Source: Candidatus Methylomirabilales bacterium
Lineage (GTDB): Bacteria > Methylomirabilota > Methylomirabilia > Methylomirabilales > CSP1-5
Assembly: GCA_050732295.1 (NCBI GenBank)
Contig: JBOHQS010000002.1
Span: 416 to 64,415 of the forward strand
Length of the DNA stretch: 64,000 nucleotides
Direction of reading: 5' to 3'
Part shown: positions 1-64,000 of the stretch, piece by piece
How positions within the stretch are numbered: position 1 is the stretch's first letter
Layout of the letters: each line of letters starts with the position of its first letter
The notes under the pieces: generated by a model
Database searches by the model: none
Seen by the model: only the letters and a program-made list of their open reading frames with translations
What the model was told of the DNA's origin: nothing
Position numbers and translations under genes: made by a program

Positions 1-851
1 CGGAACATGACCAGGTACCGGTTTTCCTCGAGCTCGCGGTCATAGAGGTACTGAGCACCCAGCAACCCCTTGCCGTCCCCTAGCGCATACCGGTATTCCA
101 CGGTCGGACTCACCCCGCGCTCACTCCGGTAGATCACCCCCAAGGTGGCGTCCTGAGAGTCGCTGATGACCCAGAAGAACTGCTCTCCGACAATGGTGCC
201 TTCTTGGGAATTTTGACCGAAAGTCGGGGGCAGAAATCCTGTTTGGCGCTCCGCCAGGGGATGTCGAAAGACCGGAAGGTACATGGCTGGAATATCCTTG
301 ATCCAGAAGGTCCCATGGGTTCCCCACGCGAATTCTTCCGGATGAACCGTTACCTCCTTCGCCCGAAATTCCCAGTCATAGGGAGGAGTCTGGCAGACCG
401 CGCACGAGCTGTACCGCGCCTCTACCAGTCGATAGGTCCGCTCGTCCTCGCGATAGGCTTCTTCGGCGACAAAGGTCGTCGAGGGCAGGATGAAGCCGTG
501 CGCCTCCCGAATGACCCCCTGCCCTGTGCCATAGTTATAGCGGAGGGAGCTTCCCTGGATTTGATTGCCCCGATCGAAGACGAGGATCGAACCCCGGGCC
601 ACAAAAGTCTCCTCGTCCTGATCCACATCCACCTCGTCGGCGTATAGGGTCCAATTCTCCCGGGTGATCCGGACATTGCCACGGGCTGCGAGCAATCGCC
701 CTCCCTCCCTACTTTCGAGGAAATCCGCGCTCACGGTGAACTCGGTGGGAGCGCGGACACCCTGGGCCATCACGGGCAGAGCCGATGCCAGGGCGAGTAG
801 TCCCACAGGAAGAATCAAACCGAAGCTCAATCGCTTTGCAGGAACCCTCAT
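1..851 (-). CDS. lptD: LPS-assembly outer-membrane protein LptD (OstA family), N-terminal ~283 codons; gene continues past the window start
   Basis: Manual translation from ATG 851 stays open to position 1. It is absent from the ORF track because no stop lies in the window. Signal peptide MRVPAKRLSFGLILPVGLLALASALPVMAQG; OstA-like N-domain (ARGNVRITRENWTLYADEVDVD); then LptD-type motifs SSCAVCQTPPYDWEFRAKEVTVH, RQTGFLPPTFG, VEYRY. Confidence 0.75.
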   Translation of the reverse strand, partial: MRVPAKRLSFGLILPVGLLALASALPVMAQGVRAPTEFTVSADFLESREGGRLLAARGNVRITRENWTLYADEVDVDQDEETFVARGSILVFDRGNQIQGSSLRYNYGTGQGVIREAHGFILPSTTFVAEEAYREDERTYRLVEARYSSCAVCQTPPYDWEFRAKEVTVHPEEFAWGTHGTFWIKDIPAMYLPVFRHPLAERQTGFLPPTFGQNSQEGTIVGEQFFWVISDSQDATLGVIYRSERGVSPTVEYRYALGDGKGLLGAQYLYDRELEENRYLVMF

Positions 852-1156
852 GGCAGCTCCTGGCGATTACCACATTTTGGTCACCCGGCCGGGGTCCAAC
901 ACCTGCGCTCGATATCGGACAGCCGATAGCCAGCTGGAATCCTGGGGTGGCTCTTCTGGCTCCTCCCATCGGGACAGACGTTCCTGCCTGTTTACCTTGA
1001 AAGCCGTAACGCCGCAACACAAACATTCCTATCGTCAGCCGAAGGGCGCAAAAACCCCTCCTTTGGTAGGGATGTCTGCTAGAGTCTCCAGAGGAATCCC
1101 GTGTACGGGCCAGCGGGGGGCGGCAGAGATCTGATGGACTAAGGCTGAATGAAGAC

Positions 1157-1185
1157 TTGACACCCCCAACATAGTCACAGATACT
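1157..1185 (+). promoter_or_regulatory. Putative sigma70-type promoter of the plus-strand methyltransferase gene
   Basis: TTGACA (1157-1162), 17-nt spacer, GATACT (1180-1185). GAGGAG (1197-1202) lies 8 nt before ATG 1211. Sequence match only. Confidence 0.35.
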
Positions 1186-1210
1186 TGGGCCCTCGCGAGG
1201 AGACTCAAGG

Positions 1211-2176
1211 ATGAATGCGGCAGAACCCCTCAATGCCAGTTCACTCCCTCGACCATCAGATACTCACGTGACTTGCAAGATTTGCTCGAGCAGATCGGAA
1301 TATGTCTTTTCCCTCGAGAGCAAACCCGATGGGCCTGAACCTCTTGGGATCCTCCTGTGTCCCAATTGTGGCCTCTTGTTTGTTGGGAATCCGATCTCGA
1401 ACGAGGAGCTTGCACGCGCATACGAAAGCCTAGACCAAGACACCTACTATCAACAGATCTCCAAAACCCTTCCTGGGAAGATGTCCCGTGCGATTTCCGA
1501 TATTCGCACGGTGCTCCCCCCTGATCCCGCGAGATCCTCTGTGCTCGACGTTGGATGTGGCTACGGGCATTTCCTCGATGCCCTCAGCACCGTCCATCCC
1601 TCGGTACGCGCCGTCGGTCACGAGTTGCCAGGGCAGGCCGCCTCCGCCTGCCAGAAAAAGGGCTTCCACGTATTCACCAGCGAGCTCGAGATTATCCCCG
1701 ACCGATTTTTTCTCATCTCATTGCTCGACGTAGCCGAGCACCTGCCTAACCCTAATCGCACCTTTACCGCATGCTATACGCTTCTGCACACAGGTGGATA
1801 CATTTACATCCACACACCACGAAGATGTTTCTGGGACAACTTGTTCCTCGCATTGCTTGACGCGCCCGCCCTGAGCCGATTGGCTCGTGCGTGGTTTACC
1901 ACCAGGCTCTCTCTCTTCCATCTCCACCTGTGGACAGACAAGGCCCTGATGCTTGCCTTGCAAAAGGCAGGATTTCATATCGTGTACTTGAGATCGGCGC
2001 TGGAGCTCAGTTGGCCCCTGAGTATGTACGTCAGAATCTACTTGGGCGAAAAGCTCCGACTTCCACGTCCAATCCCGTTCATCATTGGCGTACTCGCGAG
2101 AATATTATTCGTGTGGCTCAGGACATTGCGAAATAAGGCCATTTGCCTGGCCCAAAAGACGGAAACACCCGCATAA
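1211..2176 (+). CDS. Class I SAM-dependent methyltransferase with N-terminal zinc ribbon
   Basis: 321-aa ORF. CxxC...CxxC (CKICSS ... CPNCG); SAM motif I VLDVGCGYGHF. This is the only convincing plus-strand gene and it converges on the long minus-strand array. Confidence 0.8.
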   Translation: MNAAEPLNASSLPRPSDTHVTCKICSSRSEYVFSLESKPDGPEPLGILLCPNCGLLFVGNPISNEELARAYESLDQDTYYQQISKTLPGKMSRAISDIRTVLPPDPARSSVLDVGCGYGHFLDALSTVHPSVRAVGHELPGQAASACQKKGFHVFTSELEIIPDRFFLISLLDVAEHLPNPNRTFTACYTLLHTGGYIYIHTPRRCFWDNLFLALLDAPALSRLARAWFTTRLSLFHLHLWTDKALMLALQKAGFHIVYLRSALELSWPLSMYVRIYLGEKLRLPRPIPFIIGVLARILFVWLRTLRNKAICLAQKTETPA

Positions 2177-2329
2177 CTTCCTTGCACTTCGGCCCTTTCA
2201 TTTCTCCCTTGGCGGTAAGAGTCTATCTCATACACTGAACGGCGTGATCTTGCAACCAGGATTCTGTTCGGCAAGTGCCTGACTCCGTGACGGCCGCTAT
2301 TTCAACTTCACATCGCCGATACGCGCCCC

Positions 2330-2350
2330 AAAAAACGGCGGTGCTGCCGT
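2330..2350 (-). terminator. Weak candidate intrinsic terminator at the end of the minus-strand array
   Basis: The minus strand reads ACGGC-AGCACC-GCCGT followed by a T run (5-bp stem, 6-nt loop, T6). It lies ~95 nt downstream of the wzz-like stop. The stem is short. Confidence 0.25.
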
Positions 2351-2445
2351 GCTGGAATTGGAGATGCAAAAACCGCTGGGTCGCCTCAGCAGTCTTCTGC
2401 CCCGGAGGAAACGGTCACCCGCTCTTGGTCCTGTCTCCTCCCGTT

Positions 2446-3273
2446 CTACCCCTCACTCCTTACTGCCGACTCCCTCCCCCTGGCTTTCTCGATGTATTCC
2501 AGGAAGAAGGCAAGGAAAGTAAATGCCATTAGGGCTAGCGCGCCGCCGAGGACCACGCTCAGTCCGACCCTTGCCTTGACTGACTGGCGCAGGGAGGTAC
2601 CGACCGCGATAAGGGTCGTATTCCTTTGCCCGAGACTTGAGATGCGAGTCTGTTGCAATTGTCTTTTTAGGTCTGTGAGGCTCCTCTCTCGATCTCCGAT
2701 GCTTGCGTACAGGATCCCGGTCGACGTCGAATCAGAATTCGAGGCGTGCATCATCCTTTCGAGTAGCTCTTTCATCCTTCGGTTCTCTGCCTCTAAACTC
2801 GTGATCCTTGCGACAAGCTCCGCCTCAAATGCCTTTGCAACTTGCGCCGCTTTATCGAAGATCTGCTCGTGCGCTTTAATCACATTCTCAGCCAGCCAAT
2901 CGGCGATGCGGGTTGCCATTTGACGATTAGCAGATTCGACTTTATATCGGACATGAGGATTAACTTTTCCATCTATCGAAATGAGATCGGCGAATTCTTG
3001 CGGGGCGAGTTCCAGTTGAAGTTCCTTGATCGCCTCTTCAAGCATCGTGTGGTCTTTTAGGTGATCGATGACCACCTCGCGACTTTCAATCTCTTTGCCG
3101 GTGTCCGGCAGTTGGCCTATTCTCAAGGTGCGCGACACGAGGTAGACATTGGGTGTCGAGACGCTCACCACGAGCGAAGCCGCGGCGGCAAGGAAGGTAC
3201 CCCAAATAATTAGCCTCTTTCTTTTCCAGATCACCCGGAGGTAATCAATCAACTCTATCTCTTGCTCTGCCAC
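2446..3273 (-). CDS. Wzz / polysaccharide co-polymerase (chain-length determinant) family protein
   Basis: 275 aa. GTG start with GAGG 7 nt upstream. Wzz-type N-terminus EIELIDYLRVIWKRKRLI plus a TM helix, a central coiled coil, and a C-terminal TM helix VVLGGALALMAFTFLAFFL. Confidence 0.7.
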   Translation of the reverse strand: MAEQEIELIDYLRVIWKRKRLIIWGTFLAAAASLVVSVSTPNVYLVSRTLRIGQLPDTGKEIESREVVIDHLKDHTMLEEAIKELQLELAPQEFADLISIDGKVNPHVRYKVESANRQMATRIADWLAENVIKAHEQIFDKAAQVAKAFEAELVARITSLEAENRRMKELLERMMHASNSDSTSTGILYASIGDRERSLTDLKRQLQQTRISSLGQRNTTLIAVGTSLRQSVKARVGLSVVLGGALALMAFTFLAFFLEYIEKARGRESAVRSEG

Positions 3274-3344
3274 GATTTGCCTCGTCAGAATAGAAAGGGA
3301 TTTGATCCCCTTCCGGCCTCCTGGCCTGATGGTACTTCAGTGTT

Positions 3345-4031
3345 CTAGCTGTTTCTTCTGGTCTCCTCCGTCAGATCCCCAAGACTTTCGATGGCGACCC
3401 ACTCCTCTCGTATCGGATAGCCGAGAACTTTATGGCCGCTCCTCACAGCGGTACCGATCAGATCGGGCATGTCGAAAAACTCATCCTTCGGCACGAGGTC
3501 TAGGACATCCGGACTCACCACGTAAATGCCACAATTGATATGCAACGGCAACCTGGGACGCTCCTCGATTGTGTGGATTCTTTCCCCATCCATCTGCACG
3601 ACTCCGTAGGGAACGACGTGTTCATACTGGCGGATGCCGACGGTGATCGCCGCAGCCTCCTTCAGGTGCGTCTGGAAGAACGCCTGAAAGTCCAGCTTCG
3701 TCATAATATCGGCATTCATGACTAACACGGGTTCTGACAGTTCAAAGCGATCCCGGATCAAACGAAGAGGACCCGCTGTCCCGAGCCGCTTGTCCTCCCG
3801 AGAATAGTGGATGTTCACCCCGAACTGCCTCCCGTCCTGGAAGTAGACCTGGATGAGCTCGGCTCGATATCCCACGGCCAGGTAGATGTCACTCACGCCG
3901 TGCCCCTTCAGATTCTCGACCAGGATTTCCAGTATCGGCCGCTCCCCGACGGGGATAAGAGGCTTCGGGACGGCAAAGGTCAGTGGGCGTAGCCGTGTTC
4001 CCAGCCCGCCAGCAAGGATGATAGCCTTCAT
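3345..4031 (-). CDS. Sugar-1-phosphate nucleotidyltransferase (HddC/RmlA-N-like)
   Basis: 228 aa. MKAIILAGGLGTRLRPLT...PKPL signature. Abuts the upstream SDR gene with no gap. Confidence 0.8.
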   Translation of the reverse strand: MKAIILAGGLGTRLRPLTFAVPKPLIPVGERPILEILVENLKGHGVSDIYLAVGYRAELIQVYFQDGRQFGVNIHYSREDKRLGTAGPLRLIRDRFELSEPVLVMNADIMTKLDFQAFFQTHLKEAAAITVGIRQYEHVVPYGVVQMDGERIHTIEERPRLPLHINCGIYVVSPDVLDLVPKDEFFDMPDLIGTAVRSGHKVLGYPIREEWVAIESLGDLTEETRRNS

Positions 4032-5009
4032 TTAGATGTGATACCTCCCGGACTCATCCAGATGTCCCGACTCCTGAAACCAGGCAATGGTCTGTTTCAG
4101 GCCTTCATCCAGTGAATACTGCGGCCGCCAGCTCAGGAGGCGGTGGGCCTTTGCATTATTGCAGCAGAGGCGACGGACCTCACTGCTCCCAGGGCGCAGC
4201 CGCTGCTCATCGCTGAGGATTTCTATATTACCGTCAATCAGGGCGGCAATTTTCTTCGCCAGATCGCCGATCGATATTTCCCCGCCGGTTCCGATGTTCA
4301 CGACCTCGCCTATGGCTCCGTCTGCCTCTGCGATGCGGATCAGACCGCCCACGGTGTCCTTGACAAAGGTGAAGTCGCGAGTTGGCGACGTCGCTCCAAG
4401 CGACACTGGTCCCCCCTGCAGCATCTGCGCGATAATGGTCGGAATCACCGCGCGGAGAGACTGCCGTGGGCCAAAGGTATTGAACGGTCGCGCGATCGAA
4501 ACCGGCAGGCCGTACGAACGATGGAAGGCTTCTCCCAATTTATCTGCCGCGATCTTGCTCGCCGCGTACGGGGATTGCGCCTGGAGTGGGTGCTCTTCAT
4601 CGATGGGGACGTACCGGGCTGTCCCATACACTTCACTCGTCGAGGTCAGGACGACCCGGCGAGGTCCCGTTTCCCGGGCTGCCGTCAACACGTTGAGACT
4701 TCCGATCGTGTTGACGTGAATAACCTCCCGGGGGTGCACGAAAGAGTACGGGACCCCGATCAGGGCGCCCAGGTGAAAGACGCACTCCTGCTCCTTCATC
4801 GCCCGGTACACACTTTCGTACTCAGTCAAATCCCCGGCGACAATTCGGACGTCGCTGGTCAAGGACGATAAGAAACCCACCGAGGCTCGCGAGGTGTATC
4901 GGACAAACGCCGTCACCCGTGCGCCGAGAGCAACGAGCGCCTCCACCGCGTGGCTCCCGATGAACCCCGCCGCCCCCGTGACCAGGACGTTTGTGCCATT
5001 CCAGTTCAC
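4032..5009 (-). CDS. NAD-dependent epimerase/dehydratase (extended SDR)
   Basis: VLVTGAAGFIGSH Rossmann motif; catalytic YAASK. The track ORF begins at TTG 5036, but GTG 5009 has GAGGGAG 5 nt upstream. Confidence 0.8.
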   Translation of the reverse strand: MNWNGTNVLVTGAAGFIGSHAVEALVALGARVTAFVRYTSRASVGFLSSLTSDVRIVAGDLTEYESVYRAMKEQECVFHLGALIGVPYSFVHPREVIHVNTIGSLNVLTAARETGPRRVVLTSTSEVYGTARYVPIDEEHPLQAQSPYAASKIAADKLGEAFHRSYGLPVSIARPFNTFGPRQSLRAVIPTIIAQMLQGGPVSLGATSPTRDFTFVKDTVGGLIRIAEADGAIGEVVNIGTGGEISIGDLAKKIAALIDGNIEILSDEQRLRPGSSEVRRLCCNNAKAHRLLSWRPQYSLDEGLKQTIAWFQESGHLDESGRYHI

Positions 5010-5069
5010 TGAATCTCCCTCACGGTCAATAGTCAACGGCCAATGATTCGAAGCCTCAGACGTGAGGCG

Positions 5070-5447
5070 TTAGGCGTGAGGAGACGACTTATGGGCTGAT
5101 TGGTGACGGATCAGGCCGGTCAGCATCTTGTCCACCCTTTGGAGCACCTTATCAAGGTCCTCCCAGATTTTCCCGTCAAGAAACGCTAATCGCCTTGCGA
5201 CTTCCAGTTGTGTATCCAATTCACTCAAGGAGCCCTGGGCCATGTGAAGATAATTCACAAATTCCTTCTTCGTCTGACGCGCCGCCCCCTCGGCGATATT
5301 GCTCGGAACGCTAACAGCGGCCCGCCTTACCTGACTGCTGAGGCCATATTTCTCTTCCTTCGGAAAGCTCTCCGTGATCCGATAAATTTCGATGACCAAG
5401 TCCATGGCCATCTGCCAGACATCAAGCTTCTTGTGCGGCTTCTCCAC
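5070..5447 (-). CDS. Four-helix-bundle protein (23S rRNA intervening-sequence protein / Avd-like family)
   Basis: 125 aa. Family pattern LDVWQ..MDLV..IY.IT..FP.EE.YGL.SQ.RRAA.S...NIAEG. GTG start preceded by GGGGAG. Flanked by inverted GTGAGG-type repeats. Confidence 0.8.
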   Translation of the reverse strand: MEKPHKKLDVWQMAMDLVIEIYRITESFPKEEKYGLSSQVRRAAVSVPSNIAEGAARQTKKEFVNYLHMAQGSLSELDTQLEVARRLAFLDGKIWEDLDKVLQRVDKMLTGLIRHQSAHKSSPHA

Positions 5448-5575
5448 CCGCCACTCCCCTCACCCTTCACGCCTCACCCCTTACGCCCCCACCCCTTACG
5501 CCTCACCCCTCACGCACTTACGGTTCGCCCTTTCACTCCCCACCTCTTACCTCTTACCTCTCACCTCTCACTATC
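5448..5575. repeat. Degenerate array of CCTCAC/CCTTAC (minus strand GTGAGG/GTAAGG) units; very G-rich on the transcribed strand
   Basis: Read directly: ...cctcacccttcacgcctcaccccttacgcccccaccccttacgcctcacccctcacgc...cacctcttacctcttacctctcacctctcac. It fills the whole gap between the four-helix-bundle gene and the GT4-PGT gene. Confidence 0.85.
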
Positions 5576-7489
5576 TTATGCATCCCACTTTGCCCGCAAG
5601 GTATTCCACACCGACATCCCAATCAGCTTGATATCCAGCCACAAGCTTCGCCGTCGCATGTAGAGAAGATCGTAGCGGAGTTTGTTCCTCGGAGCCATAT
5701 TGTGGGGGCCATAGACCTGGGCGATCCCGGTAAGGCCTGGCCGAATCTGGTACCGCATCCGACCGAGATTCGGAACCTCCTTTTCGTAGGCTGCAATAAA
5801 CTCGGGTGGCTCTGGCCGCGGGCCGACAAAACTCATATCGCCCCGTAAGATGTTCAGCAATTGCGGCAGCTCGTTCAGCGCTGTCTTCCTTAGGATTCGG
5901 CCGACCCGCATTACCTTCTGGTCGTCAGAGTGTACGACCACGGCCTTCGCAACTTCATCATCGAACCGCCTATAGATCGTGCGAAACTTGTAGGCCGTAA
6001 ACTCCTTCCTACCCTTGCCCACACGCTTTTGTACGAATAGGATCGGCCTTCCGTCCTCCAGGTAGATCGCCACGCTGATCAGAAGCCACACCGGCAGGAA
6101 AAGGAAAAATCCAAGAGATGCCAAAGTGATATCGAAGGTTCGCTTCCAGGCCGGCTCACTACGAGGTACTCCTCCCGACTGATCTGGTTTCATGGTTTGC
6201 GCTGCAATTTCAGAGGGCAAGCCCGCCTTGCCTGAGGCTTTCGCGGTCTTGCGGGCTATCAATCGCTCTAGGATGTGCAGGTACTCCAACGCTTTTTCTT
6301 CTCGCGCGAAATGCTGCACGATAAAGGCCCTGCCATTCTCACCGAGTCGTGCACGTAACGCCGAGTCTCGATAGAGACGCAACAGGGCCTCTATAAGAGC
6401 TTCTGGATCACCAGGCGGAACGTAGATGCCGGCCTGGGCTTCATCCAGGATCGTCCGGGCCTGACCATCGACGCCCAGCACCACCGGTCGCCCGCACGCC
6501 ATGAACTCCAGCATTTTGGAGGGAAGAACGGTGGCAAACAACTCCGCCCTTCTGAGCGGGACCAGGCAGACATCCGACATATTGATAAACGCAGGGATCC
6601 TGTCCCGAGGTTGCTGATCTACAAATTGGAGGTTGTCCAGTCGGAGCTTCGCTGCCATCTCCTGCAACCGCGCTTTTTCAGCCCCCTCCCCGACCAGCAG
6701 AAATACGACATCAGGCAGGACTTCTCTCAGCCTATCCGCCGCCTCGAGGACTACCTCAAGCCCGTGCGCATAGCCCATAGTCCCGATGTAAGAGACGACG
6801 AATTTTCCATCGAGACCTAGGCGCTGCCGGAGCTCTTTTGTCTCGACCCGAGGGAAAAATTGACCGGTCTCGACACCATTCTCGACCACATGGATGATCT
6901 CCCTGGAAAGTCCCTTCTGCGTGACCAGGCAATCCTTCAGGGCATCCGTGACCACCACAATCCGGTCGGACTGCTGATACAGAAATAAGGCCAGACGTTC
7001 CAGCCGCCGCATCAGAAAGGAATTCTCCTTTCCGATGCCCGAGGCCAGTAGGGACTCGGGCCAAAGATCTCTCACCTCAAACACGAACGGACAACCCTTG
7101 AGGCGGCTGATCCACCATCCGGCAAGACCGTTCAGGAGTTGCGGCGAGCTGCCAATCACGACGTCTGGTCGTTCCAGGAAAAGGCCCCGCAGAGATGCCG
7201 AGACGCCGAAAGAGCCATAAACTAGCATCCGCTCCCAGGGACGGCGGTTCGGTGCCGGATAGAGCCAGGTCCGTACGACCTCGATCCCATCGATCCTTTC
7301 GCGGCAGGTGAGCCGCCACATGCGTCGCCGATATTCCTGTGGAACGATGCCGGTAGGGTGGTTGGGAAAGCCGGTCAACACCGTCACCCGGTGCCCGGCC
7401 TTCACCCAGTGCTTCGAAAGCTCGTAGACCCGGGCACTCGGCGCCCCCATCTCCGGCGGAAAATACTGACTGACGTAGAGAATGTCCAT
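5576..7489 (-). CDS. Fusion protein: GT4 (WcaI-like) glycosyltransferase + C-terminal monotopic phosphoglycosyl transferase (bacterial sugar transferase, PglC/WbaP-C type) domain
   Basis: 637 aa. N-half: MDILYVSQYFPPEMGAPSARVYELSKHW. C-half: re-entrant helix FDITLASLGFFLFLPVWLLISVAIYL, KFRTI, NELPQLLNILRGDMSFVGPRP, RPGLTGIAQV. Confidence 0.85.
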   Translation of the reverse strand: MDILYVSQYFPPEMGAPSARVYELSKHWVKAGHRVTVLTGFPNHPTGIVPQEYRRRMWRLTCRERIDGIEVVRTWLYPAPNRRPWERMLVYGSFGVSASLRGLFLERPDVVIGSSPQLLNGLAGWWISRLKGCPFVFEVRDLWPESLLASGIGKENSFLMRRLERLALFLYQQSDRIVVVTDALKDCLVTQKGLSREIIHVVENGVETGQFFPRVETKELRQRLGLDGKFVVSYIGTMGYAHGLEVVLEAADRLREVLPDVVFLLVGEGAEKARLQEMAAKLRLDNLQFVDQQPRDRIPAFINMSDVCLVPLRRAELFATVLPSKMLEFMACGRPVVLGVDGQARTILDEAQAGIYVPPGDPEALIEALLRLYRDSALRARLGENGRAFIVQHFAREEKALEYLHILERLIARKTAKASGKAGLPSEIAAQTMKPDQSGGVPRSEPAWKRTFDITLASLGFFLFLPVWLLISVAIYLEDGRPILFVQKRVGKGRKEFTAYKFRTIYRRFDDEVAKAVVVHSDDQKVMRVGRILRKTALNELPQLLNILRGDMSFVGPRPEPPEFIAAYEKEVPNLGRMRYQIRPGLTGIAQVYGPHNMAPRNKLRYDLLYMRRRSLWLDIKLIGMSVWNTLRAKWDA

Positions 7490-7498
7490 GTCGAGACC

Positions 7499-8323
7499 CT
7501 AGGCAGGTTTCTCCGCCGTGACGAGGAGGTAAAGCCCGAAGCGATCCCCCAGGCGTCGCACCAGCCACCGGGGATACAGGGCCCAGACCAGCCGATACGC
7601 CTGACCCTGGTACTTCTGGCTAGGCTTGATGGTCAAGAGGTCGCCCGGTCCCAGCTTCGTTCGAATCCGGACGTTCGTGAATCCCGCCTTCGCTAGCATC
7701 GCTTCTGCCTCAGCCACGGTGTAGGCCTTGGTTCCAGGGCTTTCGAGATGCTCGTAGATACAGCGCCTCGGCGCTACCCAGGGCCGCGCGGCCAAGAAAC
7801 CGTGACGAAACCAAAGTATGCAGCCGGTCCACGAAGGTGTATGATAAATCATAGCCTTTAAGGCACCTGCCGGTTTCAGGACTCGCAGCGCTTCCTTGAA
7901 GGCCGTCGCAGTATCTGGGGTGTGATGCAGTGCACCCCATGAATAGACCAGATCAAAGGTGTTATTTTTAAAGGGAAGGTTTTCTGCATCAGCCTGTGCC
8001 AAGCGATAGCTTTCCTTATCATTGTTCACGGCTTTCAGCCGCGAAGTAGTGTGGGTAATGGCTGCTTCTGTCAAATCCACACCCGTCGCTGACGCGCCAT
8101 GCCGAACAAACTGGGAGAAGTCGACCCCTGCCCCGACACCGATTTCCAAGATCCGCTTCCCCGCGTAAGACTCAAAGTCAGCAAAACTTGGAATATAAGG
8201 CTCCAGGAAGTAGCGCCACTGTTCCATGCTCCGGTGGAAAGCCTCAAGGTTCCCTCCTTCGCCATACCGGGTGCCGGCGGTCTCGGCTTCCCAATGTTGG
8301 CGAACCACTTCCTTCGTTGGCAC
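7499..8323 (-). CDS. Class I SAM-dependent methyltransferase
   Basis: 274 aa, GTG start. Motif I ILEIGVGAGVDFSQF. Paralogous in layout to the methyltransferase at 10174-11040. Confidence 0.8.
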   Translation of the reverse strand: MPTKEVVRQHWEAETAGTRYGEGGNLEAFHRSMEQWRYFLEPYIPSFADFESYAGKRILEIGVGAGVDFSQFVRHGASATGVDLTEAAITHTTSRLKAVNNDKESYRLAQADAENLPFKNNTFDLVYSWGALHHTPDTATAFKEALRVLKPAGALKAMIYHTPSWTGCILWFRHGFLAARPWVAPRRCIYEHLESPGTKAYTVAEAEAMLAKAGFTNVRIRTKLGPGDLLTIKPSQKYQGQAYRLVWALYPRWLVRRLGDRFGLYLLVTAEKPA

Positions 8324-8487
8324 GGGCTCCCGCTCTCAAAAGTTCATCAACGGAGATGTGATGACATCCCGCTGGCCGCGATAACAAAAACGGCGTACGC
8401 GGGGCGACTCGCATTTCTGGAGGGATAGTGCCTTCTACCCCCACTGCGACCAGCAGATTCTGATTTGGCGAAGGTCATTGAACTCCG

Positions 8488-10173
8488 TCAAGCCTCTTTT
8501 TCTAGGGGCCGAAGACCCTCAAGGATCGCACTCACGTGATGGTCCCACGTGTATCGAGCGAGCACCTCTCTGCGGGCGTTGACACCAAGATGGCGACGCC
8601 AGTCGGGATGCTCGACGAGGAAGCGTATTCCGGTAATGAGCTCCTTCTCATCGTCAGGCCGAACCAAGACTGCCAGCTTGTCACCCAATGGCGCGCCGAC
8701 GTGGGGCAGGTCGGAGACCCGCAGGCTATTTCTGAGCACCTGCCCGATCTGCTCAAGATCGGATGCCACGATCCCCTTCGCCATCGCCATGTACTCAAAC
8801 AGTTTCGTAGGCGAGCCAAAAAAACGGCTTCCATCCGGATTCGGCACGTGAGGAGATACCAGGATGTCGGAGGCCGCGAGGTACCGGGGCGTATCGACCT
8901 GCGGAACCAAGCCCGCAAAGCGGACGAACTCTCCCGCAGGCTCGGAGCTGAGAATTTCCCGGACCGGGGGCATCTCGAGGCCGTCCCCCACGAAGAGAAA
9001 TCGTACCCGGTACCGGGCAAGCCATCCCGGATCTACATCGACCATGTGTTGGATCGCCCGGGCGAGCACCGTCGCGCCATGCCACTTTCCGAACGTCCCC
9101 ACAAACGCCACCACCACATCGTCTTCATCAAGTGCCAGTAAACTCCTTATGGCCACGCGGTCTTCCGCAGTAAAGAGACCCGGATCAAATATCTCGGGGT
9201 CGATGCAATTGGGGTAGGTTACGATCCTATCGGGCTCTACCCCACGTTCCACGAGCTGGTCCCGAAGAACATCTGATACCGTGACGACGAGATGCGCATG
9301 CTGCAGCATCGCATCCTCCGCCATCGCTGCCAAGTCCTGGTACCGGAGCGGCTGCCTCCAGTGCTTCGCGATCCATGTCTCGGATCCATTGTACTCCGCA
9401 ACCAGCGGCACCTTCATTTCTCGAGAAAGAGCAGCTCCAGCGTAATTAGACACCGACATACGTTGATAGAGAAACGCGGGTGGCCGCGCTTTCAGGATCG
9501 ACACAGCCTGTCGGACGAACATCCGCTGGAAGCGACAATAGTTGAACTCGAAGGGAAGTCCAAAAGCCGACGGCGACCCCAACGTGCGCGAAACAACCGA
9601 GGGGTCCAGCATCTCCAGTCGCGTGGGTGCAAGTACCTCAACATGAAATCCCTTCCTTGCGAATCCATTGATGATCCCCGCTACGTGACCAACTGATCCA
9701 CCCGCCTTTACGCCGAACCCCAAATCGGTCTTCAGGTACGCCACCGAACTCCCCAATGTAGCAGTCGTTTCGCTTCGACTGCTGCCGACTAGTTCCTTTA
9801 ATTCCAATGTCGATTGTCGACCGGACATTCCGCAGGCTACAGAAGCAGCAACCAACTTGATCAGCGACGGAAGTGTTCTCCATCGGGATAAATAAGCCGG
9901 CCCCAAGCCCGGCCTTACGAATATCATATCTCGAGCCCCTGTAAGACACGCAATCAACACCAGACTGTTTGTTAGCACCTCTGCCGAATCGCCCTCCACC
10001 GCGAGGATCAGTCGCTGCGCGCGGATGCTTCTGAGGGTGCGAAGAATTCCTCTTGGCGAAAGTCTTGCCAACTCCCCGAGGTAGATGCACTCGTCAATTT
10101 TCCCAATGTCTTCCTCTAGCCGGATCCGATATGGCTGCGAAAGCGGGTAACCGGAAATGGCATACGTTCTCAC
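8488..10173 (-). CDS. GT4-family glycosyltransferase with ~150-aa N-terminal extension
   Basis: 561 aa. GTG start abuts the upstream stop. GGSVGHVAGIINGFARKGFHVEVL; C-terminal SDILVSPH...FGSPTKLFEYMAMAKGIVASD. Confidence 0.75.
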   Translation of the reverse strand: MRTYAISGYPLSQPYRIRLEEDIGKIDECIYLGELARLSPRGILRTLRSIRAQRLILAVEGDSAEVLTNSLVLIACLTGARDMIFVRPGLGPAYLSRWRTLPSLIKLVAASVACGMSGRQSTLELKELVGSSRSETTATLGSSVAYLKTDLGFGVKAGGSVGHVAGIINGFARKGFHVEVLAPTRLEMLDPSVVSRTLGSPSAFGLPFEFNYCRFQRMFVRQAVSILKARPPAFLYQRMSVSNYAGAALSREMKVPLVAEYNGSETWIAKHWRQPLRYQDLAAMAEDAMLQHAHLVVTVSDVLRDQLVERGVEPDRIVTYPNCIDPEIFDPGLFTAEDRVAIRSLLALDEDDVVVAFVGTFGKWHGATVLARAIQHMVDVDPGWLARYRVRFLFVGDGLEMPPVREILSSEPAGEFVRFAGLVPQVDTPRYLAASDILVSPHVPNPDGSRFFGSPTKLFEYMAMAKGIVASDLEQIGQVLRNSLRVSDLPHVGAPLGDKLAVLVRPDDEKELITGIRFLVEHPDWRRHLGVNARREVLARYTWDHHVSAILEGLRPLEKEA

Positions 10174-11040
10174 CTATTTCTCAGCCTCCACGATTACGAA
10201 CCATCCGCAATATCGAGAAAGACGCTCGATAAACTCCCGGCGTTGCCACGCCCTTTCTAAAGAATGAACACTTTTTTTGATCCGCAAAGACACCGGGAGC
10301 AATCTCAACAGTCCTCGCAGCGGGAGAAAATGGTTGAATTCCAAATGACACGTCTCAACTTTCGTGGAACGAAACCTCCCGAAAAGCGCGCGAATCTGCT
10401 TCCTGCTATACACTTTCACCAATGGTGATGCGTCTGAACCTGGGGAGCGGAACTCGATTTCAGAAAGGAGACGCCGATACCCCCTTCTCATCAAGCCCAT
10501 CAACAAGACCCCCCTGAACAGCATGGTCGACATCCAGTAAAATGCCGAGTTTCGATGATAGATACCGATGATTGCCTTTCCGCCATCCTTCAGCACGCGG
10601 TGGATTTCCGCGACAGCAAGCTCAGTATTTGGGGTGGAGTGGACAACACCGAACGCGTACACACAATCGAAGGTACCACCCTTGAAAGGCAATACCTCCG
10701 CATCACCGAGGAAGCATGGCACAGTAAGCCCGTGGAGCTGGAAATTCTTGCGCGTTAACACGAGATGTCTTTGGGCGAGATCAACAGCGTAGCACTCAGC
10801 CCCGCGGGATCCGAACTGAAGGAGATCGGTGCCCAGCCCTGGGCCGATTTCGAGCACTCTTTTGCCCTGGAACCTGTCGAATCCAATAGCCTGTAACATC
10901 CATGGCGCATAGTCGCCGTATCTATACCGCCTGGCTGCCTCAAAGAACTCTGTTGAGCCTTCCGCAAAATTGGCAGCAGTGATTGCCCCGCAGGGGTCCG
11001 TGTTCCACTGCATCTGTGCTTGACGTTTTGCATCCTCCAC
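10174..11040 (-). CDS. Class I SAM-dependent methyltransferase
   Basis: 288 aa, GTG start. Motif I VLEIGPGLGTDLLQF. Confidence 0.8.
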   Translation of the reverse strand: MEDAKRQAQMQWNTDPCGAITAANFAEGSTEFFEAARRYRYGDYAPWMLQAIGFDRFQGKRVLEIGPGLGTDLLQFGSRGAECYAVDLAQRHLVLTRKNFQLHGLTVPCFLGDAEVLPFKGGTFDCVYAFGVVHSTPNTELAVAEIHRVLKDGGKAIIGIYHRNSAFYWMSTMLFRGVLLMGLMRRGYRRLLSEIEFRSPGSDASPLVKVYSRKQIRALFGRFRSTKVETCHLEFNHFLPLRGLLRLLPVSLRIKKSVHSLERAWQRREFIERLSRYCGWFVIVEAEK

Positions 11041-11153
11041 TTTTTCTCCCTCCGGAAGCGCCGCTCGATCATCCTTTCATGCGCAGCTCCCAATCAGCTT
11101 TCCGGTCTAGTTGCTCGAATTCTCCGACTGACAGAGACGACTCATTGGGGGGG

Positions 11154-13163
11154 TCACGCTTTGATCCAGTAGTCGAACCAGGCGGTGAGGTTGTAGAGTG
11201 TCCAGAGATACAGGCTCGTGTCCCTTCGGCCTGCCCGATGCTGGTGGAACAGGGTACGGATGTACTCGTAGTCAAAGAGGCCGTACCGTCGGAGTGCCGA
11301 GTTCATCACCGTGGTCTCCGTCAGGCGGCCGAACTCACCTTGCAGCCACTGACTCATCGGGGCGCCGAACCCACGCTTGGGTTGATGGATTACTTCCGCC
11401 GGGAGAAGCCCCTCGCACGCCCGCTTCAGCAGGTGTTTGGGGACGCCGTTGCGGACCTTGTACTCCATCGGAATCTCCATCGTGAATTCCACCAGCTTGT
11501 GGTCCAGGAAAGGCACGCGGGCCTCAACAGACGTGGACATCGTAATCTTGTCCACCCGCATCAGAAGGAGCTCGGGGAGGCGGAGCTTGAATTCGTTGTA
11601 CGTCATTCGGGCCAGAACATCCGCCCCCGGGTAAGCGCGGACGAAAGCTTGCTGGAAGGATCGAATAACATTGAACGTGTCAAGTTCAAGATAATCCGGG
11701 GGCAAGAGGTCCTCGTGCAGATTTGGGCGGGAGTCCCGTGCGATCAAGACCGCCGGATCGGGGACCAGTTGCCGCTTCATCGTGTCAAAGAAGCCGGTCG
11801 CCCCGCTCCAGAAATGCTCCCGATTTCGGGCCGCGCGCTCGACGATGTCCGCGTGAAACTCCAGGCCTGGCCAGAACTTCGCCAACGCCCCCGCCAGCCG
11901 TGCCACCGCCCCCTGCAAGCCCCTCGGCATATAGCGCCGGAAGGGCGTCCAGTACCTTCGATAGAGGTCCAGATACCGCATGTAGCTGCCGTAGCCGCAG
12001 AACTGTTCGTCCGATCCTTCGCCCACGAGGACCACGATCGTTCCGCTCTCGCGGAGGAGCTTCGAGACGAAGTAGAGGGGGATACACACCCAGTCGGCGA
12101 TGGGCTCGTCCTGATGGTAGATCAGGTCATCCAGGTATCCCACCATGTCCCGCTCATCGATCATCACCTCATGATGGTTCGTCTTGAACAGTCCGGCCAC
12201 GAAGCGGGCCGAGTCGATCTCGTTCAGATGCGTGTGATCCGTGAACCCCACGGTAAAGGTATCCACGGGACGGCCCATGCTCTGTGCCATGAGCGCGGTG
12301 ATCGCACTCGAATCGATACCACCCGACAGAAAGACTCCGAACGGCACATCCGACATCAGCCGCTTTTCGACGGCCCCGGCGAGACGCTGTCGAATCCCCC
12401 GGACATAAAACTCCTCGCGCTCCCCAGACGGCAGCGTCGCCGCCTCGGTCTGGACTTGGGGGTCCGGGAGGGCATCCCAATATCGTTGGGCAGAGAGTTT
12501 GCCTTTCGAGTCAAGCCGCAGGTACCACCCCGCGGGGAGCTTGTAGATACCCCTGAACATGGTCAAGGGCGCAGGCGTCGTGAGGAAGGAGAGATAGTGG
12601 TACATCGCAATGGTATCCAGGCTTCGCGTCGCCTGCGGATGCGCCAAGATCGCCTTGATTTCCGACCCGAACAGAACGGAGCCATTCGGGAAGGAAAAAT
12701 AGAGCGGCTTGATCCCGATCCGATCTCTGACGAGATACAGGCAGCGGGATTCGCCGTCCCACAGGGCAAAGGCGAACATGCCCTCGATCCGGGAGAGGAG
12801 GCCGTCCATCCCCCACTGTTCATATCCGTGGACCAGGACCTCGGTGTCCGAATGATGCGTGCGAAAGACATGGCCGGCCCGCTCCAGCTCCAGCCGCAGG
12901 CGCACATGGTTGTAGATCTCGCCGTTATAGACCAGCCAGATGTTCCCGTTCTCGTTGGTCATCGGCTGCATCGCATCGTCCGAAAGATCCACGATGGCCA
13001 GGCGCCGGAACCCCAGCCCGACGCGACGGTCGGGAGAGAGCCAGGTCCTCCCGCCGTCCGGCCCCCTGTGAACGAGGGCCTGGCGCATCGCATCGATCAA
13101 CTCGGGGGTGAGTTGATCCTGCCCTTTTCCGTCAAAGATGTAGACGCCCGCTATGCCGCACAT
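11154..13163 (-). CDS. asnB: Asparagine synthase (glutamine-hydrolysing)-family amidotransferase
   Basis: 669 aa. Ntn nucleophile MCGIAG; GPDG; YNGEIYN; PP-loop SGGIDSS. Confidence 0.85.
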   Translation of the reverse strand: MCGIAGVYIFDGKGQDQLTPELIDAMRQALVHRGPDGGRTWLSPDRRVGLGFRRLAIVDLSDDAMQPMTNENGNIWLVYNGEIYNHVRLRLELERAGHVFRTHHSDTEVLVHGYEQWGMDGLLSRIEGMFAFALWDGESRCLYLVRDRIGIKPLYFSFPNGSVLFGSEIKAILAHPQATRSLDTIAMYHYLSFLTTPAPLTMFRGIYKLPAGWYLRLDSKGKLSAQRYWDALPDPQVQTEAATLPSGEREEFYVRGIRQRLAGAVEKRLMSDVPFGVFLSGGIDSSAITALMAQSMGRPVDTFTVGFTDHTHLNEIDSARFVAGLFKTNHHEVMIDERDMVGYLDDLIYHQDEPIADWVCIPLYFVSKLLRESGTIVVLVGEGSDEQFCGYGSYMRYLDLYRRYWTPFRRYMPRGLQGAVARLAGALAKFWPGLEFHADIVERAARNREHFWSGATGFFDTMKRQLVPDPAVLIARDSRPNLHEDLLPPDYLELDTFNVIRSFQQAFVRAYPGADVLARMTYNEFKLRLPELLLMRVDKITMSTSVEARVPFLDHKLVEFTMEIPMEYKVRNGVPKHLLKRACEGLLPAEVIHQPKRGFGAPMSQWLQGEFGRLTETTVMNSALRRYGLFDYEYIRTLFHQHRAGRRDTSLYLWTLYNLTAWFDYWIKA

Positions 13164-13235
13164 CCCAGAGCCTCGTCCACCCTCCTCCGGGGACAGATAT
13201 GTGGGAGAAGAAACGGGATGGGCCCAATCCCCAGC

Positions 13236-14585
13236 CTACGATACCGTGACAGTCTGGCGTGCAGGCCCGGTCGCCGCAGCCTGCGCGAGAGCGGAACGAA
13301 AGGCAGCGCGGACTCGAGTGGCGCCATGACGCTCGAGGGCCAAATCATGCGCACGCTGTCCGATTTGCGCGCGGTAGCCCTCATCAGTTATCAGCCCCCG
13401 GATCGCAGCGGAGAGAGTCTCTTGACTTCTTTGGGTCACAACATGTGCCGCGCCCGCCTCTGCAAGATACCGGATCTGGGCCATTTCCAGGGGCCCGTAC
13501 GCCAGGATCGGCGTTCCCGACGCCATATACGCAGGAAGCTTCGCGGGAAATGAGAGGCGCAAATACCGAACCGAGCGCGTGTCAAAGTTCACCGGAAGGA
13601 CCAGAAGGTCGGCCGCCGTGATCACGGACTTGAAGTCATCCTTTCCCGTCTCGGGACCGATCCGTATCCCGGGACAGGTCTCCAGGACAGAGCGATGCTG
13701 CCGGAGCGAATAATACTGGGTATGGATCCAGAACTCGACCTCCAGACCGGAGCAGCGCAGACCGTGAACCGCCCAGCCGACATCCATCAAACTGCGAAGC
13801 TGAGCCACTTCCACAATGGTCCCGTAGTATACGACGCGAAAAGGAGTGCCCGTCGAGTCCCTCTTTCCCGACGACTGCCATTCGGATTCCTCGACCGGAT
13901 TGTGGAATGTCACGAAGGGAAGGCCGTACCGGCGCTCGTACTCCGTGCACATGGCATCGCAAATACCCAGGCGACCCTGCACCGTCCCCAGCAGGGCCCT
14001 GAATTCGCGGTGCATTCGCCGTCTCAGGAACGGACCAAACACTCCACGGCGATACAGATGTTCGGGCCAATCATCCATCATATGGATAACCACGGGGATG
14101 CCGAAGCGCTCTTGCAGCAACTTGACAAGTCGTATATATGCCAGGGACCCGAGTAATGTATACAGGACCTCCGGCCGAAAGCTTTCCACCCACTGGATCA
14201 GCACGCGAGATAGCCTGACCCTTTCGGGCAAGCCATCGCCAGCGAGAGCGAGTAACCATTGGAGGTAACGGATTGTCCCGACTCCGGTGCCCCCGGCGCC
14301 ACCCAATTTCCCGCTCCCGTCCATCGAACCCATCTTTCGCAACCGATACCAGGACCGTGCCGACTCGGCGAAGGGAATCGCCAGTCGACGCTCCTCCGTT
14401 CCGAGTTTGAAATACGTTTCGCAGACGTCCGTTTCCAGCGGAAGGATTTCCGAATGGAGCGTCGCGATGCGGTCACGCGGCCAGCCACGGAACAGATTGG
14501 TCAGCAGTACACCGCCCCCCGAGTAGGGATTGAAAGCACTTGAGCTCACCAGCAAGACGCGCGGGGAATCCGAATCAGCATTCAT
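13236..14585 (-). CDS. GT-B (GT4-like) glycosyltransferase
   Basis: 449 aa. LLVSSSAFNPYSGGGVLLTNL at the N-terminus; ADLLVLPV...AKLPAYMASGTPILAYGP in the C-half. Confidence 0.6.
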   Translation of the reverse strand: MNADSDSPRVLLVSSSAFNPYSGGGVLLTNLFRGWPRDRIATLHSEILPLETDVCETYFKLGTEERRLAIPFAESARSWYRLRKMGSMDGSGKLGGAGGTGVGTIRYLQWLLALAGDGLPERVRLSRVLIQWVESFRPEVLYTLLGSLAYIRLVKLLQERFGIPVVIHMMDDWPEHLYRRGVFGPFLRRRMHREFRALLGTVQGRLGICDAMCTEYERRYGLPFVTFHNPVEESEWQSSGKRDSTGTPFRVVYYGTIVEVAQLRSLMDVGWAVHGLRCSGLEVEFWIHTQYYSLRQHRSVLETCPGIRIGPETGKDDFKSVITAADLLVLPVNFDTRSVRYLRLSFPAKLPAYMASGTPILAYGPLEMAQIRYLAEAGAAHVVTQRSQETLSAAIRGLITDEGYRAQIGQRAHDLALERHGATRVRAAFRSALAQAAATGPARQTVTVS

Positions 14586-15489
14586 TGGAAAGTTTTCTTA
14601 GAAGGAGCATCCAGCCAGAGCAAAATCTGAGCGGCAGCCAGTCAGCCAGGGCATTGTTCAACGGCAACAAGCGCCGGAAGGGCCCCTGATTCAACCAGAT
14701 GTCGATGAACCGTCCGCAGAGAAAGATCCGACCCCGAACCTCTATAACTGTGAAGCCCGCGCGTCGACACATCGCGTGAAATTCTGGAAGTCGGAAAAAC
14801 TGCACATGCGGGGAATCATTATTCAGGGTCCCCGCGATTGGCTCCGGATACGGGCCTCCCAGACGTTTCCACAGTCGTCCAATGAGAGACCGGACCGACC
14901 TCGCCAACCGGAGAAGCGTCGAGCTGATCCGAAAACGGGCCAACCGCCTCTCGAGCCGTTTCAGTTGCTCAAACGGGCCATAACCGTTCGGCACGGACAC
15001 GATAAGAATCCCCGGCGTATTCAGAAGCTTATTGAATCCCTCCAGATATGTCTCCGGATTTCGAAGATGCTCCAGGACTTCGGAGCAGATAATCACGTCA
15101 AAACGCTCATTCCCTTCCTGGAGATCCTTCAGGTCTCCAACAGCATAACGGACGTTTTCGTATGGATTCTGCTTGACAGCGGTGTCCACCGACGGCGGAT
15201 GAGGATCAACACCGAGGATGCGATCCCCATGCTGACCCAGGGGACGTGTCAACGTGAACCCCGTGCCACACCCGCAATCCAAGATCGAAACCGTCTCTCG
15301 CCCCTCACGTTTCTTGAAATCGTCGATCCACTTCGAAAAGACCTGCACACGCTTGACGATACCATAGGATGTTTCACGAAAGTCACATATAGGAGCTTTA
15401 CACTCTTGCGGAGCGCGCTGTGGACGCGCGACAAGACTCGCGTTCTGGGCCCCTGCTGGCACTCCAGATTGTGGTGTGTTCATTCGCAT
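14575..15489 (-). CDS. Class I SAM-dependent methyltransferase
   Basis: 304 aa. Motif I ILDCGCGTGFTL; DVIICSEVLEHL. Confidence 0.8.
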   Translation of the reverse strand: MRMNTPQSGVPAGAQNASLVARPQRAPQECKAPICDFRETSYGIVKRVQVFSKWIDDFKKREGRETVSILDCGCGTGFTLTRPLGQHGDRILGVDPHPPSVDTAVKQNPYENVRYAVGDLKDLQEGNERFDVIICSEVLEHLRNPETYLEGFNKLLNTPGILIVSVPNGYGPFEQLKRLERRLARFRISSTLLRLARSVRSLIGRLWKRLGGPYPEPIAGTLNNDSPHVQFFRLPEFHAMCRRAGFTVIEVRGRIFLCGRFIDIWLNQGPFRRLLPLNNALADWLPLRFCSGWMLLLRKLSNEC

Positions 15490-16743
15490 TTAGGGTATCG
15501 CTCTGTCTCGTACCATCTCTTCATAGAGGCTTGCGAAGTGCCGCAGCTCCGTCTCGCGGGTGTAGCCCGCCTCGATCGTCCGCCGACATTGCTTCGCCAT
15601 ATCAGGTTGCATTTTCTGGGTCAAGAAGAGTTTCCGAAGACCCTCCGAGAGGTCCTCGACGTCCCGTAGCCGGGCGAGGTAGCCGGTTTCCCCGTCGCGA
15701 ACGACGTCGGTCACTCCACCGACCCGGAAGGCGGCAACGGGCGTCCCGCACGCGAGGCTTTCTATGATCCCGTTGGCCAGGTTCTCAACCACCGCGGGAT
15801 GGAGGAGAACATCCGCGGCGGCATAGATCGAAGCGAGAAGACGATCGCTCTGCGTGAATCCCATGCGGATCGTCCGGTATTGAGGGCTCCCCTCCCACGC
15901 CTCGGCTCCCTCACCGATGACAACCAGAACCAGGTCCCGGACACCCGAAGCCGCCACTCGCTCGAGTGCCGGACGCACATACTCCCCGCCTTTGCGCGTA
16001 CCGGTCGCCGCCACATGGGCGCTAAAGAGCACAACCTTTGCGTGCAGCGGGATGCCGAGGCTTTCCCGGGCGGCAGCCTTTGGGATGGGCCGGAAGATCT
16101 CGGTATCGACCCCGTTAGGAATCGTCCGCACGGGGAACCGCCCGAGCAGCGGACTCTCCTTGACCAGGCCCGCCATCCACGAGTTCGTCACGACGACGAC
16201 AAGCTTCGATCGGTCGTAGACCGACTTCTTCACCTTCCAGAGCAGGGCGGTGGTGTCCCTCTTCAAAGCTGGGTAATCCCCAAGCAGCGGGCACGACCCA
16301 CAACCGGCCTGCCAGCGTTCGCAATCATGAGAATAGGCACAGTGGCCCGTGAGTGGCCACATATCAGAGAGGCGCCAAACGACGGGCCGCTGGCGGCTGA
16401 TCCGTGGGAGCGCGAGATGCGAGAAGTATCCGCCGTGCGTGTTGTAGAGCTGGATGATATCGGCCTCGCGAAACCAGGGATGGCGGGTCAACAGGAACGA
16501 TGACGGATACCACCAGTATTGCAGGTCGAGCCGATCGACGACGTACCGCCCCAGCAGATCGAGACCCCTGACGATCGGCCGCCCGCCGTGCGGGAACCCC
16601 ACGTCGGGATCGTTCGTCACGCGCGTCCGGACCAGCATGCGGGAGCGATGGCCCAGCTCGCGAAGCCCGCAATGGATGCGATACGCCGACCGCCCGGACC
16701 CCCCGAGATTATCCGCCGTACTGATGTGCAGAACACTCAGCAT
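15490..16743 (-). CDS. GT4-family glycosyltransferase
   Basis: LHISTADNLGGSGRSAYRIH; ADVLLHPAVVENLANGIIESLACGTPV. I prefer ATG 16743 (GAGGA upstream, 8 nt after the upstream stop). The track start at 16854 would overlap the upstream gene by ~100 nt. Confidence 0.75.
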   Translation of the reverse strand: MLSVLHISTADNLGGSGRSAYRIHCGLRELGHRSRMLVRTRVTNDPDVGFPHGGRPIVRGLDLLGRYVVDRLDLQYWWYPSSFLLTRHPWFREADIIQLYNTHGGYFSHLALPRISRQRPVVWRLSDMWPLTGHCAYSHDCERWQAGCGSCPLLGDYPALKRDTTALLWKVKKSVYDRSKLVVVVTNSWMAGLVKESPLLGRFPVRTIPNGVDTEIFRPIPKAAARESLGIPLHAKVVLFSAHVAATGTRKGGEYVRPALERVAASGVRDLVLVVIGEGAEAWEGSPQYRTIRMGFTQSDRLLASIYAAADVLLHPAVVENLANGIIESLACGTPVAAFRVGGVTDVVRDGETGYLARLRDVEDLSEGLRKLFLTQKMQPDMAKQCRRTIEAGYTRETELRHFASLYEEMVRDRAIP

Positions 16744-16751
16744 CTCTTCCT

Positions 16752-17504
16752 CTATCTTACCCGCCGACCAATGTAGACGAGGTGAGGCTGCTGGATAGCT
16801 AGCCATGGCTTGAGGGCCACGCGTCGCAGGAAGCGGAGAACTTTCATTGGCCATCGCCCGCCGAAGGTAGTCGCCTTACATAAAAGTGTGTCCATTCCGT
16901 AGGCCCCAAGAACGTTCGCCAAGCTGTCGGGCGTAAATGAGTTGACGTGTTGCCAGTGGTGAAAAACGCATCCGCAGTCTGGACAAATCGTCTTTAGAAT
17001 ATCGAGGTCTTCGTTATGGGGCGTCGTCGCGACCAGGAAGCCTCCGAGGTGCAAGATGCGGCGGACGTCGTCCAGCGTTAATTTGAGCTGTTCGGCCGGG
17101 AGATGTTCGAGCACTTCGACCAGGAACACGACGTCGACGCTCTGGGACGCGATCGGGCTCGGGACGGAGTCGGCCAGGGCGATTCCGCCAAAAAGGGGAT
17201 GATCGCCGCAACGTTTCCGAACCTGGTCGATGGACTCGGGGGAAAACTCCATGCCCTCAGCGCGGATGCCTCGTTGCAGGAGGCGTTCGAGGAGGAAGCC
17301 CGGCCCGCACCCGTAGTCAAGGACCCGGCCAGCCCCCAAGTGGACATAGCGTTGCGCAAATGCAATAATGGCGTCGCCGGAGTGACTGCTGAAATAGGTT
17401 CGATCGGCCTGGGGGCTGTTCGAGAGGTAGGCCCAGAATCGCCTCACGTGCTCCGGCGTCCATTCGACCTCGTGGGGGGCAAATTTCAGCACAGGTCCTG
17501 CCAC
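16752..17504 (-). CDS. Class I SAM-dependent methyltransferase
   Basis: 250 aa. Motif I VLDYGCGPGFLLERL; VVFLVEVLEHL; C-terminal CPDCGC zinc knuckle. Confidence 0.8.
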   Translation of the reverse strand: MAGPVLKFAPHEVEWTPEHVRRFWAYLSNSPQADRTYFSSHSGDAIIAFAQRYVHLGAGRVLDYGCGPGFLLERLLQRGIRAEGMEFSPESIDQVRKRCGDHPLFGGIALADSVPSPIASQSVDVVFLVEVLEHLPAEQLKLTLDDVRRILHLGGFLVATTPHNEDLDILKTICPDCGCVFHHWQHVNSFTPDSLANVLGAYGMDTLLCKATTFGGRWPMKVLRFLRRVALKPWLAIQQPHLVYIGRRVR

Positions 17505-19426
17505 GAGAATGTCGGTGGTTCCGATAGCTCCTCTTCGATGAAAAGCAGGTGCCAGAGCTGAAACATCAGGGCCGTCCAGATCTCTGCATGGTAATCCGCG
17601 CGACCCTCAAGGTGCGGCACCACATACCGGGGATAGAAATCCGGTTGAAAGATGCCTTGTGCCTTCAGGCGTTCAGCAGATAGCAGCCGATCCGCCAGCG
17701 GGCGCAGCTTGCCCCGCAGCCATCCGGCTGTCGGGATGACGAAACCCCGCTTTCGCGCCTGCAACAGTTCCTTAGGGAGCAAGTCCCCCACCGCCTCCTT
17801 CAACAGGTACTTCAGGTCCCCCGGCCGTGTCCGGACCTCCGCCGGGATCTGATGTACGAGCTCGACAAACTGGTGATCGAGAAACGGCACCCTGGCCTCC
17901 AGCGCACGCGCCATCGAGAACCGATCGGTCATCAACAGGAACTCCTCCGGCAGCTGCGTCGTGAATCCCACGTTCCCGACGGCGTCTCGCAGGGATGCTG
18001 TCGCGGCCGCCCTGTACGACTCCTGCAGAACCTGGGACGTATCCGGGATTCCCGCCGTGCCCCTCTTGAAGAGGGACGCCCGCTTGGTATCGTCCGGAAA
18101 ATAGAAGTACCGGTTGAAGTAGTGCCAGCGAAATGGGTCGCGCCGCAGCTCAGGCAGATGCATCAACTCCTGTTTCCGGCGCGGGCCGAGCCAGGCATCG
18201 GGAACGCGACTAACCAGCGCGGCGATGGGCTGCCATGCCGGAGCCCACCAAGGCATCGTCCCGGATGATCCGTTGGCAGCAACAGCCTCGAACCGCGCGA
18301 AGCGTCCGTAATCGCCGAACAGCTCGTCGCCGCCCGTCCCGGTCAGTCCTACCTTGACGTCTCGCCGCATGAACTCGAATACGTACCAGGACGGTAATCC
18401 GCCGCCGTACGGCTCCTCGAGATACCAGACCATGCGCAGCAGGTCCCGCAGGAGGTCATCGGGCTCGAGGATCACCTCGTGATGCTCGGTCGCCCAGCGT
18501 TCGGCGACCCGGCGCGCGAGGGGCAGCTCATTCCACTCCTCTTCCTCGGGACCGGTGAAACCGAGGGAGTACGTGCGGATCGGGCTGACCCCCAGCTCAC
18601 CCAACAAGCCGACGATCGTGGATGAATCGAGACCTCCTGAGAGCGAAACCCCAACCGGGACATCGCTGAGGGTCCATCGCTGCACCGCATCCCGCAGCCC
18701 TTGGCGGATCAGTGCGCACCACTCGGCGCGGCTCCGCTCTTCCTGGCGCCGGAGGTTAGGTCGCCAGTACGGGCGGATCTCGAGCTCATGGGTCCGCAGA
18801 GAATACCGAAACCAGTGGCCGGGCGGTACGCGGCGGATCCCCTGAAGAATCGAGCCAGTCCCGGGGATGAAGCGCAGGCTCATGTAGTGAAACAAGCTTT
18901 CTAAGTCAATCTCCCGAGAGACCCAGGGCAGGGACAGGAAACTCTTCAGCTCAGACGCGAAAGCAAACTGCGATGGGCGGCGAGCGTAATACAGGGGCTT
19001 GATCCCGATCCGGTCGCGGGCCCCGAACAGCACACCGCTGGGGCGGTCGTAGATGACGAAGGCGAACATGCCGTTGAGATCGGCGAGCAGCTCTTCTTGT
19101 TTTTCCTCGTACAGGTGCAGAAGGACCTCGGTGTCGGAATTCTTCGTGATAAACCGATGACCCCGTGCTTCAAGCTCAGACCGCAGATCCGGCGAGTTAT
19201 AGATCTCACCGTTGTGGACGATCCACAGGGTCCCGTCCTCGTTGCTCATCGGCTGGCGCCCACCGACGAGGTCTAGGATGCTCAACCGGTGCATGGCCAG
19301 ACCGACCTGCGCCCCCCGGTCCCGATACTCTCCCACGTCGTCCGGCCCCCGATGACGAACGGCGGCGTTCATCTCGGTCAGCCACTGTGGCTCGTGCGCG
19401 CCCGCGATCCCCACGATCCCGCACAT
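17486..19426 (-). CDS. asnB: Asparagine synthase (glutamine-hydrolysing)-family amidotransferase
   Basis: 646 aa. MCGIVGIAG; HNGEIYN; SGGLDSS. Confidence 0.85.
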   Translation of the reverse strand: MCGIVGIAGAHEPQWLTEMNAAVRHRGPDDVGEYRDRGAQVGLAMHRLSILDLVGGRQPMSNEDGTLWIVHNGEIYNSPDLRSELEARGHRFITKNSDTEVLLHLYEEKQEELLADLNGMFAFVIYDRPSGVLFGARDRIGIKPLYYARRPSQFAFASELKSFLSLPWVSREIDLESLFHYMSLRFIPGTGSILQGIRRVPPGHWFRYSLRTHELEIRPYWRPNLRRQEERSRAEWCALIRQGLRDAVQRWTLSDVPVGVSLSGGLDSSTIVGLLGELGVSPIRTYSLGFTGPEEEEWNELPLARRVAERWATEHHEVILEPDDLLRDLLRMVWYLEEPYGGGLPSWYVFEFMRRDVKVGLTGTGGDELFGDYGRFARFEAVAANGSSGTMPWWAPAWQPIAALVSRVPDAWLGPRRKQELMHLPELRRDPFRWHYFNRYFYFPDDTKRASLFKRGTAGIPDTSQVLQESYRAAATASLRDAVGNVGFTTQLPEEFLLMTDRFSMARALEARVPFLDHQFVELVHQIPAEVRTRPGDLKYLLKEAVGDLLPKELLQARKRGFVIPTAGWLRGKLRPLADRLLSAERLKAQGIFQPDFYPRYVVPHLEGRADYHAEIWTALMFQLWHLLFIEEELSEPPTFSWQDLC

Positions 19427-19428
19427 CC

Positions 19429-21171
19429 TCAGCTCACCTCACCCGAACCGACGGCATCGGATTCCAGGTAATCGGTCTCGTCCGATGCCACCCAGTCGGC
19501 AAATCGGCGCATGTCCTCGGCCTGGGCAAACTGCGAATAGTCCTCCACGTGGGGGACCAGATTGTCACCGAGTGGATGGACCGTCTTCTCGATTGGCATC
19601 TTGATCCACTCGAAACTCTGCATGGACCACGGGCGGAGCTTGAACAGGGCGTATGCGAAACGTCGCGCCAGCTCCCGCTGTGCGCGGGACATCGGCAGTG
19701 TCGCATCAATTCGGGAAAGACGGTGCAGGTACTCTTCCGCCGAGGACGAGTCGACAGTAAAGCCCATACCCGCATACCGACCCGTCCCGGCCGTAAGCAC
19801 TGGCACCCCGTAGCAGGCCATTTCAATACCGATCGTGCCACGCACGGTCACACAGTAGTCCGTGATCTCGAAGAATGAGAAGGTGTTGATATCGGTATCG
19901 GGCGGCACGATCCTGACGTGTTCCGGCAGTTTCCCGACTGCGCTCCGCACCGCGATGATGTCCCTCAGCTCCCCTGCATAGTCTTCATGCTTCAGTTTCC
20001 AGACGAGGTCCGGGTGGAGCTTGATGACCCAGTTGACACGGGGATTCGCACACGCGGCCCTCACGGTCTCGAGGAGCCAGGTCTCGTAGTCATCGAACAA
20101 GCCGCGCCCGTAGAAGAAGGTCGCATCCCACAGGACATGCGAGAAGATCACCGCGGTCTTCTTTGTAGGGTCCAACCCGAGCTGCCTCCGGACCTCCTCG
20201 GCCGACTTGATCCGCTTCCCCTCATGAAGAAACTTGCGATTGAACCAGCTCCCCTTTCGATAGCTCTCCTCAAACTCTCGCATCAACTCCGCTTCTCGCC
20301 CGGGTCCCCAGGGCATCCGCTTCACCCGATCCCAGCTTCCGTTGTCGAGAGAGAATGGGTGCTGATGACGGTTGTGCCGGTTCAGACGTTTGAGCACGAA
20401 GCCATCCATGCGTTGCGAACCCACGTACTGGACGACCGGAATTCCCCGCGCCACGCACACGCCGAAAATCTCGGCCGCCGGAGACAGTCCTTTCTCGAGA
20501 AAAAGCGCAATGCGGGGCCGTTGGTGCGCGACCATCCCCTCGGCGGCAAGGATATTCCGTTGGATCTTGAACAGCTCAGCAGCCACCTCAGCCAAGGTCT
20601 CGGCCTGCGCCAGATCGAACCTGGCAAACTTGTTCCGGTTCAACACGTTGGACAGCGCGATGCGGCCGACGTCCACATCGCGATACGTAAGCTCCAAGAG
20701 ATCCGAGACCCGAGGCCGACTCCCCACAAAGTCATGGATCTCGGGCGCCGGTCGAGTGATCGAGTCCATCGCGAGGAATCTTTCGAAATAAAGGAAGTGT
20801 CTGATTCCAGAGAGCTGGTGGTATCGGCGACTCCAGCTATCCGAGCTGAGATGGACGGCCACGGGCCGAAAATCCCGGAGGCGGACGGCCAGGGAGATCA
20901 CACCGTCCATTTTGAGGCTCCAGACTGTTTGAAGAGCCGACACGATCCAGGCGACTTTTTCCGGGCCCCCGGTTGGTGCGCCCTGCGACAATCGCTGGAA
21001 TTGCTCGCGGCAGGCAATATAGTCCTGCCGGATGGCACGCCATTTCTCCCGTTCCGCCGCGTCAATGAGAAACCGAGCCCACTCACTGACGGAGCCCCTC
21101 ACGCCCATCCAATCGAGCAAGTGAGTTGCCCCGGTCCGGTAAGCGAGTTGCTTCAGATCGCTATACTTCAT
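19429..21171 (-). CDS. Uncharacterised GT-B-like transferase (capsule-biosynthesis KpsS/KpsC-like); candidate nonulosonic-acid transferase
   Basis: 580 aa. The coding call is solid (coupled to its neighbours) but the function is tentative. VIFSHVLWDATFFYG, IKLHPD (HP motif), TVRGTIGIEMACYGVPVL. It lies immediately downstream of the CMP-sugar synthetase gene. Confidence 0.45.
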   Translation of the reverse strand: MKYSDLKQLAYRTGATHLLDWMGVRGSVSEWARFLIDAAEREKWRAIRQDYIACREQFQRLSQGAPTGGPEKVAWIVSALQTVWSLKMDGVISLAVRLRDFRPVAVHLSSDSWSRRYHQLSGIRHFLYFERFLAMDSITRPAPEIHDFVGSRPRVSDLLELTYRDVDVGRIALSNVLNRNKFARFDLAQAETLAEVAAELFKIQRNILAAEGMVAHQRPRIALFLEKGLSPAAEIFGVCVARGIPVVQYVGSQRMDGFVLKRLNRHNRHQHPFSLDNGSWDRVKRMPWGPGREAELMREFEESYRKGSWFNRKFLHEGKRIKSAEEVRRQLGLDPTKKTAVIFSHVLWDATFFYGRGLFDDYETWLLETVRAACANPRVNWVIKLHPDLVWKLKHEDYAGELRDIIAVRSAVGKLPEHVRIVPPDTDINTFSFFEITDYCVTVRGTIGIEMACYGVPVLTAGTGRYAGMGFTVDSSSAEEYLHRLSRIDATLPMSRAQRELARRFAYALFKLRPWSMQSFEWIKMPIEKTVHPLGDNLVPHVEDYSQFAQAEDMRRFADWVASDETDYLESDAVGSGEVS

Positions 21172-21883
21172 GATGAGTTGATGGCTGCGCCGCCGTCCAA
21201 CGGTTCAGATAGAATTCCGCAAGCGCGAGGTCGTCCGCATCGTCGATATCGACTGAAGCGGCTGGATCCATCTCCAGTGGCAGGACTATGTCCCCGTACA
21301 AACGGCCCCCCGAAACCAGCTCCCGCCGTACGACGAGGATCGCGGGGCCGTTCCGGGCATACGCCCGAGGCTTGTCCTGGCGGCGGAGGATCATGGGTTG
21401 GTTGAGAAAGGGAATCAGCCGACCCTCCTCGAGACGCATGAGCGAAACGGGATGAAACTGATGAGGCACCTCGACGACGCTCACGACGGTATCCGCGCCG
21501 CTCTCGATGATGCGATCCACCGCGGCATCGATATGCTCTGCCCGGCGAAGCGGCGAGGTCGGCTGCAGAACGGCGACCAGATCGGCCCTATAGCCTTCAT
21601 GGTCCGCGAGCCAGCCGACCGCGTGGCGAACGACCTCGATCATCGGTGTTTCGTCGCCTGCCAGATCGGCAGGCCGGCGAAAGGGCACCTCCACTCCGCA
21701 CGCTTTGCCGGCGCTCGCGATCTCCTCGTCGTCCGTCGAGAGGATCGTCCGGGTGAGCCGTTTGCTCAGGAGGGCGGCGTCACACGTGTACGCCAGCAGA
21801 GGTTTGCCGGCCAGCGGGACGAGATTCTTCCCGGGGATGGACCGGGACCCTCCGCGCGCGGGAATGAGACCGAGGATATTCAC
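21161..21883 (-). CDS. neuA: Acylneuraminate cytidylyltransferase family (CMP-nonulosonate synthetase)
   Basis: 240 aa. MNILGLIPARGGSRSIPGKNL signature. Confidence 0.8.
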   Translation of the reverse strand: MNILGLIPARGGSRSIPGKNLVPLAGKPLLAYTCDAALLSKRLTRTILSTDDEEIASAGKACGVEVPFRRPADLAGDETPMIEVVRHAVGWLADHEGYRADLVAVLQPTSPLRRAEHIDAAVDRIIESGADTVVSVVEVPHQFHPVSLMRLEEGRLIPFLNQPMILRRQDKPRAYARNGPAILVVRRELVSGGRLYGDIVLPLEMDPAASVDIDDADDLALAEFYLNRWTAAQPSTHHEV

Positions 21884-21886
21884 AAC

Positions 21887-23038
21887 TTAATAGGTGATGC
21901 GTTTCTGGATGCGAACGGGGCACCGCGCCAGGATATCCGCAATGCGTTCGCCGGCGTGGCCGTCGCCGTACACCGGATCCAAGGAGTAGGGGCCATGGCG
22001 CACCTGCCGCTCGATGGCGTTGGCGATCGCCTTACGACCATGGCCCACGTCGATCACGTTCCCCCCCCGCTGACGCATGTCCTGCCGCGATCCGATGTTC
22101 ACCGCCGGCGTGCCAATGAATGCGCCCTCGCGAATGCCGCTGCTGGAATTCCCCACCAGGCATGTGGTGCGCGTCATGAGCCAGATATAGGTCTCAGCCG
22201 GTAGGTTCTTGAAGAAGTGCATGCGGGAGTCGTCATGGTGTTCCCGGAACTTCCGGATCCCTCGCGCGATGTCGTCCGATCCAGCGTCCGCATTTGGCCA
22301 GAAAACAATCGCCGGGAGCCCCACGTCCTGGACAGCGAGGAGCGTCTCGGTGATCTGGCGCTCCCCCTCGCCGTACTCGGTGGTGACGGGGTGCTGCGAG
22401 ACCATCACGAATGGCCGGCTCAGGTCGAAGGTGCCCCCCACGCCCTCCGCGAACAGATCCGGTTCGAGGCCGTTTCGGTCCTGTTCCGTGACCTCCCGCA
22501 CGAGATCCATCCGGGGGCACCCCACGAGGAAGACGTCCTCGGGGCGCTCGCCCATCCTGATGATCCGGTCGCGGGCCTCCGCGCACGCCGGGAAGTGGAT
22601 GTGGGCGAACTTGGTGACCGCGTGGCGGATGCTCTCGTCAATTGTTCCGCTGACCTCGCCGCCCATGGTGTGGGCCAGCGGGATGTTCATGTACGCAGAG
22701 GCCAGGGTCGTCGCCATGGTTTCAAACCGATCGCCGACGGTCAGCACGATGTCCGGCCGCAGTTGGTCGAAGACCGTGGGCAACTCGAGCAGGCCGAGGC
22801 CCGTGGATTTCGCCATCGTCGTCGGGTTCTCCCCTTCGATCAGCATGTACACGCGGGCCGCCGGCGTAAAGCCGTCCTTTTCGATCACCTCGACCAGCGA
22901 GCCGTAGCGGTCCAAAAGGGCCGATGCCCCGACCACCACTTGAAGCTCGAGGTCGGGGTGTGCCTGGACGGCCCGCATGGCCGATTTGATGCTGCTGTAG
23001 TTGGCGCGCGAGCCGACGACGACGCAGATCTTACGCAT
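21887..23038 (-). CDS. neuC: UDP-N-acetylglucosamine 2-epimerase (hydrolysing), NeuC/LegG type
   Basis: MRKICVVVGSRANYSSIKS...; HTMGGEVSGTIDESIRHA. ATG 23038 overlaps the upstream stop (TGATG). The track start at 23056 is 6 codons longer. Confidence 0.8.
   Translation of the reverse strand: MRKICVVVGSRANYSSIKSAMRAVQAHPDLELQVVVGASALLDRYGSLVEVIEKDGFTPAARVYMLIEGENPTTMAKSTGLGLLELPTVFDQLRPDIVLTVGDRFETMATTLASAYMNIPLAHTMGGEVSGTIDESIRHAVTKFAHIHFPACAEARDRIIRMGERPEDVFLVGCPRMDLVREVTEQDRNGLEPDLFAEGVGGTFDLSRPFVMVSQHPVTTEYGEGERQITETLLAVQDVGLPAIVFWPNADAGSDDIARGIRKFREHHDDSRMHFFKNLPAETYIWLMTRTTCLVGNSSSGIREGAFIGTPAVNIGSRQDMRQRGGNVIDVGHGRKAIANAIERQVRHGPYSLDPVYGDGHAGERIADILARCPVRIQKRITY
22061..22068. repeat. 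C8/G8 homopolymer inside the neuC-like coding sequence
   Basis: Read directly (gtt-cccccccc-gc). It encodes ...RQRGGNV... on the minus strand. Confidence 0.9.
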
Positions 23039-24063
23039 CACTCCCCCGCGTCCCAAACGATATCGGTCGGCATCAGCACCGTCTCCGCTGAAATACGCCG
23101 GGTGGTCCGCTTGCCCAGCACCTCATGCAACCTGGCCGCCCGGATCCCCGTGCCGGGCTTCTTGATGCCGATCATTTCCCGGGTGAGGCGTGCGCCGGCG
23201 GGAATGTCGGTCACCGCCACCAGCGACTTCTCGAAGGCTTCCTTCATCTCCTTATGCCCTGTGACGTCCTCCTTGTTGATCGGGTTCGCCAGCATCGTCT
23301 CGATGGCCCGAATGCCTCGGACCATCTCGGCGAACTCCGGCGGCTCGAGCGAGTGCTTGGCGTCGCTCCCATACATATGCCGGCTAAGGGTGAAGTGCTT
23401 TTCGATCACCGAGGCACCCAACACGACGGCCGCATACGCGGCATAATTGGTCAACGTGTGGTCTGAGAGCCCCACCGGCAGCTTGTAGCGCTCCCGCATC
23501 TGGGTCATCACGTTGAGCCCCACCCGCTCGTAAGGGCACGGATATTCGGACGTGCACTGGAGCACGGTGAGGCGATCGTGATGGCGCAGGATCGTATTGA
23601 CCGCCGCGTCGAGTTCCGCCCAGTTGCTCATCCCCGAGGAGAGCAGGACGGGCTTGCCCGTCCCCGCAATCACCTCTAGCAGCGGCAGATTCGTCACCTC
23701 GCCCGACGGCACCTTGTACCGGCTGACCCCGATTTTCTCCAAAAGTTCCACCGCTTCCACGGAGAAGGGGGAGGACAGAAACTCCACCTGAAGCCCTTCG
23801 CAGTGGGCCTTCAACGCCTCCCATTGCGCGAGGCTGAAGGCGGTGCGCTCGAAATACTCATACCGGGGCTCGCCCGTGAAGTAGGGGGGCATCGGGGCAT
23901 CGCGGAGCGTCTCGGCGGAGGCAATATGGGTTTGAAACTTCACCACGTCGGCACCGCACTCGGCCGCAACGTCAATCAGCCGCCGGGCGTTGCCGAAACT
24001 CCCGTCGTGCACCGACCCCACCTCCGCGATTATGTAAACATTCATCCGGTTCAGGTCGCTCAT
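23038..24063 (-). CDS. neuB: N-acetylneuraminate/legionaminate/pseudaminate synthase family (NeuB) with C-terminal SAF domain
   Basis: 341 aa. IIAEVGSVHDGSFGNARRLIDVAAECGADVVKFQTH. Confidence 0.85.
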   Translation of the reverse strand: MSDLNRMNVYIIAEVGSVHDGSFGNARRLIDVAAECGADVVKFQTHIASAETLRDAPMPPYFTGEPRYEYFERTAFSLAQWEALKAHCEGLQVEFLSSPFSVEAVELLEKIGVSRYKVPSGEVTNLPLLEVIAGTGKPVLLSSGMSNWAELDAAVNTILRHHDRLTVLQCTSEYPCPYERVGLNVMTQMRERYKLPVGLSDHTLTNYAAYAAVVLGASVIEKHFTLSRHMYGSDAKHSLEPPEFAEMVRGIRAIETMLANPINKEDVTGHKEMKEAFEKSLVAVTDIPAGARLTREMIGIKKPGTGIRAARLHEVLGKRTTRRISAETVLMPTDIVWDAGE

Positions 24064-24890
24064 GATCTACGCAAGGAAGGACCTGCCTTTAGCGCATTTA
24101 TGAGGCGGCCACCACGCTGAATAGCCGGCCAGCCCATACAGCCAGCCTTCCACCACAGAAACAGGGACGTTGAATTCACGCGATGCGACAATGACGCTTT
24201 GTGCAGATAGTCAGGGTCCGGCCCCGTGCTCGGAAGGACGCTTACGACCAATGACGTCTGGTCCAGTTCTCGACCTGGTCCTCTATAATTTTCAGTAGCT
24301 CTTCTCTCCCAGTCCCTGAATTCGCCGAATGCCTCGGAGCGAAACAATTCAGAGTCCTCCAGTCTCGGCGCGCCCGCGAAGCACTTCACAAAATGAGAGC
24401 ACAATCTCGTGTGTCCCGGGTGCACGTTGTGGTGGGAAATCACTTTAATAGGCCCATAAGCGGCAGCAGCAGCCGAAAGATATATCGCCTCGTGACCCTT
24501 TGGCCCATCTATCAAGAGAGCTACTGGGCCATTCGTTGAGCGTAACAACTTGGGAAGCTTGTAGAATGTGTCGCCGACAACAAGCTCCAAACGCGAGTAG
24601 CGGCTCAGACGCCGACGACAGTCACCGGCGCGGCGCTGATCTGTCTCCCTATCAATCGAAATTATCCTAATGCGCTTGCTCTCACCATACGCGGCGATTA
24701 CCGCTGTGGAGTAACCGTCCCCGCGGCCAGACTCTATTATGCATTTGATCCCAGCTCGCTCGCATTCGTATAAGAAAAACGCCATCTCCGAAGGATAAAC
24801 CGCTCCTGCGAAATAAGGGAAATCCAAATAACGCACGAACGACAGCACAAAAGCAGCGTCTGTTTGCCCTATCACTTTTTTTCTAACCAT
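24060..24890 (-). CDS. Probable class I methyltransferase-fold protein (CmcI / O-MT family 3-like); function tentative
   Basis: 276 aa. ESGRGDGYST (G-rich loop) and ALLIDGPKGHEA resemble SAM-MTase motifs I and post-II. It sits in a lower-GC patch. Confidence 0.4.
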   Translation of the reverse strand: MVRKKVIGQTDAAFVLSFVRYLDFPYFAGAVYPSEMAFFLYECERAGIKCIIESGRGDGYSTAVIAAYGESKRIRIISIDRETDQRRAGDCRRRLSRYSRLELVVGDTFYKLPKLLRSTNGPVALLIDGPKGHEAIYLSAAAAAYGPIKVISHHNVHPGHTRLCSHFVKCFAGAPRLEDSELFRSEAFGEFRDWERRATENYRGPGRELDQTSLVVSVLPSTGPDPDYLHKASLSHRVNSTSLFLWWKAGCMGWPAIQRGGRLINALKAGPSLRRS

Positions 24891-24987
24891 CTCTTAGAAT
24901 AGGCGCTCGGCAACCCAATGCCACCGGTGCAATCACCCCGTACACGGAGGACCCAACTAGGGCTTACTAACCTTGTCCTTAAGCTAA

Positions 24988-26280
24988 TCATTGCCTAGCA
25001 GGACGGTGGTGCCTTCCGTCACCTAGTTGCTCAAGTTCAGCAACGATTCTAGCCCCCACTACTGAGGGGGCAAAGTGAGTCTCGTACGTTCTCCGCCCCC
25101 GCTCCCCCAGTCTTACACGGAGCTCTCGGTCTTTCACCGCTTCGATCACCGCGAGCGCAAGCCCGTAACCATCATCAGCGAGGAGTGCGTTCTCACCATG
25201 AATCATCTCGGGAATTCCCAATTTGTTCGCTGCATGTGCGACAACGCAGCAACCAAAAGAATAACCCACAATGATACGAACGCGCGCACCCAGCTTTATT
25301 GGGGTTGGAACAAGCAGAACGTCCGCTGACAAAAACTCCTCATCCGCTGGCTCAACATGACCCCTGAACTTAACCCATGGCTTGAAGAGCATCCCCCTCA
25401 ACCGATGGGATAGGGTGTCAGCAAACCCTCCAACTATATGCACCTCAAATGTATCGCACCCCAGTTGTTCTTCTAAGACGGGGAGAATCTTTCTAGCGAA
25501 CAGCTCAAGCCCGGTAACAGTCGCGGTACCTCGGAGGTGGCCTATCATAAGAATCCTTGCTTTTTCACGCGAGCCGTACTGCATGCGGCGGGAAAACCAT
25601 TCCGGTCCTCCGGCGTCGAAAACCGGTGTCGGCATATAGCCACATTGGGGGATACCGTTGGCACGAAGCCACGCCGCGTGATGCGCTGCAAAATCGACTA
25701 CAACATCACACTCGCGCAACAAGCTTAACATCAGATCTCGCCGTGCTTTGGCCCCGAGCAGTGTACTCACCACCGAGGCGAAATACGACCTGTCAAGCCG
25801 GGGACGGGAATAGGCAAGTCGATATAAATTCGGCAAATGATCCAGGTCGACTAGCGCAATGAGGACGGGGGGCGTTTGGAGTCCGTACATAGATGCCAGA
25901 GCTGCTACTTCATATACAAAAATCGCGTCCGGAGCGGTCTTGACAAGTATATCCCCCATCACCGAAGCAACTCCTGCCCACCGATAATAATCAACGACCT
26001 TGGGCCGTATCAATCCCACGAGTCGGTCGAGCACGCTGAGGCCCCGACTCGACTCTCTCGTGTCTAACACTACCTCTAGTGCCTCCGCACCTAAACTTTC
26101 AAGGTCAATTACCCGCTCCGCTTTATTCTGGCGCAGATGGGGACTTGATGGATCAATCAACATGCAGGCCGTCACGCGATGTCCGCTACTCACGAGTTGC
26201 TGGATAACCGTCCAATTTGTGAGTGCGCTGCCGGATGTTGCACGATTCGGTATCCCACCGCACACCACTAGGAAGTGCAT
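24988..26280 (-). CDS. GT-B glycosyltransferase
   Basis: 430 aa. N-terminal MHFLVVCGGIPNRATSGSAL; C-half ADVLLVPTPIKLGARVRIIVGYSFGCCVVAH. Confidence 0.6.
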   Translation of the reverse strand: MHFLVVCGGIPNRATSGSALTNWTVIQQLVSSGHRVTACMLIDPSSPHLRQNKAERVIDLESLGAEALEVVLDTRESSRGLSVLDRLVGLIRPKVVDYYRWAGVASVMGDILVKTAPDAIFVYEVAALASMYGLQTPPVLIALVDLDHLPNLYRLAYSRPRLDRSYFASVVSTLLGAKARRDLMLSLLRECDVVVDFAAHHAAWLRANGIPQCGYMPTPVFDAGGPEWFSRRMQYGSREKARILMIGHLRGTATVTGLELFARKILPVLEEQLGCDTFEVHIVGGFADTLSHRLRGMLFKPWVKFRGHVEPADEEFLSADVLLVPTPIKLGARVRIIVGYSFGCCVVAHAANKLGIPEMIHGENALLADDGYGLALAVIEAVKDRELRVRLGERGRRTYETHFAPSVVGARIVAELEQLGDGRHHRPARQ

Positions 26281-26321
26281 CTATGACCCTTATTTGGAAA
26301 AAGGTCTAAACAACGATCTCT

Positions 26322-27374
26322 TTACGCCCGCGTCGGACAGCGTTCCACCAGTTCACAGAAAATATCGTCAATCGAATAGCGAATCTCCCACCGCGGGTAA
26401 TCTCCCCTGAGGCGACGCAGATCGCTGATGTAGCAGATATGGTCGCCCAGTCGGGGAATTTCCACATACCCCACGTCGAGTTTTTTACCCATCAGCTCCT
26501 CGAATCTTTGAATGGCCTCACGGACGGACACACTGTTTGTTCGACCTCCACCCAGGTTGTACACGGCGGCCACTCTTGGATTTTCGCAAAACTCTCTGAT
26601 AGCTGTGCAGACATCATAGGAGTGAATGTTATCTCGTACCTGTTTTCCTTTATAACCGTATACGCGGTAAGTCCGACCTTCCCGTATCGCACGGACCAAA
26701 TATGCCAGAAACCCGTGCAGCTCCGCCCCGGAGTGATTTGATCCTGTCAAACACCCACCCCGAAAGCAAACCGTCGGCATTCCGAAATAGCGGCCGTATT
26801 CTTGCACCATCACGTCGGCTGCCAGCTTCGATGCCCCGAAGAGGCTGTGCAACGACGCATCGATGCGACAAGTCTCATCAATGCCTTCACGATAATTAGG
26901 ATCCGCGTAGTCATAGCGTGTCTCGAGTTCGACCAAGCGAATCTCGTTGGGTGCATCACCGTAAACTTTATTGGTACTCATGAAGATGAAGGGAGAATCG
27001 GTACAGTACCGTCGGGTTGCCTCCAGGAGGTTCAGTGTCCCTACCGCGTTAATGTCAAAATCGTCGAACGGACGATCTTTAGCTAAATCGTGCGACGGCT
27101 GCGCCGCACAATGGATGATCAGATTGGGCCTGTGTTTACGAATCAAGTCTAAAATGGCCGGCCTATCACGAATATCAAGATCGTGATGTGTGAAACGCTT
27201 GGTGGTCGCCTGGAGGCGCTGAAGATTCCAAGTCGTATCACCATCAGGTCCGAGGAAATCACGCCGCATGTTGTTGTCGACCCCGTGAACGTACCAGCCA
27301 AGCTCATCGAAAAACTTGACTGCCTCAGACCCTATAAGACCGCTACTCCCTGTAATAAGGACTCGTCGAATCAC
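26322..27374 (-). CDS. Extended SDR, CDP-paratose 2-epimerase-like NAD-dependent epimerase (catalytic Tyr replaced by Phe)
   Basis: 350 aa, GTG start. [13 protein letters not shown]; STNKVYGD...ETRY...; GKQVRDNIH; NLGGG..NSVS. These align to the tyvelose-epimerase pattern, but YxxxK reads FGASK. Confidence 0.7.
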
Positions 27375-27443
27375 TGATTAGACCTCACCGGTTGCAACCT
27401 AAGATTCCTCTGGCTATGAATTCACGCCGATCATGTAACGCCC

Positions 27444-28466
27444 CTAATCGCCCAGGAGCCGTCCGAAAAGGAAAAACACGCTCTTCCCCCAATCTTTGAC
27501 CTTGCGCTTCCACGTCCGTCGGTCTTGCAGCATCCCGTCAATCACTCGATCATGCAGCCGGCGATTTCCAGTCTCGGAGCCGATGCCCCCGATCAATGCG
27601 ATCGCGAGGTCCAGGAATCCGAGTTCGCTCAGGACCAATGCGTGGCGGAGCTGATCAGTCTCCTCCAGTTCGCGGTGCACCGGCATGGAAAGGGTGTAGT
27701 ATGCCTCTCCAAACAGGAGCGTTCCTCTATCAGCGCGAATCCGATGCCCCGACCAGATCACCTTGTGCCGGGAATCGAAGTCCAGGTCCAGGAGCATGAA
27801 CCCATGCGATCGCAGAAATACGTCGATGTCCGCAAAGAGGTGTTGCCCCTTGTACAGAGGCAAGAACTCCACCTCGGTCTTGATGACGCTCACCCGGCGG
27901 GCCTTCAACAAGTCTTCCGCTCCCAGCAAACACTCGTACTCCATTCCTTGAACGTCGAGCTTCAGATAGTCGATGCGGTTCAGTCCCTCTTCCTCAGCCA
28001 CCGCATCGAGTGTCGTCGTCTCGACCTCTTCGGTCCCGACGACCTGAAATTGGTCGGCGAGATTTTTTCCGAATGAAAAGTGGTGGTCGATTGCCGCGAT
28101 CAAGTCGACATTCGGCTCCAGCAGCGACGAGGAACCCGCGCCTCGGGTGATGCGCAGCGTCGCCCGTCCGGGCCTGTCGGCCAAAGCCTTGTCGAGGTAC
28201 CGGATGGACCGGTACGGCAGGTCGCGCACCTTTCGGGCGACTTCGAGGTCGGTCGTACCCGCAAGAATCTTCGCGTGCTCCTCTCGGTTGGGTTCGAAAC
28301 CGATGACGTCGCAGAAGGGTGCCAGCCGGGGCAGCTCCCACGTCTTGTTCCTGGCACCCCCGTCCACAACTACCAGAGAGCGGGCGCCGAGAACCTCCCG
28401 CACCAGCGCCGACCACTCGGCAACACGCTCAGCCTTTGCGGCCTTCATATGGGGTTTACCTCTCAC
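27444..28466 (-). CDS. FkbM-family methyltransferase
   Basis: 340 aa. VVVDGGARNK...VIGFEPN; IDYLKLDVQGMEYECLLGA. Confidence 0.8.
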   Translation of the reverse strand: MRGKPHMKAAKAERVAEWSALVREVLGARSLVVVDGGARNKTWELPRLAPFCDVIGFEPNREEHAKILAGTTDLEVARKVRDLPYRSIRYLDKALADRPGRATLRITRGAGSSSLLEPNVDLIAAIDHHFSFGKNLADQFQVVGTEEVETTTLDAVAEEEGLNRIDYLKLDVQGMEYECLLGAEDLLKARRVSVIKTEVEFLPLYKGQHLFADIDVFLRSHGFMLLDLDFDSRHKVIWSGHRIRADRGTLLFGEAYYTLSMPVHRELEETDQLRHALVLSELGFLDLAIALIGGIGSETGNRRLHDRVIDGMLQDRRTWKRKVKDWGKSVFFLFGRLLGD

Positions 28467-29857
28467 ACCCCGAAGCGTTCGGCCACCGCCCGATAGATCG
28501 CTTCGCAGGCCGGTTGCCTCCTGGAAGCCCGAGCGGAGGATCCCCTTTGGATTCGATGGCTTGCAAGCGCCTCCACGAGCCGCGCAAGCTCAACCGGATC
28601 GTATGCGTACATGGCCCCCGGGAACCGGAACAGGTCCGCGCGGCGGGCGCCTTCCCTCGTGTGACCCATGACGTCATAGATGATCAATGGCTTTTCGAAG
28701 ACCTCGATCAATACGTTGGTCGAGCAGGGGAAAGAAACGACCCCATCGCAGTAAGGATACAACTCGACGATCTTCCGCGACCTGGCGAGGAAGTGCCCAT
28801 ACTCTTTCGACACGAAATCGTACTGGTCCGGATTGCACAAGGGATGGAGCGACAGCACTACCGGGCGCCCAGCGTCCTTGAGGCTCTCCATCCATGATCG
28901 GAAGTATCCCCAGTATTCATCGGAGGTCCTGTAGTAATTCGGCTCAACGTTGAAGAGAAGAAATCCTTCGCCATTCTTAAGCCCGAGTTCCTCGTACAGT
29001 TGGGTGCGGTAATTCTCATCACTCAGCTTCTCGAAGACCTCATCCAGCAGCGGCTTGCCCGATACGACGATTTTCGAAGCATTGTAGTCACTGTCCTCGA
29101 GCATCTTCCGCGTGAACTCCGATTCCACGAAGACGAGGTCGTAGCTCTCGACCGGTTTCTGCCACGGATTGCGTTCGAGTAACCCCATCAAGCGCGCGGT
29201 CCACATCGCCAGCGGCTCAAACATAAACACGCGATAACCGTCCCTGGATCGTGTCCATTCTGGAAACACCACCGCAAGCATTCGATTTGCTGCATTGTAG
29301 TCCACACGGATGATGGGCGACTTCGTCCCGCTTTCGAGATTATCGAACCTCGCCTCGACGGAGTTTCTTTCCCCGAGGTAGGGAAATACGGGCAGGCAGC
29401 AATAGGGGATCCGCCCCGCTCGAGCCGCCCGGGCAATGCCGTTGTCGATCTGGAGACACGAGTGGAAGGGTCCACCGAATATCAGGTCAGGGGCAACCGT
29501 GGCAACCAAACCTTTCACATGCCTCTTCACGCGCGAGGCGCGCCGGATCGAGGACAGTAAGGCGCCTGCGGAATGGAGCACGAACGACCGAAATCCAGGC
29601 TTTGCCTCCGGAACGGCGTCCGGTGCCCTCAACAATCCATCTTGCCTCGCCAGGGGATCCCCGTACCGCAGAGCCGCCGGTGGACGATGGACCGTAAACC
29701 CTTGATCCTCGCAGATCCGGGCGGCCTCGTCGGCACTGGCGCCGGAATAGCCGATGACAACATGGACGTCGAAGCCCTTGCTCTTATAGAAACGCGCTAC
29801 CGGAAACATCTCCCGGTAATAGTGCACGATCGAAAAGATGAACAGGGCCCGCTTCAT
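28463..29857 (-). CDS. Uncharacterised GT-B-like transferase (TagF/KpsS-like features)
   Basis: ATG 29857 forms an ATGA overlap with the upstream stop (track start 29914). KIVVSGKPLLDEVF, FLLFNVEPNYYR, VVLSLHPL (HP motif). Function unknown. Confidence 0.4.
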   Translation of the reverse strand: MKRALFIFSIVHYYREMFPVARFYKSKGFDVHVVIGYSGASADEAARICEDQGFTVHRPPAALRYGDPLARQDGLLRAPDAVPEAKPGFRSFVLHSAGALLSSIRRASRVKRHVKGLVATVAPDLIFGGPFHSCLQIDNGIARAARAGRIPYCCLPVFPYLGERNSVEARFDNLESGTKSPIIRVDYNAANRMLAVVFPEWTRSRDGYRVFMFEPLAMWTARLMGLLERNPWQKPVESYDLVFVESEFTRKMLEDSDYNASKIVVSGKPLLDEVFEKLSDENYRTQLYEELGLKNGEGFLLFNVEPNYYRTSDEYWGYFRSWMESLKDAGRPVVLSLHPLCNPDQYDFVSKEYGHFLARSRKIVELYPYCDGVVSFPCSTNVLIEVFEKPLIIYDVMGHTREGARRADLFRFPGAMYAYDPVELARLVEALASHRIQRGSSARASRRQPACEAIYRAVAERFGV

Positions 29858-31704
29858 TGCGAGGGGGTCTCCGTGATGCTTGACAGCCACAGCTCCAGAT
29901 TGACGAGCTGCCACAGGAACATCATGTGATTTTCTTGGAGCGCGCTGGTCGAAACGATCCGGTCGTGTTCGTCCACAAGCCGTTCGACCTCGCCCACGTT
30001 ATAGATGCCCCGCTCGCGAAACGTCCGCGAGCGAATCAGATCGAGAATCGGCTCGCGGCCCGGGCCGGAGAACCAGACATGGGCCGGGGCGTTCCACCCG
30101 GTCTTCTTGATCCTGGTCCGCGTCTCTTCGGGCAGGATTCCCTGCATCGCCTCGCGGAGCAGGTGCTTGGTCACGCCATTCCGGATTTTCAGGTGTCCGG
30201 GCACCCGAAACATGTGCTCGACCAGCCGATGGTCGAAGAAGGGAAGAAAGTGATCCAGCCCGAAGGCGGTCGCCTGTCGGTCTTCCGCCCGTAGGCAGCA
30301 CGGGACCGTCTCGCGGAAGATGTCCTGGTACGTCCGGTTTCTCAGGTAGCTCGGGAACGGATGATCCATCACCGGTTCGAAACCAGAGAGATCGAAGAAT
30401 TCAGGATTGAGAGCGGAGGTGTAGCACCTGACACGACCGTAGTCCGGAAGGCACCGTCCCGGACGTGAGAAGTCCACGAGGCTGGCCAAGCTCCTCTCCA
30501 TCCCTTTGACGCTTTTCCGGAAAATCGGATGATCGTGATACGTGATCCACAGGCCGGCCTCGCGGGCCAGCTCCGCTTCCAGGCCTGCGGCTCTGAGGTC
30601 CGCAAAGTGATAGATGAAGTGCTCGTACTCCCCTGCGTTCAGTTCGTCGCCGCCCAGGCCGCCGAAGAGGCTCCCGAATCCTTCCTTTGCCGCCTGCTCG
30701 CACAGGAGAAAGTGCGAAAGCCAGGTGGCGGTTGCCACCGGCTCGTCGTGGACCTCGATCATCCGGCGCACCAGCCCGAACACGTCGGGTGTCCCGACCC
30801 GAACGGGATGCCACTCCTTGACCACGGCTTCGACCATGGGACGGATGTCGTCGCTCTCATCGTACGTCCTGTCGTCGTACACCGCCGAGAAGGCGTGCTG
30901 CCTCGAACCGCTGGCGCGCACGGCAGAGGCAAGCACCGAGGAGGAGTCCATCCCGCCCGACAGCGTAAAGGCCGGCTCGCGAGCAGCCTTGAGCCGCAGG
31001 GCGACGGCGTCCTGGAGCAGCGCGCCGTACTGTTCGGCCAGCTCTGGCTCGGGTGCCGTAAACTCAGGCGCATCCTCGAGGGACCAATACCGGCTGCTCG
31101 TCACCTGGCCGTTGGCAACCCGCAAAACGTGCCCTACCGGAAGTTGGGCGATCCCTTGGTAGGGCGACTGCTCGGGGTCGTTATCAAAGTACCGGTAGTG
31201 AGACGCGGCAAAGAGGGCCACAAATCGCCGGTTGACTTCTCGCGAGACCCCGCGGAGCGCCAGTAAGGCCCTCGGTCGTGAGGCAAGCGCGAAGCTGCCA
31301 CCCGCCGTGGTGTAGTACAGCGGCTTCAAGCCGAACCGATCGCGACCCAGCCACAGCGTGTCGGTCGCACCGTCGTACAGCGCCACGGCGAAGTCGCCGT
31401 TGATGCGGCGCAGCGCGTCGGAAAAGCCGTGCTTTTCGTACAGAGCAACCACCAGCGCCGCGTCGTTCTCTGGAGCACCAAGTTCATCCCTGTTATAGAT
31501 GTGGCCATCAAAAACGGCGATCACGTGTCCGGCCCGCGCGATCCCCGGCAACGACCACCCGCACCACCCGAGTGCGGCGTTCCCCACCACTGCGGTGCGG
31601 CACGCTACGGCCTTGTCCGGCGACGACAGGCGCAGCATCGCCTCCACTAGGACCTCGCGCTCCTGTCCTCGAGCGCCCCCTATGATCCCTGCAATCCTCG
31701 ACAC
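29854..31704 (-). CDS. Asparagine-synthase-like protein lacking the N-terminal Cys nucleophile
   Basis: 616 aa. GTG start, then SRIAGIIGG where paralogues have CGIAG. The synthetase half is intact (SGGMDSS PP-loop). Confidence 0.75.
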   Translation of the reverse strand: MSRIAGIIGGARGQEREVLVEAMLRLSSPDKAVACRTAVVGNAALGWCGWSLPGIARAGHVIAVFDGHIYNRDELGAPENDAALVVALYEKHGFSDALRRINGDFAVALYDGATDTLWLGRDRFGLKPLYYTTAGGSFALASRPRALLALRGVSREVNRRFVALFAASHYRYFDNDPEQSPYQGIAQLPVGHVLRVANGQVTSSRYWSLEDAPEFTAPEPELAEQYGALLQDAVALRLKAAREPAFTLSGGMDSSSVLASAVRASGSRQHAFSAVYDDRTYDESDDIRPMVEAVVKEWHPVRVGTPDVFGLVRRMIEVHDEPVATATWLSHFLLCEQAAKEGFGSLFGGLGGDELNAGEYEHFIYHFADLRAAGLEAELAREAGLWITYHDHPIFRKSVKGMERSLASLVDFSRPGRCLPDYGRVRCYTSALNPEFFDLSGFEPVMDHPFPSYLRNRTYQDIFRETVPCCLRAEDRQATAFGLDHFLPFFDHRLVEHMFRVPGHLKIRNGVTKHLLREAMQGILPEETRTRIKKTGWNAPAHVWFSGPGREPILDLIRSRTFRERGIYNVGEVERLVDEHDRIVSTSALQENHMMFLWQLVNLELWLSSITETPSQ

Positions 31705-31710
31705 TCGACG

Positions 31711-32454
31711 CTACCCTTTCTCAGCCAGCACATGGCACCACGGCGTGAAGAGGGCGCCGCGGAAGATCAACCTCTCCCCGCTCTCCATGCGCACCGTGTG
31801 ACTCGAAATGTCTGAACCATCCTCGGGTTCTGGCAAGTCAATGGGGATTTTGAACGGCTGGAAGGAAATTCCCGAGAACCCGCTCTTTTCGAGTGCCGTG
31901 GTGACCCTCCGATAGGAACGAAAACGTATCTCGAGACCTCCTAGATGTGTCTTCGACCGCTCGATAATTGTTAGTTCCTGCTCATACGGATGAAACCAGT
32001 CAAAAACAATCAACGCACCGTGCCCACGAAGTCCATCTGCAATGTTTCCTACGGCGAGGTCGAACCCCTCCTCGTCGAAAAGACATAACACCGCGTTCAC
32101 CACGACGATGTCGAACTCCCTTTTGCGGCTGAGCCGAAGAAGGTCCATTTCCTCGAAGTTAATCCCGGAGAGGGCGGGGTTTTTTCGGCACTGCTCAACA
32201 ATTTTTGGGTACACCTCTCCTCCGGTTAACACCACCTCGGGAACCTTGTGCTTGAGATGAAACAAGAGATTGCCGCTAGAGCATCCGATATCCACCAGGG
32301 AGAGCGACCGCCCGATGTCTCCTCTCCGCTGAACGATCTCCCGGACCATCTCGATGATGACCCGGTCGCTCTCCCGGATCTGCGTTGCGTACTTCTTCTG
32401 GTACTCGAGGTAGTCACCGCCCACGTACTCGCCATAGGATGAGAGGCGAGTCAT
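31711..32454 (-). CDS. Class I SAM-dependent methyltransferase
   Basis: 247 aa. Motif I LVDIGCSSGNLLFHL. Confidence 0.8.
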   Translation of the reverse strand: MTRLSSYGEYVGGDYLEYQKKYATQIRESDRVIIEMVREIVQRRGDIGRSLSLVDIGCSSGNLLFHLKHKVPEVVLTGGEVYPKIVEQCRKNPALSGINFEEMDLLRLSRKREFDIVVVNAVLCLFDEEGFDLAVGNIADGLRGHGALIVFDWFHPYEQELTIIERSKTHLGGLEIRFRSYRRVTTALEKSGFSGISFQPFKIPIDLPEPEDGSDISSHTVRMESGERLIFRGALFTPWCHVLAEKG

Positions 32455-33131
32455 GGAAGCCTCTCTCCAACGAAAAATTTCCAGTAGTGGGGGTAATCGA
32501 TGACCATCTCAACCTGCCCGCGCGTATGGCAGTCTTCGACCTCACGCACCGTGAACCCGTACGATTCGATGAATTCCATGAGGTCGCGGGTGCAGTAGGC
32601 GTTGACGTACACCTTGAGGTCACACCCCTCGTCCAGGTACTTGTCGAGGACATAGGCGTATTCCGCCTCGTCCTTGCATGACTCCCGGAGGATGACCGTC
32701 TTTCGCGCGCACTTCAGCAGACGTTCGAGCGGACGGTGATAGTTGTCGATGTTCGAGAGGACATTCATGCAGAGGACGTGATCCGCGACGCCGTCGAGGT
32801 CCTCAATCCGCATCACCTGCAGCCGCTCCGGCGGCAGTCCGTAGGCCGGCAGGTACTTGCGGCCGATGTCGATCAGGGACGGCGCGGCGTCAATGCCGAA
32901 GTACTCCACGGGGATTCCGTGCTTCCGCAGCGAGTGAAAAAAATAGCCGCTGCCGCATCCCACATCGAGCAGCGTGTCGCCAGGCGTGATGTGGGGCGCC
33001 AAGAGCTCGGCCGCCTGCGCCGCGCACGTCATCTCGGGCTCCTCGAGGCGGCAGCGCCGCGCGTAGAGGTCCTTCACGCGGCGACTGTGTTCCCAGATGC
33101 AGTACTTCAACCAGCCGTCGTCCTTGATCAC
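32451..33131 (-). CDS. Class I SAM-dependent methyltransferase
   Basis: 226 aa. Motif I LLDVGCGSGYFFHSL. Confidence 0.8.
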   Translation of the reverse strand: MIKDDGWLKYCIWEHSRRVKDLYARRCRLEEPEMTCAAQAAELLAPHITPGDTLLDVGCGSGYFFHSLRKHGIPVEYFGIDAAPSLIDIGRKYLPAYGLPPERLQVMRIEDLDGVADHVLCMNVLSNIDNYHRPLERLLKCARKTVILRESCKDEAEYAYVLDKYLDEGCDLKVYVNAYCTRDLMEFIESYGFTVREVEDCHTRGQVEMVIDYPHYWKFFVGERLP

Positions 33132-34036
33132 GCTCGTCTCCCGACCAGCATGAAGGCAGACGCCATGAAGTATCCGCGCCAGTCCTCCGGATCTTCAATC
33201 GCCAGGCTATGGAGGCGGAAAAGGTCCGGCATCTCGGCTTCGAACATCGGTGGCAGGCAGTGGTAGTGATAGAAGAGCAGGCGGACGTCGGTAAGACCTG
33301 CAGCAGCAAACTGCTCTTTGAGGACAAAGGGATTATGGGTCCGCGACAGGACCTCGTCGTACCCCGGTTCGCCGGCCCTCCCTCTACGGAGAGGCGGCAA
33401 GTCCATTCGGAAGTGCTTCTCGAGGCCTTGGAGCACTGCACGCACTTTCGGCTCGTCGCCGCCCGCCTGTGCCGCGAGGCGCTCGGCCTGGATCAGCTCG
33501 TCCAGGAAAAAGCGGTAGGAGTAGCGGTTCAGGGTGAACAGGGCAAAGAACGCGTTGCGCGCCTCGAGCACCACGAGGCCCTTCTTTCTCACCGCATCGC
33601 GCAGATTCCGGATGACCTGGACGTCCGCCTCCTCGGGGACGTGTGGGAGGACACCGATGCAGATCGCTGCGTCGAATCGCTTCGCACTCTTCGCTGCCGG
33701 CGGCCGGAAGGCTTCAGCCGAAAGCACACTCCCCTGCCAAATCCGCTCCGAAGGGACCCCAAACAGCTCCAGGGCGCGGCGCGCCTCGGCAACCATCTCC
33801 GGCGCCAGGTCGAAGCCGTACACGTCCAGCTTCTCTTCCGCCAGGTGGCGCAGTAACGAGGCGGGCCCGCACCCGGCGTCCAATACGCGCTTCACCTTCG
33901 CCTCCCGGAGCACGCGCTTCAGGAGGTCCACATGCACGGGGGGGTATGGCGCCTTCGTGCCGTAGAAGTCCTCGTAGTAGCTCTTGCTCCACGCCGCGTA
34001 GCAGGCCTTGACGGACGGCCCCGGATCGTCCACCAT
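33128..34036 (-). CDS. Class I SAM-dependent methyltransferase
   Basis: Motif I VLDAGCGPASLLRHL. I prefer ATG 34036 (or GTG 34033) just after the upstream stop at 34045, with GGAGGA upstream. The track start at 34132 would overlap by 88 nt. Confidence 0.75.
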   Translation of the reverse strand: MVDDPGPSVKACYAAWSKSYYEDFYGTKAPYPPVHVDLLKRVLREAKVKRVLDAGCGPASLLRHLAEEKLDVYGFDLAPEMVAEARRALELFGVPSERIWQGSVLSAEAFRPPAAKSAKRFDAAICIGVLPHVPEEADVQVIRNLRDAVRKKGLVVLEARNAFFALFTLNRYSYRFFLDELIQAERLAAQAGGDEPKVRAVLQGLEKHFRMDLPPLRRGRAGEPGYDEVLSRTHNPFVLKEQFAAAGLTDVRLLFYHYHCLPPMFEAEMPDLFRLHSLAIEDPEDWRGYFMASAFMLVGRRA

Positions 34037-34044
34037 TCCTCCGG

Positions 34045-35082
34045 TTACCTCCTGCGCGCCGCCAGCCACATGTGAGACGACAACCCGTGCTCGGCCAGAA
34101 ACTGCTGAAACGGCCATCCGAGCCGATCCCATTCGTCGATAAGGACGCGCTTGAGAAAAGGATCGCGGGACACGTCGAACTTCCCCTCCAGGATTGCGGT
34201 GCGCACGAACTCGGCGTCCAGTCGCCCAGGTGTGCTTACCTCAAGCACCCGAAACCCGCACGACTCCACCAGCAGAGGCAGCGATCGGGGATTGAAGAGA
34301 TTGACGTGTTCGGGGTCGATAGCCAGCGAGGCACTGCCGAGCACGGCGATGTCGAAGCCCTGGCCGTTTGGGCACGACAGGACGAGCAAGCTGCCAGGCT
34401 TTGTCAGGTCCACGCACTGTCGCAAGAACTGGCGGGGTTCGAAGAGGTGCTCGATGACCTCAAACGCCACCGTGACGTCAACAGCGTCCACCTCATTGCC
34501 CACATCCTCGATCCGTTTGTTGATGACCTCAAGGCCCCGGGCGCCGCAGGCCTCTGCCATCTCGGGATTCGCCTCGACCGCCACCACGCGTGTAAAGCGG
34601 CCGGATGCCTGCGCCAGCGCCGCAAAGGTCCCGAAGCCCGACCCGATCTCCATCAGGACACCATGCGGGATGCCATGCCGGTCGCAGTAGCCGATCACCC
34701 GTTCGAGCCACGGTTTGTGTACCTTCTCTCGTCGGGCATCTTCAGAAGCTGGAAAGATGTGCTGAGCCCAGTAGCGATAGTTTTCGGAGTCACTGTAGTA
34801 TTCTGCCATCACGCGGGACGAGGGTCTGGGGGACATATAGAGCGTCTCGCACCCACGACAGGTCACGTACTGGAAGGTGAACTTCTCGAACGCGGCCTCT
34901 GCATCGGTCGCCAGGCACGCCGGGCACGGGACGGAGACGAACTCGGCGCGGCGTGCCTTAAGACGTTCGATGTCGCGCGCAAAGGCCGCCTCCTGGCCGG
35001 CAAGCAGCTCGTCGGGGCAGAGCTCCTTCTCGCTCAGGCGTTCCCGTAGCGCCGCCGGCCTCGGATCATAGGCGCTGCTCAT
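34045..35082 (-). CDS. Class I SAM-dependent methyltransferase with N-terminal zinc ribbon
   Basis: CPACL...CRGCETLY; motif I LMEIGSGFGTFAALA. ATG 35082 forms an ATGA overlap with the upstream stop (track start 35208). Confidence 0.8.
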   Translation of the reverse strand: MSSAYDPRPAALRERLSEKELCPDELLAGQEAAFARDIERLKARRAEFVSVPCPACLATDAEAAFEKFTFQYVTCRGCETLYMSPRPSSRVMAEYYSDSENYRYWAQHIFPASEDARREKVHKPWLERVIGYCDRHGIPHGVLMEIGSGFGTFAALAQASGRFTRVVAVEANPEMAEACGARGLEVINKRIEDVGNEVDAVDVTVAFEVIEHLFEPRQFLRQCVDLTKPGSLLVLSCPNGQGFDIAVLGSASLAIDPEHVNLFNPRSLPLLVESCGFRVLEVSTPGRLDAEFVRTAILEGKFDVSRDPFLKRVLIDEWDRLGWPFQQFLAEHGLSSHMWLAARRR

Positions 35083-37226
35083 TGCAGCCCGTCCCAGAGG
35101 TTGTCTTTCAGCCATTCGCCGTTCTCCCGCCGCCAGACGCGCGGATCGCGGAACGTGTCGCCAACACGGTCGAATTCCTCTTCGGTCATCCCCACGTAAG
35201 GCAGCCACCGGCAGAGATCCCGGGGTTTTATGTGGTCGTACTTCCGCACCAACTCGATCCCCTCGTCACGGGTCATCCGGCCGGCCCGGATGTCCTTGCA
35301 CACGTGGTCCGTACAGCGACCGTATCCGAACTTGATGTACTTCAGGTAATCATGCACGCCGTTCTCGTGCATGTCATCCAGGTTGGACATCCGCCGGTAG
35401 GTGCGGTCGAACGGCTCCGGGTTGATCTCGAAGCCGTACTTCTCCATCACGAGCTTACCGTGCTCGTTCGCTTCCCAGTAGACGTAGTTCCCGAGGTAAA
35501 TCCCCCGCACGTCCAGGTCGAACAGCTCCTGGTCCGAGGGGTACTGGTAGGGGATCATGTCCCGAGCCGTGATGCCCTCGAGCCCGATGAAGTAGTTCCA
35601 TTCGTAGCCGCGGGCGAAATGCTCGAGTCGGTCGCGGTAGCTCATCTCGGGGAAGTCGTCCATAGAGAACTGGCCGCCCAGATCCAGGTAGCCGTGCTCA
35701 CCCCAAATGACCAGCGGGGCGCGGAACTGCGCCGCGATGCGGACCGGAAGCGTGGTGATGCCCACGTGCGCGTGCCAATTCATGTCCCCCATGACGGTGA
35801 AGCCGAGCCGGTTGAGCTTCCGGAGCAGCTCCACGCTCGGCGAATAGAAGACATGATCGACGCCGAAAACTTCCTTCATCCGATGGACGTTCCGCCACCC
35901 CACTTCGGTGTAGTTGTTGCCGTTGTAAGTCACCAGCACCGGGTTCAGGCCGAACTCGTTCTTGATCACGTGGGTCTGAAAATAGCTGTCCTTGCCCCCG
36001 CTGACCGCAATCACGCAGTCGTACCGGGACCCGTCCTTGCACCGGTATTTCTCGAGGACCTCGCGGAGCAGCTCCTGCCGCCGCCTCCATTCCGACTCGG
36101 GAATCTCCTGTTTGGCCTCGGCCACCAGGCAGCCGGTGCAAACCCCGGACTCGTCGAATTCCAGGGGGACCGCGCTGATGGACGGGTACACGCACTTGGT
36201 GCACCAGCGGATCGTGGTCCGCTTGTTCGGCTCATCCCTCGGCCCGATCTCGGCAGCCCTGAGCCGCACAGTGATCTTTTCGTGCTTCTCCTGCTCGTCG
36301 TACACCGGCTCGCGGGGGAACCATCGGCTGTTCAGTCCCACGCGGCGCATCGGGATGCCCGCGTCGATGCAGGCCTTTTTCGCCATCGGGTAGCTCAGCT
36401 CGAAGAAGTGAAAGATATTCGCCGCGGAAACCGCGCTCGCCCCCGCTTCGAGGATACCCGCCGGGAAGTGGTCATGCTTCCCGACGCCACCGCAGGCGAT
36501 CACCGGAATGGTGGTGACCTCGGTTACGCCCCGGATCAGCTCGATGTCATACCCCTGTGCCGTCCCGTCCCGATCGATGGAGTTCAGAAAGATCTCACCG
36601 GCACCCAACTCCTCTGCGCGCTTGGCCCACGCGGCCGGATCCATCCCTGTCGGCTGCCTGCCCGAGTGGCTGTACACCTGCCAAGCGAGTCCGAGGTCTG
36701 AGGACTGAGGACTGAGGTCTTGCGGGTCCTCTCCTGACATCGGACGTTGGACGGCTCGACTGAGCTCGCCGAATTCTTCGGACATTGGACGTCTTTTGGC
36801 GTCGATGCTGATCACGATGCACTGCGACCCGAAGCGCCGCGCGGCCTCGCTGATGAATTGCGGATCCTCGAGGGCCTTGGTGTTGATAATGCACTTGTCG
36901 GCACCAGCCGCCAGCCTGGCCCTGATGTCTTCCAGAGAACGAATGCGGCCCCCGAAAGCCAAGGGCATGAAGCAGACGCGGGAAACCGCCCTGAGGACAT
37001 CGAGTGCCGTCGAGCCCGCGTAGTGGACCTGCAGGTCATCCCGACGCAGGTCGTGGAAATCTTCCGAACTGATGTCGAGCAAGATAAGCTCATCAACATT
37101 CCAGGTTGAAAAGCGCTCGATCGTGCTCATCGGGTTGCCGATGACCTGATGAATCTTGAACACCTGGCTCCGGACGATCAGCCCATGCTTCAAGAGCAGG
37201 CAGGGGATCAGGCGCGGCCGAATCAT
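35079..37226 (-). CDS. Fusion: HisF-like (WbuZ-type) cyclase/ammonia-channel subunit + N-acetyl-sugar amidotransferase (PseA/WbuX/LfnA PP-loop family)
   Basis: 715 aa. N-half: RLIPCLLLKHGLIVRS...VDELILLDIS...LNSIDRDGTAQGYD...IACGGVG. C-half: TKCVYPSISAVPLEFDESGVCTGC, VIAVSGGKDSYFQTHV. Confidence 0.8.
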   Translation of the reverse strand: MIRPRLIPCLLLKHGLIVRSQVFKIHQVIGNPMSTIERFSTWNVDELILLDISSEDFHDLRRDDLQVHYAGSTALDVLRAVSRVCFMPLAFGGRIRSLEDIRARLAAGADKCIINTKALEDPQFISEAARRFGSQCIVISIDAKRRPMSEEFGELSRAVQRPMSGEDPQDLSPQSSDLGLAWQVYSHSGRQPTGMDPAAWAKRAEELGAGEIFLNSIDRDGTAQGYDIELIRGVTEVTTIPVIACGGVGKHDHFPAGILEAGASAVSAANIFHFFELSYPMAKKACIDAGIPMRRVGLNSRWFPREPVYDEQEKHEKITVRLRAAEIGPRDEPNKRTTIRWCTKCVYPSISAVPLEFDESGVCTGCLVAEAKQEIPESEWRRRQELLREVLEKYRCKDGSRYDCVIAVSGGKDSYFQTHVIKNEFGLNPVLVTYNGNNYTEVGWRNVHRMKEVFGVDHVFYSPSVELLRKLNRLGFTVMGDMNWHAHVGITTLPVRIAAQFRAPLVIWGEHGYLDLGGQFSMDDFPEMSYRDRLEHFARGYEWNYFIGLEGITARDMIPYQYPSDQELFDLDVRGIYLGNYVYWEANEHGKLVMEKYGFEINPEPFDRTYRRMSNLDDMHENGVHDYLKYIKFGYGRCTDHVCKDIRAGRMTRDEGIELVRKYDHIKPRDLCRWLPYVGMTEEEFDRVGDTFRDPRVWRRENGEWLKDNLWDGLQ
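36693..36720. repeat. Four tandem 7-nt units (GAGGTCT GAGGACT GAGGACT GAGGTCT) inside the HisF-like coding region
   Basis: Read directly from the sequence. It lies in a ~30-aa low-complexity insertion (…RPMSEE…RPMSGEDPQDLSPQSSDLG…) between the DAKR and WQVYSHSGR strands. Confidence 0.9.
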
Positions 37227-37858
37227 GAGGATACCCGGCTCCCAAGGTAGCGGAAGAATGAATCCAGGACCTCGAGTCCCACGTCCTGGCTCTTCTCGGG
37301 GTGAAACTGCACCCCGAACAGCTTCCCGCGCTCGATAGCTGCCGGAATCGCCCGGCCGCTGTACTTAATGGTGGCCGCGATGTCTTGGCGGTCCGCGCAC
37401 TCCAGATAGTAGCTGTGCGCGAAGTAGAACGACTCGCCATCGCGGACCTTTGCAAACAGCACCCCGGGCTTGACGACGGCCGCATCGCACCAACCCATGT
37501 TGGGCACACGACATCCTTCTTCGGTCGCGTTGAGCCGCACCACGCGACCTTTGACGTAACCCAGGCCCTCATGCACGCCATGCTCCTCGCCCACCTCGGC
37601 GAGAAGTTGCATCCCCAGGCAGATCCCGAGGAGGGGCTTTTTCCCCTGGACGGCATGACGATGCAAGCCGTCCACCAATCCATGCTTCCGTAATGCGGCC
37701 ATCCCGTCCCCGAAGGCCCCAACCCCCGGAAGGATGACGGCGCTTGCCGCTTCGATGTCGCGGGCTTTCGTGGTCACCTGCACCCGAACCCCGACCCGCT
37801 CACACGCCTCCAGTACCGACTGAAGGTTCCCCATCTCCATGTCGATCATCGCGATCAC
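37223..37858 (-). CDS. hisH: HisH-like (WbuY-type) glutamine amidotransferase subunit
   Basis: 211 aa. MIDMEMGNLQSV; LPGVGAFG; catalytic GICLGMQLL; VQFHPEKS. 4-nt overlap with the HisF-fusion gene. Confidence 0.85.
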   Translation of the reverse strand: MIAMIDMEMGNLQSVLEACERVGVRVQVTTKARDIEAASAVILPGVGAFGDGMAALRKHGLVDGLHRHAVQGKKPLLGICLGMQLLAEVGEEHGVHEGLGYVKGRVVRLNATEEGCRVPNMGWCDAAVVKPGVLFAKVRDGESFYFAHSYYLECADRQDIAATIKYSGRAIPAAIERGKLFGVQFHPEKSQDVGLEVLDSFFRYLGSRVSS

Positions 37859-37860
37859 GA

Positions 37861-37892
37861 CCTACCCTTCACCCCTCACGCCTCACGCCTTC
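37861..37892. repeat. Solo copy of the GTGAGG-type motif seen around the four-helix-bundle cassette
   Basis: cctacccttcacccctcacgcctcacgccttc, in the same orientation as the 5448-5575 array. It overlaps the last 7 codons (…GVRREG*) of the upstream ORF. Confidence 0.8.
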
Positions 37893-39302
37893 GGGATCCC
37901 TGATCCTCGAGATCCGCGGCCGTGTCACGGGTGCGAACTGAAACTGCACGAGGCCTTTGTCTCTGAACTTGAGGAGGTAACGGTACAGATGGTCAAACGG
38001 GACATCGTGCTTTTCGGCGATATCGAGGACCGTCCACGAGCCGTCGAAGTACCGCAGGAGCGAGTCGAGCAGGGTCCCCCATTTCTCGGAATCCGGCTCT
38101 AGAGGCTTATCGACGGCCGGATCGGGGCGCTCTTGATACAGGTCATATTCGGGGTTAGACAGACAGATGAGTCCGTCGAATGTCCGGTACAACGTGGCGT
38201 TGTGCTCGAGGATCTCGACGGCGCGGACGAAGACGCTATAGAACTCCGCGAGCTGATCCGCGCTCAGGATCTCCGGCGTATCGAGGCTGGAATGATACTC
38301 GCGATACGGCGAGAAGAGATCCCTGCTGCGGCTCACCTCCACGAACGGGACTTCGTACCCGGGCGCTTCCCACACCGTCTCGTCGTTGCCGGCTCCCCTC
38401 CGCCACGGCACGAACTCGTAGGCCTTGCAGTGGTGCCGGATGGCGTGCCGGAACACCTTGTCGATGTCCTGAGCGCCCAGGAACGACGATGCCAGCTTGA
38501 CGGGTCCGCTCGTTCCCGGCATCTCGGCGAACGCGCCACCGACAAACCGTTCGAGTTCCTCACGGTTCCGATTGTGGAGATAAAACACCGTCCCCACATG
38601 CTCGGGCCCGATCACGAGCCGATACGTGTAATAGGTCTTTTGCCGGTGCAACCACTGGAACAGCCGGATCAGGACTGCGACCCCGGCAAGGTCATCATTT
38701 GCCATATGCGGATGGCACGTATGGGCGTTGAAGACGATCGTCGCCCCCGACTCGCCCGGATGCTCGTATTCCCCGACCAGCATTTCCCCCGGTTCGTAGG
38801 TGGTCTCCAGATCGACGCGGTACCGCCCCGTCCCGAATGTCTTGTACACCTCGTAGGGTATGCAGAAGGCCCAATCCGCATCCCAGGGCCGGTACTGCCA
38901 CATGCAGTGGTACATGTGGGCCTGCGGCAGGTCCGGGTTCGTCACGACGTGCCGGTGCAGTTCCTCCCACTCAAGCTCGCCGTGAAAGGATTTCGAGTAG
39001 GTCGCAACTGCCAGGGTGTGGGTCCCGCCGTCGAAGACTTTTTTCCCCTCTTTCGTGATGGCCGCTTCCTTCACCTGCCATAGCTCCGGCACCACCCATC
39101 CGTTGAACGTTGATGCCGACGGGTATCGATACAACCTGATGGGCAATTCCCGCCCGATCCTTTCGAACAGACGCGCGTTGTCCGGTGCGACAACGCCCGT
39201 GGCGAACGCGCACAAGTCGGCCGTCAACGACAGGATCTCTCTTCCCTCGTCGGCCGTCATCCGCGTGAGATGGGAGTCAGAACTGGTTTCCTGGTGGGCC
39301 AT
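37869..39302 (-). CDS. Aminopeptidase-like (M28-fold) DUF4910/DUF2172-type protein with C-terminal winged-helix domain
   Basis: 477 aa. Recognised from memory of the COG4310-type architecture (…FNAHTCHPHMANDDLAGVAVL…; C-terminal WTVLDIAEKHDVPFDHLYRYLLKFRDKGLV). Function unknown. Confidence 0.5.
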   Translation of the reverse strand: MAHQETSSDSHLTRMTADEGREILSLTADLCAFATGVVAPDNARLFERIGRELPIRLYRYPSASTFNGWVVPELWQVKEAAITKEGKKVFDGGTHTLAVATYSKSFHGELEWEELHRHVVTNPDLPQAHMYHCMWQYRPWDADWAFCIPYEVYKTFGTGRYRVDLETTYEPGEMLVGEYEHPGESGATIVFNAHTCHPHMANDDLAGVAVLIRLFQWLHRQKTYYTYRLVIGPEHVGTVFYLHNRNREELERFVGGAFAEMPGTSGPVKLASSFLGAQDIDKVFRHAIRHHCKAYEFVPWRRGAGNDETVWEAPGYEVPFVEVSRSRDLFSPYREYHSSLDTPEILSADQLAEFYSVFVRAVEILEHNATLYRTFDGLICLSNPEYDLYQERPDPAVDKPLEPDSEKWGTLLDSLLRYFDGSWTVLDIAEKHDVPFDHLYRYLLKFRDKGLVQFQFAPVTRPRISRIRDPEGVRREG

Positions 39303-40519
39303 TAAACACTCTGCGTGGACATGAGGCGCTGCCGAATCGCCCGGAACACCTCCTCGAAGAGGAAAGACCGGCGAATGAGCTGCGAATCCAGTGACTCTTC
39401 TGCTACGCTCAGCAGCGCCCGGCGGAACAACTCGAAGCCGTAGTCGAGCTGCGGATCCCCGAGGTCACTCCTCCAACTGCAGTAATCGCGATGACTCCTC
39501 ACAATATATTCCAGAACGTCGCCATTCGGCCATCTGCTCTCACAATCCTCGAGTGGCTCGTAGCCAACGAGTTTCATGTCGGGACCGCAAAAACAATCCA
39601 CAACTTCAACAATTGTCGGATTTAATCTTGTCCGCCAGCGTTCTGCCCGATCCACGCTGATGCCCACCGTGACCTCTTCAAAACTACTATTTCCTTTCCA
39701 CACACTACCGGTAGCGAAATCGAAGTACTTACCTGTGTCCAACATTTCTGGCTTGAATTCAACATCAAGAAACTCACAGACCTCTCTTGCCCTTTTCTCA
39801 GGGTCTCTCACAAATTCCTCATGCTTCAAAACATAGATTCTGTCTTTAAACTGCTCGTCGTTTCGGTAATGTTCGCAGAACGCCACATACTTTCGCCAGT
39901 GGCGCGCATAAGATAGCACTTGTCCTACCTGTAAAGGATCAATCTTTACTACCCCCAACATTGAGTTGACGATGGCCCGAGGATCTCGAAGAATCACAAT
40001 AAACCGAGCCTCCGGATATGCACGAGCCAGGGGTCTGAAGAACTCGATTGTCCAAGCGTCCTTAATCCCAACCCACCTTCGGTCCTTAGCCTTTCGGGCT
40101 TCTGCAATGATCCGAAACGCGTTGTCAAACATTTCCTTATACGTTGACCCTCGAAGCTCGGAAAGATAGGGTATCAATTCGGCGCATTGGAGCTCGGCTC
40201 GCCGAACGCTCGATTGGAGAAACGGTTCCCACTCACTTGGATCGAAAGACATACTCAAATCACCAGCCTGGATGGTGTCCATAATTCGAATGCGTTCAGG
40301 TAGGAAGTAGTAATCCTGTATAGGTGAGCGGGGGTCGAACACGCATTGGATTTCAGGCGAAGCACCATATCGAACGAAGGCATTACGCAGGGACCGGAAA
40401 AGTTCGAGATATGGTTCGGATGCCACCATGACCTGGTTGTTAGCACTCAGCATCATACTTATCAGGTAACTGCCAGACCTTGCCGTACTAGTCATAAACA
40501 ATGGCAGACAGCCGTTCAT
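39302..40519 (-). CDS. Sulfotransferase-family protein
   Basis: 405 aa. 5'-PSB-like loop TSTARSGSYL; 3'-PB-like ILRDPRAIVNS; VLKHEEFVRDPEKRAREVCEFLDV. Confidence 0.7.
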   Translation of the reverse strand: MNGCLPLFMTSTARSGSYLISMMLSANNQVMVASEPYLELFRSLRNAFVRYGASPEIQCVFDPRSPIQDYYFLPERIRIMDTIQAGDLSMSFDPSEWEPFLQSSVRRAELQCAELIPYLSELRGSTYKEMFDNAFRIIAEARKAKDRRWVGIKDAWTIEFFRPLARAYPEARFIVILRDPRAIVNSMLGVVKIDPLQVGQVLSYARHWRKYVAFCEHYRNDEQFKDRIYVLKHEEFVRDPEKRAREVCEFLDVEFKPEMLDTGKYFDFATGSVWKGNSSFEEVTVGISVDRAERWRTRLNPTIVEVVDCFCGPDMKLVGYEPLEDCESRWPNGDVLEYIVRSHRDYCSWRSDLGDPQLDYGFELFRRALLSVAEESLDSQLIRRSFLFEEVFRAIRQRLMSTQSV

Positions 40520-41340
40520 GCTGAGTTGGCCCTTCCTTCGCCAGCGAGATCTACTTTTTCATTGTGCGTCGGAATCTCCACATGACCGCCCTCTACACGC
40601 CAAAGCGATCCGTAGCCCACAGTGCCAGCGGCAGGCTCTCCAGCTTTACTTATCCGCTTGCTCAGTATCGTAATGTGCCGCAGGACTGGATGCATGATAT
40701 AGAATGCATCACCAGCGTCAACGGGTTGCGACTTCGCAACAAACTCCCCCCTCACGCGATATTCCTCCAATACTCGAACCAACAGATCTGCCCGGATGTA
40801 AGGGTCATATCCGTAGTCGAGCGTCGTTAGATCACGCGGAGGCGGATATTCCTGCGTTGCGATGACCGGGCCTCGATCGATCTGCTCATTCAAGAGGATT
40901 GCTGAGGCACCACATGTCCCGGAGATCAGAAGACTGTAATAAATCGTCGTGCTTCCCCGGAAGTAGGGAGCCACACCAGCATGGATGTGCAGGAATTTCT
41001 TACCTGCACCCAGAATCTCTCTTTTCAGAATCCCACCGCTTGGCCCCGAATAAATCAGCACATTCACCGGGCACCTACGAACCGCAGCTAAGACCTCGGC
41101 GCCATTTACATCCTCCGTCTCCACAGCTTCATACGACAATCCCAGCTGCCGTATCGTCTCAAGCGCCGGCGTCACGTTGTCAAAATACGGCACCGCAGGA
41201 AACACAACCTCGCAATTTTCCCTTCTGCGGCTTAGGAAAATCACGTGCCCCGGTAGCAAATTATGCCGCTTCATCGCGCACAAATAGGCACGAGTCCTAC
41301 TTGACTCGACTGCCATCAAGCCAATGTCTTTCAGCAACAT
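40516..41340 (-). CDS. Formyltransferase-fold-like protein (tentative)
   Basis: 274 aa. FLHIHAGVAPYFRGSTTIYYSLL and NEQIDRGPVIATQ resemble the HxSLLPxxRG / DxGxD motifs of formyl transferases, but are not canonical. Confidence 0.35.
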   Translation of the reverse strand: MLLKDIGLMAVESSRTRAYLCAMKRHNLLPGHVIFLSRRRENCEVVFPAVPYFDNVTPALETIRQLGLSYEAVETEDVNGAEVLAAVRRCPVNVLIYSGPSGGILKREILGAGKKFLHIHAGVAPYFRGSTTIYYSLLISGTCGASAILLNEQIDRGPVIATQEYPPPRDLTTLDYGYDPYIRADLLVRVLEEYRVRGEFVAKSQPVDAGDAFYIMHPVLRHITILSKRISKAGEPAAGTVGYGSLWRVEGGHVEIPTHNEKVDLAGEGRANSA

Positions 41341-42023
41341 AGCACGATCCCGTGATCCGCAGCGAGCTCCTTCACCGCTTCCAACTCTGCCTCAACCGCC
41401 CCAAGCAACGTCAGCTGTGTCATAGGCCCCTCGCCAATAATACTTACAGAGCTGAGCAGATCAATTAATTTAAGAACCGAGTTAAGGTGCTTTATGCTCC
41501 GCTCTCCGTGGTACAGATACATCAGCAGACTGGCTAGGAGGGCATAATTCTCCAGCTGGTCATACTTCTTACTTGCTGGTTTCAACGCAGCCGAGTACGC
41601 AACATACAATCGTTTTTGGGTCTCATATTTCTTGACTAGCAAATCGATCCACGAGGCAAGCACTCCCACTGGTTCCTGCGTACTGTGGAGGAGAGCCTGC
41701 CAGAGGTCCAACAACAGCGATTTCGTGACAAACTCTCGAGATCCTGGCATTCCTGGTATCACCTCGGGGGACCTCTCGCGCAAGCCCGAGGGAACATCCG
41801 CCGGGAGCCTCTGTGAAACAGCGTGACGTATCTCCTCTGCGATTACCGTCTCGTTCGACGTTATCGCGCTTATGCTTGGCTGCGACTCTCTTAGCACGCT
41901 CCTCAAATTCTCACGTTGCGAAACGTAAGCACGCAAGAACTCCGGTCCCTCGTGCGGCGTATACATATAATCGCACCGGTCTACGAGCTGGCTTCTCTCC
42001 GTGTATCGGTACCTAAGATTCAT
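41331..42023 (-). CDS. Hypothetical protein
   Basis: 230 aa. ATGA overlap with the upstream kinase gene. Helical C-half. I recognise no motif. Confidence 0.5.
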   Translation of the reverse strand: MNLRYRYTERSQLVDRCDYMYTPHEGPEFLRAYVSQRENLRSVLRESQPSISAITSNETVIAEEIRHAVSQRLPADVPSGLRERSPEVIPGMPGSREFVTKSLLLDLWQALLHSTQEPVGVLASWIDLLVKKYETQKRLYVAYSAALKPASKKYDQLENYALLASLLMYLYHGERSIKHLNSVLKLIDLLSSVSIIGEGPMTQLTLLGAVEAELEAVKELAADHGIVLCC

Positions 42024-42544
42024 CTCGTTTCGGCAAACTTCGAATCTATCGCAGCCACAATCTGATCTGCGAGAGCCTCAGCCGAGACTCCTGAGTCATC
42101 ATTCTCTATTATTAGGTCCGACCATTTGGGGGGTGTGAAGGGAATATCGATTCCAACAACGTTAGCAAGCGTTCCGGCGAGCGCTCCGCTGTACAATCCC
42201 TTTTGGTCCCGCTGAATGAGGACTGACATCAGCACGTCTATGTAGACCTCAAAATAGCTTGAATAATTATGTCGATTCCACTCTTGCGTTTCGTGAAAAA
42301 GGGATAGAATTGCGCAGACAACATCAATTCCTTGACCGTCAAGAAACTGACAGAGACGGCAAACCCTCCATGCATTCGCCCTCCTATCTTCCAAGGAATA
42401 CCCGAGGTCGCTTCCCATGATGGCACGGACATGATCTCCATCAAGGAAAGCCACGTTTGGGCGGCGGGCTTTCAGTCGGGCATACACCTCCCGCCCAATG
42501 ACCGACTTCCCCGCGCCGGCGAGCCCAATCAGCCAAAGTACCAA
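42020..42544 (-). CDS. Adenylylsulfate-kinase homologue (CysC fold); by context a candidate CDP-amidate 3'-kinase (Cj1415 type)
   Basis: 174 aa. P-loop GLAGAGKS; LDGDHVR; LGYSLEDRRAN. Confidence 0.75.
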   Translation of the reverse strand: MVLWLIGLAGAGKSVIGREVYARLKARRPNVAFLDGDHVRAIMGSDLGYSLEDRRANAWRVCRLCQFLDGQGIDVVCAILSLFHETQEWNRHNYSSYFEVYIDVLMSVLIQRDQKGLYSGALAGTLANVVGIDIPFTPPKWSDLIIENDDSGVSAEALADQIVAAIDSKFAETR

Positions 42545-42547
42545 CTC

Positions 42548-43330
42548 CTATATCTCCTTCTGCCCGATGAACACTAGGACGTTGCAAAATTGGCGCGGGA
42601 ACACCCTGACCAGTATTCGGTCCAGAATACGCCCGATTCCGTTCAAACGATAGCCCTGTCCACGTCGATCGGTCTCATCTGCACTCCGACCACGGAACCA
42701 CGGAACGCGGAAGAGCAGGGAGAAGTTCCTTGCTCGATAAACTTGGTGAGTAACCAGACCATGGCGGCGAAGCACTTGCACGAATTCGCGTTCACCGACC
42801 TGCCACTTATGGAATTTCAAGTTTCCCTTGATATGTCGCCCATCTTTCAGCCACCACAACCACTCGTTAAGCCGCATCTCAAAGTTATCCGGCCGCATGG
42901 AGATGCAAAACCGACCGCCTATTTTCAGGCACCGTGCCGTCTCGGCAATGGCTCCGCCCATTTCCTCTTCGAGGTTGTGATACAGTCCAAAGGCCAGGAC
43001 TACGTCGAATTCATTGTTGGCAAACGGCATGTCCCGGACATCACCCAAGCGGACATCGAGAGCAGGATTCTCGCACTTCAATTGGTCCACGGCGACTTTG
43101 CTGGTCTCCAATCCTGTAATGCTGTAGCCAGCGTAATGATAATGCTTTGTTATCCGCCCCAATCCAGCGCCTATCTCTAAGACTCGATCGCCTTGACCTT
43201 TGATAACGAGCTCGGCATACTTGATCGGGTAAATGTTCAGGTCCGAGAACCGATCAGGATCGCGGCCTGCTTCTTTCCATCGCCGGTCCCAGTAATCGCG
43301 ATTGTCCTCGAAACGAAAACCCTTCTTCAT
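42548..43330 (-). CDS. Class I SAM-dependent methyltransferase
   Basis: 260 aa. Motif I VLEIGAGLGRITKHY; FDVVLAFGLYHNL. Confidence 0.8.
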   Translation of the reverse strand: MKKGFRFEDNRDYWDRRWKEAGRDPDRFSDLNIYPIKYAELVIKGQGDRVLEIGAGLGRITKHYHYAGYSITGLETSKVAVDQLKCENPALDVRLGDVRDMPFANNEFDVVLAFGLYHNLEEEMGGAIAETARCLKIGGRFCISMRPDNFEMRLNEWLWWLKDGRHIKGNLKFHKWQVGEREFVQVLRRHGLVTHQVYRARNFSLLFRVPWFRGRSADETDRRGQGYRLNGIGRILDRILVRVFPRQFCNVLVFIGQKEI

Positions 43331-43351
43331 CGCGAATCCTAACGCACGAAT

Positions 43352-44119
43352 TTATCTCTTAATTCGACCGCCTTCCAGGAGGCTCGAAGCTACCTGCAGG
43401 TCATATAGGCTGTCGATTTCCAGCCAGCCCCCAGATACAGGCACTGAATTCACGGAGTAGCCCAGATCGATCATGGCCTGTAGCAAATCCGTTACAAAGA
43501 GATTGCGCAATGGCCGACTCCCACTAAACGGCAATCGTCCCGCCTCCTCATCTCTAAGGGCAATAGCGTACGTCTGCCGAAGTGCATCTACCCCCGATTC
43601 TCGAAACGCCACCAAGCCAATATATTGACCGTCGATATGCGTGACGTCCTTCTCAGGTTGACCTATGCTTCGGATGCGCCCCGTCTCGTCCATCCGCAGA
43701 CTTTCCGCGTCGCTAAGTGGATCGTTAAACCGCAGTCTCCAGTAATCAAGCCAATTTCGATCTACTACGACCGCGACAGGAGCCTCGTTGACCAGCAGGG
43801 CTCGGAGCACGCTCACGTCATACACAACGTCTGCGTAAGATAAGACGAATCCCCGACCAAAGGATGATTCAGCACAGAACAAGCTGTAAACCATATTGGT
43901 TGAATCGTAGTCCTGGTTGATCACCAGACGCAGGCCAGGCCGTTGTAGCCGTTCAGCCATATGGCCGCCGACGACTACGACCTCGGGAATCCCCACCTTC
44001 TCCGCGGCTTCCAACTGCCAGTCGAGCAATGAACGACCGCCCAGCTCAATGAGGCACTTCGGAGAGGAATCGGTCAAGGGGCGCAACCGCGTACCCCGGC
44101 CGGCGGCCAGAATAATCAT
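43352..44119 (-). CDS. Nucleotidyltransferase (LicC / Cj1416-like cytidylyltransferase)
   Basis: MIILAAGRGTRLRPLTDSSPKCL. ATG 44119 forms an ATGA overlap with the upstream stop (track start 44137). Confidence 0.8.
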   Translation of the reverse strand: MIILAAGRGTRLRPLTDSSPKCLIELGGRSLLDWQLEAAEKVGIPEVVVVGGHMAERLQRPGLRLVINQDYDSTNMVYSLFCAESSFGRGFVLSYADVVYDVSVLRALLVNEAPVAVVVDRNWLDYWRLRFNDPLSDAESLRMDETGRIRSIGQPEKDVTHIDGQYIGLVAFRESGVDALRQTYAIALRDEEAGRLPFSGSRPLRNLFVTDLLQAMIDLGYSVNSVPVSGGWLEIDSLYDLQVASSLLEGGRIKR

Positions 44120-44778
44120 TCGCATTTCGCCAGCCAATCCTCCAGCAAAGCCCGATCCAAGTCAGCAGCTGGGTTCTCGCGCTCAGGATGCCACTGAACT
44201 GCCACGATCGGCAGATTAGGATGGTACAACCCTTCGATGACGCCGCCAGTGGCAATCGCAAACGTTCTCAGGTCGGGCGACAAACCATCCAATAAGACGC
44301 CCTGTTTGTGGTAAGAGTTCGTTATGACATCCTGGAAAGCCTCCATGCTCCGACACGGCCGCGCCACGATTTCTATCGGGTGATGGACGTTCACATGTGC
44401 AGCAATCCGCCCCAAATCACGGACCACCCTTCCCCCAAAGTAGCTATTAATCACGTGCAGTCCACGGCACACACCAAATATGGGCACTCGATTCCTCAGC
44501 CCAGCGTCAAGCAGTGCAATCTCTGTACTGTCCCGCGGACTGGCGGTATTTCCCTCAGCCTCACCTGGCAGCGGACCAACGTCGTTTCCACCCGTGAGAA
44601 GCAAACCCTGGGGGCGCAAGGTTTCAAGGTAACGCGCTGGATCACACAGGGAGTTCGGGATCAATACCGGAGTTACCCCCAACCGGTCTAAGGTTTTAAC
44701 CCAGTCGTGACTGATTGCGTCACGCATCTCGAAGTATTCGTCGTTAACCGTAATTCGCATTGAAAGGGCAATTATCAT
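44116..44778 (-). CDS. Class I glutamine amidotransferase / peptidase C26 (gamma-glutamyl hydrolase type; Cj1417-like)
   Basis: PIFGVCRGLHVINSYFGG (Cys nucleophile); VAVQWHPE. ATG 44778 forms an ATGA overlap (track start 44808). Confidence 0.8.
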   Translation of the reverse strand: MIIALSMRITVNDEYFEMRDAISHDWVKTLDRLGVTPVLIPNSLCDPARYLETLRPQGLLLTGGNDVGPLPGEAEGNTASPRDSTEIALLDAGLRNRVPIFGVCRGLHVINSYFGGRVVRDLGRIAAHVNVHHPIEIVARPCRSMEAFQDVITNSYHKQGVLLDGLSPDLRTFAIATGGVIEGLYHPNLPIVAVQWHPERENPAADLDRALLEDWLAKCE

Positions 44779-47700
44779 CCTATGGCTCGCACTATCTTGT
44801 TTCCACAATCAAGCTCGATCATTCCTGCGTGGCGTAGGCGCTCGAAAATGACCTCCCCACAACCAATCGCCCCAGGCAACCCAAACTCCGCTGCACGGAT
44901 TGCCATGTGAGACCCCGCACCCCCATATTGGGTAATCAGCCCTGCGATGCGATGACTGAAAATCCAGTCGTAACCTGGATCAGCCGCCCGAATCAGTACA
45001 ATTTTCCCCTCTAACAGCACTCTGGGGACACTACCCTCAATAGCAATCACAGGGGCTACGACCCGCTTCGTGGAAATGAAGTTTGCCGCCCACTCCTCAA
45101 GCCGAAACGCCATGATATCATCTACCGACCGCACCAAATGCGGCAGTCGAAGACTGGAAGTTAAGTTCCACCTCTTTTTCTGAAGCTCAATCGTCCGTCG
45201 AAACCCTGTCCGCACGGCACTACTCAAGCTGTCAGTTGCGTAGCTGAGAATCGTATCGATCGGAAGAAAGGAAATCTCTTCCCGTGAAAAGCCAAGTGCC
45301 TCGCCTAGCTGCGCTATCGCCTCAAGGGATGCGTTTAAGGACTTCGTGAATTCAAATTTGGCCCATTCACGTCCAGCGATGCTCGAAAAAACAAAGTCCC
45401 GCACATCGGCCACAGTCGCCCTGAATGCCAAGCTATGGAGCAAGTTCTCAATCTCCGTGGCACGCGCATCAAAGATCTCCATTCCTCGTTGCAGGTCGGG
45501 GTATCTCGTGGTCCCTTCCTTCACCCCTGCAGGGTTGAAGTACGTATCCCAGGCGTTCGCATAATTTGGCGAGGTGACATCAAAGGACCCTGGTCGGAGG
45601 TGCCCATACCGTTCGAGAAGCTCGCTCTTGGAAAGCCGTCCCGCCGCCTCTTCCCCTAGGTCACGCGTCAGCTCTGACGCGACCGTAGGTATCGATCCCA
45701 AGAGCTCTTCGCACTCTCCCTCAGAGAAAACACCAACTTTCCGAAGAGACCGCAGGATCGACATCGCAATGAACGCATATCGGGCCAGGATCGCGAACGG
45801 CAATGTCCCGAATCGTTCACAATCAGCCAAAAGCATGTGGATTCGACGTGCGACTGCCGAACAGCCGGAGTCAGGACTTGCCAGCCAGCGCTGGCGTCTA
45901 GAAGCAAGCAATTGCAGTTGCTCTTTCTGTGAGTTAACCGATGCAGAACCACCTGCAAATACCCCATCAGTCAAACGAAGGAGTTGCTGCCGAAATTCTG
46001 TACTTTCAGCTTGATTGAGACCTGCTTCACGAAGGCGACACAATTGATTATCAAAATCGAAACTCAGGCACGTAATTGCAACCTCGAACTCGATCTTGTC
46101 ATGAAGATGTGGCTTTTCGGTGAGCAAATGTAAACAGTGATTTATCCAAGGCTCCGCTATTCCCTCAGGCAGGGCGCCCGGTAGGAAAGAATTCAGGCTT
46201 GCCCGGACATCCACATAGGGCCTTCCCCCGAGGGAGACTATCAGAGGCTCAGGACACACATCTCGGTAGCCAATGAGTGCCCGTGCCGTTGCCCAGGTGC
46301 GGCTGCCTATCAAGCGCTGAAACAATGAAAGTGCCAAAGGCCGAGGTGTAGCGCCAATTAATTCGGCAGGATTCCAATCAGGCATAGTACCGAAGACGGT
46401 CGTATTGCCCGCTAACGTGGGATGAGGTCTCAGATGCGCCCGGAGAAATTCCGAAATGTGAAAGAGCTCCTCGAACAAATCGTCGTCTGCCAATTCAAAC
46501 TTTCTCGCACGTTTTGAAATGGGTCGAACCTGAAAGAGGTACGTAGTACCCGCTCGGTCGATCCCAAACTCGATATCGAGATCATCTAGGTGAGTGAGCT
46601 CCTCCAGCTCGCGTCCCAGTTTTGCAGACGCCCGCACATCTGCGTCAAGCCGTGTGCAATCGTCATGGCGCGGAATGTAAAAGGTCTCGGAGTTGCATGC
46701 CTTACCCGAGGTAATCAGGTCCGACCGCCCGGAAGAGCGGTCAATATTCAGTACGTAATACGGGGCCCCCGTTTCTATGTCCCTGGTGAGCAGAACGCCG
46801 CTGACCGCGAGATCCCGCAACTGAGGTTGGACCAATACTTCGTCCTTGCGGTGCAAGATTCGGCCTGAGCTTTGGTAGCTCCTCACTACCTTATCCACCG
46901 CTTCCCGCAAACAGTCTGCCAAATCGACCGGCACATCGAGAACGCTCTCGAAGCGTCCGGCAGCAGATTCCTCGAGCCCGTCCTCTGAGTGAGCACAACT
47001 CCGAACCACGACATTATTGTCCGAGAAGGCTTCTTGAACCCTTCCAATAATCGAATCAGGATCATCCAGCCAGTCGGATGCCCTGAACCGTACCTGGTCC
47101 AGCACCACGGCACTCTTAATGAGGGGCGCAACCTGCTCAAGCGTTCTCCCCTTCCCTCCGAACACTGTACGGGCCACTGCAACAGGATCATGCACTGGGG
47201 CAACAAGACCATCGAGATTAAGTCTGTGTACCGGCAGTCCTTCTGCTGCCATCGTCGATAACCATTGCTCCAGATCGGCAGTCATGTCTTGCTGTGTCAT
47301 TGACTCCGCTATCGAGAATGCCCTGGACGCGTAAGATGCGGGAAGCGCTATGAGGCCAGCGAAGCACTCCAATGAACCATCCAAATAGTAGGCGGCAGGC
47401 AAACCCCCATCCTCAATAAGCAGCTGTCGAAGTGCTTCCGGGACGCAAATTGTGCTCGAACGTATGATTAGACAATCATTTGTGACGGTGGGACGCGCAA
47501 GGCGCAATCCAACTAATTCCCCTTCGCCTCTCCAGCGGGCATGAAATCGATATCGCATATCAGGATATCGCTCGATAACCTTCTGGATATGGTACCCTCC
47601 GATGTACGTAATATCTTCGATGCTCCAGCTAGAGAGCGCGTGGAGGACCCAATCGAGAACGGTGCGACTGGACTCAACGGATCGCAATGAGGTGGGGAAA

Positions 47701-47819
47701 CTACGCGTATTGTCCAGTCGCCGCGTTCCTCGCCGGGAATCAATTATGACGGCGCAGAGGCCGACCCTTCCCAATTCAGGCATTCTTCTTGGACCAAGCC
47801 CTTTCGACCCACCAGCCAT
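44775..47819 (-). CDS. PEP-utilising / pyruvate-phosphate-dikinase-like phosphotransferase with N-terminal degenerate nucleotidyltransferase-like domain (Cj1418-like candidate L-glutamine kinase)
   Basis: 1014 aa. ATP-grasp PPDK_N features FGGKGRTLEQV, VVVRSCAHSEDGLEESAAGRFESV. C-terminal swivel-His motif ITQYGGAGSHMAIRAAEFGLPGAIGCG. Confidence 0.75.
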   Translation of the reverse strand: MAGGSKGLGPRRMPELGRVGLCAVIIDSRRGTRRLDNTRSFPTSLRSVESSRTVLDWVLHALSSWSIEDITYIGGYHIQKVIERYPDMRYRFHARWRGEGELVGLRLARPTVTNDCLIIRSSTICVPEALRQLLIEDGGLPAAYYLDGSLECFAGLIALPASYASRAFSIAESMTQQDMTADLEQWLSTMAAEGLPVHRLNLDGLVAPVHDPVAVARTVFGGKGRTLEQVAPLIKSAVVLDQVRFRASDWLDDPDSIIGRVQEAFSDNNVVVRSCAHSEDGLEESAAGRFESVLDVPVDLADCLREAVDKVVRSYQSSGRILHRKDEVLVQPQLRDLAVSGVLLTRDIETGAPYYVLNIDRSSGRSDLITSGKACNSETFYIPRHDDCTRLDADVRASAKLGRELEELTHLDDLDIEFGIDRAGTTYLFQVRPISKRARKFELADDDLFEELFHISEFLRAHLRPHPTLAGNTTVFGTMPDWNPAELIGATPRPLALSLFQRLIGSRTWATARALIGYRDVCPEPLIVSLGGRPYVDVRASLNSFLPGALPEGIAEPWINHCLHLLTEKPHLHDKIEFEVAITCLSFDFDNQLCRLREAGLNQAESTEFRQQLLRLTDGVFAGGSASVNSQKEQLQLLASRRQRWLASPDSGCSAVARRIHMLLADCERFGTLPFAILARYAFIAMSILRSLRKVGVFSEGECEELLGSIPTVASELTRDLGEEAAGRLSKSELLERYGHLRPGSFDVTSPNYANAWDTYFNPAGVKEGTTRYPDLQRGMEIFDARATEIENLLHSLAFRATVADVRDFVFSSIAGREWAKFEFTKSLNASLEAIAQLGEALGFSREEISFLPIDTILSYATDSLSSAVRTGFRRTIELQKKRWNLTSSLRLPHLVRSVDDIMAFRLEEWAANFISTKRVVAPVIAIEGSVPRVLLEGKIVLIRAADPGYDWIFSHRIAGLITQYGGAGSHMAIRAAEFGLPGAIGCGEVIFERLRHAGMIELDCGNKIVRAIG

Positions 47820-47855
47820 ATGTGCGTGCCTAACGCAATACTCCGTGCGCAGGTG

Positions 47856-48674
47856 TTACGGAATCAGGAACCCTCGCAGCGTGAACTTCGTGCTCGGCTC
47901 ACGGAGCCGCTCGATCACGCGGATATTGAGCCCGGCGCGGGCGGCGAGGAGCGCGAGTGACGCAGCGCTGAAGACGTGGTGATGATCAATGAAGAATTCC
48001 TCACGGCCCGGGCCCCCATGAACGGCCGCTTCGCCATCCGGCACCTCGACGTAGACCAAGCCCCCGGGATGCAGAAACTTGACGGCTCGGGCGAGCATTC
48101 CAATCGGATCCTTGACGTGCTCGAGGACCTTATTGAAGGTCACGACGTCGTATTGTCCGACGTCCTCGATGGCCGCGAAATCACCGCAGATCCCTCGGAC
48201 CCCGACCACATCCTGCGCATGGGCAACGAGCCGTGGATCGCGATCGAGCGCCGTCCCGTCCCACCCGGCGGTCTTCATGCGGTGCAGGAACACGCACAGG
48301 CCCGACCCGACGTCGAGCACCGTCGGCGCTCGACCCTCCCGGGCTGGGGCCGCGAGATGGTGCCCCGCGAAATCCAGTATCCGCCGCACCCGCCCCACGT
48401 TGTCGGACTGCTCCGGCGGCAGCGACACGATCCGCTCAAAGGCCTTGTGGATGCCGGCCCTTCCGTAATTCGCGCTGACATACTCCTCCCGGTAGAGCCC
48501 CGTATCGTCCATGGCGTGCACCGAGACGAAATGACTGCACACGGGGCACCGCAGAACCTCACGGCGGTACTCTGCGACCGCGCTGAACTGGAAGCGCACC
48601 TCGCCTGCGGGTGGCGCATCATACGTGAACGCCGTCGTCCACTCCTTACCGCCGCACAGGCAGCGCGGGTTCAC
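47856..48674 (-). CDS. Class I SAM-dependent methyltransferase with N-terminal zinc ribbon
   Basis: CLCGG...CPVCSH; motif I VLDVGSGLCVFLHRM. I prefer GTG 48674 (GTGA overlap with the upstream stop). The track start at 48743 would overlap by 73 nt. Confidence 0.75.
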   Translation of the reverse strand: MNPRCLCGGKEWTTAFTYDAPPAGEVRFQFSAVAEYRREVLRCPVCSHFVSVHAMDDTGLYREEYVSANYGRAGIHKAFERIVSLPPEQSDNVGRVRRILDFAGHHLAAPAREGRAPTVLDVGSGLCVFLHRMKTAGWDGTALDRDPRLVAHAQDVVGVRGICGDFAAIEDVGQYDVVTFNKVLEHVKDPIGMLARAVKFLHPGGLVYVEVPDGEAAVHGGPGREEFFIDHHHVFSAASLALLAARAGLNIRVIERLREPSTKFTLRGFLIP

Positions 48675-49069
48675 CGATCCCCCTCGTCGGACAATCGAAC
48701 CCTGGCCTCCAGGCGCTCGAGCGCCCCGCTTTCGTCGAGCCACGACACCACCGTGAGCCGCTCATCGGCGACGTACCGCTCGAAGGCCGCTTCCTGGCCA
48801 CGCTCGACCAGGAGGACAAAGTACTGCTCGATCCGGTTCTTCACCAGCACGCCCCGCAGGCCGAACCGTTGCAGTCGTCCGTTCAGCGACGGCGTCGCGT
48901 AAAACCCCCACACCTTCCGGGCCACGTCGTACTCGGCCCCCGAGGGTGTCGTGAAGGTCACCTGTTCATCCGGGTCCAGCTCGACGCGGCCGCAATCCTT
49001 GAGGCGAATCTTCTCTTCCCCGTGGCCCACGTCGAACACGCGCGGCGGATCGACCGGCGTGAACTTCAT
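48671..49069 (-). CDS. Hypothetical protein
   Basis: 132 aa from ATG 49069 (ATGA overlap; track start 49111). I recognise no motif. Confidence 0.5.
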   Translation of the reverse strand: MKFTPVDPPRVFDVGHGEEKIRLKDCGRVELDPDEQVTFTTPSGAEYDVARKVWGFYATPSLNGRLQRFGLRGVLVKNRIEQYFVLLVERGQEAAFERYVADERLTVVSWLDESGALERLEARVRLSDEGDR

Positions 49070-50184
49070 ATCCAATTCCAATCCGGGATCAGGAATCCCT
49101 CGATCATCCACTTCCCATCACGGCGCATCCAGATGTCCCGATTCCTGAATCGCTCGATCACGTCGAAGAAGTGCGCCTCGGTGATCCCGACGAACCGACA
49201 GAACTGGCCGATGTCCTCATGAGGAGTTTCGTCGCCCCGTTTCCGCAGGACCTCGATGGCCTCTTCCCGCGTCATCCGCCCGTTCCGGATCTCCAGCGAC
49301 AGGTTGTCGAACGTGCGCGTGAAGCCGAATTTGTACCACTTCAGCCAGTGGTGGATCGAGATGAAGTCATCGTCGATGTCGGCATAGTCGTAGTACCCGG
49401 TCTTCGGCCCCTCCGGCCGAGGCTCGAAGCCGTGCGCCCTGGCGACGGCGAGGCTCGTTTCCGGATCCCAGGGGAAGTAGAACCCCAGGAAGACGGCGAG
49501 GATCTCTTTGGCAGCCAGCTCCTCTTCGGGTGGTCCGAAGTAGGGGGTCAGCTCTCTTTCCGACAGCTCTCCCGAGATCCAGTCGCGCGCCGTCGTACCG
49601 TGCGTGACGCCGTATTTACTCAGCCAGGCACGGTCCAACCGGAAGCCGTGGAGGGTATCCTCATCGCCGCCATACTCCACGGCAGAGTTCTCGCCCCACA
49701 CCACCAAGGGGATGTTGAACCTGACCGCGATCGTCAGCGGGATGTTGAACAACGCCAGATGCATCGGGATGGCCGGGCTTCCGTACCGGATCAGCGCCCG
49801 ATACATAAACTTCCGCTCCACCTTGGGGTTGATCTGATAATCAACATGGTCCACGCCCAAGCCGACCAGATTGGCCAGGTTCCTCGCGCCGATCTCCGTG
49901 CGAGCCGGTGTCTTCCAGGTCACCGCCAGCGGGTTCAACCCGTATTCGAGGCACTTCACCACCTGCCAGGTGCTGTCCTTACCCCCACTCACGGGCACCA
50001 GACAGTCGTAGCCCCGGCTCCGCGCCCTGGCCCGCCCCACGACCTCTCGGAACGCCCGCTCACGCACGGCCCAGTCGATCTCGCGCCGCATCCCGTGCGC
50101 TACGCAGGCGTTACACACCCCCTCCTCGTTCAGCCGGATGTTCGGCCGGGTAGAGGGCGTGATGCACCGGGCGCAGTATCTCAT
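49066..50184 (-). CDS. N-acetyl-sugar amidotransferase (PseA/WbuX/LfnA PP-loop family)
   Basis: MRYCARCITPSTRPNIRLNEEGVCNAC; LVPVSGGKDSTWQV. ATG 50184 forms an ATGA overlap (the track start at 50193 is a GTG). Confidence 0.8.
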   Translation of the reverse strand: MRYCARCITPSTRPNIRLNEEGVCNACVAHGMRREIDWAVRERAFREVVGRARARSRGYDCLVPVSGGKDSTWQVVKCLEYGLNPLAVTWKTPARTEIGARNLANLVGLGVDHVDYQINPKVERKFMYRALIRYGSPAIPMHLALFNIPLTIAVRFNIPLVVWGENSAVEYGGDEDTLHGFRLDRAWLSKYGVTHGTTARDWISGELSERELTPYFGPPEEELAAKEILAVFLGFYFPWDPETSLAVARAHGFEPRPEGPKTGYYDYADIDDDFISIHHWLKWYKFGFTRTFDNLSLEIRNGRMTREEAIEVLRKRGDETPHEDIGQFCRFVGITEAHFFDVIERFRNRDIWMRRDGKWMIEGFLIPDWNWI

Positions 50185-52013
50185 CCCGCACACTCTTCCA
50201 GAAACATCTTGCTGCTCAGAAACGAAAAGAGGAACTTGCTTTCGCTGTTCGGCAGATCAGTTTTCGCGATCAATTGCTCGATGCGGTTCCGCCGGACGTG
50301 CTCGAAGATCGGGCTCTCGTCGAGCAGACAGGCGCGGACCTCGGGATCAGCCACGTCGAGAAACGAAAAGATTGGGGCGTTGAATCCCACCTTCCGTGGA
50401 TTGTCGAGGATGCGCTGGGGCACAATGCCGCGCATCGCATCGCGCAGCACGACCTTGGCGAGGCCCCGGCGAATCAGGTGCCGTGAGGGGATGCGGTAGC
50501 AGAATTCAAACAACGCCCGATCCAGGTAGGGCGACCGATTTTCGATGGAGAAGTACATGGCGTTCAGGTCGTCCTCGTGCAGGATCACCGGGACGGCCTC
50601 GTGGAACATCTCGTTCAGCATTCGGTTGCGCAGAAGGCTGCCGACGTAGTGACGCTCGTTGAACGGCTCCGACCACTCCACTTTCAGGGTACGGGCGAAT
50701 TCATTGGCGCCCAGATAGATGTGGTCCCGCATCGCCGGATTCTCGATGAACAGGTCGGGATTCTGCAGGTACGGGTTCCGCACAAACGGCTTCACCACCT
50801 GCAGCCACGCCTCTCGCGCGCTCTTGGAAAGCTCTCGATCATCCCGGATCTCGTAGAAGTAGGCGAGGTGATGGTCGAAATAGCCGGTGAAGAGCTCGTC
50901 GGCCGCGGTGCCGCTGACGGCTATCCGGTACCCGTGGGCGGCGATCAGCTCCATCAGCAGCCAGTGTGCGAAGTAGGTAATGGTGTAGACCGGGGCGTCG
51001 TGCTGACGCACCAGGGTCCGCAATTTCGGCAGGAAATCTTTCGTGTCCACGGGAATCGAGGTGTGGCGGATCCCAAGCGCGGCGACGGCGTGCTCCACCA
51101 TATCCTGCTCTTCGTACCGCGCGTCGGAGTTGGCGATGGTGAAGCCGTGGACGTCATACCCGCAGACGTTCTTCGCGATGCTGATCAACGAATTGGAGTC
51201 CACGCCTCCGCTCATGCAGAACGCGAGGGGGACGTCGGCTCGGAGGCGCAGCTTGACGGCCCGGATCAACCTCTCGCGCACCCCCGCCACCGCCTCCGCG
51301 TAGGTCATCCCCTGGTCCACGACGCAGCGCGGCTGCCAGTATTTCTGTGTCTCTTCCCGACCCGCGGCGTCGATCCGCAAGAGGGAGGCGGGGGGCAGCT
51401 CGGAGAGGCCCTGAAAAAAGGTGTGATCCTCCTTGTAGAGCGCCTTATATCCGTTGACCAGGAAACGATAGATATGCTCGACGTTGACGGGAAGCCGTCG
51501 CCCAAGCAACGCAACGATGAACTTGATCTCGGAGCCGAAGGTGAGTCCCGTCTCATCCCGATACAGGTAGAGCGGCTTCTCCCCGAAACGATCACGGCAC
51601 AACGTGAGCGATCCGTCCGTCTCGTCATGAAGGGCGAAGGCCCACATCCCCTCGCACCGGTCGAGCACGGGCCACCCGAAGTGGTCGATGGCCTGCAAGA
51701 GGACTTCGGTGTCCGAGGTCGTCCTGAACGGGACCCCCTGCTTCGTCAACCCTTCGCGCAGCTCGACATAGTTGTACAGCTCGCCGTTGTAGACCAGCCA
51801 TTGCGTGCCGATCTGGAACGGCTGGTTGGCCCGCTCGTCGAGGTCGATAATGCTCAACCGGGAATGGAGGAGGTAGACATTTCGGCCGGCGGAATTGACC
51901 CAGTGCCGTGAGGCTGCATGATCCGGACCTCGCCGACCCATCAGGCGGAGACACGCCTCAATGCGATCCGGGGTAACCTGTCGTGCGCCGAAGTATCCCG
52001 CGATCCCGCACAT
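50181..52013 (-). CDS. asnB: Asparagine synthase (glutamine-hydrolysing)-family amidotransferase
   Basis: 610 aa. MCGIAGYFG; YNGELYN; SGGVDSN. Confidence 0.85.
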   Translation of the reverse strand: MCGIAGYFGARQVTPDRIEACLRLMGRRGPDHAASRHWVNSAGRNVYLLHSRLSIIDLDERANQPFQIGTQWLVYNGELYNYVELREGLTKQGVPFRTTSDTEVLLQAIDHFGWPVLDRCEGMWAFALHDETDGSLTLCRDRFGEKPLYLYRDETGLTFGSEIKFIVALLGRRLPVNVEHIYRFLVNGYKALYKEDHTFFQGLSELPPASLLRIDAAGREETQKYWQPRCVVDQGMTYAEAVAGVRERLIRAVKLRLRADVPLAFCMSGGVDSNSLISIAKNVCGYDVHGFTIANSDARYEEQDMVEHAVAALGIRHTSIPVDTKDFLPKLRTLVRQHDAPVYTITYFAHWLLMELIAAHGYRIAVSGTAADELFTGYFDHHLAYFYEIRDDRELSKSAREAWLQVVKPFVRNPYLQNPDLFIENPAMRDHIYLGANEFARTLKVEWSEPFNERHYVGSLLRNRMLNEMFHEAVPVILHEDDLNAMYFSIENRSPYLDRALFEFCYRIPSRHLIRRGLAKVVLRDAMRGIVPQRILDNPRKVGFNAPIFSFLDVADPEVRACLLDESPIFEHVRRNRIEQLIAKTDLPNSESKFLFSFLSSKMFLEECAG

Positions 52014-52022
52014 CAGCCGCCC

Positions 52023-53033
52023 CTACTCCACGTCTGCCGGGAGAATCGGTTCCCCGAACGCCACGGCCCGCCTGAGTCGTTTCCCCACGACCCGCGCTTC
52101 CTCGCCGGGCGGAAGCCCGGTGGCCGGGCGAATCCAGGTCAGATCCTCGAATCGGACCCGGTGGCCGGCCGGCAGATCCGCCCCGGCGACGATCGAGCGG
52201 CGGGCCAGGCGCGCGGACTCTGCCTCGGCTGCTTGAACGATCTTCTCGCCGGTCCCGAGGAGCCCTTCCGTCTCGGCCACCCGGGCAACCAAGTCCCCCA
52301 TCTCCACCGGATCCGCCGAAAGTTGGTGATCACGAAAGTCGGAGTACTGCTTGTCGAGGGTGAAGTGTTTCTCGATAATCCGCGCCCCGAGCGCCGCGCC
52401 GATCACGCACGCCTGAATGCCCAAGGTATGGTCGGAATAGCCCACGGTACACTCGAGCTCACGAATCAGCATGGGGATCGCCCCGAGGTTCGCCTGTTCC
52501 GGGGGCACGGGATAGCTGCTCACACAGTGCAGCACGGCCAGATGCTGCTCCACGCCGCGCTTCCGCCATTGTGCCTCAATGAACGCCTTGGCTCTCCGGA
52601 TATGGTTGAGGTCGCTCAGGCCGGTCGAGAGGATGAGCGGCTTCCCCGTTCGGCAGACGCGGTCCATCAACGGGTAGAAGTTGTTGTCGCCAGAGGCGAT
52701 CTTGTACGCGTCGACGATACCCTCCAGGAAGGCCGCGCTCTCCAGATCGAGAGGGGTCGCGATGAAGAGGAGGCCGAGCGACTTGGCCAGCCGGTGCAAT
52801 TCCTCGAACTGCTCGTACGACAGCTCGAACGAGGACAGCCGATCGTAGCGGGCTCGATCTCCCGCACTCACGAAATACCTCGCCCGGAAGACCTGGAACT
52901 TCACCGCCCCGACGCCGCACGCGGCCGCCTCACCCACCAACTTTTGTGCGGTCGCGAAATCTCCCTCATGGTTATTGCCGATCTCGGCAACGACCAATAC
53001 CTTCTGCGTGAGATTGAATCCACCGATCTTCAT
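52023..53033 (-). CDS. Second NeuB-family nonulosonic-acid synthase with SAF domain
   Basis: 336 aa. VVAEIGNNHEGDFATAQKLVGEAAACGVGAVKFQVF. Confidence 0.85.
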   Translation of the reverse strand: MKIGGFNLTQKVLVVAEIGNNHEGDFATAQKLVGEAAACGVGAVKFQVFRARYFVSAGDRARYDRLSSFELSYEQFEELHRLAKSLGLLFIATPLDLESAAFLEGIVDAYKIASGDNNFYPLMDRVCRTGKPLILSTGLSDLNHIRRAKAFIEAQWRKRGVEQHLAVLHCVSSYPVPPEQANLGAIPMLIRELECTVGYSDHTLGIQACVIGAALGARIIEKHFTLDKQYSDFRDHQLSADPVEMGDLVARVAETEGLLGTGEKIVQAAEAESARLARRSIVAGADLPAGHRVRFEDLTWIRPATGLPPGEEARVVGKRLRRAVAFGEPILPADVE

Positions 53034-53800
53034 TGCGTGCCAGATCCACCACGCGTGTCGTGCACGTGCTTGTGCATCACGTACTGCGTTCTCACAATGG
53101 CGAACCCGAATTTCTGATACAACTTCATCGACGGGATATTTGCAACCTGGGTCCCGACCTGGAGGTAGTCGGACACCCCCGCATACCGATCGATGAAGAA
53201 CGCGACCAATGAGGCGCCGAAGCCGCGGCCCTGAACGGCGCTGTCCACGCCGATCAGGTCGATCGTCCTAGTGCGCCGTCCCCCGGCATCCGAGGCGAAG
53301 ACGGCCAGAAAGCCGGCCGGCCGAGCGTCGTGGAGCGCCACCCACAACTGTTCTCCCCGTTGCTTCTTGATGTAGTTCAGGATCCAGTCATGCTTGATCC
53401 GGTTCGCCACCGACGCCGGGATGAGCGGGTCCAGGTGAAACCGCGAGTACCGGAAGCACGTGGCTGCGATCCGGAGCACCGCCTCGTGATCCTCGGGGGC
53501 GATCTCGCGGATCGTGTGGCGTACGAAGTCTGCCGCCTTCCCCCGACCTGCTCCATCGGTCGCCGGCATTCCGAACGTCACATTCACATCGACCACATAG
53601 AAGCCCGCCCCCGATAGCTCACGGACCGTTTCGATCCGATCGGCGTCGATCTTGGCGTAATACATCGCGGAGGAATGTCGGCTCTCGTGATTCCGAACGA
53701 CATCTCCGAGGGGCACGGCGGCTCTTTCGTCCCCGGGCTCGACCCTGAAGACCGGATAGCCGAATATCTCGGAAAGCCAACTGTCTTCTTGTATTTTCAC
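53030..53800 (-). CDS. GNAT-family N-acetyltransferase (PseH/WecD-like)
   Basis: Motif A IGVDSAVQGRGFGASLV; KLYQKFGF. I prefer GTG 53800, 13 nt after the upstream stop. The track start at 53899 would overlap by 86 nt. Confidence 0.7.
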   Translation of the reverse strand: MKIQEDSWLSEIFGYPVFRVEPGDERAAVPLGDVVRNHESRHSSAMYYAKIDADRIETVRELSGAGFYVVDVNVTFGMPATDGAGRGKAADFVRHTIREIAPEDHEAVLRIAATCFRYSRFHLDPLIPASVANRIKHDWILNYIKKQRGEQLWVALHDARPAGFLAVFASDAGGRRTRTIDLIGVDSAVQGRGFGASLVAFFIDRYAGVSDYLQVGTQVANIPSMKLYQKFGFAIVRTQYVMHKHVHDTRGGSGTQ

Positions 53801-53813
53801 CGTCCCGATGCCT

Positions 53814-54839
53814 CTACCGGCCCCTCGCCGGAAAATCCAAGCCCTGATACCACTTGATATACTCCGCGAATCCCAGCTCAAGGGAATGCTTCGGGGCATA
53901 ACCCAAGAGCTCCGCGGCCTTTTTTATACTCAGAGTTCCGCGAGAAGGCATGAGCTTGTCGCGCTCCACGTACTCGACTTCGACGTCAGGAAAGTGTTGC
54001 CGGATGATCTCCATCAGATCCTGAATCGAGCGCGACCTCCCATACGTCATGTTGACAATCTGGTTGCGGGCGGCGGGCTTTTCAATGACCAGACAGACGC
54101 CGTGCACGAGATCGTCCACGTAGGTAAAGTCGAGCCGCTCGCTTCCGTCGCCCTCGACGCGCAGCTTGGAATCGCTCAAGGCGTTTTCGATGAAAATCTG
54201 CCCGACCCGGCGGCTGACGCATCGCGGTCCGTACAACGCCGACGGCCGGATGATCGTGTACGCGAGATCAAACACCTGCTGGTAGGCGACGACGATCTTC
54301 TCGCCGGCCAACTTCAGCGCGCCGTAGATACCGATGGGGTTCAGCGGGTGCTCCTCCTCCACTTGTTCAGTAAGAAAGTTGCCGTAGACCATGCTCGAGG
54401 AGAAAAAGATAAAATGCTCAACGTTGTCCCGGGCATAGTCGAGGGCATTTTCCAGCGTGCGCAAGGTGTGGTCGAACGTGCTGTAGGGATCCTTATTCGA
54501 CCGGCCCGCGTGGGACACCGCCGCCAAGTGGATGACGACATGCGGCTTCATCCGCGCAAGCATCCGTCCAAGCACGTGGTAGTCTCTCGCGTCCTGGACG
54601 AGCACCGGTACGCCCGCCTCGCGCAGCAGGTCTAGGCGCTGGTTGATGATCCACAGGTAGAGATCCCGGTTATGCAGGTCCCCTCCAGCCGACGCGAACC
54701 AGAGCAGATTATTGACCTGGAGGCTGTCAATCACCTCGACGCTCGCCCCTCGCCGCGCGAGGGCCAGGGCAAGGTTGTGGCCGATGAATCCGGCTCCGCC
54801 GATGATGGCAACCTTGCGACCACTCAATCCTGGGCTCAT
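53814..54839 (-). CDS. NAD-dependent epimerase/dehydratase (extended SDR)
   Basis: 341 aa. VAIIGGAGFIGHNL; catalytic YGALK. Confidence 0.8.
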   Translation of the reverse strand: MSPGLSGRKVAIIGGAGFIGHNLALALARRGASVEVIDSLQVNNLLWFASAGGDLHNRDLYLWIINQRLDLLREAGVPVLVQDARDYHVLGRMLARMKPHVVIHLAAVSHAGRSNKDPYSTFDHTLRTLENALDYARDNVEHFIFFSSSMVYGNFLTEQVEEEHPLNPIGIYGALKLAGEKIVVAYQQVFDLAYTIIRPSALYGPRCVSRRVGQIFIENALSDSKLRVEGDGSERLDFTYVDDLVHGVCLVIEKPAARNQIVNMTYGRSRSIQDLMEIIRQHFPDVEVEYVERDKLMPSRGTLSIKKAAELLGYAPKHSLELGFAEYIKWYQGLDFPARGR

Positions 54840-56002
54840 GCACTCACCTCTCTCAGCACACGCCGGACCGCGTCCACCATGTACCCGATGTCGTCACCCC
54901 CGACATGGGGGCCGACGGGAAGGGCTATTGAACAATCGCTGATGGCCGCCGCCTGGGGGAACCTCGCCGGGTCGTACCCGTATTTCTCCTGGTAGTAGCG
55001 CATGCGCGGGACGGGTTGGGGATAGTACACGCTCGTCCCTACACCGGCGGCGTTCAGCCGTCTCACGACGTCGTTGCGACGCCCTCCGAGGGTGCCTTCC
55101 AGCACCAGGCTGAGACAATAATGGCTGCTTCGAGCCTCGCTGTTCGCCGCGTCCAGGACCCGGGTTGACGGCACCTCGCTGAACGCGCCCTTCAGCGCCT
55201 CGAAGTTCCTGCGGCGTCTCTCGAGAATCTCGTCGATCCGCCGCAACTGCGTGCGCCCGAGCGCGGCCTGTATCTCACTCATGCGGTAGTTCAGGCCGAG
55301 CGACGGGACATCGTAGAGCCCTGGAATTTCCCGCTCGGCATGGCCGCGATCTACTCCGAAGGCGCGCACGTTGCCGACCACCGCAGCGACTTCGGGATGG
55401 CGTGTCACGAGCATGCCTCCTTCACCCGTCGTCATGTGCTTGATCGGATAGAACGAGAAGCACCCGGCATCCCCGAACAGCCCTACGTGCTTCTCTCCGT
55501 ACCGCGACCCCACTGCGAGAGCGCTGTCCTCGATCACCTTCAGCCCGTGTCTCTCGGCCAGGCCCATGATCCCTGGCATGTCGCATGGAATGCCCAGAAA
55601 ATGCACCACCGAGATGGCTTTGGTCCGCGGCGTGATGGCGGCCGCTACCGCCCCTGGCGTGACGTTCCCGGTGACGACATCGCAGTCCACAAAGACCGGT
55701 CTGGCGCCTACCCACTCGACCGCGTGCACCGTCGCGATGTGGGTTTGCGCCGGAACGATCACCTCGTCACCCGGGCCAATGCCGAGGGCGAGGTACGACA
55801 GGTGCAGGGCTGCCATCCCGGAACTGACGCTGACACAGTGCGCCCCTTCTCCGAGAAACTGCGCAAATTCCGCCTCAAAGGCCTTCGCCTGCGGGCCGTG
55901 GGTCAGGATGTGGCCCTCGAGCACGGCCATGACCGCCTTCCGGTCCTCATCGGTAATCCACGGCCTGCCGAACGGGATCTGCCGGAAATCGCTTCCGCTC
56001 AT
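54836..56002 (-). CDS. DegT/DnrJ/EryC1/StrS-family PLP-dependent sugar aminotransferase
   Basis: FGRPWITDED...; SFYPIKHMTTGEGGML (PLP Lys). ATG 56002 forms an ATGA overlap (track start 56059). Confidence 0.85.
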   Translation of the reverse strand: MSGSDFRQIPFGRPWITDEDRKAVMAVLEGHILTHGPQAKAFEAEFAQFLGEGAHCVSVSSGMAALHLSYLALGIGPGDEVIVPAQTHIATVHAVEWVGARPVFVDCDVVTGNVTPGAVAAAITPRTKAISVVHFLGIPCDMPGIMGLAERHGLKVIEDSALAVGSRYGEKHVGLFGDAGCFSFYPIKHMTTGEGGMLVTRHPEVAAVVGNVRAFGVDRGHAEREIPGLYDVPSLGLNYRMSEIQAALGRTQLRRIDEILERRRRNFEALKGAFSEVPSTRVLDAANSEARSSHYCLSLVLEGTLGGRRNDVVRRLNAAGVGTSVYYPQPVPRMRYYQEKYGYDPARFPQAAAISDCSIALPVGPHVGGDDIGYMVDAVRRVLREVSA

Positions 56003-57003
56003 GCGTACTCGATCTCCACCCCGGTGCCTGCCGCGACGGCCTGGTCCGCAGCCACGCACGCGCTGATGACGTCAAATTCCTGCTGCGTTTTCGCCCGGGT
56101 GTCCCTACGATTCAGTATCCCGTCAACGAAGTCGGGGATCAGGGCGCCCTTGGTGGCCGGGACAGGCGACAGATTCAGGGGGACCGGCGCTCTCGACGGG
56201 TCCCGGGATGCATGCATCCGAGCCCCGGCGTCGTCGTGGAAGAAGGTCCCGTTCGTGCCGAAGACCCGCACAATGTGCTGATGCCGGTGGACGCAGCCAA
56301 AGTTGGCGCTGATGCGGCCGATGGCGCCCGAGGGGAACACGTACGACGCGACCACATAATCGAGATACTGGAAGTCGGTCTCTGCAGTGCAGATCTTGTT
56401 TCCGGCTGCCGTCACCGTCACGGGTCGTTCCGCCAAGAACCGGAGCATCAGGTCGACCAGGTGTATCCCACCCCCCTGGATCACCGAATAGCCCTCAACG
56501 TCCTTTCGCCATCCTTCGGTGATCTTCTCGATTCGGCCATAGAGGTATTCGCCGTCAAAGGCGTACACTTGACCGAAGGCACCCTTCTCGATCTGCGTCC
56601 CGAGCCATCCGTAGAGCGGCGCCGCACGAAGCACCAGGTTCGACGCAAGGCACAACCCGTCCCCTCCCAGCCAACACCGCTTGATCGAACGCAATTCCTC
56701 CACCGACCGGCACAGGGGCTTTTCCACGAAGATGTGCTTGCCCGATTGCAGCGCCAGTAGCGTCTGTTCGTAGTGCGCATCGTCGTACGAGGCGATGGAG
56801 ACGAGGTCGATCTCGGGATGCTTCAGAATATCCTTCGCCTCGGCCATGATCGCAGCGGCCGGATACTTCTGCCGCGCGGCAGCCCGCTTCTCCGGCGACA
56901 CGTCGCAGACCGCCACGAGCTCGCAGGCCGGATGTTGCCCATAGGCGGCGATATGTTCTTCGCCCACGCCGAGACCGATGACCCCGACCCGCAGGCGTTT
57001 CAC
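55999..57003 (-). CDS. Gfo/Idh/MocA-family oxidoreductase
   Basis: LRVGVIGLGVGEEHIAAY; EKPL. GTG 57003 forms a GTGA overlap with the upstream stop (track start 57192). Confidence 0.8.
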   Translation of the reverse strand: MKRLRVGVIGLGVGEEHIAAYGQHPACELVAVCDVSPEKRAAARQKYPAAAIMAEAKDILKHPEIDLVSIASYDDAHYEQTLLALQSGKHIFVEKPLCRSVEELRSIKRCWLGGDGLCLASNLVLRAAPLYGWLGTQIEKGAFGQVYAFDGEYLYGRIEKITEGWRKDVEGYSVIQGGGIHLVDLMLRFLAERPVTVTAAGNKICTAETDFQYLDYVVASYVFPSGAIGRISANFGCVHRHQHIVRVFGTNGTFFHDDAGARMHASRDPSRAPVPLNLSPVPATKGALIPDFVDGILNRRDTRAKTQQEFDVISACVAADQAVAAGTGVEIEYA

Positions 57004-57704
57004 GCTCTCGACCTCCGTGGGTCGTACACCGTCCGGCACATGTCGAGGATCTCGGGGAGGCTGTACTCCCAGTGGGACTTCTCCATCCCCTCGACGAGGG
57101 AGGCGAACCGCTCCATGTCCTCGATCGTGTCCACGGCCAGATGGACCCCGCTGTAATCCGCGTCCGCTCCAAAGTTCAAAATTCGAAACCATTCGGGATG
57201 GCGGTAAAAGTAGAGGGTCACGTGTTGGAGCTCGTCCTCTGACCAGGCCCGCTCAAAGGCACGTCGAAAAGTCCCGGCGCGGACCACCTCCACCGACTGC
57301 CCTCGCGGGAAGGAGCGTGGAAAGACGTTGGTGACCACGTCGTAATCACCCTTCAGAAACAGCTCCACACCCCTGTCAACGACCTTCGGATCCAAAAGCG
57401 GGCTATCACCGGAGATCCTGACAAACGCATCAAGCTTGGAGGTGTCCAGAACATCCTTGAACCGGCTGGCGACGTTGTCCAGCGATCCCCGAAAGCACTG
57501 TCTCGCCCCTTGTCGACAAAATCGCGCCACGGGGTCGTCGGTCGGATCGGTGGACGTTGCCACCACCACCGCATCCAGTGACTTGCAGTGATCGAGCCGC
57601 TCCAGCAGATATTCCAGCATCGGCTTCCCGCGGACTGTATGGAGCACCTTCCCCGGCAGTCGCTCTGAATTCATCCGGGCTTGAACAATGGCACCGACTT
57701 TCAT
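57000..57704 (-). CDS. Cytidylyltransferase (SpsF/PseF-like, acylneuraminate cytidylyltransferase superfamily)
   Basis: MKVGAIVQARMNSERLPGKVL. ATG 57704 forms an ATGA overlap (track start 57722). Confidence 0.75.
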   Translation of the reverse strand: MKVGAIVQARMNSERLPGKVLHTVRGKPMLEYLLERLDHCKSLDAVVVATSTDPTDDPVARFCRQGARQCFRGSLDNVASRFKDVLDTSKLDAFVRISGDSPLLDPKVVDRGVELFLKGDYDVVTNVFPRSFPRGQSVEVVRAGTFRRAFERAWSEDELQHVTLYFYRHPEWFRILNFGADADYSGVHLAVDTIEDMERFASLVEGMEKSHWEYSLPEILDMCRTVYDPRRSRA

Positions 57705-58987
57705 TCCCCTGCATGCGCCCATGTCAACCGATCGGACCTTACGGGTTCCACCTGCCAGTCGAGCAAAGTACTGAAGTACCCGATACGGGTGTTTCCTTGG
57801 AGCGTCGCCACGTCATCAAGCGAGAATGAGGCAATCGTGCCTCCGTCATAGACGACGGTGCCGCCTGCGCGGCCTCTTCCAACCGAAAAATGCACTTGGT
57901 AGTCACCGTGCCCGAGCGCTCTTGGAGGAATCGTTATGCGGAAGACGTGGACCCCGGCGGGCAAATCATCCATTGGATTAGGAACGACATCGTGACTGTA
58001 CGAAACCAGAACGGGGGTCCCATCCCTTTTTGATATCTGGAAGCAGCCATACAGACCCGTCGCTCGCCGGTGAACCTGATAGAGAAGCTCAACGATCACA
58101 GGCTCGTCGCAGCTAAAGCGCTGCGCCGGGGCCTCTTTCTCGTTCAGCAGCCTGGTAGCGCGTAGTTGCGAGTCTTTGCGCGAATCCTCGGGAAAAATAA
58201 CACCGCTGGTTGCATCGGTCGGATCGATAGCAGCAAGATATGCCTCGACCACGGAAGCCGTGTCACCGTCCTTCATCAGCTTGCCCCTCTCGAGCCACAG
58301 GGTCCGTCGGCAGAGTTGCCGGATCGCGCCCATATTGTGGCTGACCAGAAGGACAGTCCGTCCGGCTCCGGCCACTTCCCCCATTTTTCCCAGGCACTTC
58401 TTCTGGAAGGACGCGTCCCCGACCGCGAGCACTTCATCGACTACCAAAATATCTGGCTCAAGATGCGCCGCGACGGCGAAGGCCAAGCGTACGTACATGC
58501 CGCTTGAGTATCGTTTCACCGGCGTGTCAATGAACTGCTCAACATCCGCGAAGGCCACGATCTCGTCAAACTTCCGCTCGATTTCGACCCGCCGCATTCC
58601 CAGGATGGCGCCGTTGAGGTAAATGTTTTCTCGACCGGTAAGTTCGGGATGGAAGCCCGTCCCGACCTCGAGGAGCGAGCCGACCCTGCCGAGGATTTCC
58701 ACGCTACCCTCGGTCGGTTCCGTGATGTGGGACAGCACCTTGAGGAGCGTCGTCTTGCCGGCCCCATTGGGCCCGATGATACCCAACACTTCTCCCTGGT
58801 GCACACGCAACGATACGTCCTTGAGGGCCCAGACGTATTGCCCCTCGCCATCTCCGAGCATTCGCCGCCTCCGGAACAGGCGGGGCAGTGCGCCGGCGAG
58901 GGAATCACGCAAGGTGCTATATCGTTCGTGCGCGCCGATCCGATATCGTTTTCCCAGCGTATCGACGCGGATCACGATGCTGCTCAT
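57701..58987 (-). CDS. wzt: Polysaccharide ABC-transporter ATP-binding protein with C-terminal carbohydrate-binding extension (Wzt type)
   Basis: 428 aa. Walker A GPNGAGKTTLLK; signature YSSGMYVRLAFA; Walker B ILVVDEVLAVGD; ~170-aa beta-rich C-terminal domain. Confidence 0.85.
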   Translation of the reverse strand: MSSIVIRVDTLGKRYRIGAHERYSTLRDSLAGALPRLFRRRRMLGDGEGQYVWALKDVSLRVHQGEVLGIIGPNGAGKTTLLKVLSHITEPTEGSVEILGRVGSLLEVGTGFHPELTGRENIYLNGAILGMRRVEIERKFDEIVAFADVEQFIDTPVKRYSSGMYVRLAFAVAAHLEPDILVVDEVLAVGDASFQKKCLGKMGEVAGAGRTVLLVSHNMGAIRQLCRRTLWLERGKLMKDGDTASVVEAYLAAIDPTDATSGVIFPEDSRKDSQLRATRLLNEKEAPAQRFSCDEPVIVELLYQVHRRATGLYGCFQISKRDGTPVLVSYSHDVVPNPMDDLPAGVHVFRITIPPRALGHGDYQVHFSVGRGRAGGTVVYDGGTIASFSLDDVATLQGNTRIGYFSTLLDWQVEPVRSDRLTWAHAGE

Positions 58988-59020
58988 GCTCTGACCGTAG
59001 CAGTAGGGTCGTGCAAGCTA

Positions 59021-59866
59021 CTAGACCACATCGGCGAAGGTTCGTTCCATGGAGCGGAAGTAGTACAAACCGCCGATCAAGAGCGCCAGGACGACGGCGA
59101 TCGAGACGGCCAGCATGGGGCCGGGGGCATTCGCCGTCCCGAGGAGGGCCCAGCGGAAGCCCTCCACGACGCCGGCCATCGGGTTCAGCCCGTAGAGCAC
59201 ACGCCACCCCTCGGGCACCAGGCTGCTCGGGTAGGCGATCGGCGTCGCAAAGAGCCAGACCTGGGTCAGGAAGGGGATCGTGTAGCGGACGTCCCGGTAC
59301 TGGACATTCAGTGCCGACAGCCACAGCCCCACGGCCAGCGCCGTCGCGATGGCCAACAGGATAAAGAGCGGGAGGGTGACCACGGCCATCGTCGGTACCA
59401 TCCCGTAGTAGGCCATCATCCCGAGCAGGACCAGGAAGGCGATCCCGAAGTCCACGAGGCCGGCCAGGACGGCCGAGAGGGGAATGACCAGACGCGGGAA
59501 GTAGACCTTGGTGATCAGGTTCTGGTTGGCCACTAGGCTGTTCCCCGACTCCATCATGGCATGGCTGAAGAGTTGCCAGGGCAAAAGCGCGCAATACGCA
59601 AAGATCGGATACGGGAGCCCGTCGGACGGGATACCGGCGAGCCGGCCGAAGAAGATACTGAAGACGACCATGGTAAAGAAAGGTTGGATGACGGCCCAGG
59701 CGGCGCCAAGCACGGTCTGCTTGTAGCGGACCTTGACATCGCGCCAGACGAGAAAATACAGCAGTTCCCGGTACTCCCACAGCTCCTTGAGTTTGAGCGG
59801 CACCCAACCCGTCGAGGGTCGAATGACGATGGTTAGGAGACTGACGGGCCGAGCAGATTCATGCAT
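59021..59866 (-). CDS. wzm: ABC-2-type polysaccharide export permease (Wzm/TagG/KpsM family)
   Basis: 281 aa, multi-TM. LLYFLVWRDVKVRYKQTVLGAAWAVIQP. Confidence 0.85.
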   Translation of the reverse strand: MHESARPVSLLTIVIRPSTGWVPLKLKELWEYRELLYFLVWRDVKVRYKQTVLGAAWAVIQPFFTMVVFSIFFGRLAGIPSDGLPYPIFAYCALLPWQLFSHAMMESGNSLVANQNLITKVYFPRLVIPLSAVLAGLVDFGIAFLVLLGMMAYYGMVPTMAVVTLPLFILLAIATALAVGLWLSALNVQYRDVRYTIPFLTQVWLFATPIAYPSSLVPEGWRVLYGLNPMAGVVEGFRWALLGTANAPGPMLAVSIAVVLALLIGGLYYFRSMERTFADVV

Positions 59867-59872
59867 CGCAAT

Positions 59873-62023
59873 TCACCTCGATCCAAATCGTCGCAGGGCG
59901 AACCGGACGACCGACGGGACCGTGCCGCGCCACCGCCACCGGAGCACCGGGGCTCTTTCGCGCACGCCGTACCGCGGGGACATCCACCCCTCTCCGATCT
60001 CGATCGTCACCGGCACGACCTCGCCTCCCGGATGGCAGCACGGCCAAAGCAGGTGAACGCGCTGCCGGCCGGTGTCGATCAGCCAGCCACCGGTGACCGA
60101 CTCGATCCTGCAGCCCGGGGCCAGCGGGAACGTCCACGTGAAATCGTGTGTCCCGCCCCCACCCTTCGGATGGTCGAACTCATCCAATACTTCCACCCGG
60201 CCCGCCCCTCGCTCGAACGTCACGGTCCGCCGGTGGAGTACCGGATCGCTCAGGCGAACGTAGCCGTCATGCTCCGCCACAATTCGAGCCCGCGTTGGAC
60301 CCGCATCCCAAGCAAGAACGCGGGGACGCGTGTCCGCGTGCAACGCAAAGAGCCCACCCCGGACAAACCGGTTCTGCTCGACCCCGTCCACCATCACGGT
60401 ACAGTGCGCGAGCGTGCTCCGGAATGCGTTCCGAGACTCCGGATCCGGGGTGTAGAGATAGCTCCCCGGATCGACCAGGATATCCTCCCCTCCCAGGTGG
60501 ACCTCGAGGGACAGCAGATCATTGTGCTTGTGATTGCCGATGCCCCGTGTCCCAACTGGGCTGCAGTTGAACAGGACGTAATCGTCGCCGTCCCGTATGA
60601 TGTAGAGGCCCGCATGCGGAAAGGCAGCGCTGTCCGGCGGGGAGACGCTCCTCTCGGGTGGATGGCTCCACCGCTCGCCTCGCGTGACGCCGAACCAGAG
60701 GGCCTCCGGCCAGGCGGGCCCGGCCGCCGCCCACCAGTTCTCCCGATCAAAGTAGAAAGCCCCGAGGGGCAGGAGGTGCCGGTGATCCCGTGGATCGTTC
60801 GTTCCGTAGCCATGGAGCACGTGCAGCCGCCCGTCGTCCGCGTCGCCCACCTGGGGGGCGAGACCATTCGGCTTGGTGTAGGCCCGGACGAAGTCCAGCA
60901 TGCGCGCCAGCTTGTCCACAAACGCCGAAGGTAACCGCTCCCCGTGATGCCGGCAGAGGAGCGCCGCCGACAGGAACATTTCGGTCACGAGACGGTGATA
61001 GGGAATACTCGATTCGTAGTCGGCTCCGTCCGGCAATACCTGGCCATCCATCTCTTGCGCGAGTGCCCGAACGGCGTAGGCGCGCCAGCGTTTGGCCTCG
61101 CGGAACTCCGGAACGCACAGGCCCAGATAGAGGAGCCCCACAACGTCCGCCAGATAGTGATTGCTCGTGATCCCCCCGGGGCCGATCTCCAGGTTGTCTC
61201 TGAGGAACCGACCGTGCGCCAGGAGGCCCGTTGAGAGGTCAAGAAAGAACTCCCGATCCGCCGCAACAGCATCGGCCAGGAGGCCGGCCGTCCAGAGCCA
61301 ATTGACGGCCCGGATGCCGACATCCATCGGGCATGCCCAGTTCACGCCGAACTGCGGGGGATTCGCGGCGAGCCAGTGCCGGATCTGGGCGACGGCCTCA
61401 CGAGCGTACCGCTCGTCGCCGGTAAATAAATATGCTTGAGCGAGTACTGGCAGGTGTTGGCCGCGCGACAGCTCCCACGGCACCTTGATATCAACGCCCG
61501 CGACGTGCCCATAGGGAACGTCCGTATAGAAGGTCTTGGGGTCCCACCGGTACCCGCTCTTGAAATCCCGGTGCCAATCGATCTCCGGCCCGAGCGCGAC
61601 CGGGCCGGAACCCAAGAGATCAAAGACGTGCTGGCAAATCCGATCCGCCGCAGCCACGGTGGAACGAATCGCATCGGGGGCGTACCGCTCCAAAGACGCC
61701 ACAATGGCCTTGGCGTCGTCCGGCCCGACCGGCAGCCGGGTCCCCAGGGCCTGCCGAATGCCCTCACCGACCTCCGCTAGCGCGCGCGGACCCACGGCGA
61801 ACGCGCGTGCAAGGTCTCGCGGTCCCACGGCGGTCCCAATCGCCTTAGCCCGCAGCCTGCGCCAGCGGGTGCGGGCCATTCCGGCGCCAACGCGGACCGC
61901 GGCCCTCGCGGCGCCCGCCGGCCCCAGCAGACGCGCCCGGGTCAACGCCTGCTCCCACCGTCTCCTCCCGATGTACCCCCTCTTCATGCGCCTAGCATCC
62001 GACCGTACCGGTCGCCCTTTCAA
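59873..62023 (-). CDS. Heparinase II/III-like family protein (no signal peptide)
   Basis: 716 aa. [18 protein letters not shown]; [32 protein letters not shown]. Confidence 0.7.
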
Positions 62024-64000
62024 CGCCGGATGACGTCGTCCCTGCCTTGACCACCCGGACCGCCGGATCCTCGTCCGCTCCCCCCCAGAACCTGGTCATC
62101 GACTGCGAAGCTGATGCGTGCCGCTGCCAGCAGCTCCTCGGTGTCCAGAGTACCGGGCGCGCGCCCCGCGATCTGGACATGAAATGCCTCGAGCGCAGCC
62201 AGGTGTCCCTTGTCCTGCTTCCGTCCGACGATTCCGGGCGCCCGACGGCCATGCACTGTCAGGGTGCGATAGTCATTCAGGACATAGGCTGCCCCGTCGG
62301 CGTAGACCTCGGCGTACTCCTTCGGAATATCCTGGGCCCCGAGTGCCGAGTACAAGAGGGTACAGACCGAACCGTCGGCGAACCGGATGGTCGCCGTAAA
62401 GTTCTCCCGGGCCCGCGCCGCCGCCGTCCGCGGATGGATGGGGTGCGCAGAGACGTCCACGGCGCGCGCACCCGTCAAGAACGCAAAGAGATCGAAGATA
62501 TGGCACGCCTCGCCGATGATCCGTCCACCCCCTTCCGGCCCGTGCACCCAGTGATCGGCTGGCAGCGGTCCAGCGTTCATCCGATAGTAGATCTGCATCG
62601 GATTCGCCCGGCCGGCGAGGAGATCGTGCAGGCGGCGGGCGCACGGGCTGTATCGGCGGTTGTAACCGACGAGGAAGACCGGGGCATCTGGCTTGTTGCG
62701 GAACTGGAGCAGTACGTCCTCCAGCTTGTCGAGTTCCCCGACGGTCAGGGCGACGGGCTTCTCGAGAAACACATGCTTCCCGGCCGCCAACGCTTCCGCG
62801 GCCATCTGGGCATGGAGGTCGTGCCGGGTAGAGATGAGGACGGCATCCACGGCGGGATCTGCGAGCACCTCCCGGTAATCCGTGACGGCCCGGGCGGCGT
62901 CGTACTGCCGCGCCAGCGCGACGGCGCGCGCCCCGCTCCGACCAACAATCGCCGCCAGGCTGAATTGGTCCCGAAGGTGGGCGAGATTCGGCAGGTGCGT
63001 GCTCCGGGCGAAGCTGCCCGCACCGATGAGGGCCAGACGGACCCGGTCGGCCGCCGGCTCCGCTCGCGCCACCGGGACACTCCGCTTTATGTCGGTCGGC
63101 CGATCTTCCCCCACCGCCGCGTACCGGAGGAGAGCGGTGAGCGGTCGCGCGCCTTCACCCTGCAACGAGCGGTACGCCTCGCGAACCGCCTCGAGCGGAT
63201 GCACGGTCGATAGCAGCGACTCGATCCGGCACCGTTTCGTGGCCAGACACTCCAGGTACGCCTGCATATTCCGGTTTTCGGTCCACCGGACGTAGGCATA
63301 GGGATAGTCCAACCCGCCCTCTTCGTAGGTCGGGTCGTACCGGCCAGGCCCGTAGGAGGTCGACATGCGAAGATCGAGCTCCTTCAGGTACATTTCCTCG
63401 CGCCGGAGCTGAAGCCCGACATCCCCCACCACCACGATGCGTCCCTTTCGACGCGCCATCTGCATGGCGTGCTGCACGGGTTCGTCACTCGCCGTCGCTG
63501 CGGTCACGAGCACCGCATCCAACCCGTAGCCGTCGCTTATGCGGTGCGCCACCGCCACCGGATCGTCCGCAGCCGGGTCCACTGTCCAATCGCAGCCAGA
63601 CTCCCTGGCCAGGGCGACACGCGCCGGGTCGAGATCCACGCCCAGGACACGCGCGCCAGCCGCACGGCAGAGCTGCACGGTGAGATACCCGATCGCCCCC
63701 AGGCCGATCACTCCAATCCGCTCTCCGAGCTGTATCTCCGCCCGCCGCACCCCCTGCAGCGCGATCGCTCCGAGGGTCACGGTGGCGGCAGCCTCAAGGC
63801 CGATTCCGTCGGGAACCCGGACGACTAGATTGCGAGGCACCGCGACGAACTCCGCATGGTGCGCAAAGCCGGCCCCACCGCACGCCACGGTGTCGCCGAC
63901 CGCCAGATCTTCGATCCCCTCCCCAAGCTCGACGACCCACCCGGCACAGCTGTAACCAGCGACCACACCGCCGGCCAGACGCTCCTGCGCGATTCGCGCC
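62020..64000 (-). CDS. Bi-domain oxidoreductase (zinc-ADH/MDR fold + Gfo/Idh/MocA), N-terminus beyond the window end
   Basis: The frame stays open from 63966 to 64000. [28 protein letters not shown], then [20 protein letters not shown] ... EKPVAL. Confidence 0.75.

Follow-up and report, generated by a model that had tools for sequence, protein, structure and literature searches.

The stretch examined here raises the question of whether the enzymes that provide the Campylobacter capsule with its phosphoramidate cap are also encoded in a surface-glycan operon of a methane-cycle bacterium, a member of the Methylomirabilales (Methylomirabilota). The window, that is, the whole analysed stretch of 64,000 nucleotides from contig JBOHQS010000002.1, holds a large ABC-transporter-dependent surface-sugar operon with many nonulosonic-acid and acetamidino genes. 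Within this operon lies an eight-gene cassette that, with a probability of roughly 70%, was horizontally acquired, produces an activated phosphoramidate donor and probably attaches the donor group to the glycan; the donor would very probably be the same activated phosphoramidate (P-N) as that of the Campylobacter capsule cap. The features concerned are the following.

39302-47819, minus strand: putative phosphoramidate cassette of eight genes, delimited by a low-GC3 island and by synteny
39302-40519, minus strand: sulfotransferase-fold protein, 405 aa, candidate phosphoramidate transferase (Sulfotransfer_3, 5.1e-23)
40516-41340, minus strand: formyltransferase-superfamily protein (FMT-like), 274 aa
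41331-42023, minus strand: U230, 230 aa, conserved partner always just 5' of the FMT-like gene
42020-42544, minus strand: APS-kinase-fold kinase, 174 aa, candidate NDP-amidate 3'-kinase
42548-43330, minus strand: class I SAM methyltransferase, 260 aa (Methyltransf_11, 2.3e-17)
43352-44119, minus strand: COG1213/LicC-type nucleotidyltransferase (NTase), 255 aa, candidate CTP:phosphoglutamine cytidylyltransferase
44116-44778, minus strand: class I glutamine amidotransferase/peptidase C26 (GATase), 220 aa, candidate gamma-glutamyl-CDP-amidate hydrolase
44775-47819, minus strand: L-glutamine kinase homologue (GlnK), 1014 aa (NF004508; Pfam PPDK_N, PEP-utilizers)
47175-47819, minus strand: N-terminal extension of GlnK, residues 1-215, aligned by hhalign to the NTase family
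47856-48674, minus strand: upstream class I methyltransferase, 272 aa, adjoining the cassette but not part of it
57701-58987: Wzt, exporter of the operon
59021-59866: Wzm, exporter of the operon

All six open reading frames of the original prediction exist on the minus strand and carry the motifs given for them, and the public gene calls of the contig give the same sizes. The junctions were likewise as described, ATGA overlaps or gaps below 40 nt: 4-nt ATGA overlaps join GlnK to the GATase and the GATase to the NTase, and the remaining junctions among the six genes are gaps of 36, 21 and 3 nt. Translational coupling runs on in the 3' direction, by ATGA between kinase and U230, by a 10-nt overlap between U230 and the FMT-like gene, and again by ATGA between the latter and the sulfotransferase gene. 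The predicted unit, from 42020 to 48674, was retained in its five genes from 42020 to 47819 and had to be redrawn at both ends. The upstream methyltransferase, with a flank-like GC3 of 0.80 outside the low-GC3 island and a homologue next to the pathway in 1 of 80 loci only (L005), is ruled out as a member, and three further downstream genes belong. GC3 is 0.53-0.62 across 39302-47819, against 0.77-0.85 in either flank; the final gene of the island, that for the sulfotransferase-fold protein, is cassette-like (0.55) and unlike the flanks. Because the GC3 shift and the synteny mark these limits, the unit is placed at 39302-47819. The predicted LptD/Wzm-Wzt context proved half correct, Wzm and Wzt being present and no LptD-like reading frame being found in the window, where every real reading frame of at least 600 aa was assigned to another family.

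A compositional island might also have landed in the operon by accident of insertion, its enzymes yielding a soluble P-N natural product or modifying a lipid or a protein; in one related locus (L044) the gene after the cassette encodes a CDP-alcohol phosphatidyltransferase, an enzyme of lipid type. The neighbours in nearly all loci are nevertheless glycan genes (NeuB, WbuX/Z, AsnB-like proteins, flippases, ABC exporters), and here the cassette runs in the same direction as the glycan operon and is translationally coupled to it, which makes a destination other than the glycan very improbable.

The assignment of GlnK is given by NCBIfam NF004508/PRK05849, which matches residues 216-1012 with 815.8 bits (cutoff 501). 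The protein is composed of an N-terminal pseudo-nucleotidyltransferase, a PPDK_N ATP-grasp domain and a swivel domain with the phospho-histidine H971 in GGAGSHMAIRAAEFGLP, a residue invariant among 18 homologues, and its homologues are named 'glutamine kinase' in the JGI annotation. PEP synthase and rifampicin phosphotransferase were rejected as identities, their models scoring 15-43 bits against cutoffs of 600-1700. The extension of residues 1-215 aligns with the NTase family over 194 columns (hhalign probability 99.9%, E 2.7e-31), and by this alignment is a degenerate paralogue of the neighbouring candidate cytidylyltransferase: its GxGTR has become SRRGTRRLD and the lysine of the PK motif is gone. 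Such an extension is carried by GlnK in 42 of the 80 loci. This degenerate copy on a glutamine kinase is new here, and probably serves in docking or regulation.

The GATase matches Pfam Peptidase_C26 (2e-30) and has its catalytic Cys in FGVCRGLH (101-108) and its His-Glu pair in VQWHPE (194-199). Its top NCBIfam match is the Cj1417 equivalog NF045546, aligned over the full length with 90 bits, far below the 250-bit cutoff, PuuD scoring 53. The NTase has the canonical LAAGRGTRLRPLTDSSPKCL motif, matches NTP_transf_3 (6.6e-18) and finds its closest solved relative in LicC (1jyk, 9e-18); no specific family model exists against which a Cj1416-type NTase could be scored. In a survey of 80 loci from unrelated genomes, the GATase gene lay directly 3' of that for GlnK in 71 and the NTase was beside them in 75, and the shared order is therefore far beyond chance. 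Since COG1213 NTases are promiscuous and accept many phospho-substrates (PMC12275187), the route could end at, or be diverted from, a CDP-amino-acid donor, comparable to the CDP-threonine of C. difficile, and could attach phospho-glutamine or another phosphodiester-linked group in place of a phosphoramidate. The methyltransferase located directly after the NTase would suit such a route, CDP-N-methylthreonine receiving its methyl group while nucleotide-bound, before transfer (10.64898/2026.02.12.704994). However, the recurrence of a Cj1417-like hydrolase in 71 of 80 loci and the intact triad of the one in this cassette speak for cleavage of CDP-glutamine to the amidate, a 3'-kinase would have no role in an Fta-type route, and no TagF-like gene was found in the window; this ending is distinctly improbable.

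The 174-aa kinase has the P-loop GLAGAGKS and the DGD motif, matches Pfam APS_kinase (1.9e-32) and is annotated by NCBI as adenylyl-sulfate kinase. Its score exceeds the threshold of NF004041 (173.5 bits, cutoff 127) but not that of TIGR00455 apsK (121 bits, cutoff 138.7). It carries LSLFHETQEWNR in place of ISP(Y/H) and NVVG in place of GFTG, and in the kinase tree its clade stands apart from that of six bona fide APS kinases, with support from 196 out of 200 bootstraps. JGI gives homologues of 53-68% identity the name 'cytidine diphosphoramidate kinase'. In Acidobacteriota-type loci the domain is joined to GlnK, a fusion spanning several phyla, and in L045 it is joined to U230. These sequence relationships support a 3'-kinase and not a true CysC, as the original prediction had it. 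Together with the family models, the synteny, the fusions and the JGI names they also uphold the Cj1418-Cj1415-type set and order that it proposed, an orthology based on models, names and synteny, with the GATase under its cutoff.

The 405-aa protein retains an intact 5'-PSB (TARSGSY, 12-18) and 3'-PB (RDPRAIVNS, 178-186), and among PDB structures it matches TPST1/2 and CurM ST best. Sulfotransferase-like genes were present in 20 of 39 kinase-bearing and 1 of 32 kinase-less loci, and TagF-like genes in 18 of 30 kinase-less and 0 of 41 kinase-bearing loci; these contingency tests ignore phylogeny, and many kinase-bearing loci are from Acidobacteriota. In about half of the kinase-bearing loci no sulfotransferase-like gene occurs within 10 kb. 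The split between 3'-kinase with sulfotransferase fold and kinase-less with TagF-like loci is new here and points to the transfer enzyme. The co-occurrence of kinase and sulfotransferase is, however, also expected from genuine PAPS sulfation: the kinase would then be an APS kinase, as its NCBI label and Pfam match would have it, supplying PAPS to a sulfotransferase with PAPS-type motifs that sulfates the glycan, and the CDP-amidate or other CDP compound made by GlnK, GATase and NTase would be used without 3'-phosphorylation. Such a division into two functions is unlikely. Besides the score, clade, lost motifs and fusions of the kinase, no cysD, cysN or sulfate permease was found in the window, whereas the genuine sulfation cluster of C. 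jejuni HS:19 includes them (PMC8743553), and since no kinase-bearing locus has a TagF-like transferase, the CDP-amidate would be left without a user.

U230, for which no match was obtained in Pfam, NCBIfam or PDB and whose AF2 model is unusable (pLDDT 38.6), is encoded immediately ahead of the FMT-like protein in at least 21 of 27 loci. The FMT-like protein, present in 27-29 of the 80 loci, both kinase-bearing and kinase-less, has invariant H118-x-H120, replacing N-x-H, and D155; a profile search of PDB retrieved Fmt (6.7e-12), sugar N-formyltransferases and PseJ. The pair is predicted to be part of the pathway. The cassette methyltransferase, a candidate methylase of the phosphoramidate or its nucleotide donor, is nearer to a cluster-linked methyltransferase family (c5, E 6.6e-13) than to the other methyltransferases of the window. 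Its type is confined to kinase-bearing loci, in the same slot in L003/4, L008 and L018 and in another in L010 and L026.

[quoted passage not shown] From comparative genomics only, the sulfotransferase-fold protein may move the amidophosphoryl group onto a sugar hydroxyl, and the methyltransferase may methylate that group or the nucleotide donor.

The rarity and the surprise of an unrelated lineage, implied when the locus was first described, did not survive the wider search. Among species-representative genomes glutamine kinase has about 590 matches, and 1,524 protein clusters contain it; loci with GlnK, GATase and NTase span many bacterial and archaeal phyla, a seven- or eight-gene order is common to Anaerolineales, Planctomycetota, Chloroflexota, CPR and proteobacterial loci, and a MeOPN-like cluster had been proposed for Borg elements (10.1101/2024.11.05.622173). 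Because its relatives are so widespread in bacteria and archaea, the cassette is a real but not a unique find.

The four-gene cluster proposed for Borg elements (of Methanoperedens), likened here by its description, also places Cj1418/1417/1416-type enzymes outside Campylobacter in a surface-glycan region, on structural and homology grounds; it differs in its host and in an NTase fused to PEP mutase, and its description mentions neither a 3'-kinase nor a link to a sulfotransferase (10.1101/2024.11.05.622173). C. difficile FtaABCD (Type A flagellin glycan) shares a COG1213 NTase, a SAM methyltransferase whose substrate is a CDP-bound group and a dedicated sugar-decorating transferase, but has no glutamine kinase, amidotransferase, 3'-kinase or P-N bond (10.64898/2026.02.12.704994); its TagF-like enzyme, of the kind that accompanies kinase-less relatives of the cassette, was shown to transfer the phospho-group from a CDP-X donor (10.64898/2026.02.12.704994; PMC10714395). 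With the PAPS system (CysC with TPST or CurM ST) the cassette shares the kinase fold with P-loop and DGD, the sulfotransferase fold with both binding motifs, and a 3'-phosphorylated nucleotide bearing a transferable group on its 5'-phosphate; the kinase clade is separate, however, no sulfate-activation genes are near, and the proposed group is amidophosphate and the nucleotide cytidine. The MeOPN system of C. jejuni, in which Cj1418-Cj1415 are L-glutamine kinase, gamma-glutamyl-CDP-amidate hydrolase, CTP:phosphoglutamine cytidylyltransferase and cytidine diphosphoramidate 3'-kinase, with the Cj1419/1420 methyltransferases and the genetically defined Cj1421/1422 transferases, has the same four families in the same order, a linked class I methyltransferase and a surface-polysaccharide locus (PMC3907429; PMC6429109). 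The cassette departs from it in the pseudo-NTase of GlnK, NF004508 (789 positions) aligning from residue 216 on, in the methyltransferase between NTase and kinase, and in three extra conserved genes, for U230, the FMT-like and the sulfotransferase-fold proteins. To our knowledge these three have no counterpart in the NCTC 11168 capsule locus. Finally, the exporter here is Wzm/Wzt instead of Kps, and the host belongs to the Methylomirabilota.

An unbroken run of minus-strand open reading frames extends from 39.3 to 48.7 kb of the window. Eight of its genes form a cassette, set in a glycan locus of Methylomirabilota, that with a probability of about 70% as judged from sequence comparison produces a phosphoramidate donor of the Campylobacter type; the substrates and products assigned to its enzymes are putative throughout. 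The first genes of the run, in public gene calls, are the following.

47856-48674, minus strand: upstream methyltransferase, 272 aa
44775-47819, minus strand: PEP-utilising enzyme GlnK, 1014 aa (putative L-glutamine kinase)
44116-44778, minus strand: amidotransferase GATase, 220 aa
43352-44119, minus strand: nucleotidyltransferase NTase, 255 aa
42548-43330, minus strand: methyltransferase MT260, 260 aa
42020-42544, minus strand: 174-aa kinase

These six reading frames had been described in the original prediction, and their sizes and all the motifs quoted there were confirmed, with the public gene calls giving the same sizes. An identical gene order is found in NCBI contig CDHSPF010000037.1 (GCA_975253645.1), and a Candidatus Methylomirabilales MAG encodes a protein with 100% identity to the 174-aa kinase. 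Genes of the run are joined by ATGA overlaps or separated by gaps of 36, 21 or 3 nt; where cassette genes do not overlap in this way, no gap between them exceeds 21 nt. The order glutamine kinase, hydrolase, nucleotidyltransferase and 3'-kinase in one operon, predicted after the C. jejuni enzymes Cj1418-Cj1415 that make the donor of O-methyl phosphoramidate (MeOPN), is present with a methyltransferase between the nucleotidyltransferase and the 3'-kinase.

The limits of the cassette are marked by its base composition. GC3 is 0.53-0.62 in eight consecutive genes, from GlnK to a gene for a sulfotransferase-fold protein (39302-47819), and 0.77-0.85 in the genes that flank them on either side, among which are the upstream methyltransferase and, downstream, the DUF4910 gene. 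Both neighbours were rejected as cassette members on GC3 and poor conservation, so that the upstream methyltransferase, formerly counted in the unit, lies outside it. Seven or eight of these genes recur in unchanged order in an Anaerolineales MAG, where identity per protein is 45-64%, and also in proteobacterial loci and loci of Planctomycetota, Chloroflexota and CPR. The cassette is real and well delimited, and with this island and the shared gene order it looks horizontally acquired; the sharp GC3 contrast suggests a recent insertion of the whole unit into the glycan operon.

That operon, one long minus-strand unit, makes up the window and contains Wzm/Wzt, DegT and GNAT genes, a dozen methyltransferases, several GT4 glycosyltransferases and an initiating Bac_transf fusion. 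The LptD context that had been proposed for it was not borne out, no LptD-like reading frame being found in the 64-kb window. Other genes of the operon are listed here.

52023-53033 and 23038-24063: two NeuB-type synthases
21887-23056: NeuC-type hydrolysing epimerase
57000-57722 and 21161-21883: two CMP-sugar synthetase-like genes
35079-37226, 37223-37858 and 49066-50193: two WbuX-type N-acetyl-sugar amidotransferases (one fused to a WbuZ/HisF-like domain, 715 aa) and HisH
11154-13163, 17486-19426, 29854-31704 and 50181-52013: four paralogous AsnB-like glutamine-dependent amidotransferases in one operon
19429-21171: 580-aa protein with a weak Capsule_synth (KpsC/KpsS-like) match and no NCBIfam match

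The NeuB, NeuC and CMP-sugar synthetase-like genes represent two separate nonulosonic-acid sets, and the WbuX, WbuZ and HisH genes, an acetamidino-sugar machinery, lie on both flanks of the cassette. The 580-aa protein beside a CMP-sugar synthetase may be a nonulosonic-acid transferase. An 856-aa plus-strand reading frame (10983-13553), antisense to a strongly supported AsnB gene, is probably spurious. Between WbuX and the upstream methyltransferase, a 132-aa reading frame (48671-49069) has no family match and a homologue only in L005, one of the loci with GlnK relatives in other genomes.

GlnK matches NCBIfam NF004508/PRK05849 over residues 216-1012 with 815.8 bits (cutoff 501), against 15-43 bits with the PEP synthase, PigC and rifampicin phosphotransferase models, whose cutoffs are 600-1700. 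NF004508 is presumably the Cj1418 family, a view supported indirectly by the JGI name 'glutamine kinase' of homologues at 42-46% identity. The protein combines a PPDK_N ATP-grasp domain with a swivel phospho-His domain in whose motif His971 is invariant; its matches in the PDB are weak and confined to the swivel domain. GlnK is predicted on these grounds to be a glutamine-kinase-type enzyme, distinct from PEP synthase and rifampicin phosphotransferase. Its N-terminal part, residues 1-215, is a diverged duplicate of the adjacent NTase (hhalign 99.9%, E 2.7e-31), with a degraded GxGTR signature and without the PK lysine. Relatives of GlnK were sought in one genome per species, at least ~590 stretches were obtained, and the best 80 of these were examined as loci. 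Since only some of them (42 of these best 80) carry the N-terminal extension, three forms of glutamine kinase are distinguished: bare (~790 aa), fused to a pseudo-NTase (~1000 aa, the form in the window) and fused to the 3'-kinase (~975 aa). The fused nucleotidyltransferase domain may be a working cytidylyltransferase in some lineages, because in a Helicobacteraceae MAG (L022:10010-13048) it retains the canonical LAAGDG...PKCL motif and in three other loci (L012, L048 and L054) it is the sole NTase-like match.

The top family of GATase is NF045546, the equivalog of the gamma-glutamyl-CDP-amidate hydrolase Cj1417, matched over the full length with E 1.8e-25 and 90.2 bits, against an equivalog cutoff of 250 and 53 bits for the PuuD model. 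Its Cys-His-Glu triad is in place, and the gene adjoins GlnK in 71 of the best 80 of at least ~590 loci. The NTase is of the canonical COG1213/LicC type in fold and signature motif, and the searched family libraries hold no model specific to the Cj1416-type cytidylyltransferase. Adjacency to GlnK or GATase in 75 of the same best 80 loci makes it a candidate CTP:phosphoglutamine cytidylyltransferase.

The 174-aa kinase scores 173.5 bits with NF004041, above the cutoff of 127, and 121 bits with the apsK equivalog TIGR00455, short of the cutoff of 138.7. We take NF004041 to be the Cj1415 family, with indirect support from the JGI name 'cytidine diphosphoramidate kinase' given to at least 12 homologues at 53-68% identity. 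A neighbour-joining tree was built with the GlnK-linked kinases of 40 other genomes, that of the window, E. coli CysC and five structurally characterised APS kinases, and 196 of 200 bootstraps placed the GlnK-linked kinases, the window's included, apart from the APS kinases. Against APS kinases the window kinase shows 31-35% identity, against GlnK-linked kinases a median of 49%, and where APS kinases carry ISP(Y/H) and GFTG its clade has LSLFHExQxWNR and NVVG. A single reading frame joins the kinase domain to the N-terminal end of GlnK in proteobacterial MAGs and in MAGs of Bryobacterales, Eremiobacteraceae, Acidobacteriaceae and Binataceae. Fusions of ~975 aa were seen in L047, L053, L062-L064, L066, L069-L074, L076, L077 and L080, loci of Acidobacteriota, Eremiobacteraceae, Binataceae and some proteobacterial MAGs. 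The protein would be an APS-kinase-fold 3'-kinase and not the CysC of sulfate assimilation; its NCBI label, 'adenylyl-sulfate kinase', is probably a misannotation, and would falsely point to sulfur metabolism. Among the four proteins for which best homologues in PEP synthase, PuuD, LicC and CysC clades had been named as evidence against the pathway, three fall outside those clades; the NTase is not among the three.

Three cassette genes were added to those originally predicted: U230, the formyltransferase-like (FMT-like) gene and the sulfotransferase-fold gene. No family was detected for U230 in Pfam and NCBIfam searches, a profile search against the PDB gave zero matches, and a single-sequence AlphaFold2 model, made without alignment, was unusable (pLDDT 38.6). 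In at least 21 of 27 loci the FMT-like gene follows it directly, and one Magnetococcales MAG has U230 and the kinase fused. The FMT-like protein belongs to the Fmt/sugar N-formyltransferase superfamily and has an invariant HxH where enzymes of the superfamily have NxH. In a Planctomycetales MAG a CDP-alcohol phosphatidyltransferase-family gene (L044:9051-9830) directly follows the FMT-like gene, a possible sign of a lipid acceptor or of a third transferase type. MT260 is present in the cassette of seven other loci and is restricted to kinase-bearing loci. A further methyltransferase family linked to the cluster resembles it more closely than do the window's many other methyltransferases, and of the two methyltransferases MT260 is the stronger candidate for adding a MeOPN-like methyl group; in C. 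difficile methylation can happen on a nucleotide-bound intermediate (10.64898/2026.02.12.704994).

Phosphoramidate on the glycans of Campylobacter affects phage recognition and serum resistance. Its chemistry has been demonstrated only in that genus (PMC6429109; PMC3907429). The best 80 of at least ~590 GlnK-relative stretches belong to Chloroflexota, Planctomycetota, Acidobacteriota, many Proteobacteria (among them Legionella septentrionalis, Marinobacter, Bosea, Rhodoferax and Magnetovibrio blakemorei), Cohnella, Desulfovibrio, CPR, Haloferax elongans and DPANN archaea. Among 1.84 billion cluster representatives, an exhaustive phmmer search with GlnK matched 1,524 at E <= 1e-30. Because of these species-level matches and clusters, the conserved neighbours and a MeOPN-like cluster proposed earlier for Borg elements (10.1101/2024.11.05.622173), the predicted pathway is considered widespread, and it is partly auto-annotated; the cassette is less exceptional than had been claimed. 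No Campylobacter protein was reached among the top 120 homologues of an AT-rich Helicobacteraceae glutamine kinase, no named Campylobacter member was found in the clusters of ten ~780-aa proteins, and the PRK/NF accession numbers went unmentioned in the literature searched for them. A viral origin was rejected, as IMG/VR gave one full-length GlnK relative only (L084, contig GVMAG-M-3300009496-9 of a giant-virus MAG; 27% identity, residues 23-1008). The cassette and its ~1,500 relatives suggest that P-N modification of glycans is common in environmental bacteria and archaea.

The 405-aa protein that closes the cassette is a Sulfotransfer_3 member (5.1e-23), nearest to TPST and CurM ST, with the 5'-PSB (TARSGSY) and 3'-PB (RDPRAIVNS) motifs intact; the fold is silent on the group transferred. 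Such a protein could also serve genuine sulfation, with an APS kinase supplying PAPS to a sulfotransferase, but this less probable explanation is weakened by the phylogeny of the kinase and its fusions to glutamine kinase, by its replaced motifs and missed apsK cutoff, and by the window, which lacks the cysDN and sulfate permease of the C. jejuni HS:19 sulfation cluster (PMC8743553). No ATP sulfurylase or sulfate transporter was found among the 64-kb window ORFs scanned with Pfam. Moreover, under sulfation the kinase-bearing loci would have no enzyme using CDP-amidate.

Transfer of the amidophosphoryl group by the sulfotransferase-fold protein, the preferred reading, agrees with the distribution of transferase genes, counted by an HMM scan of every reading frame in the loci and with no account taken of shared ancestry. 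Of 39 loci that have the cluster-type kinase, 20 carry sulfotransferase-like genes, DPANN and CPR loci among them; of 32 loci that lack the kinase, one does (p = 5e-6, kinship ignored). Conversely, TagF-like Glyphos_transf genes occur in 18 of 30 kinase-less loci and in none of 41 kinase-bearing ones, kinship again ignored. Kinase-less loci with TagF-like genes include L014, L015, L019, L023-L028, L033, L036, L052, L061 and L079, and some kinase-less loci also have a membrane sulfatase/EptA-like protein and a YidC-like protein. Family c24, with P-loop-like GxGR and YRHPLDSLL motifs, was removed from the final sulfotransferase-like count; it has no Pfam match and no profile similarity to the confirmed sulfotransferase-like families.

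The split fits two alternative modes of delivery. A TagF-like enzyme would transfer the amidophosphoryl group directly from CDP-amidate, or a sulfotransferase-fold enzyme would take it from 3'-phospho-CDP-amidate, which resembles PAPS. The 405-aa protein, in place of a MeOPN transferase of the Cj1421/Cj1422 type, is accordingly put forward as the candidate phosphoramidate transferase of the cassette, a concrete and testable lead on this step of the pathway. The fuller scheme, in which the sulfotransferase-fold enzyme uses 3'-phospho-CDP-amidate exactly like PAPS, kinase-less loci pass CDP-amidate to a TagF-like enzyme, and the pair of U230 and the HxH FMT-like protein tailors the group, is tentative and on balance rather doubtful. 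If true, P-N surface glycans would be widespread, and so far unseen, in bacteria and archaea (DPANN, CPR, Haloferax, Legionella). As of 2025 the transfer step of MeOPN was unreconstituted, even in C. jejuni (PMC12409886). The window, where no TagF-like (Glyphos_transf) phosphotransferase is matched, differs in this step from the Fta-type CDP-amino-acid route of C. difficile, in which a TagF-like phosphotransferase is used and transfer has been shown for CDP-N-methylthreonine (10.64898/2026.02.12.704994; PMC10714395).
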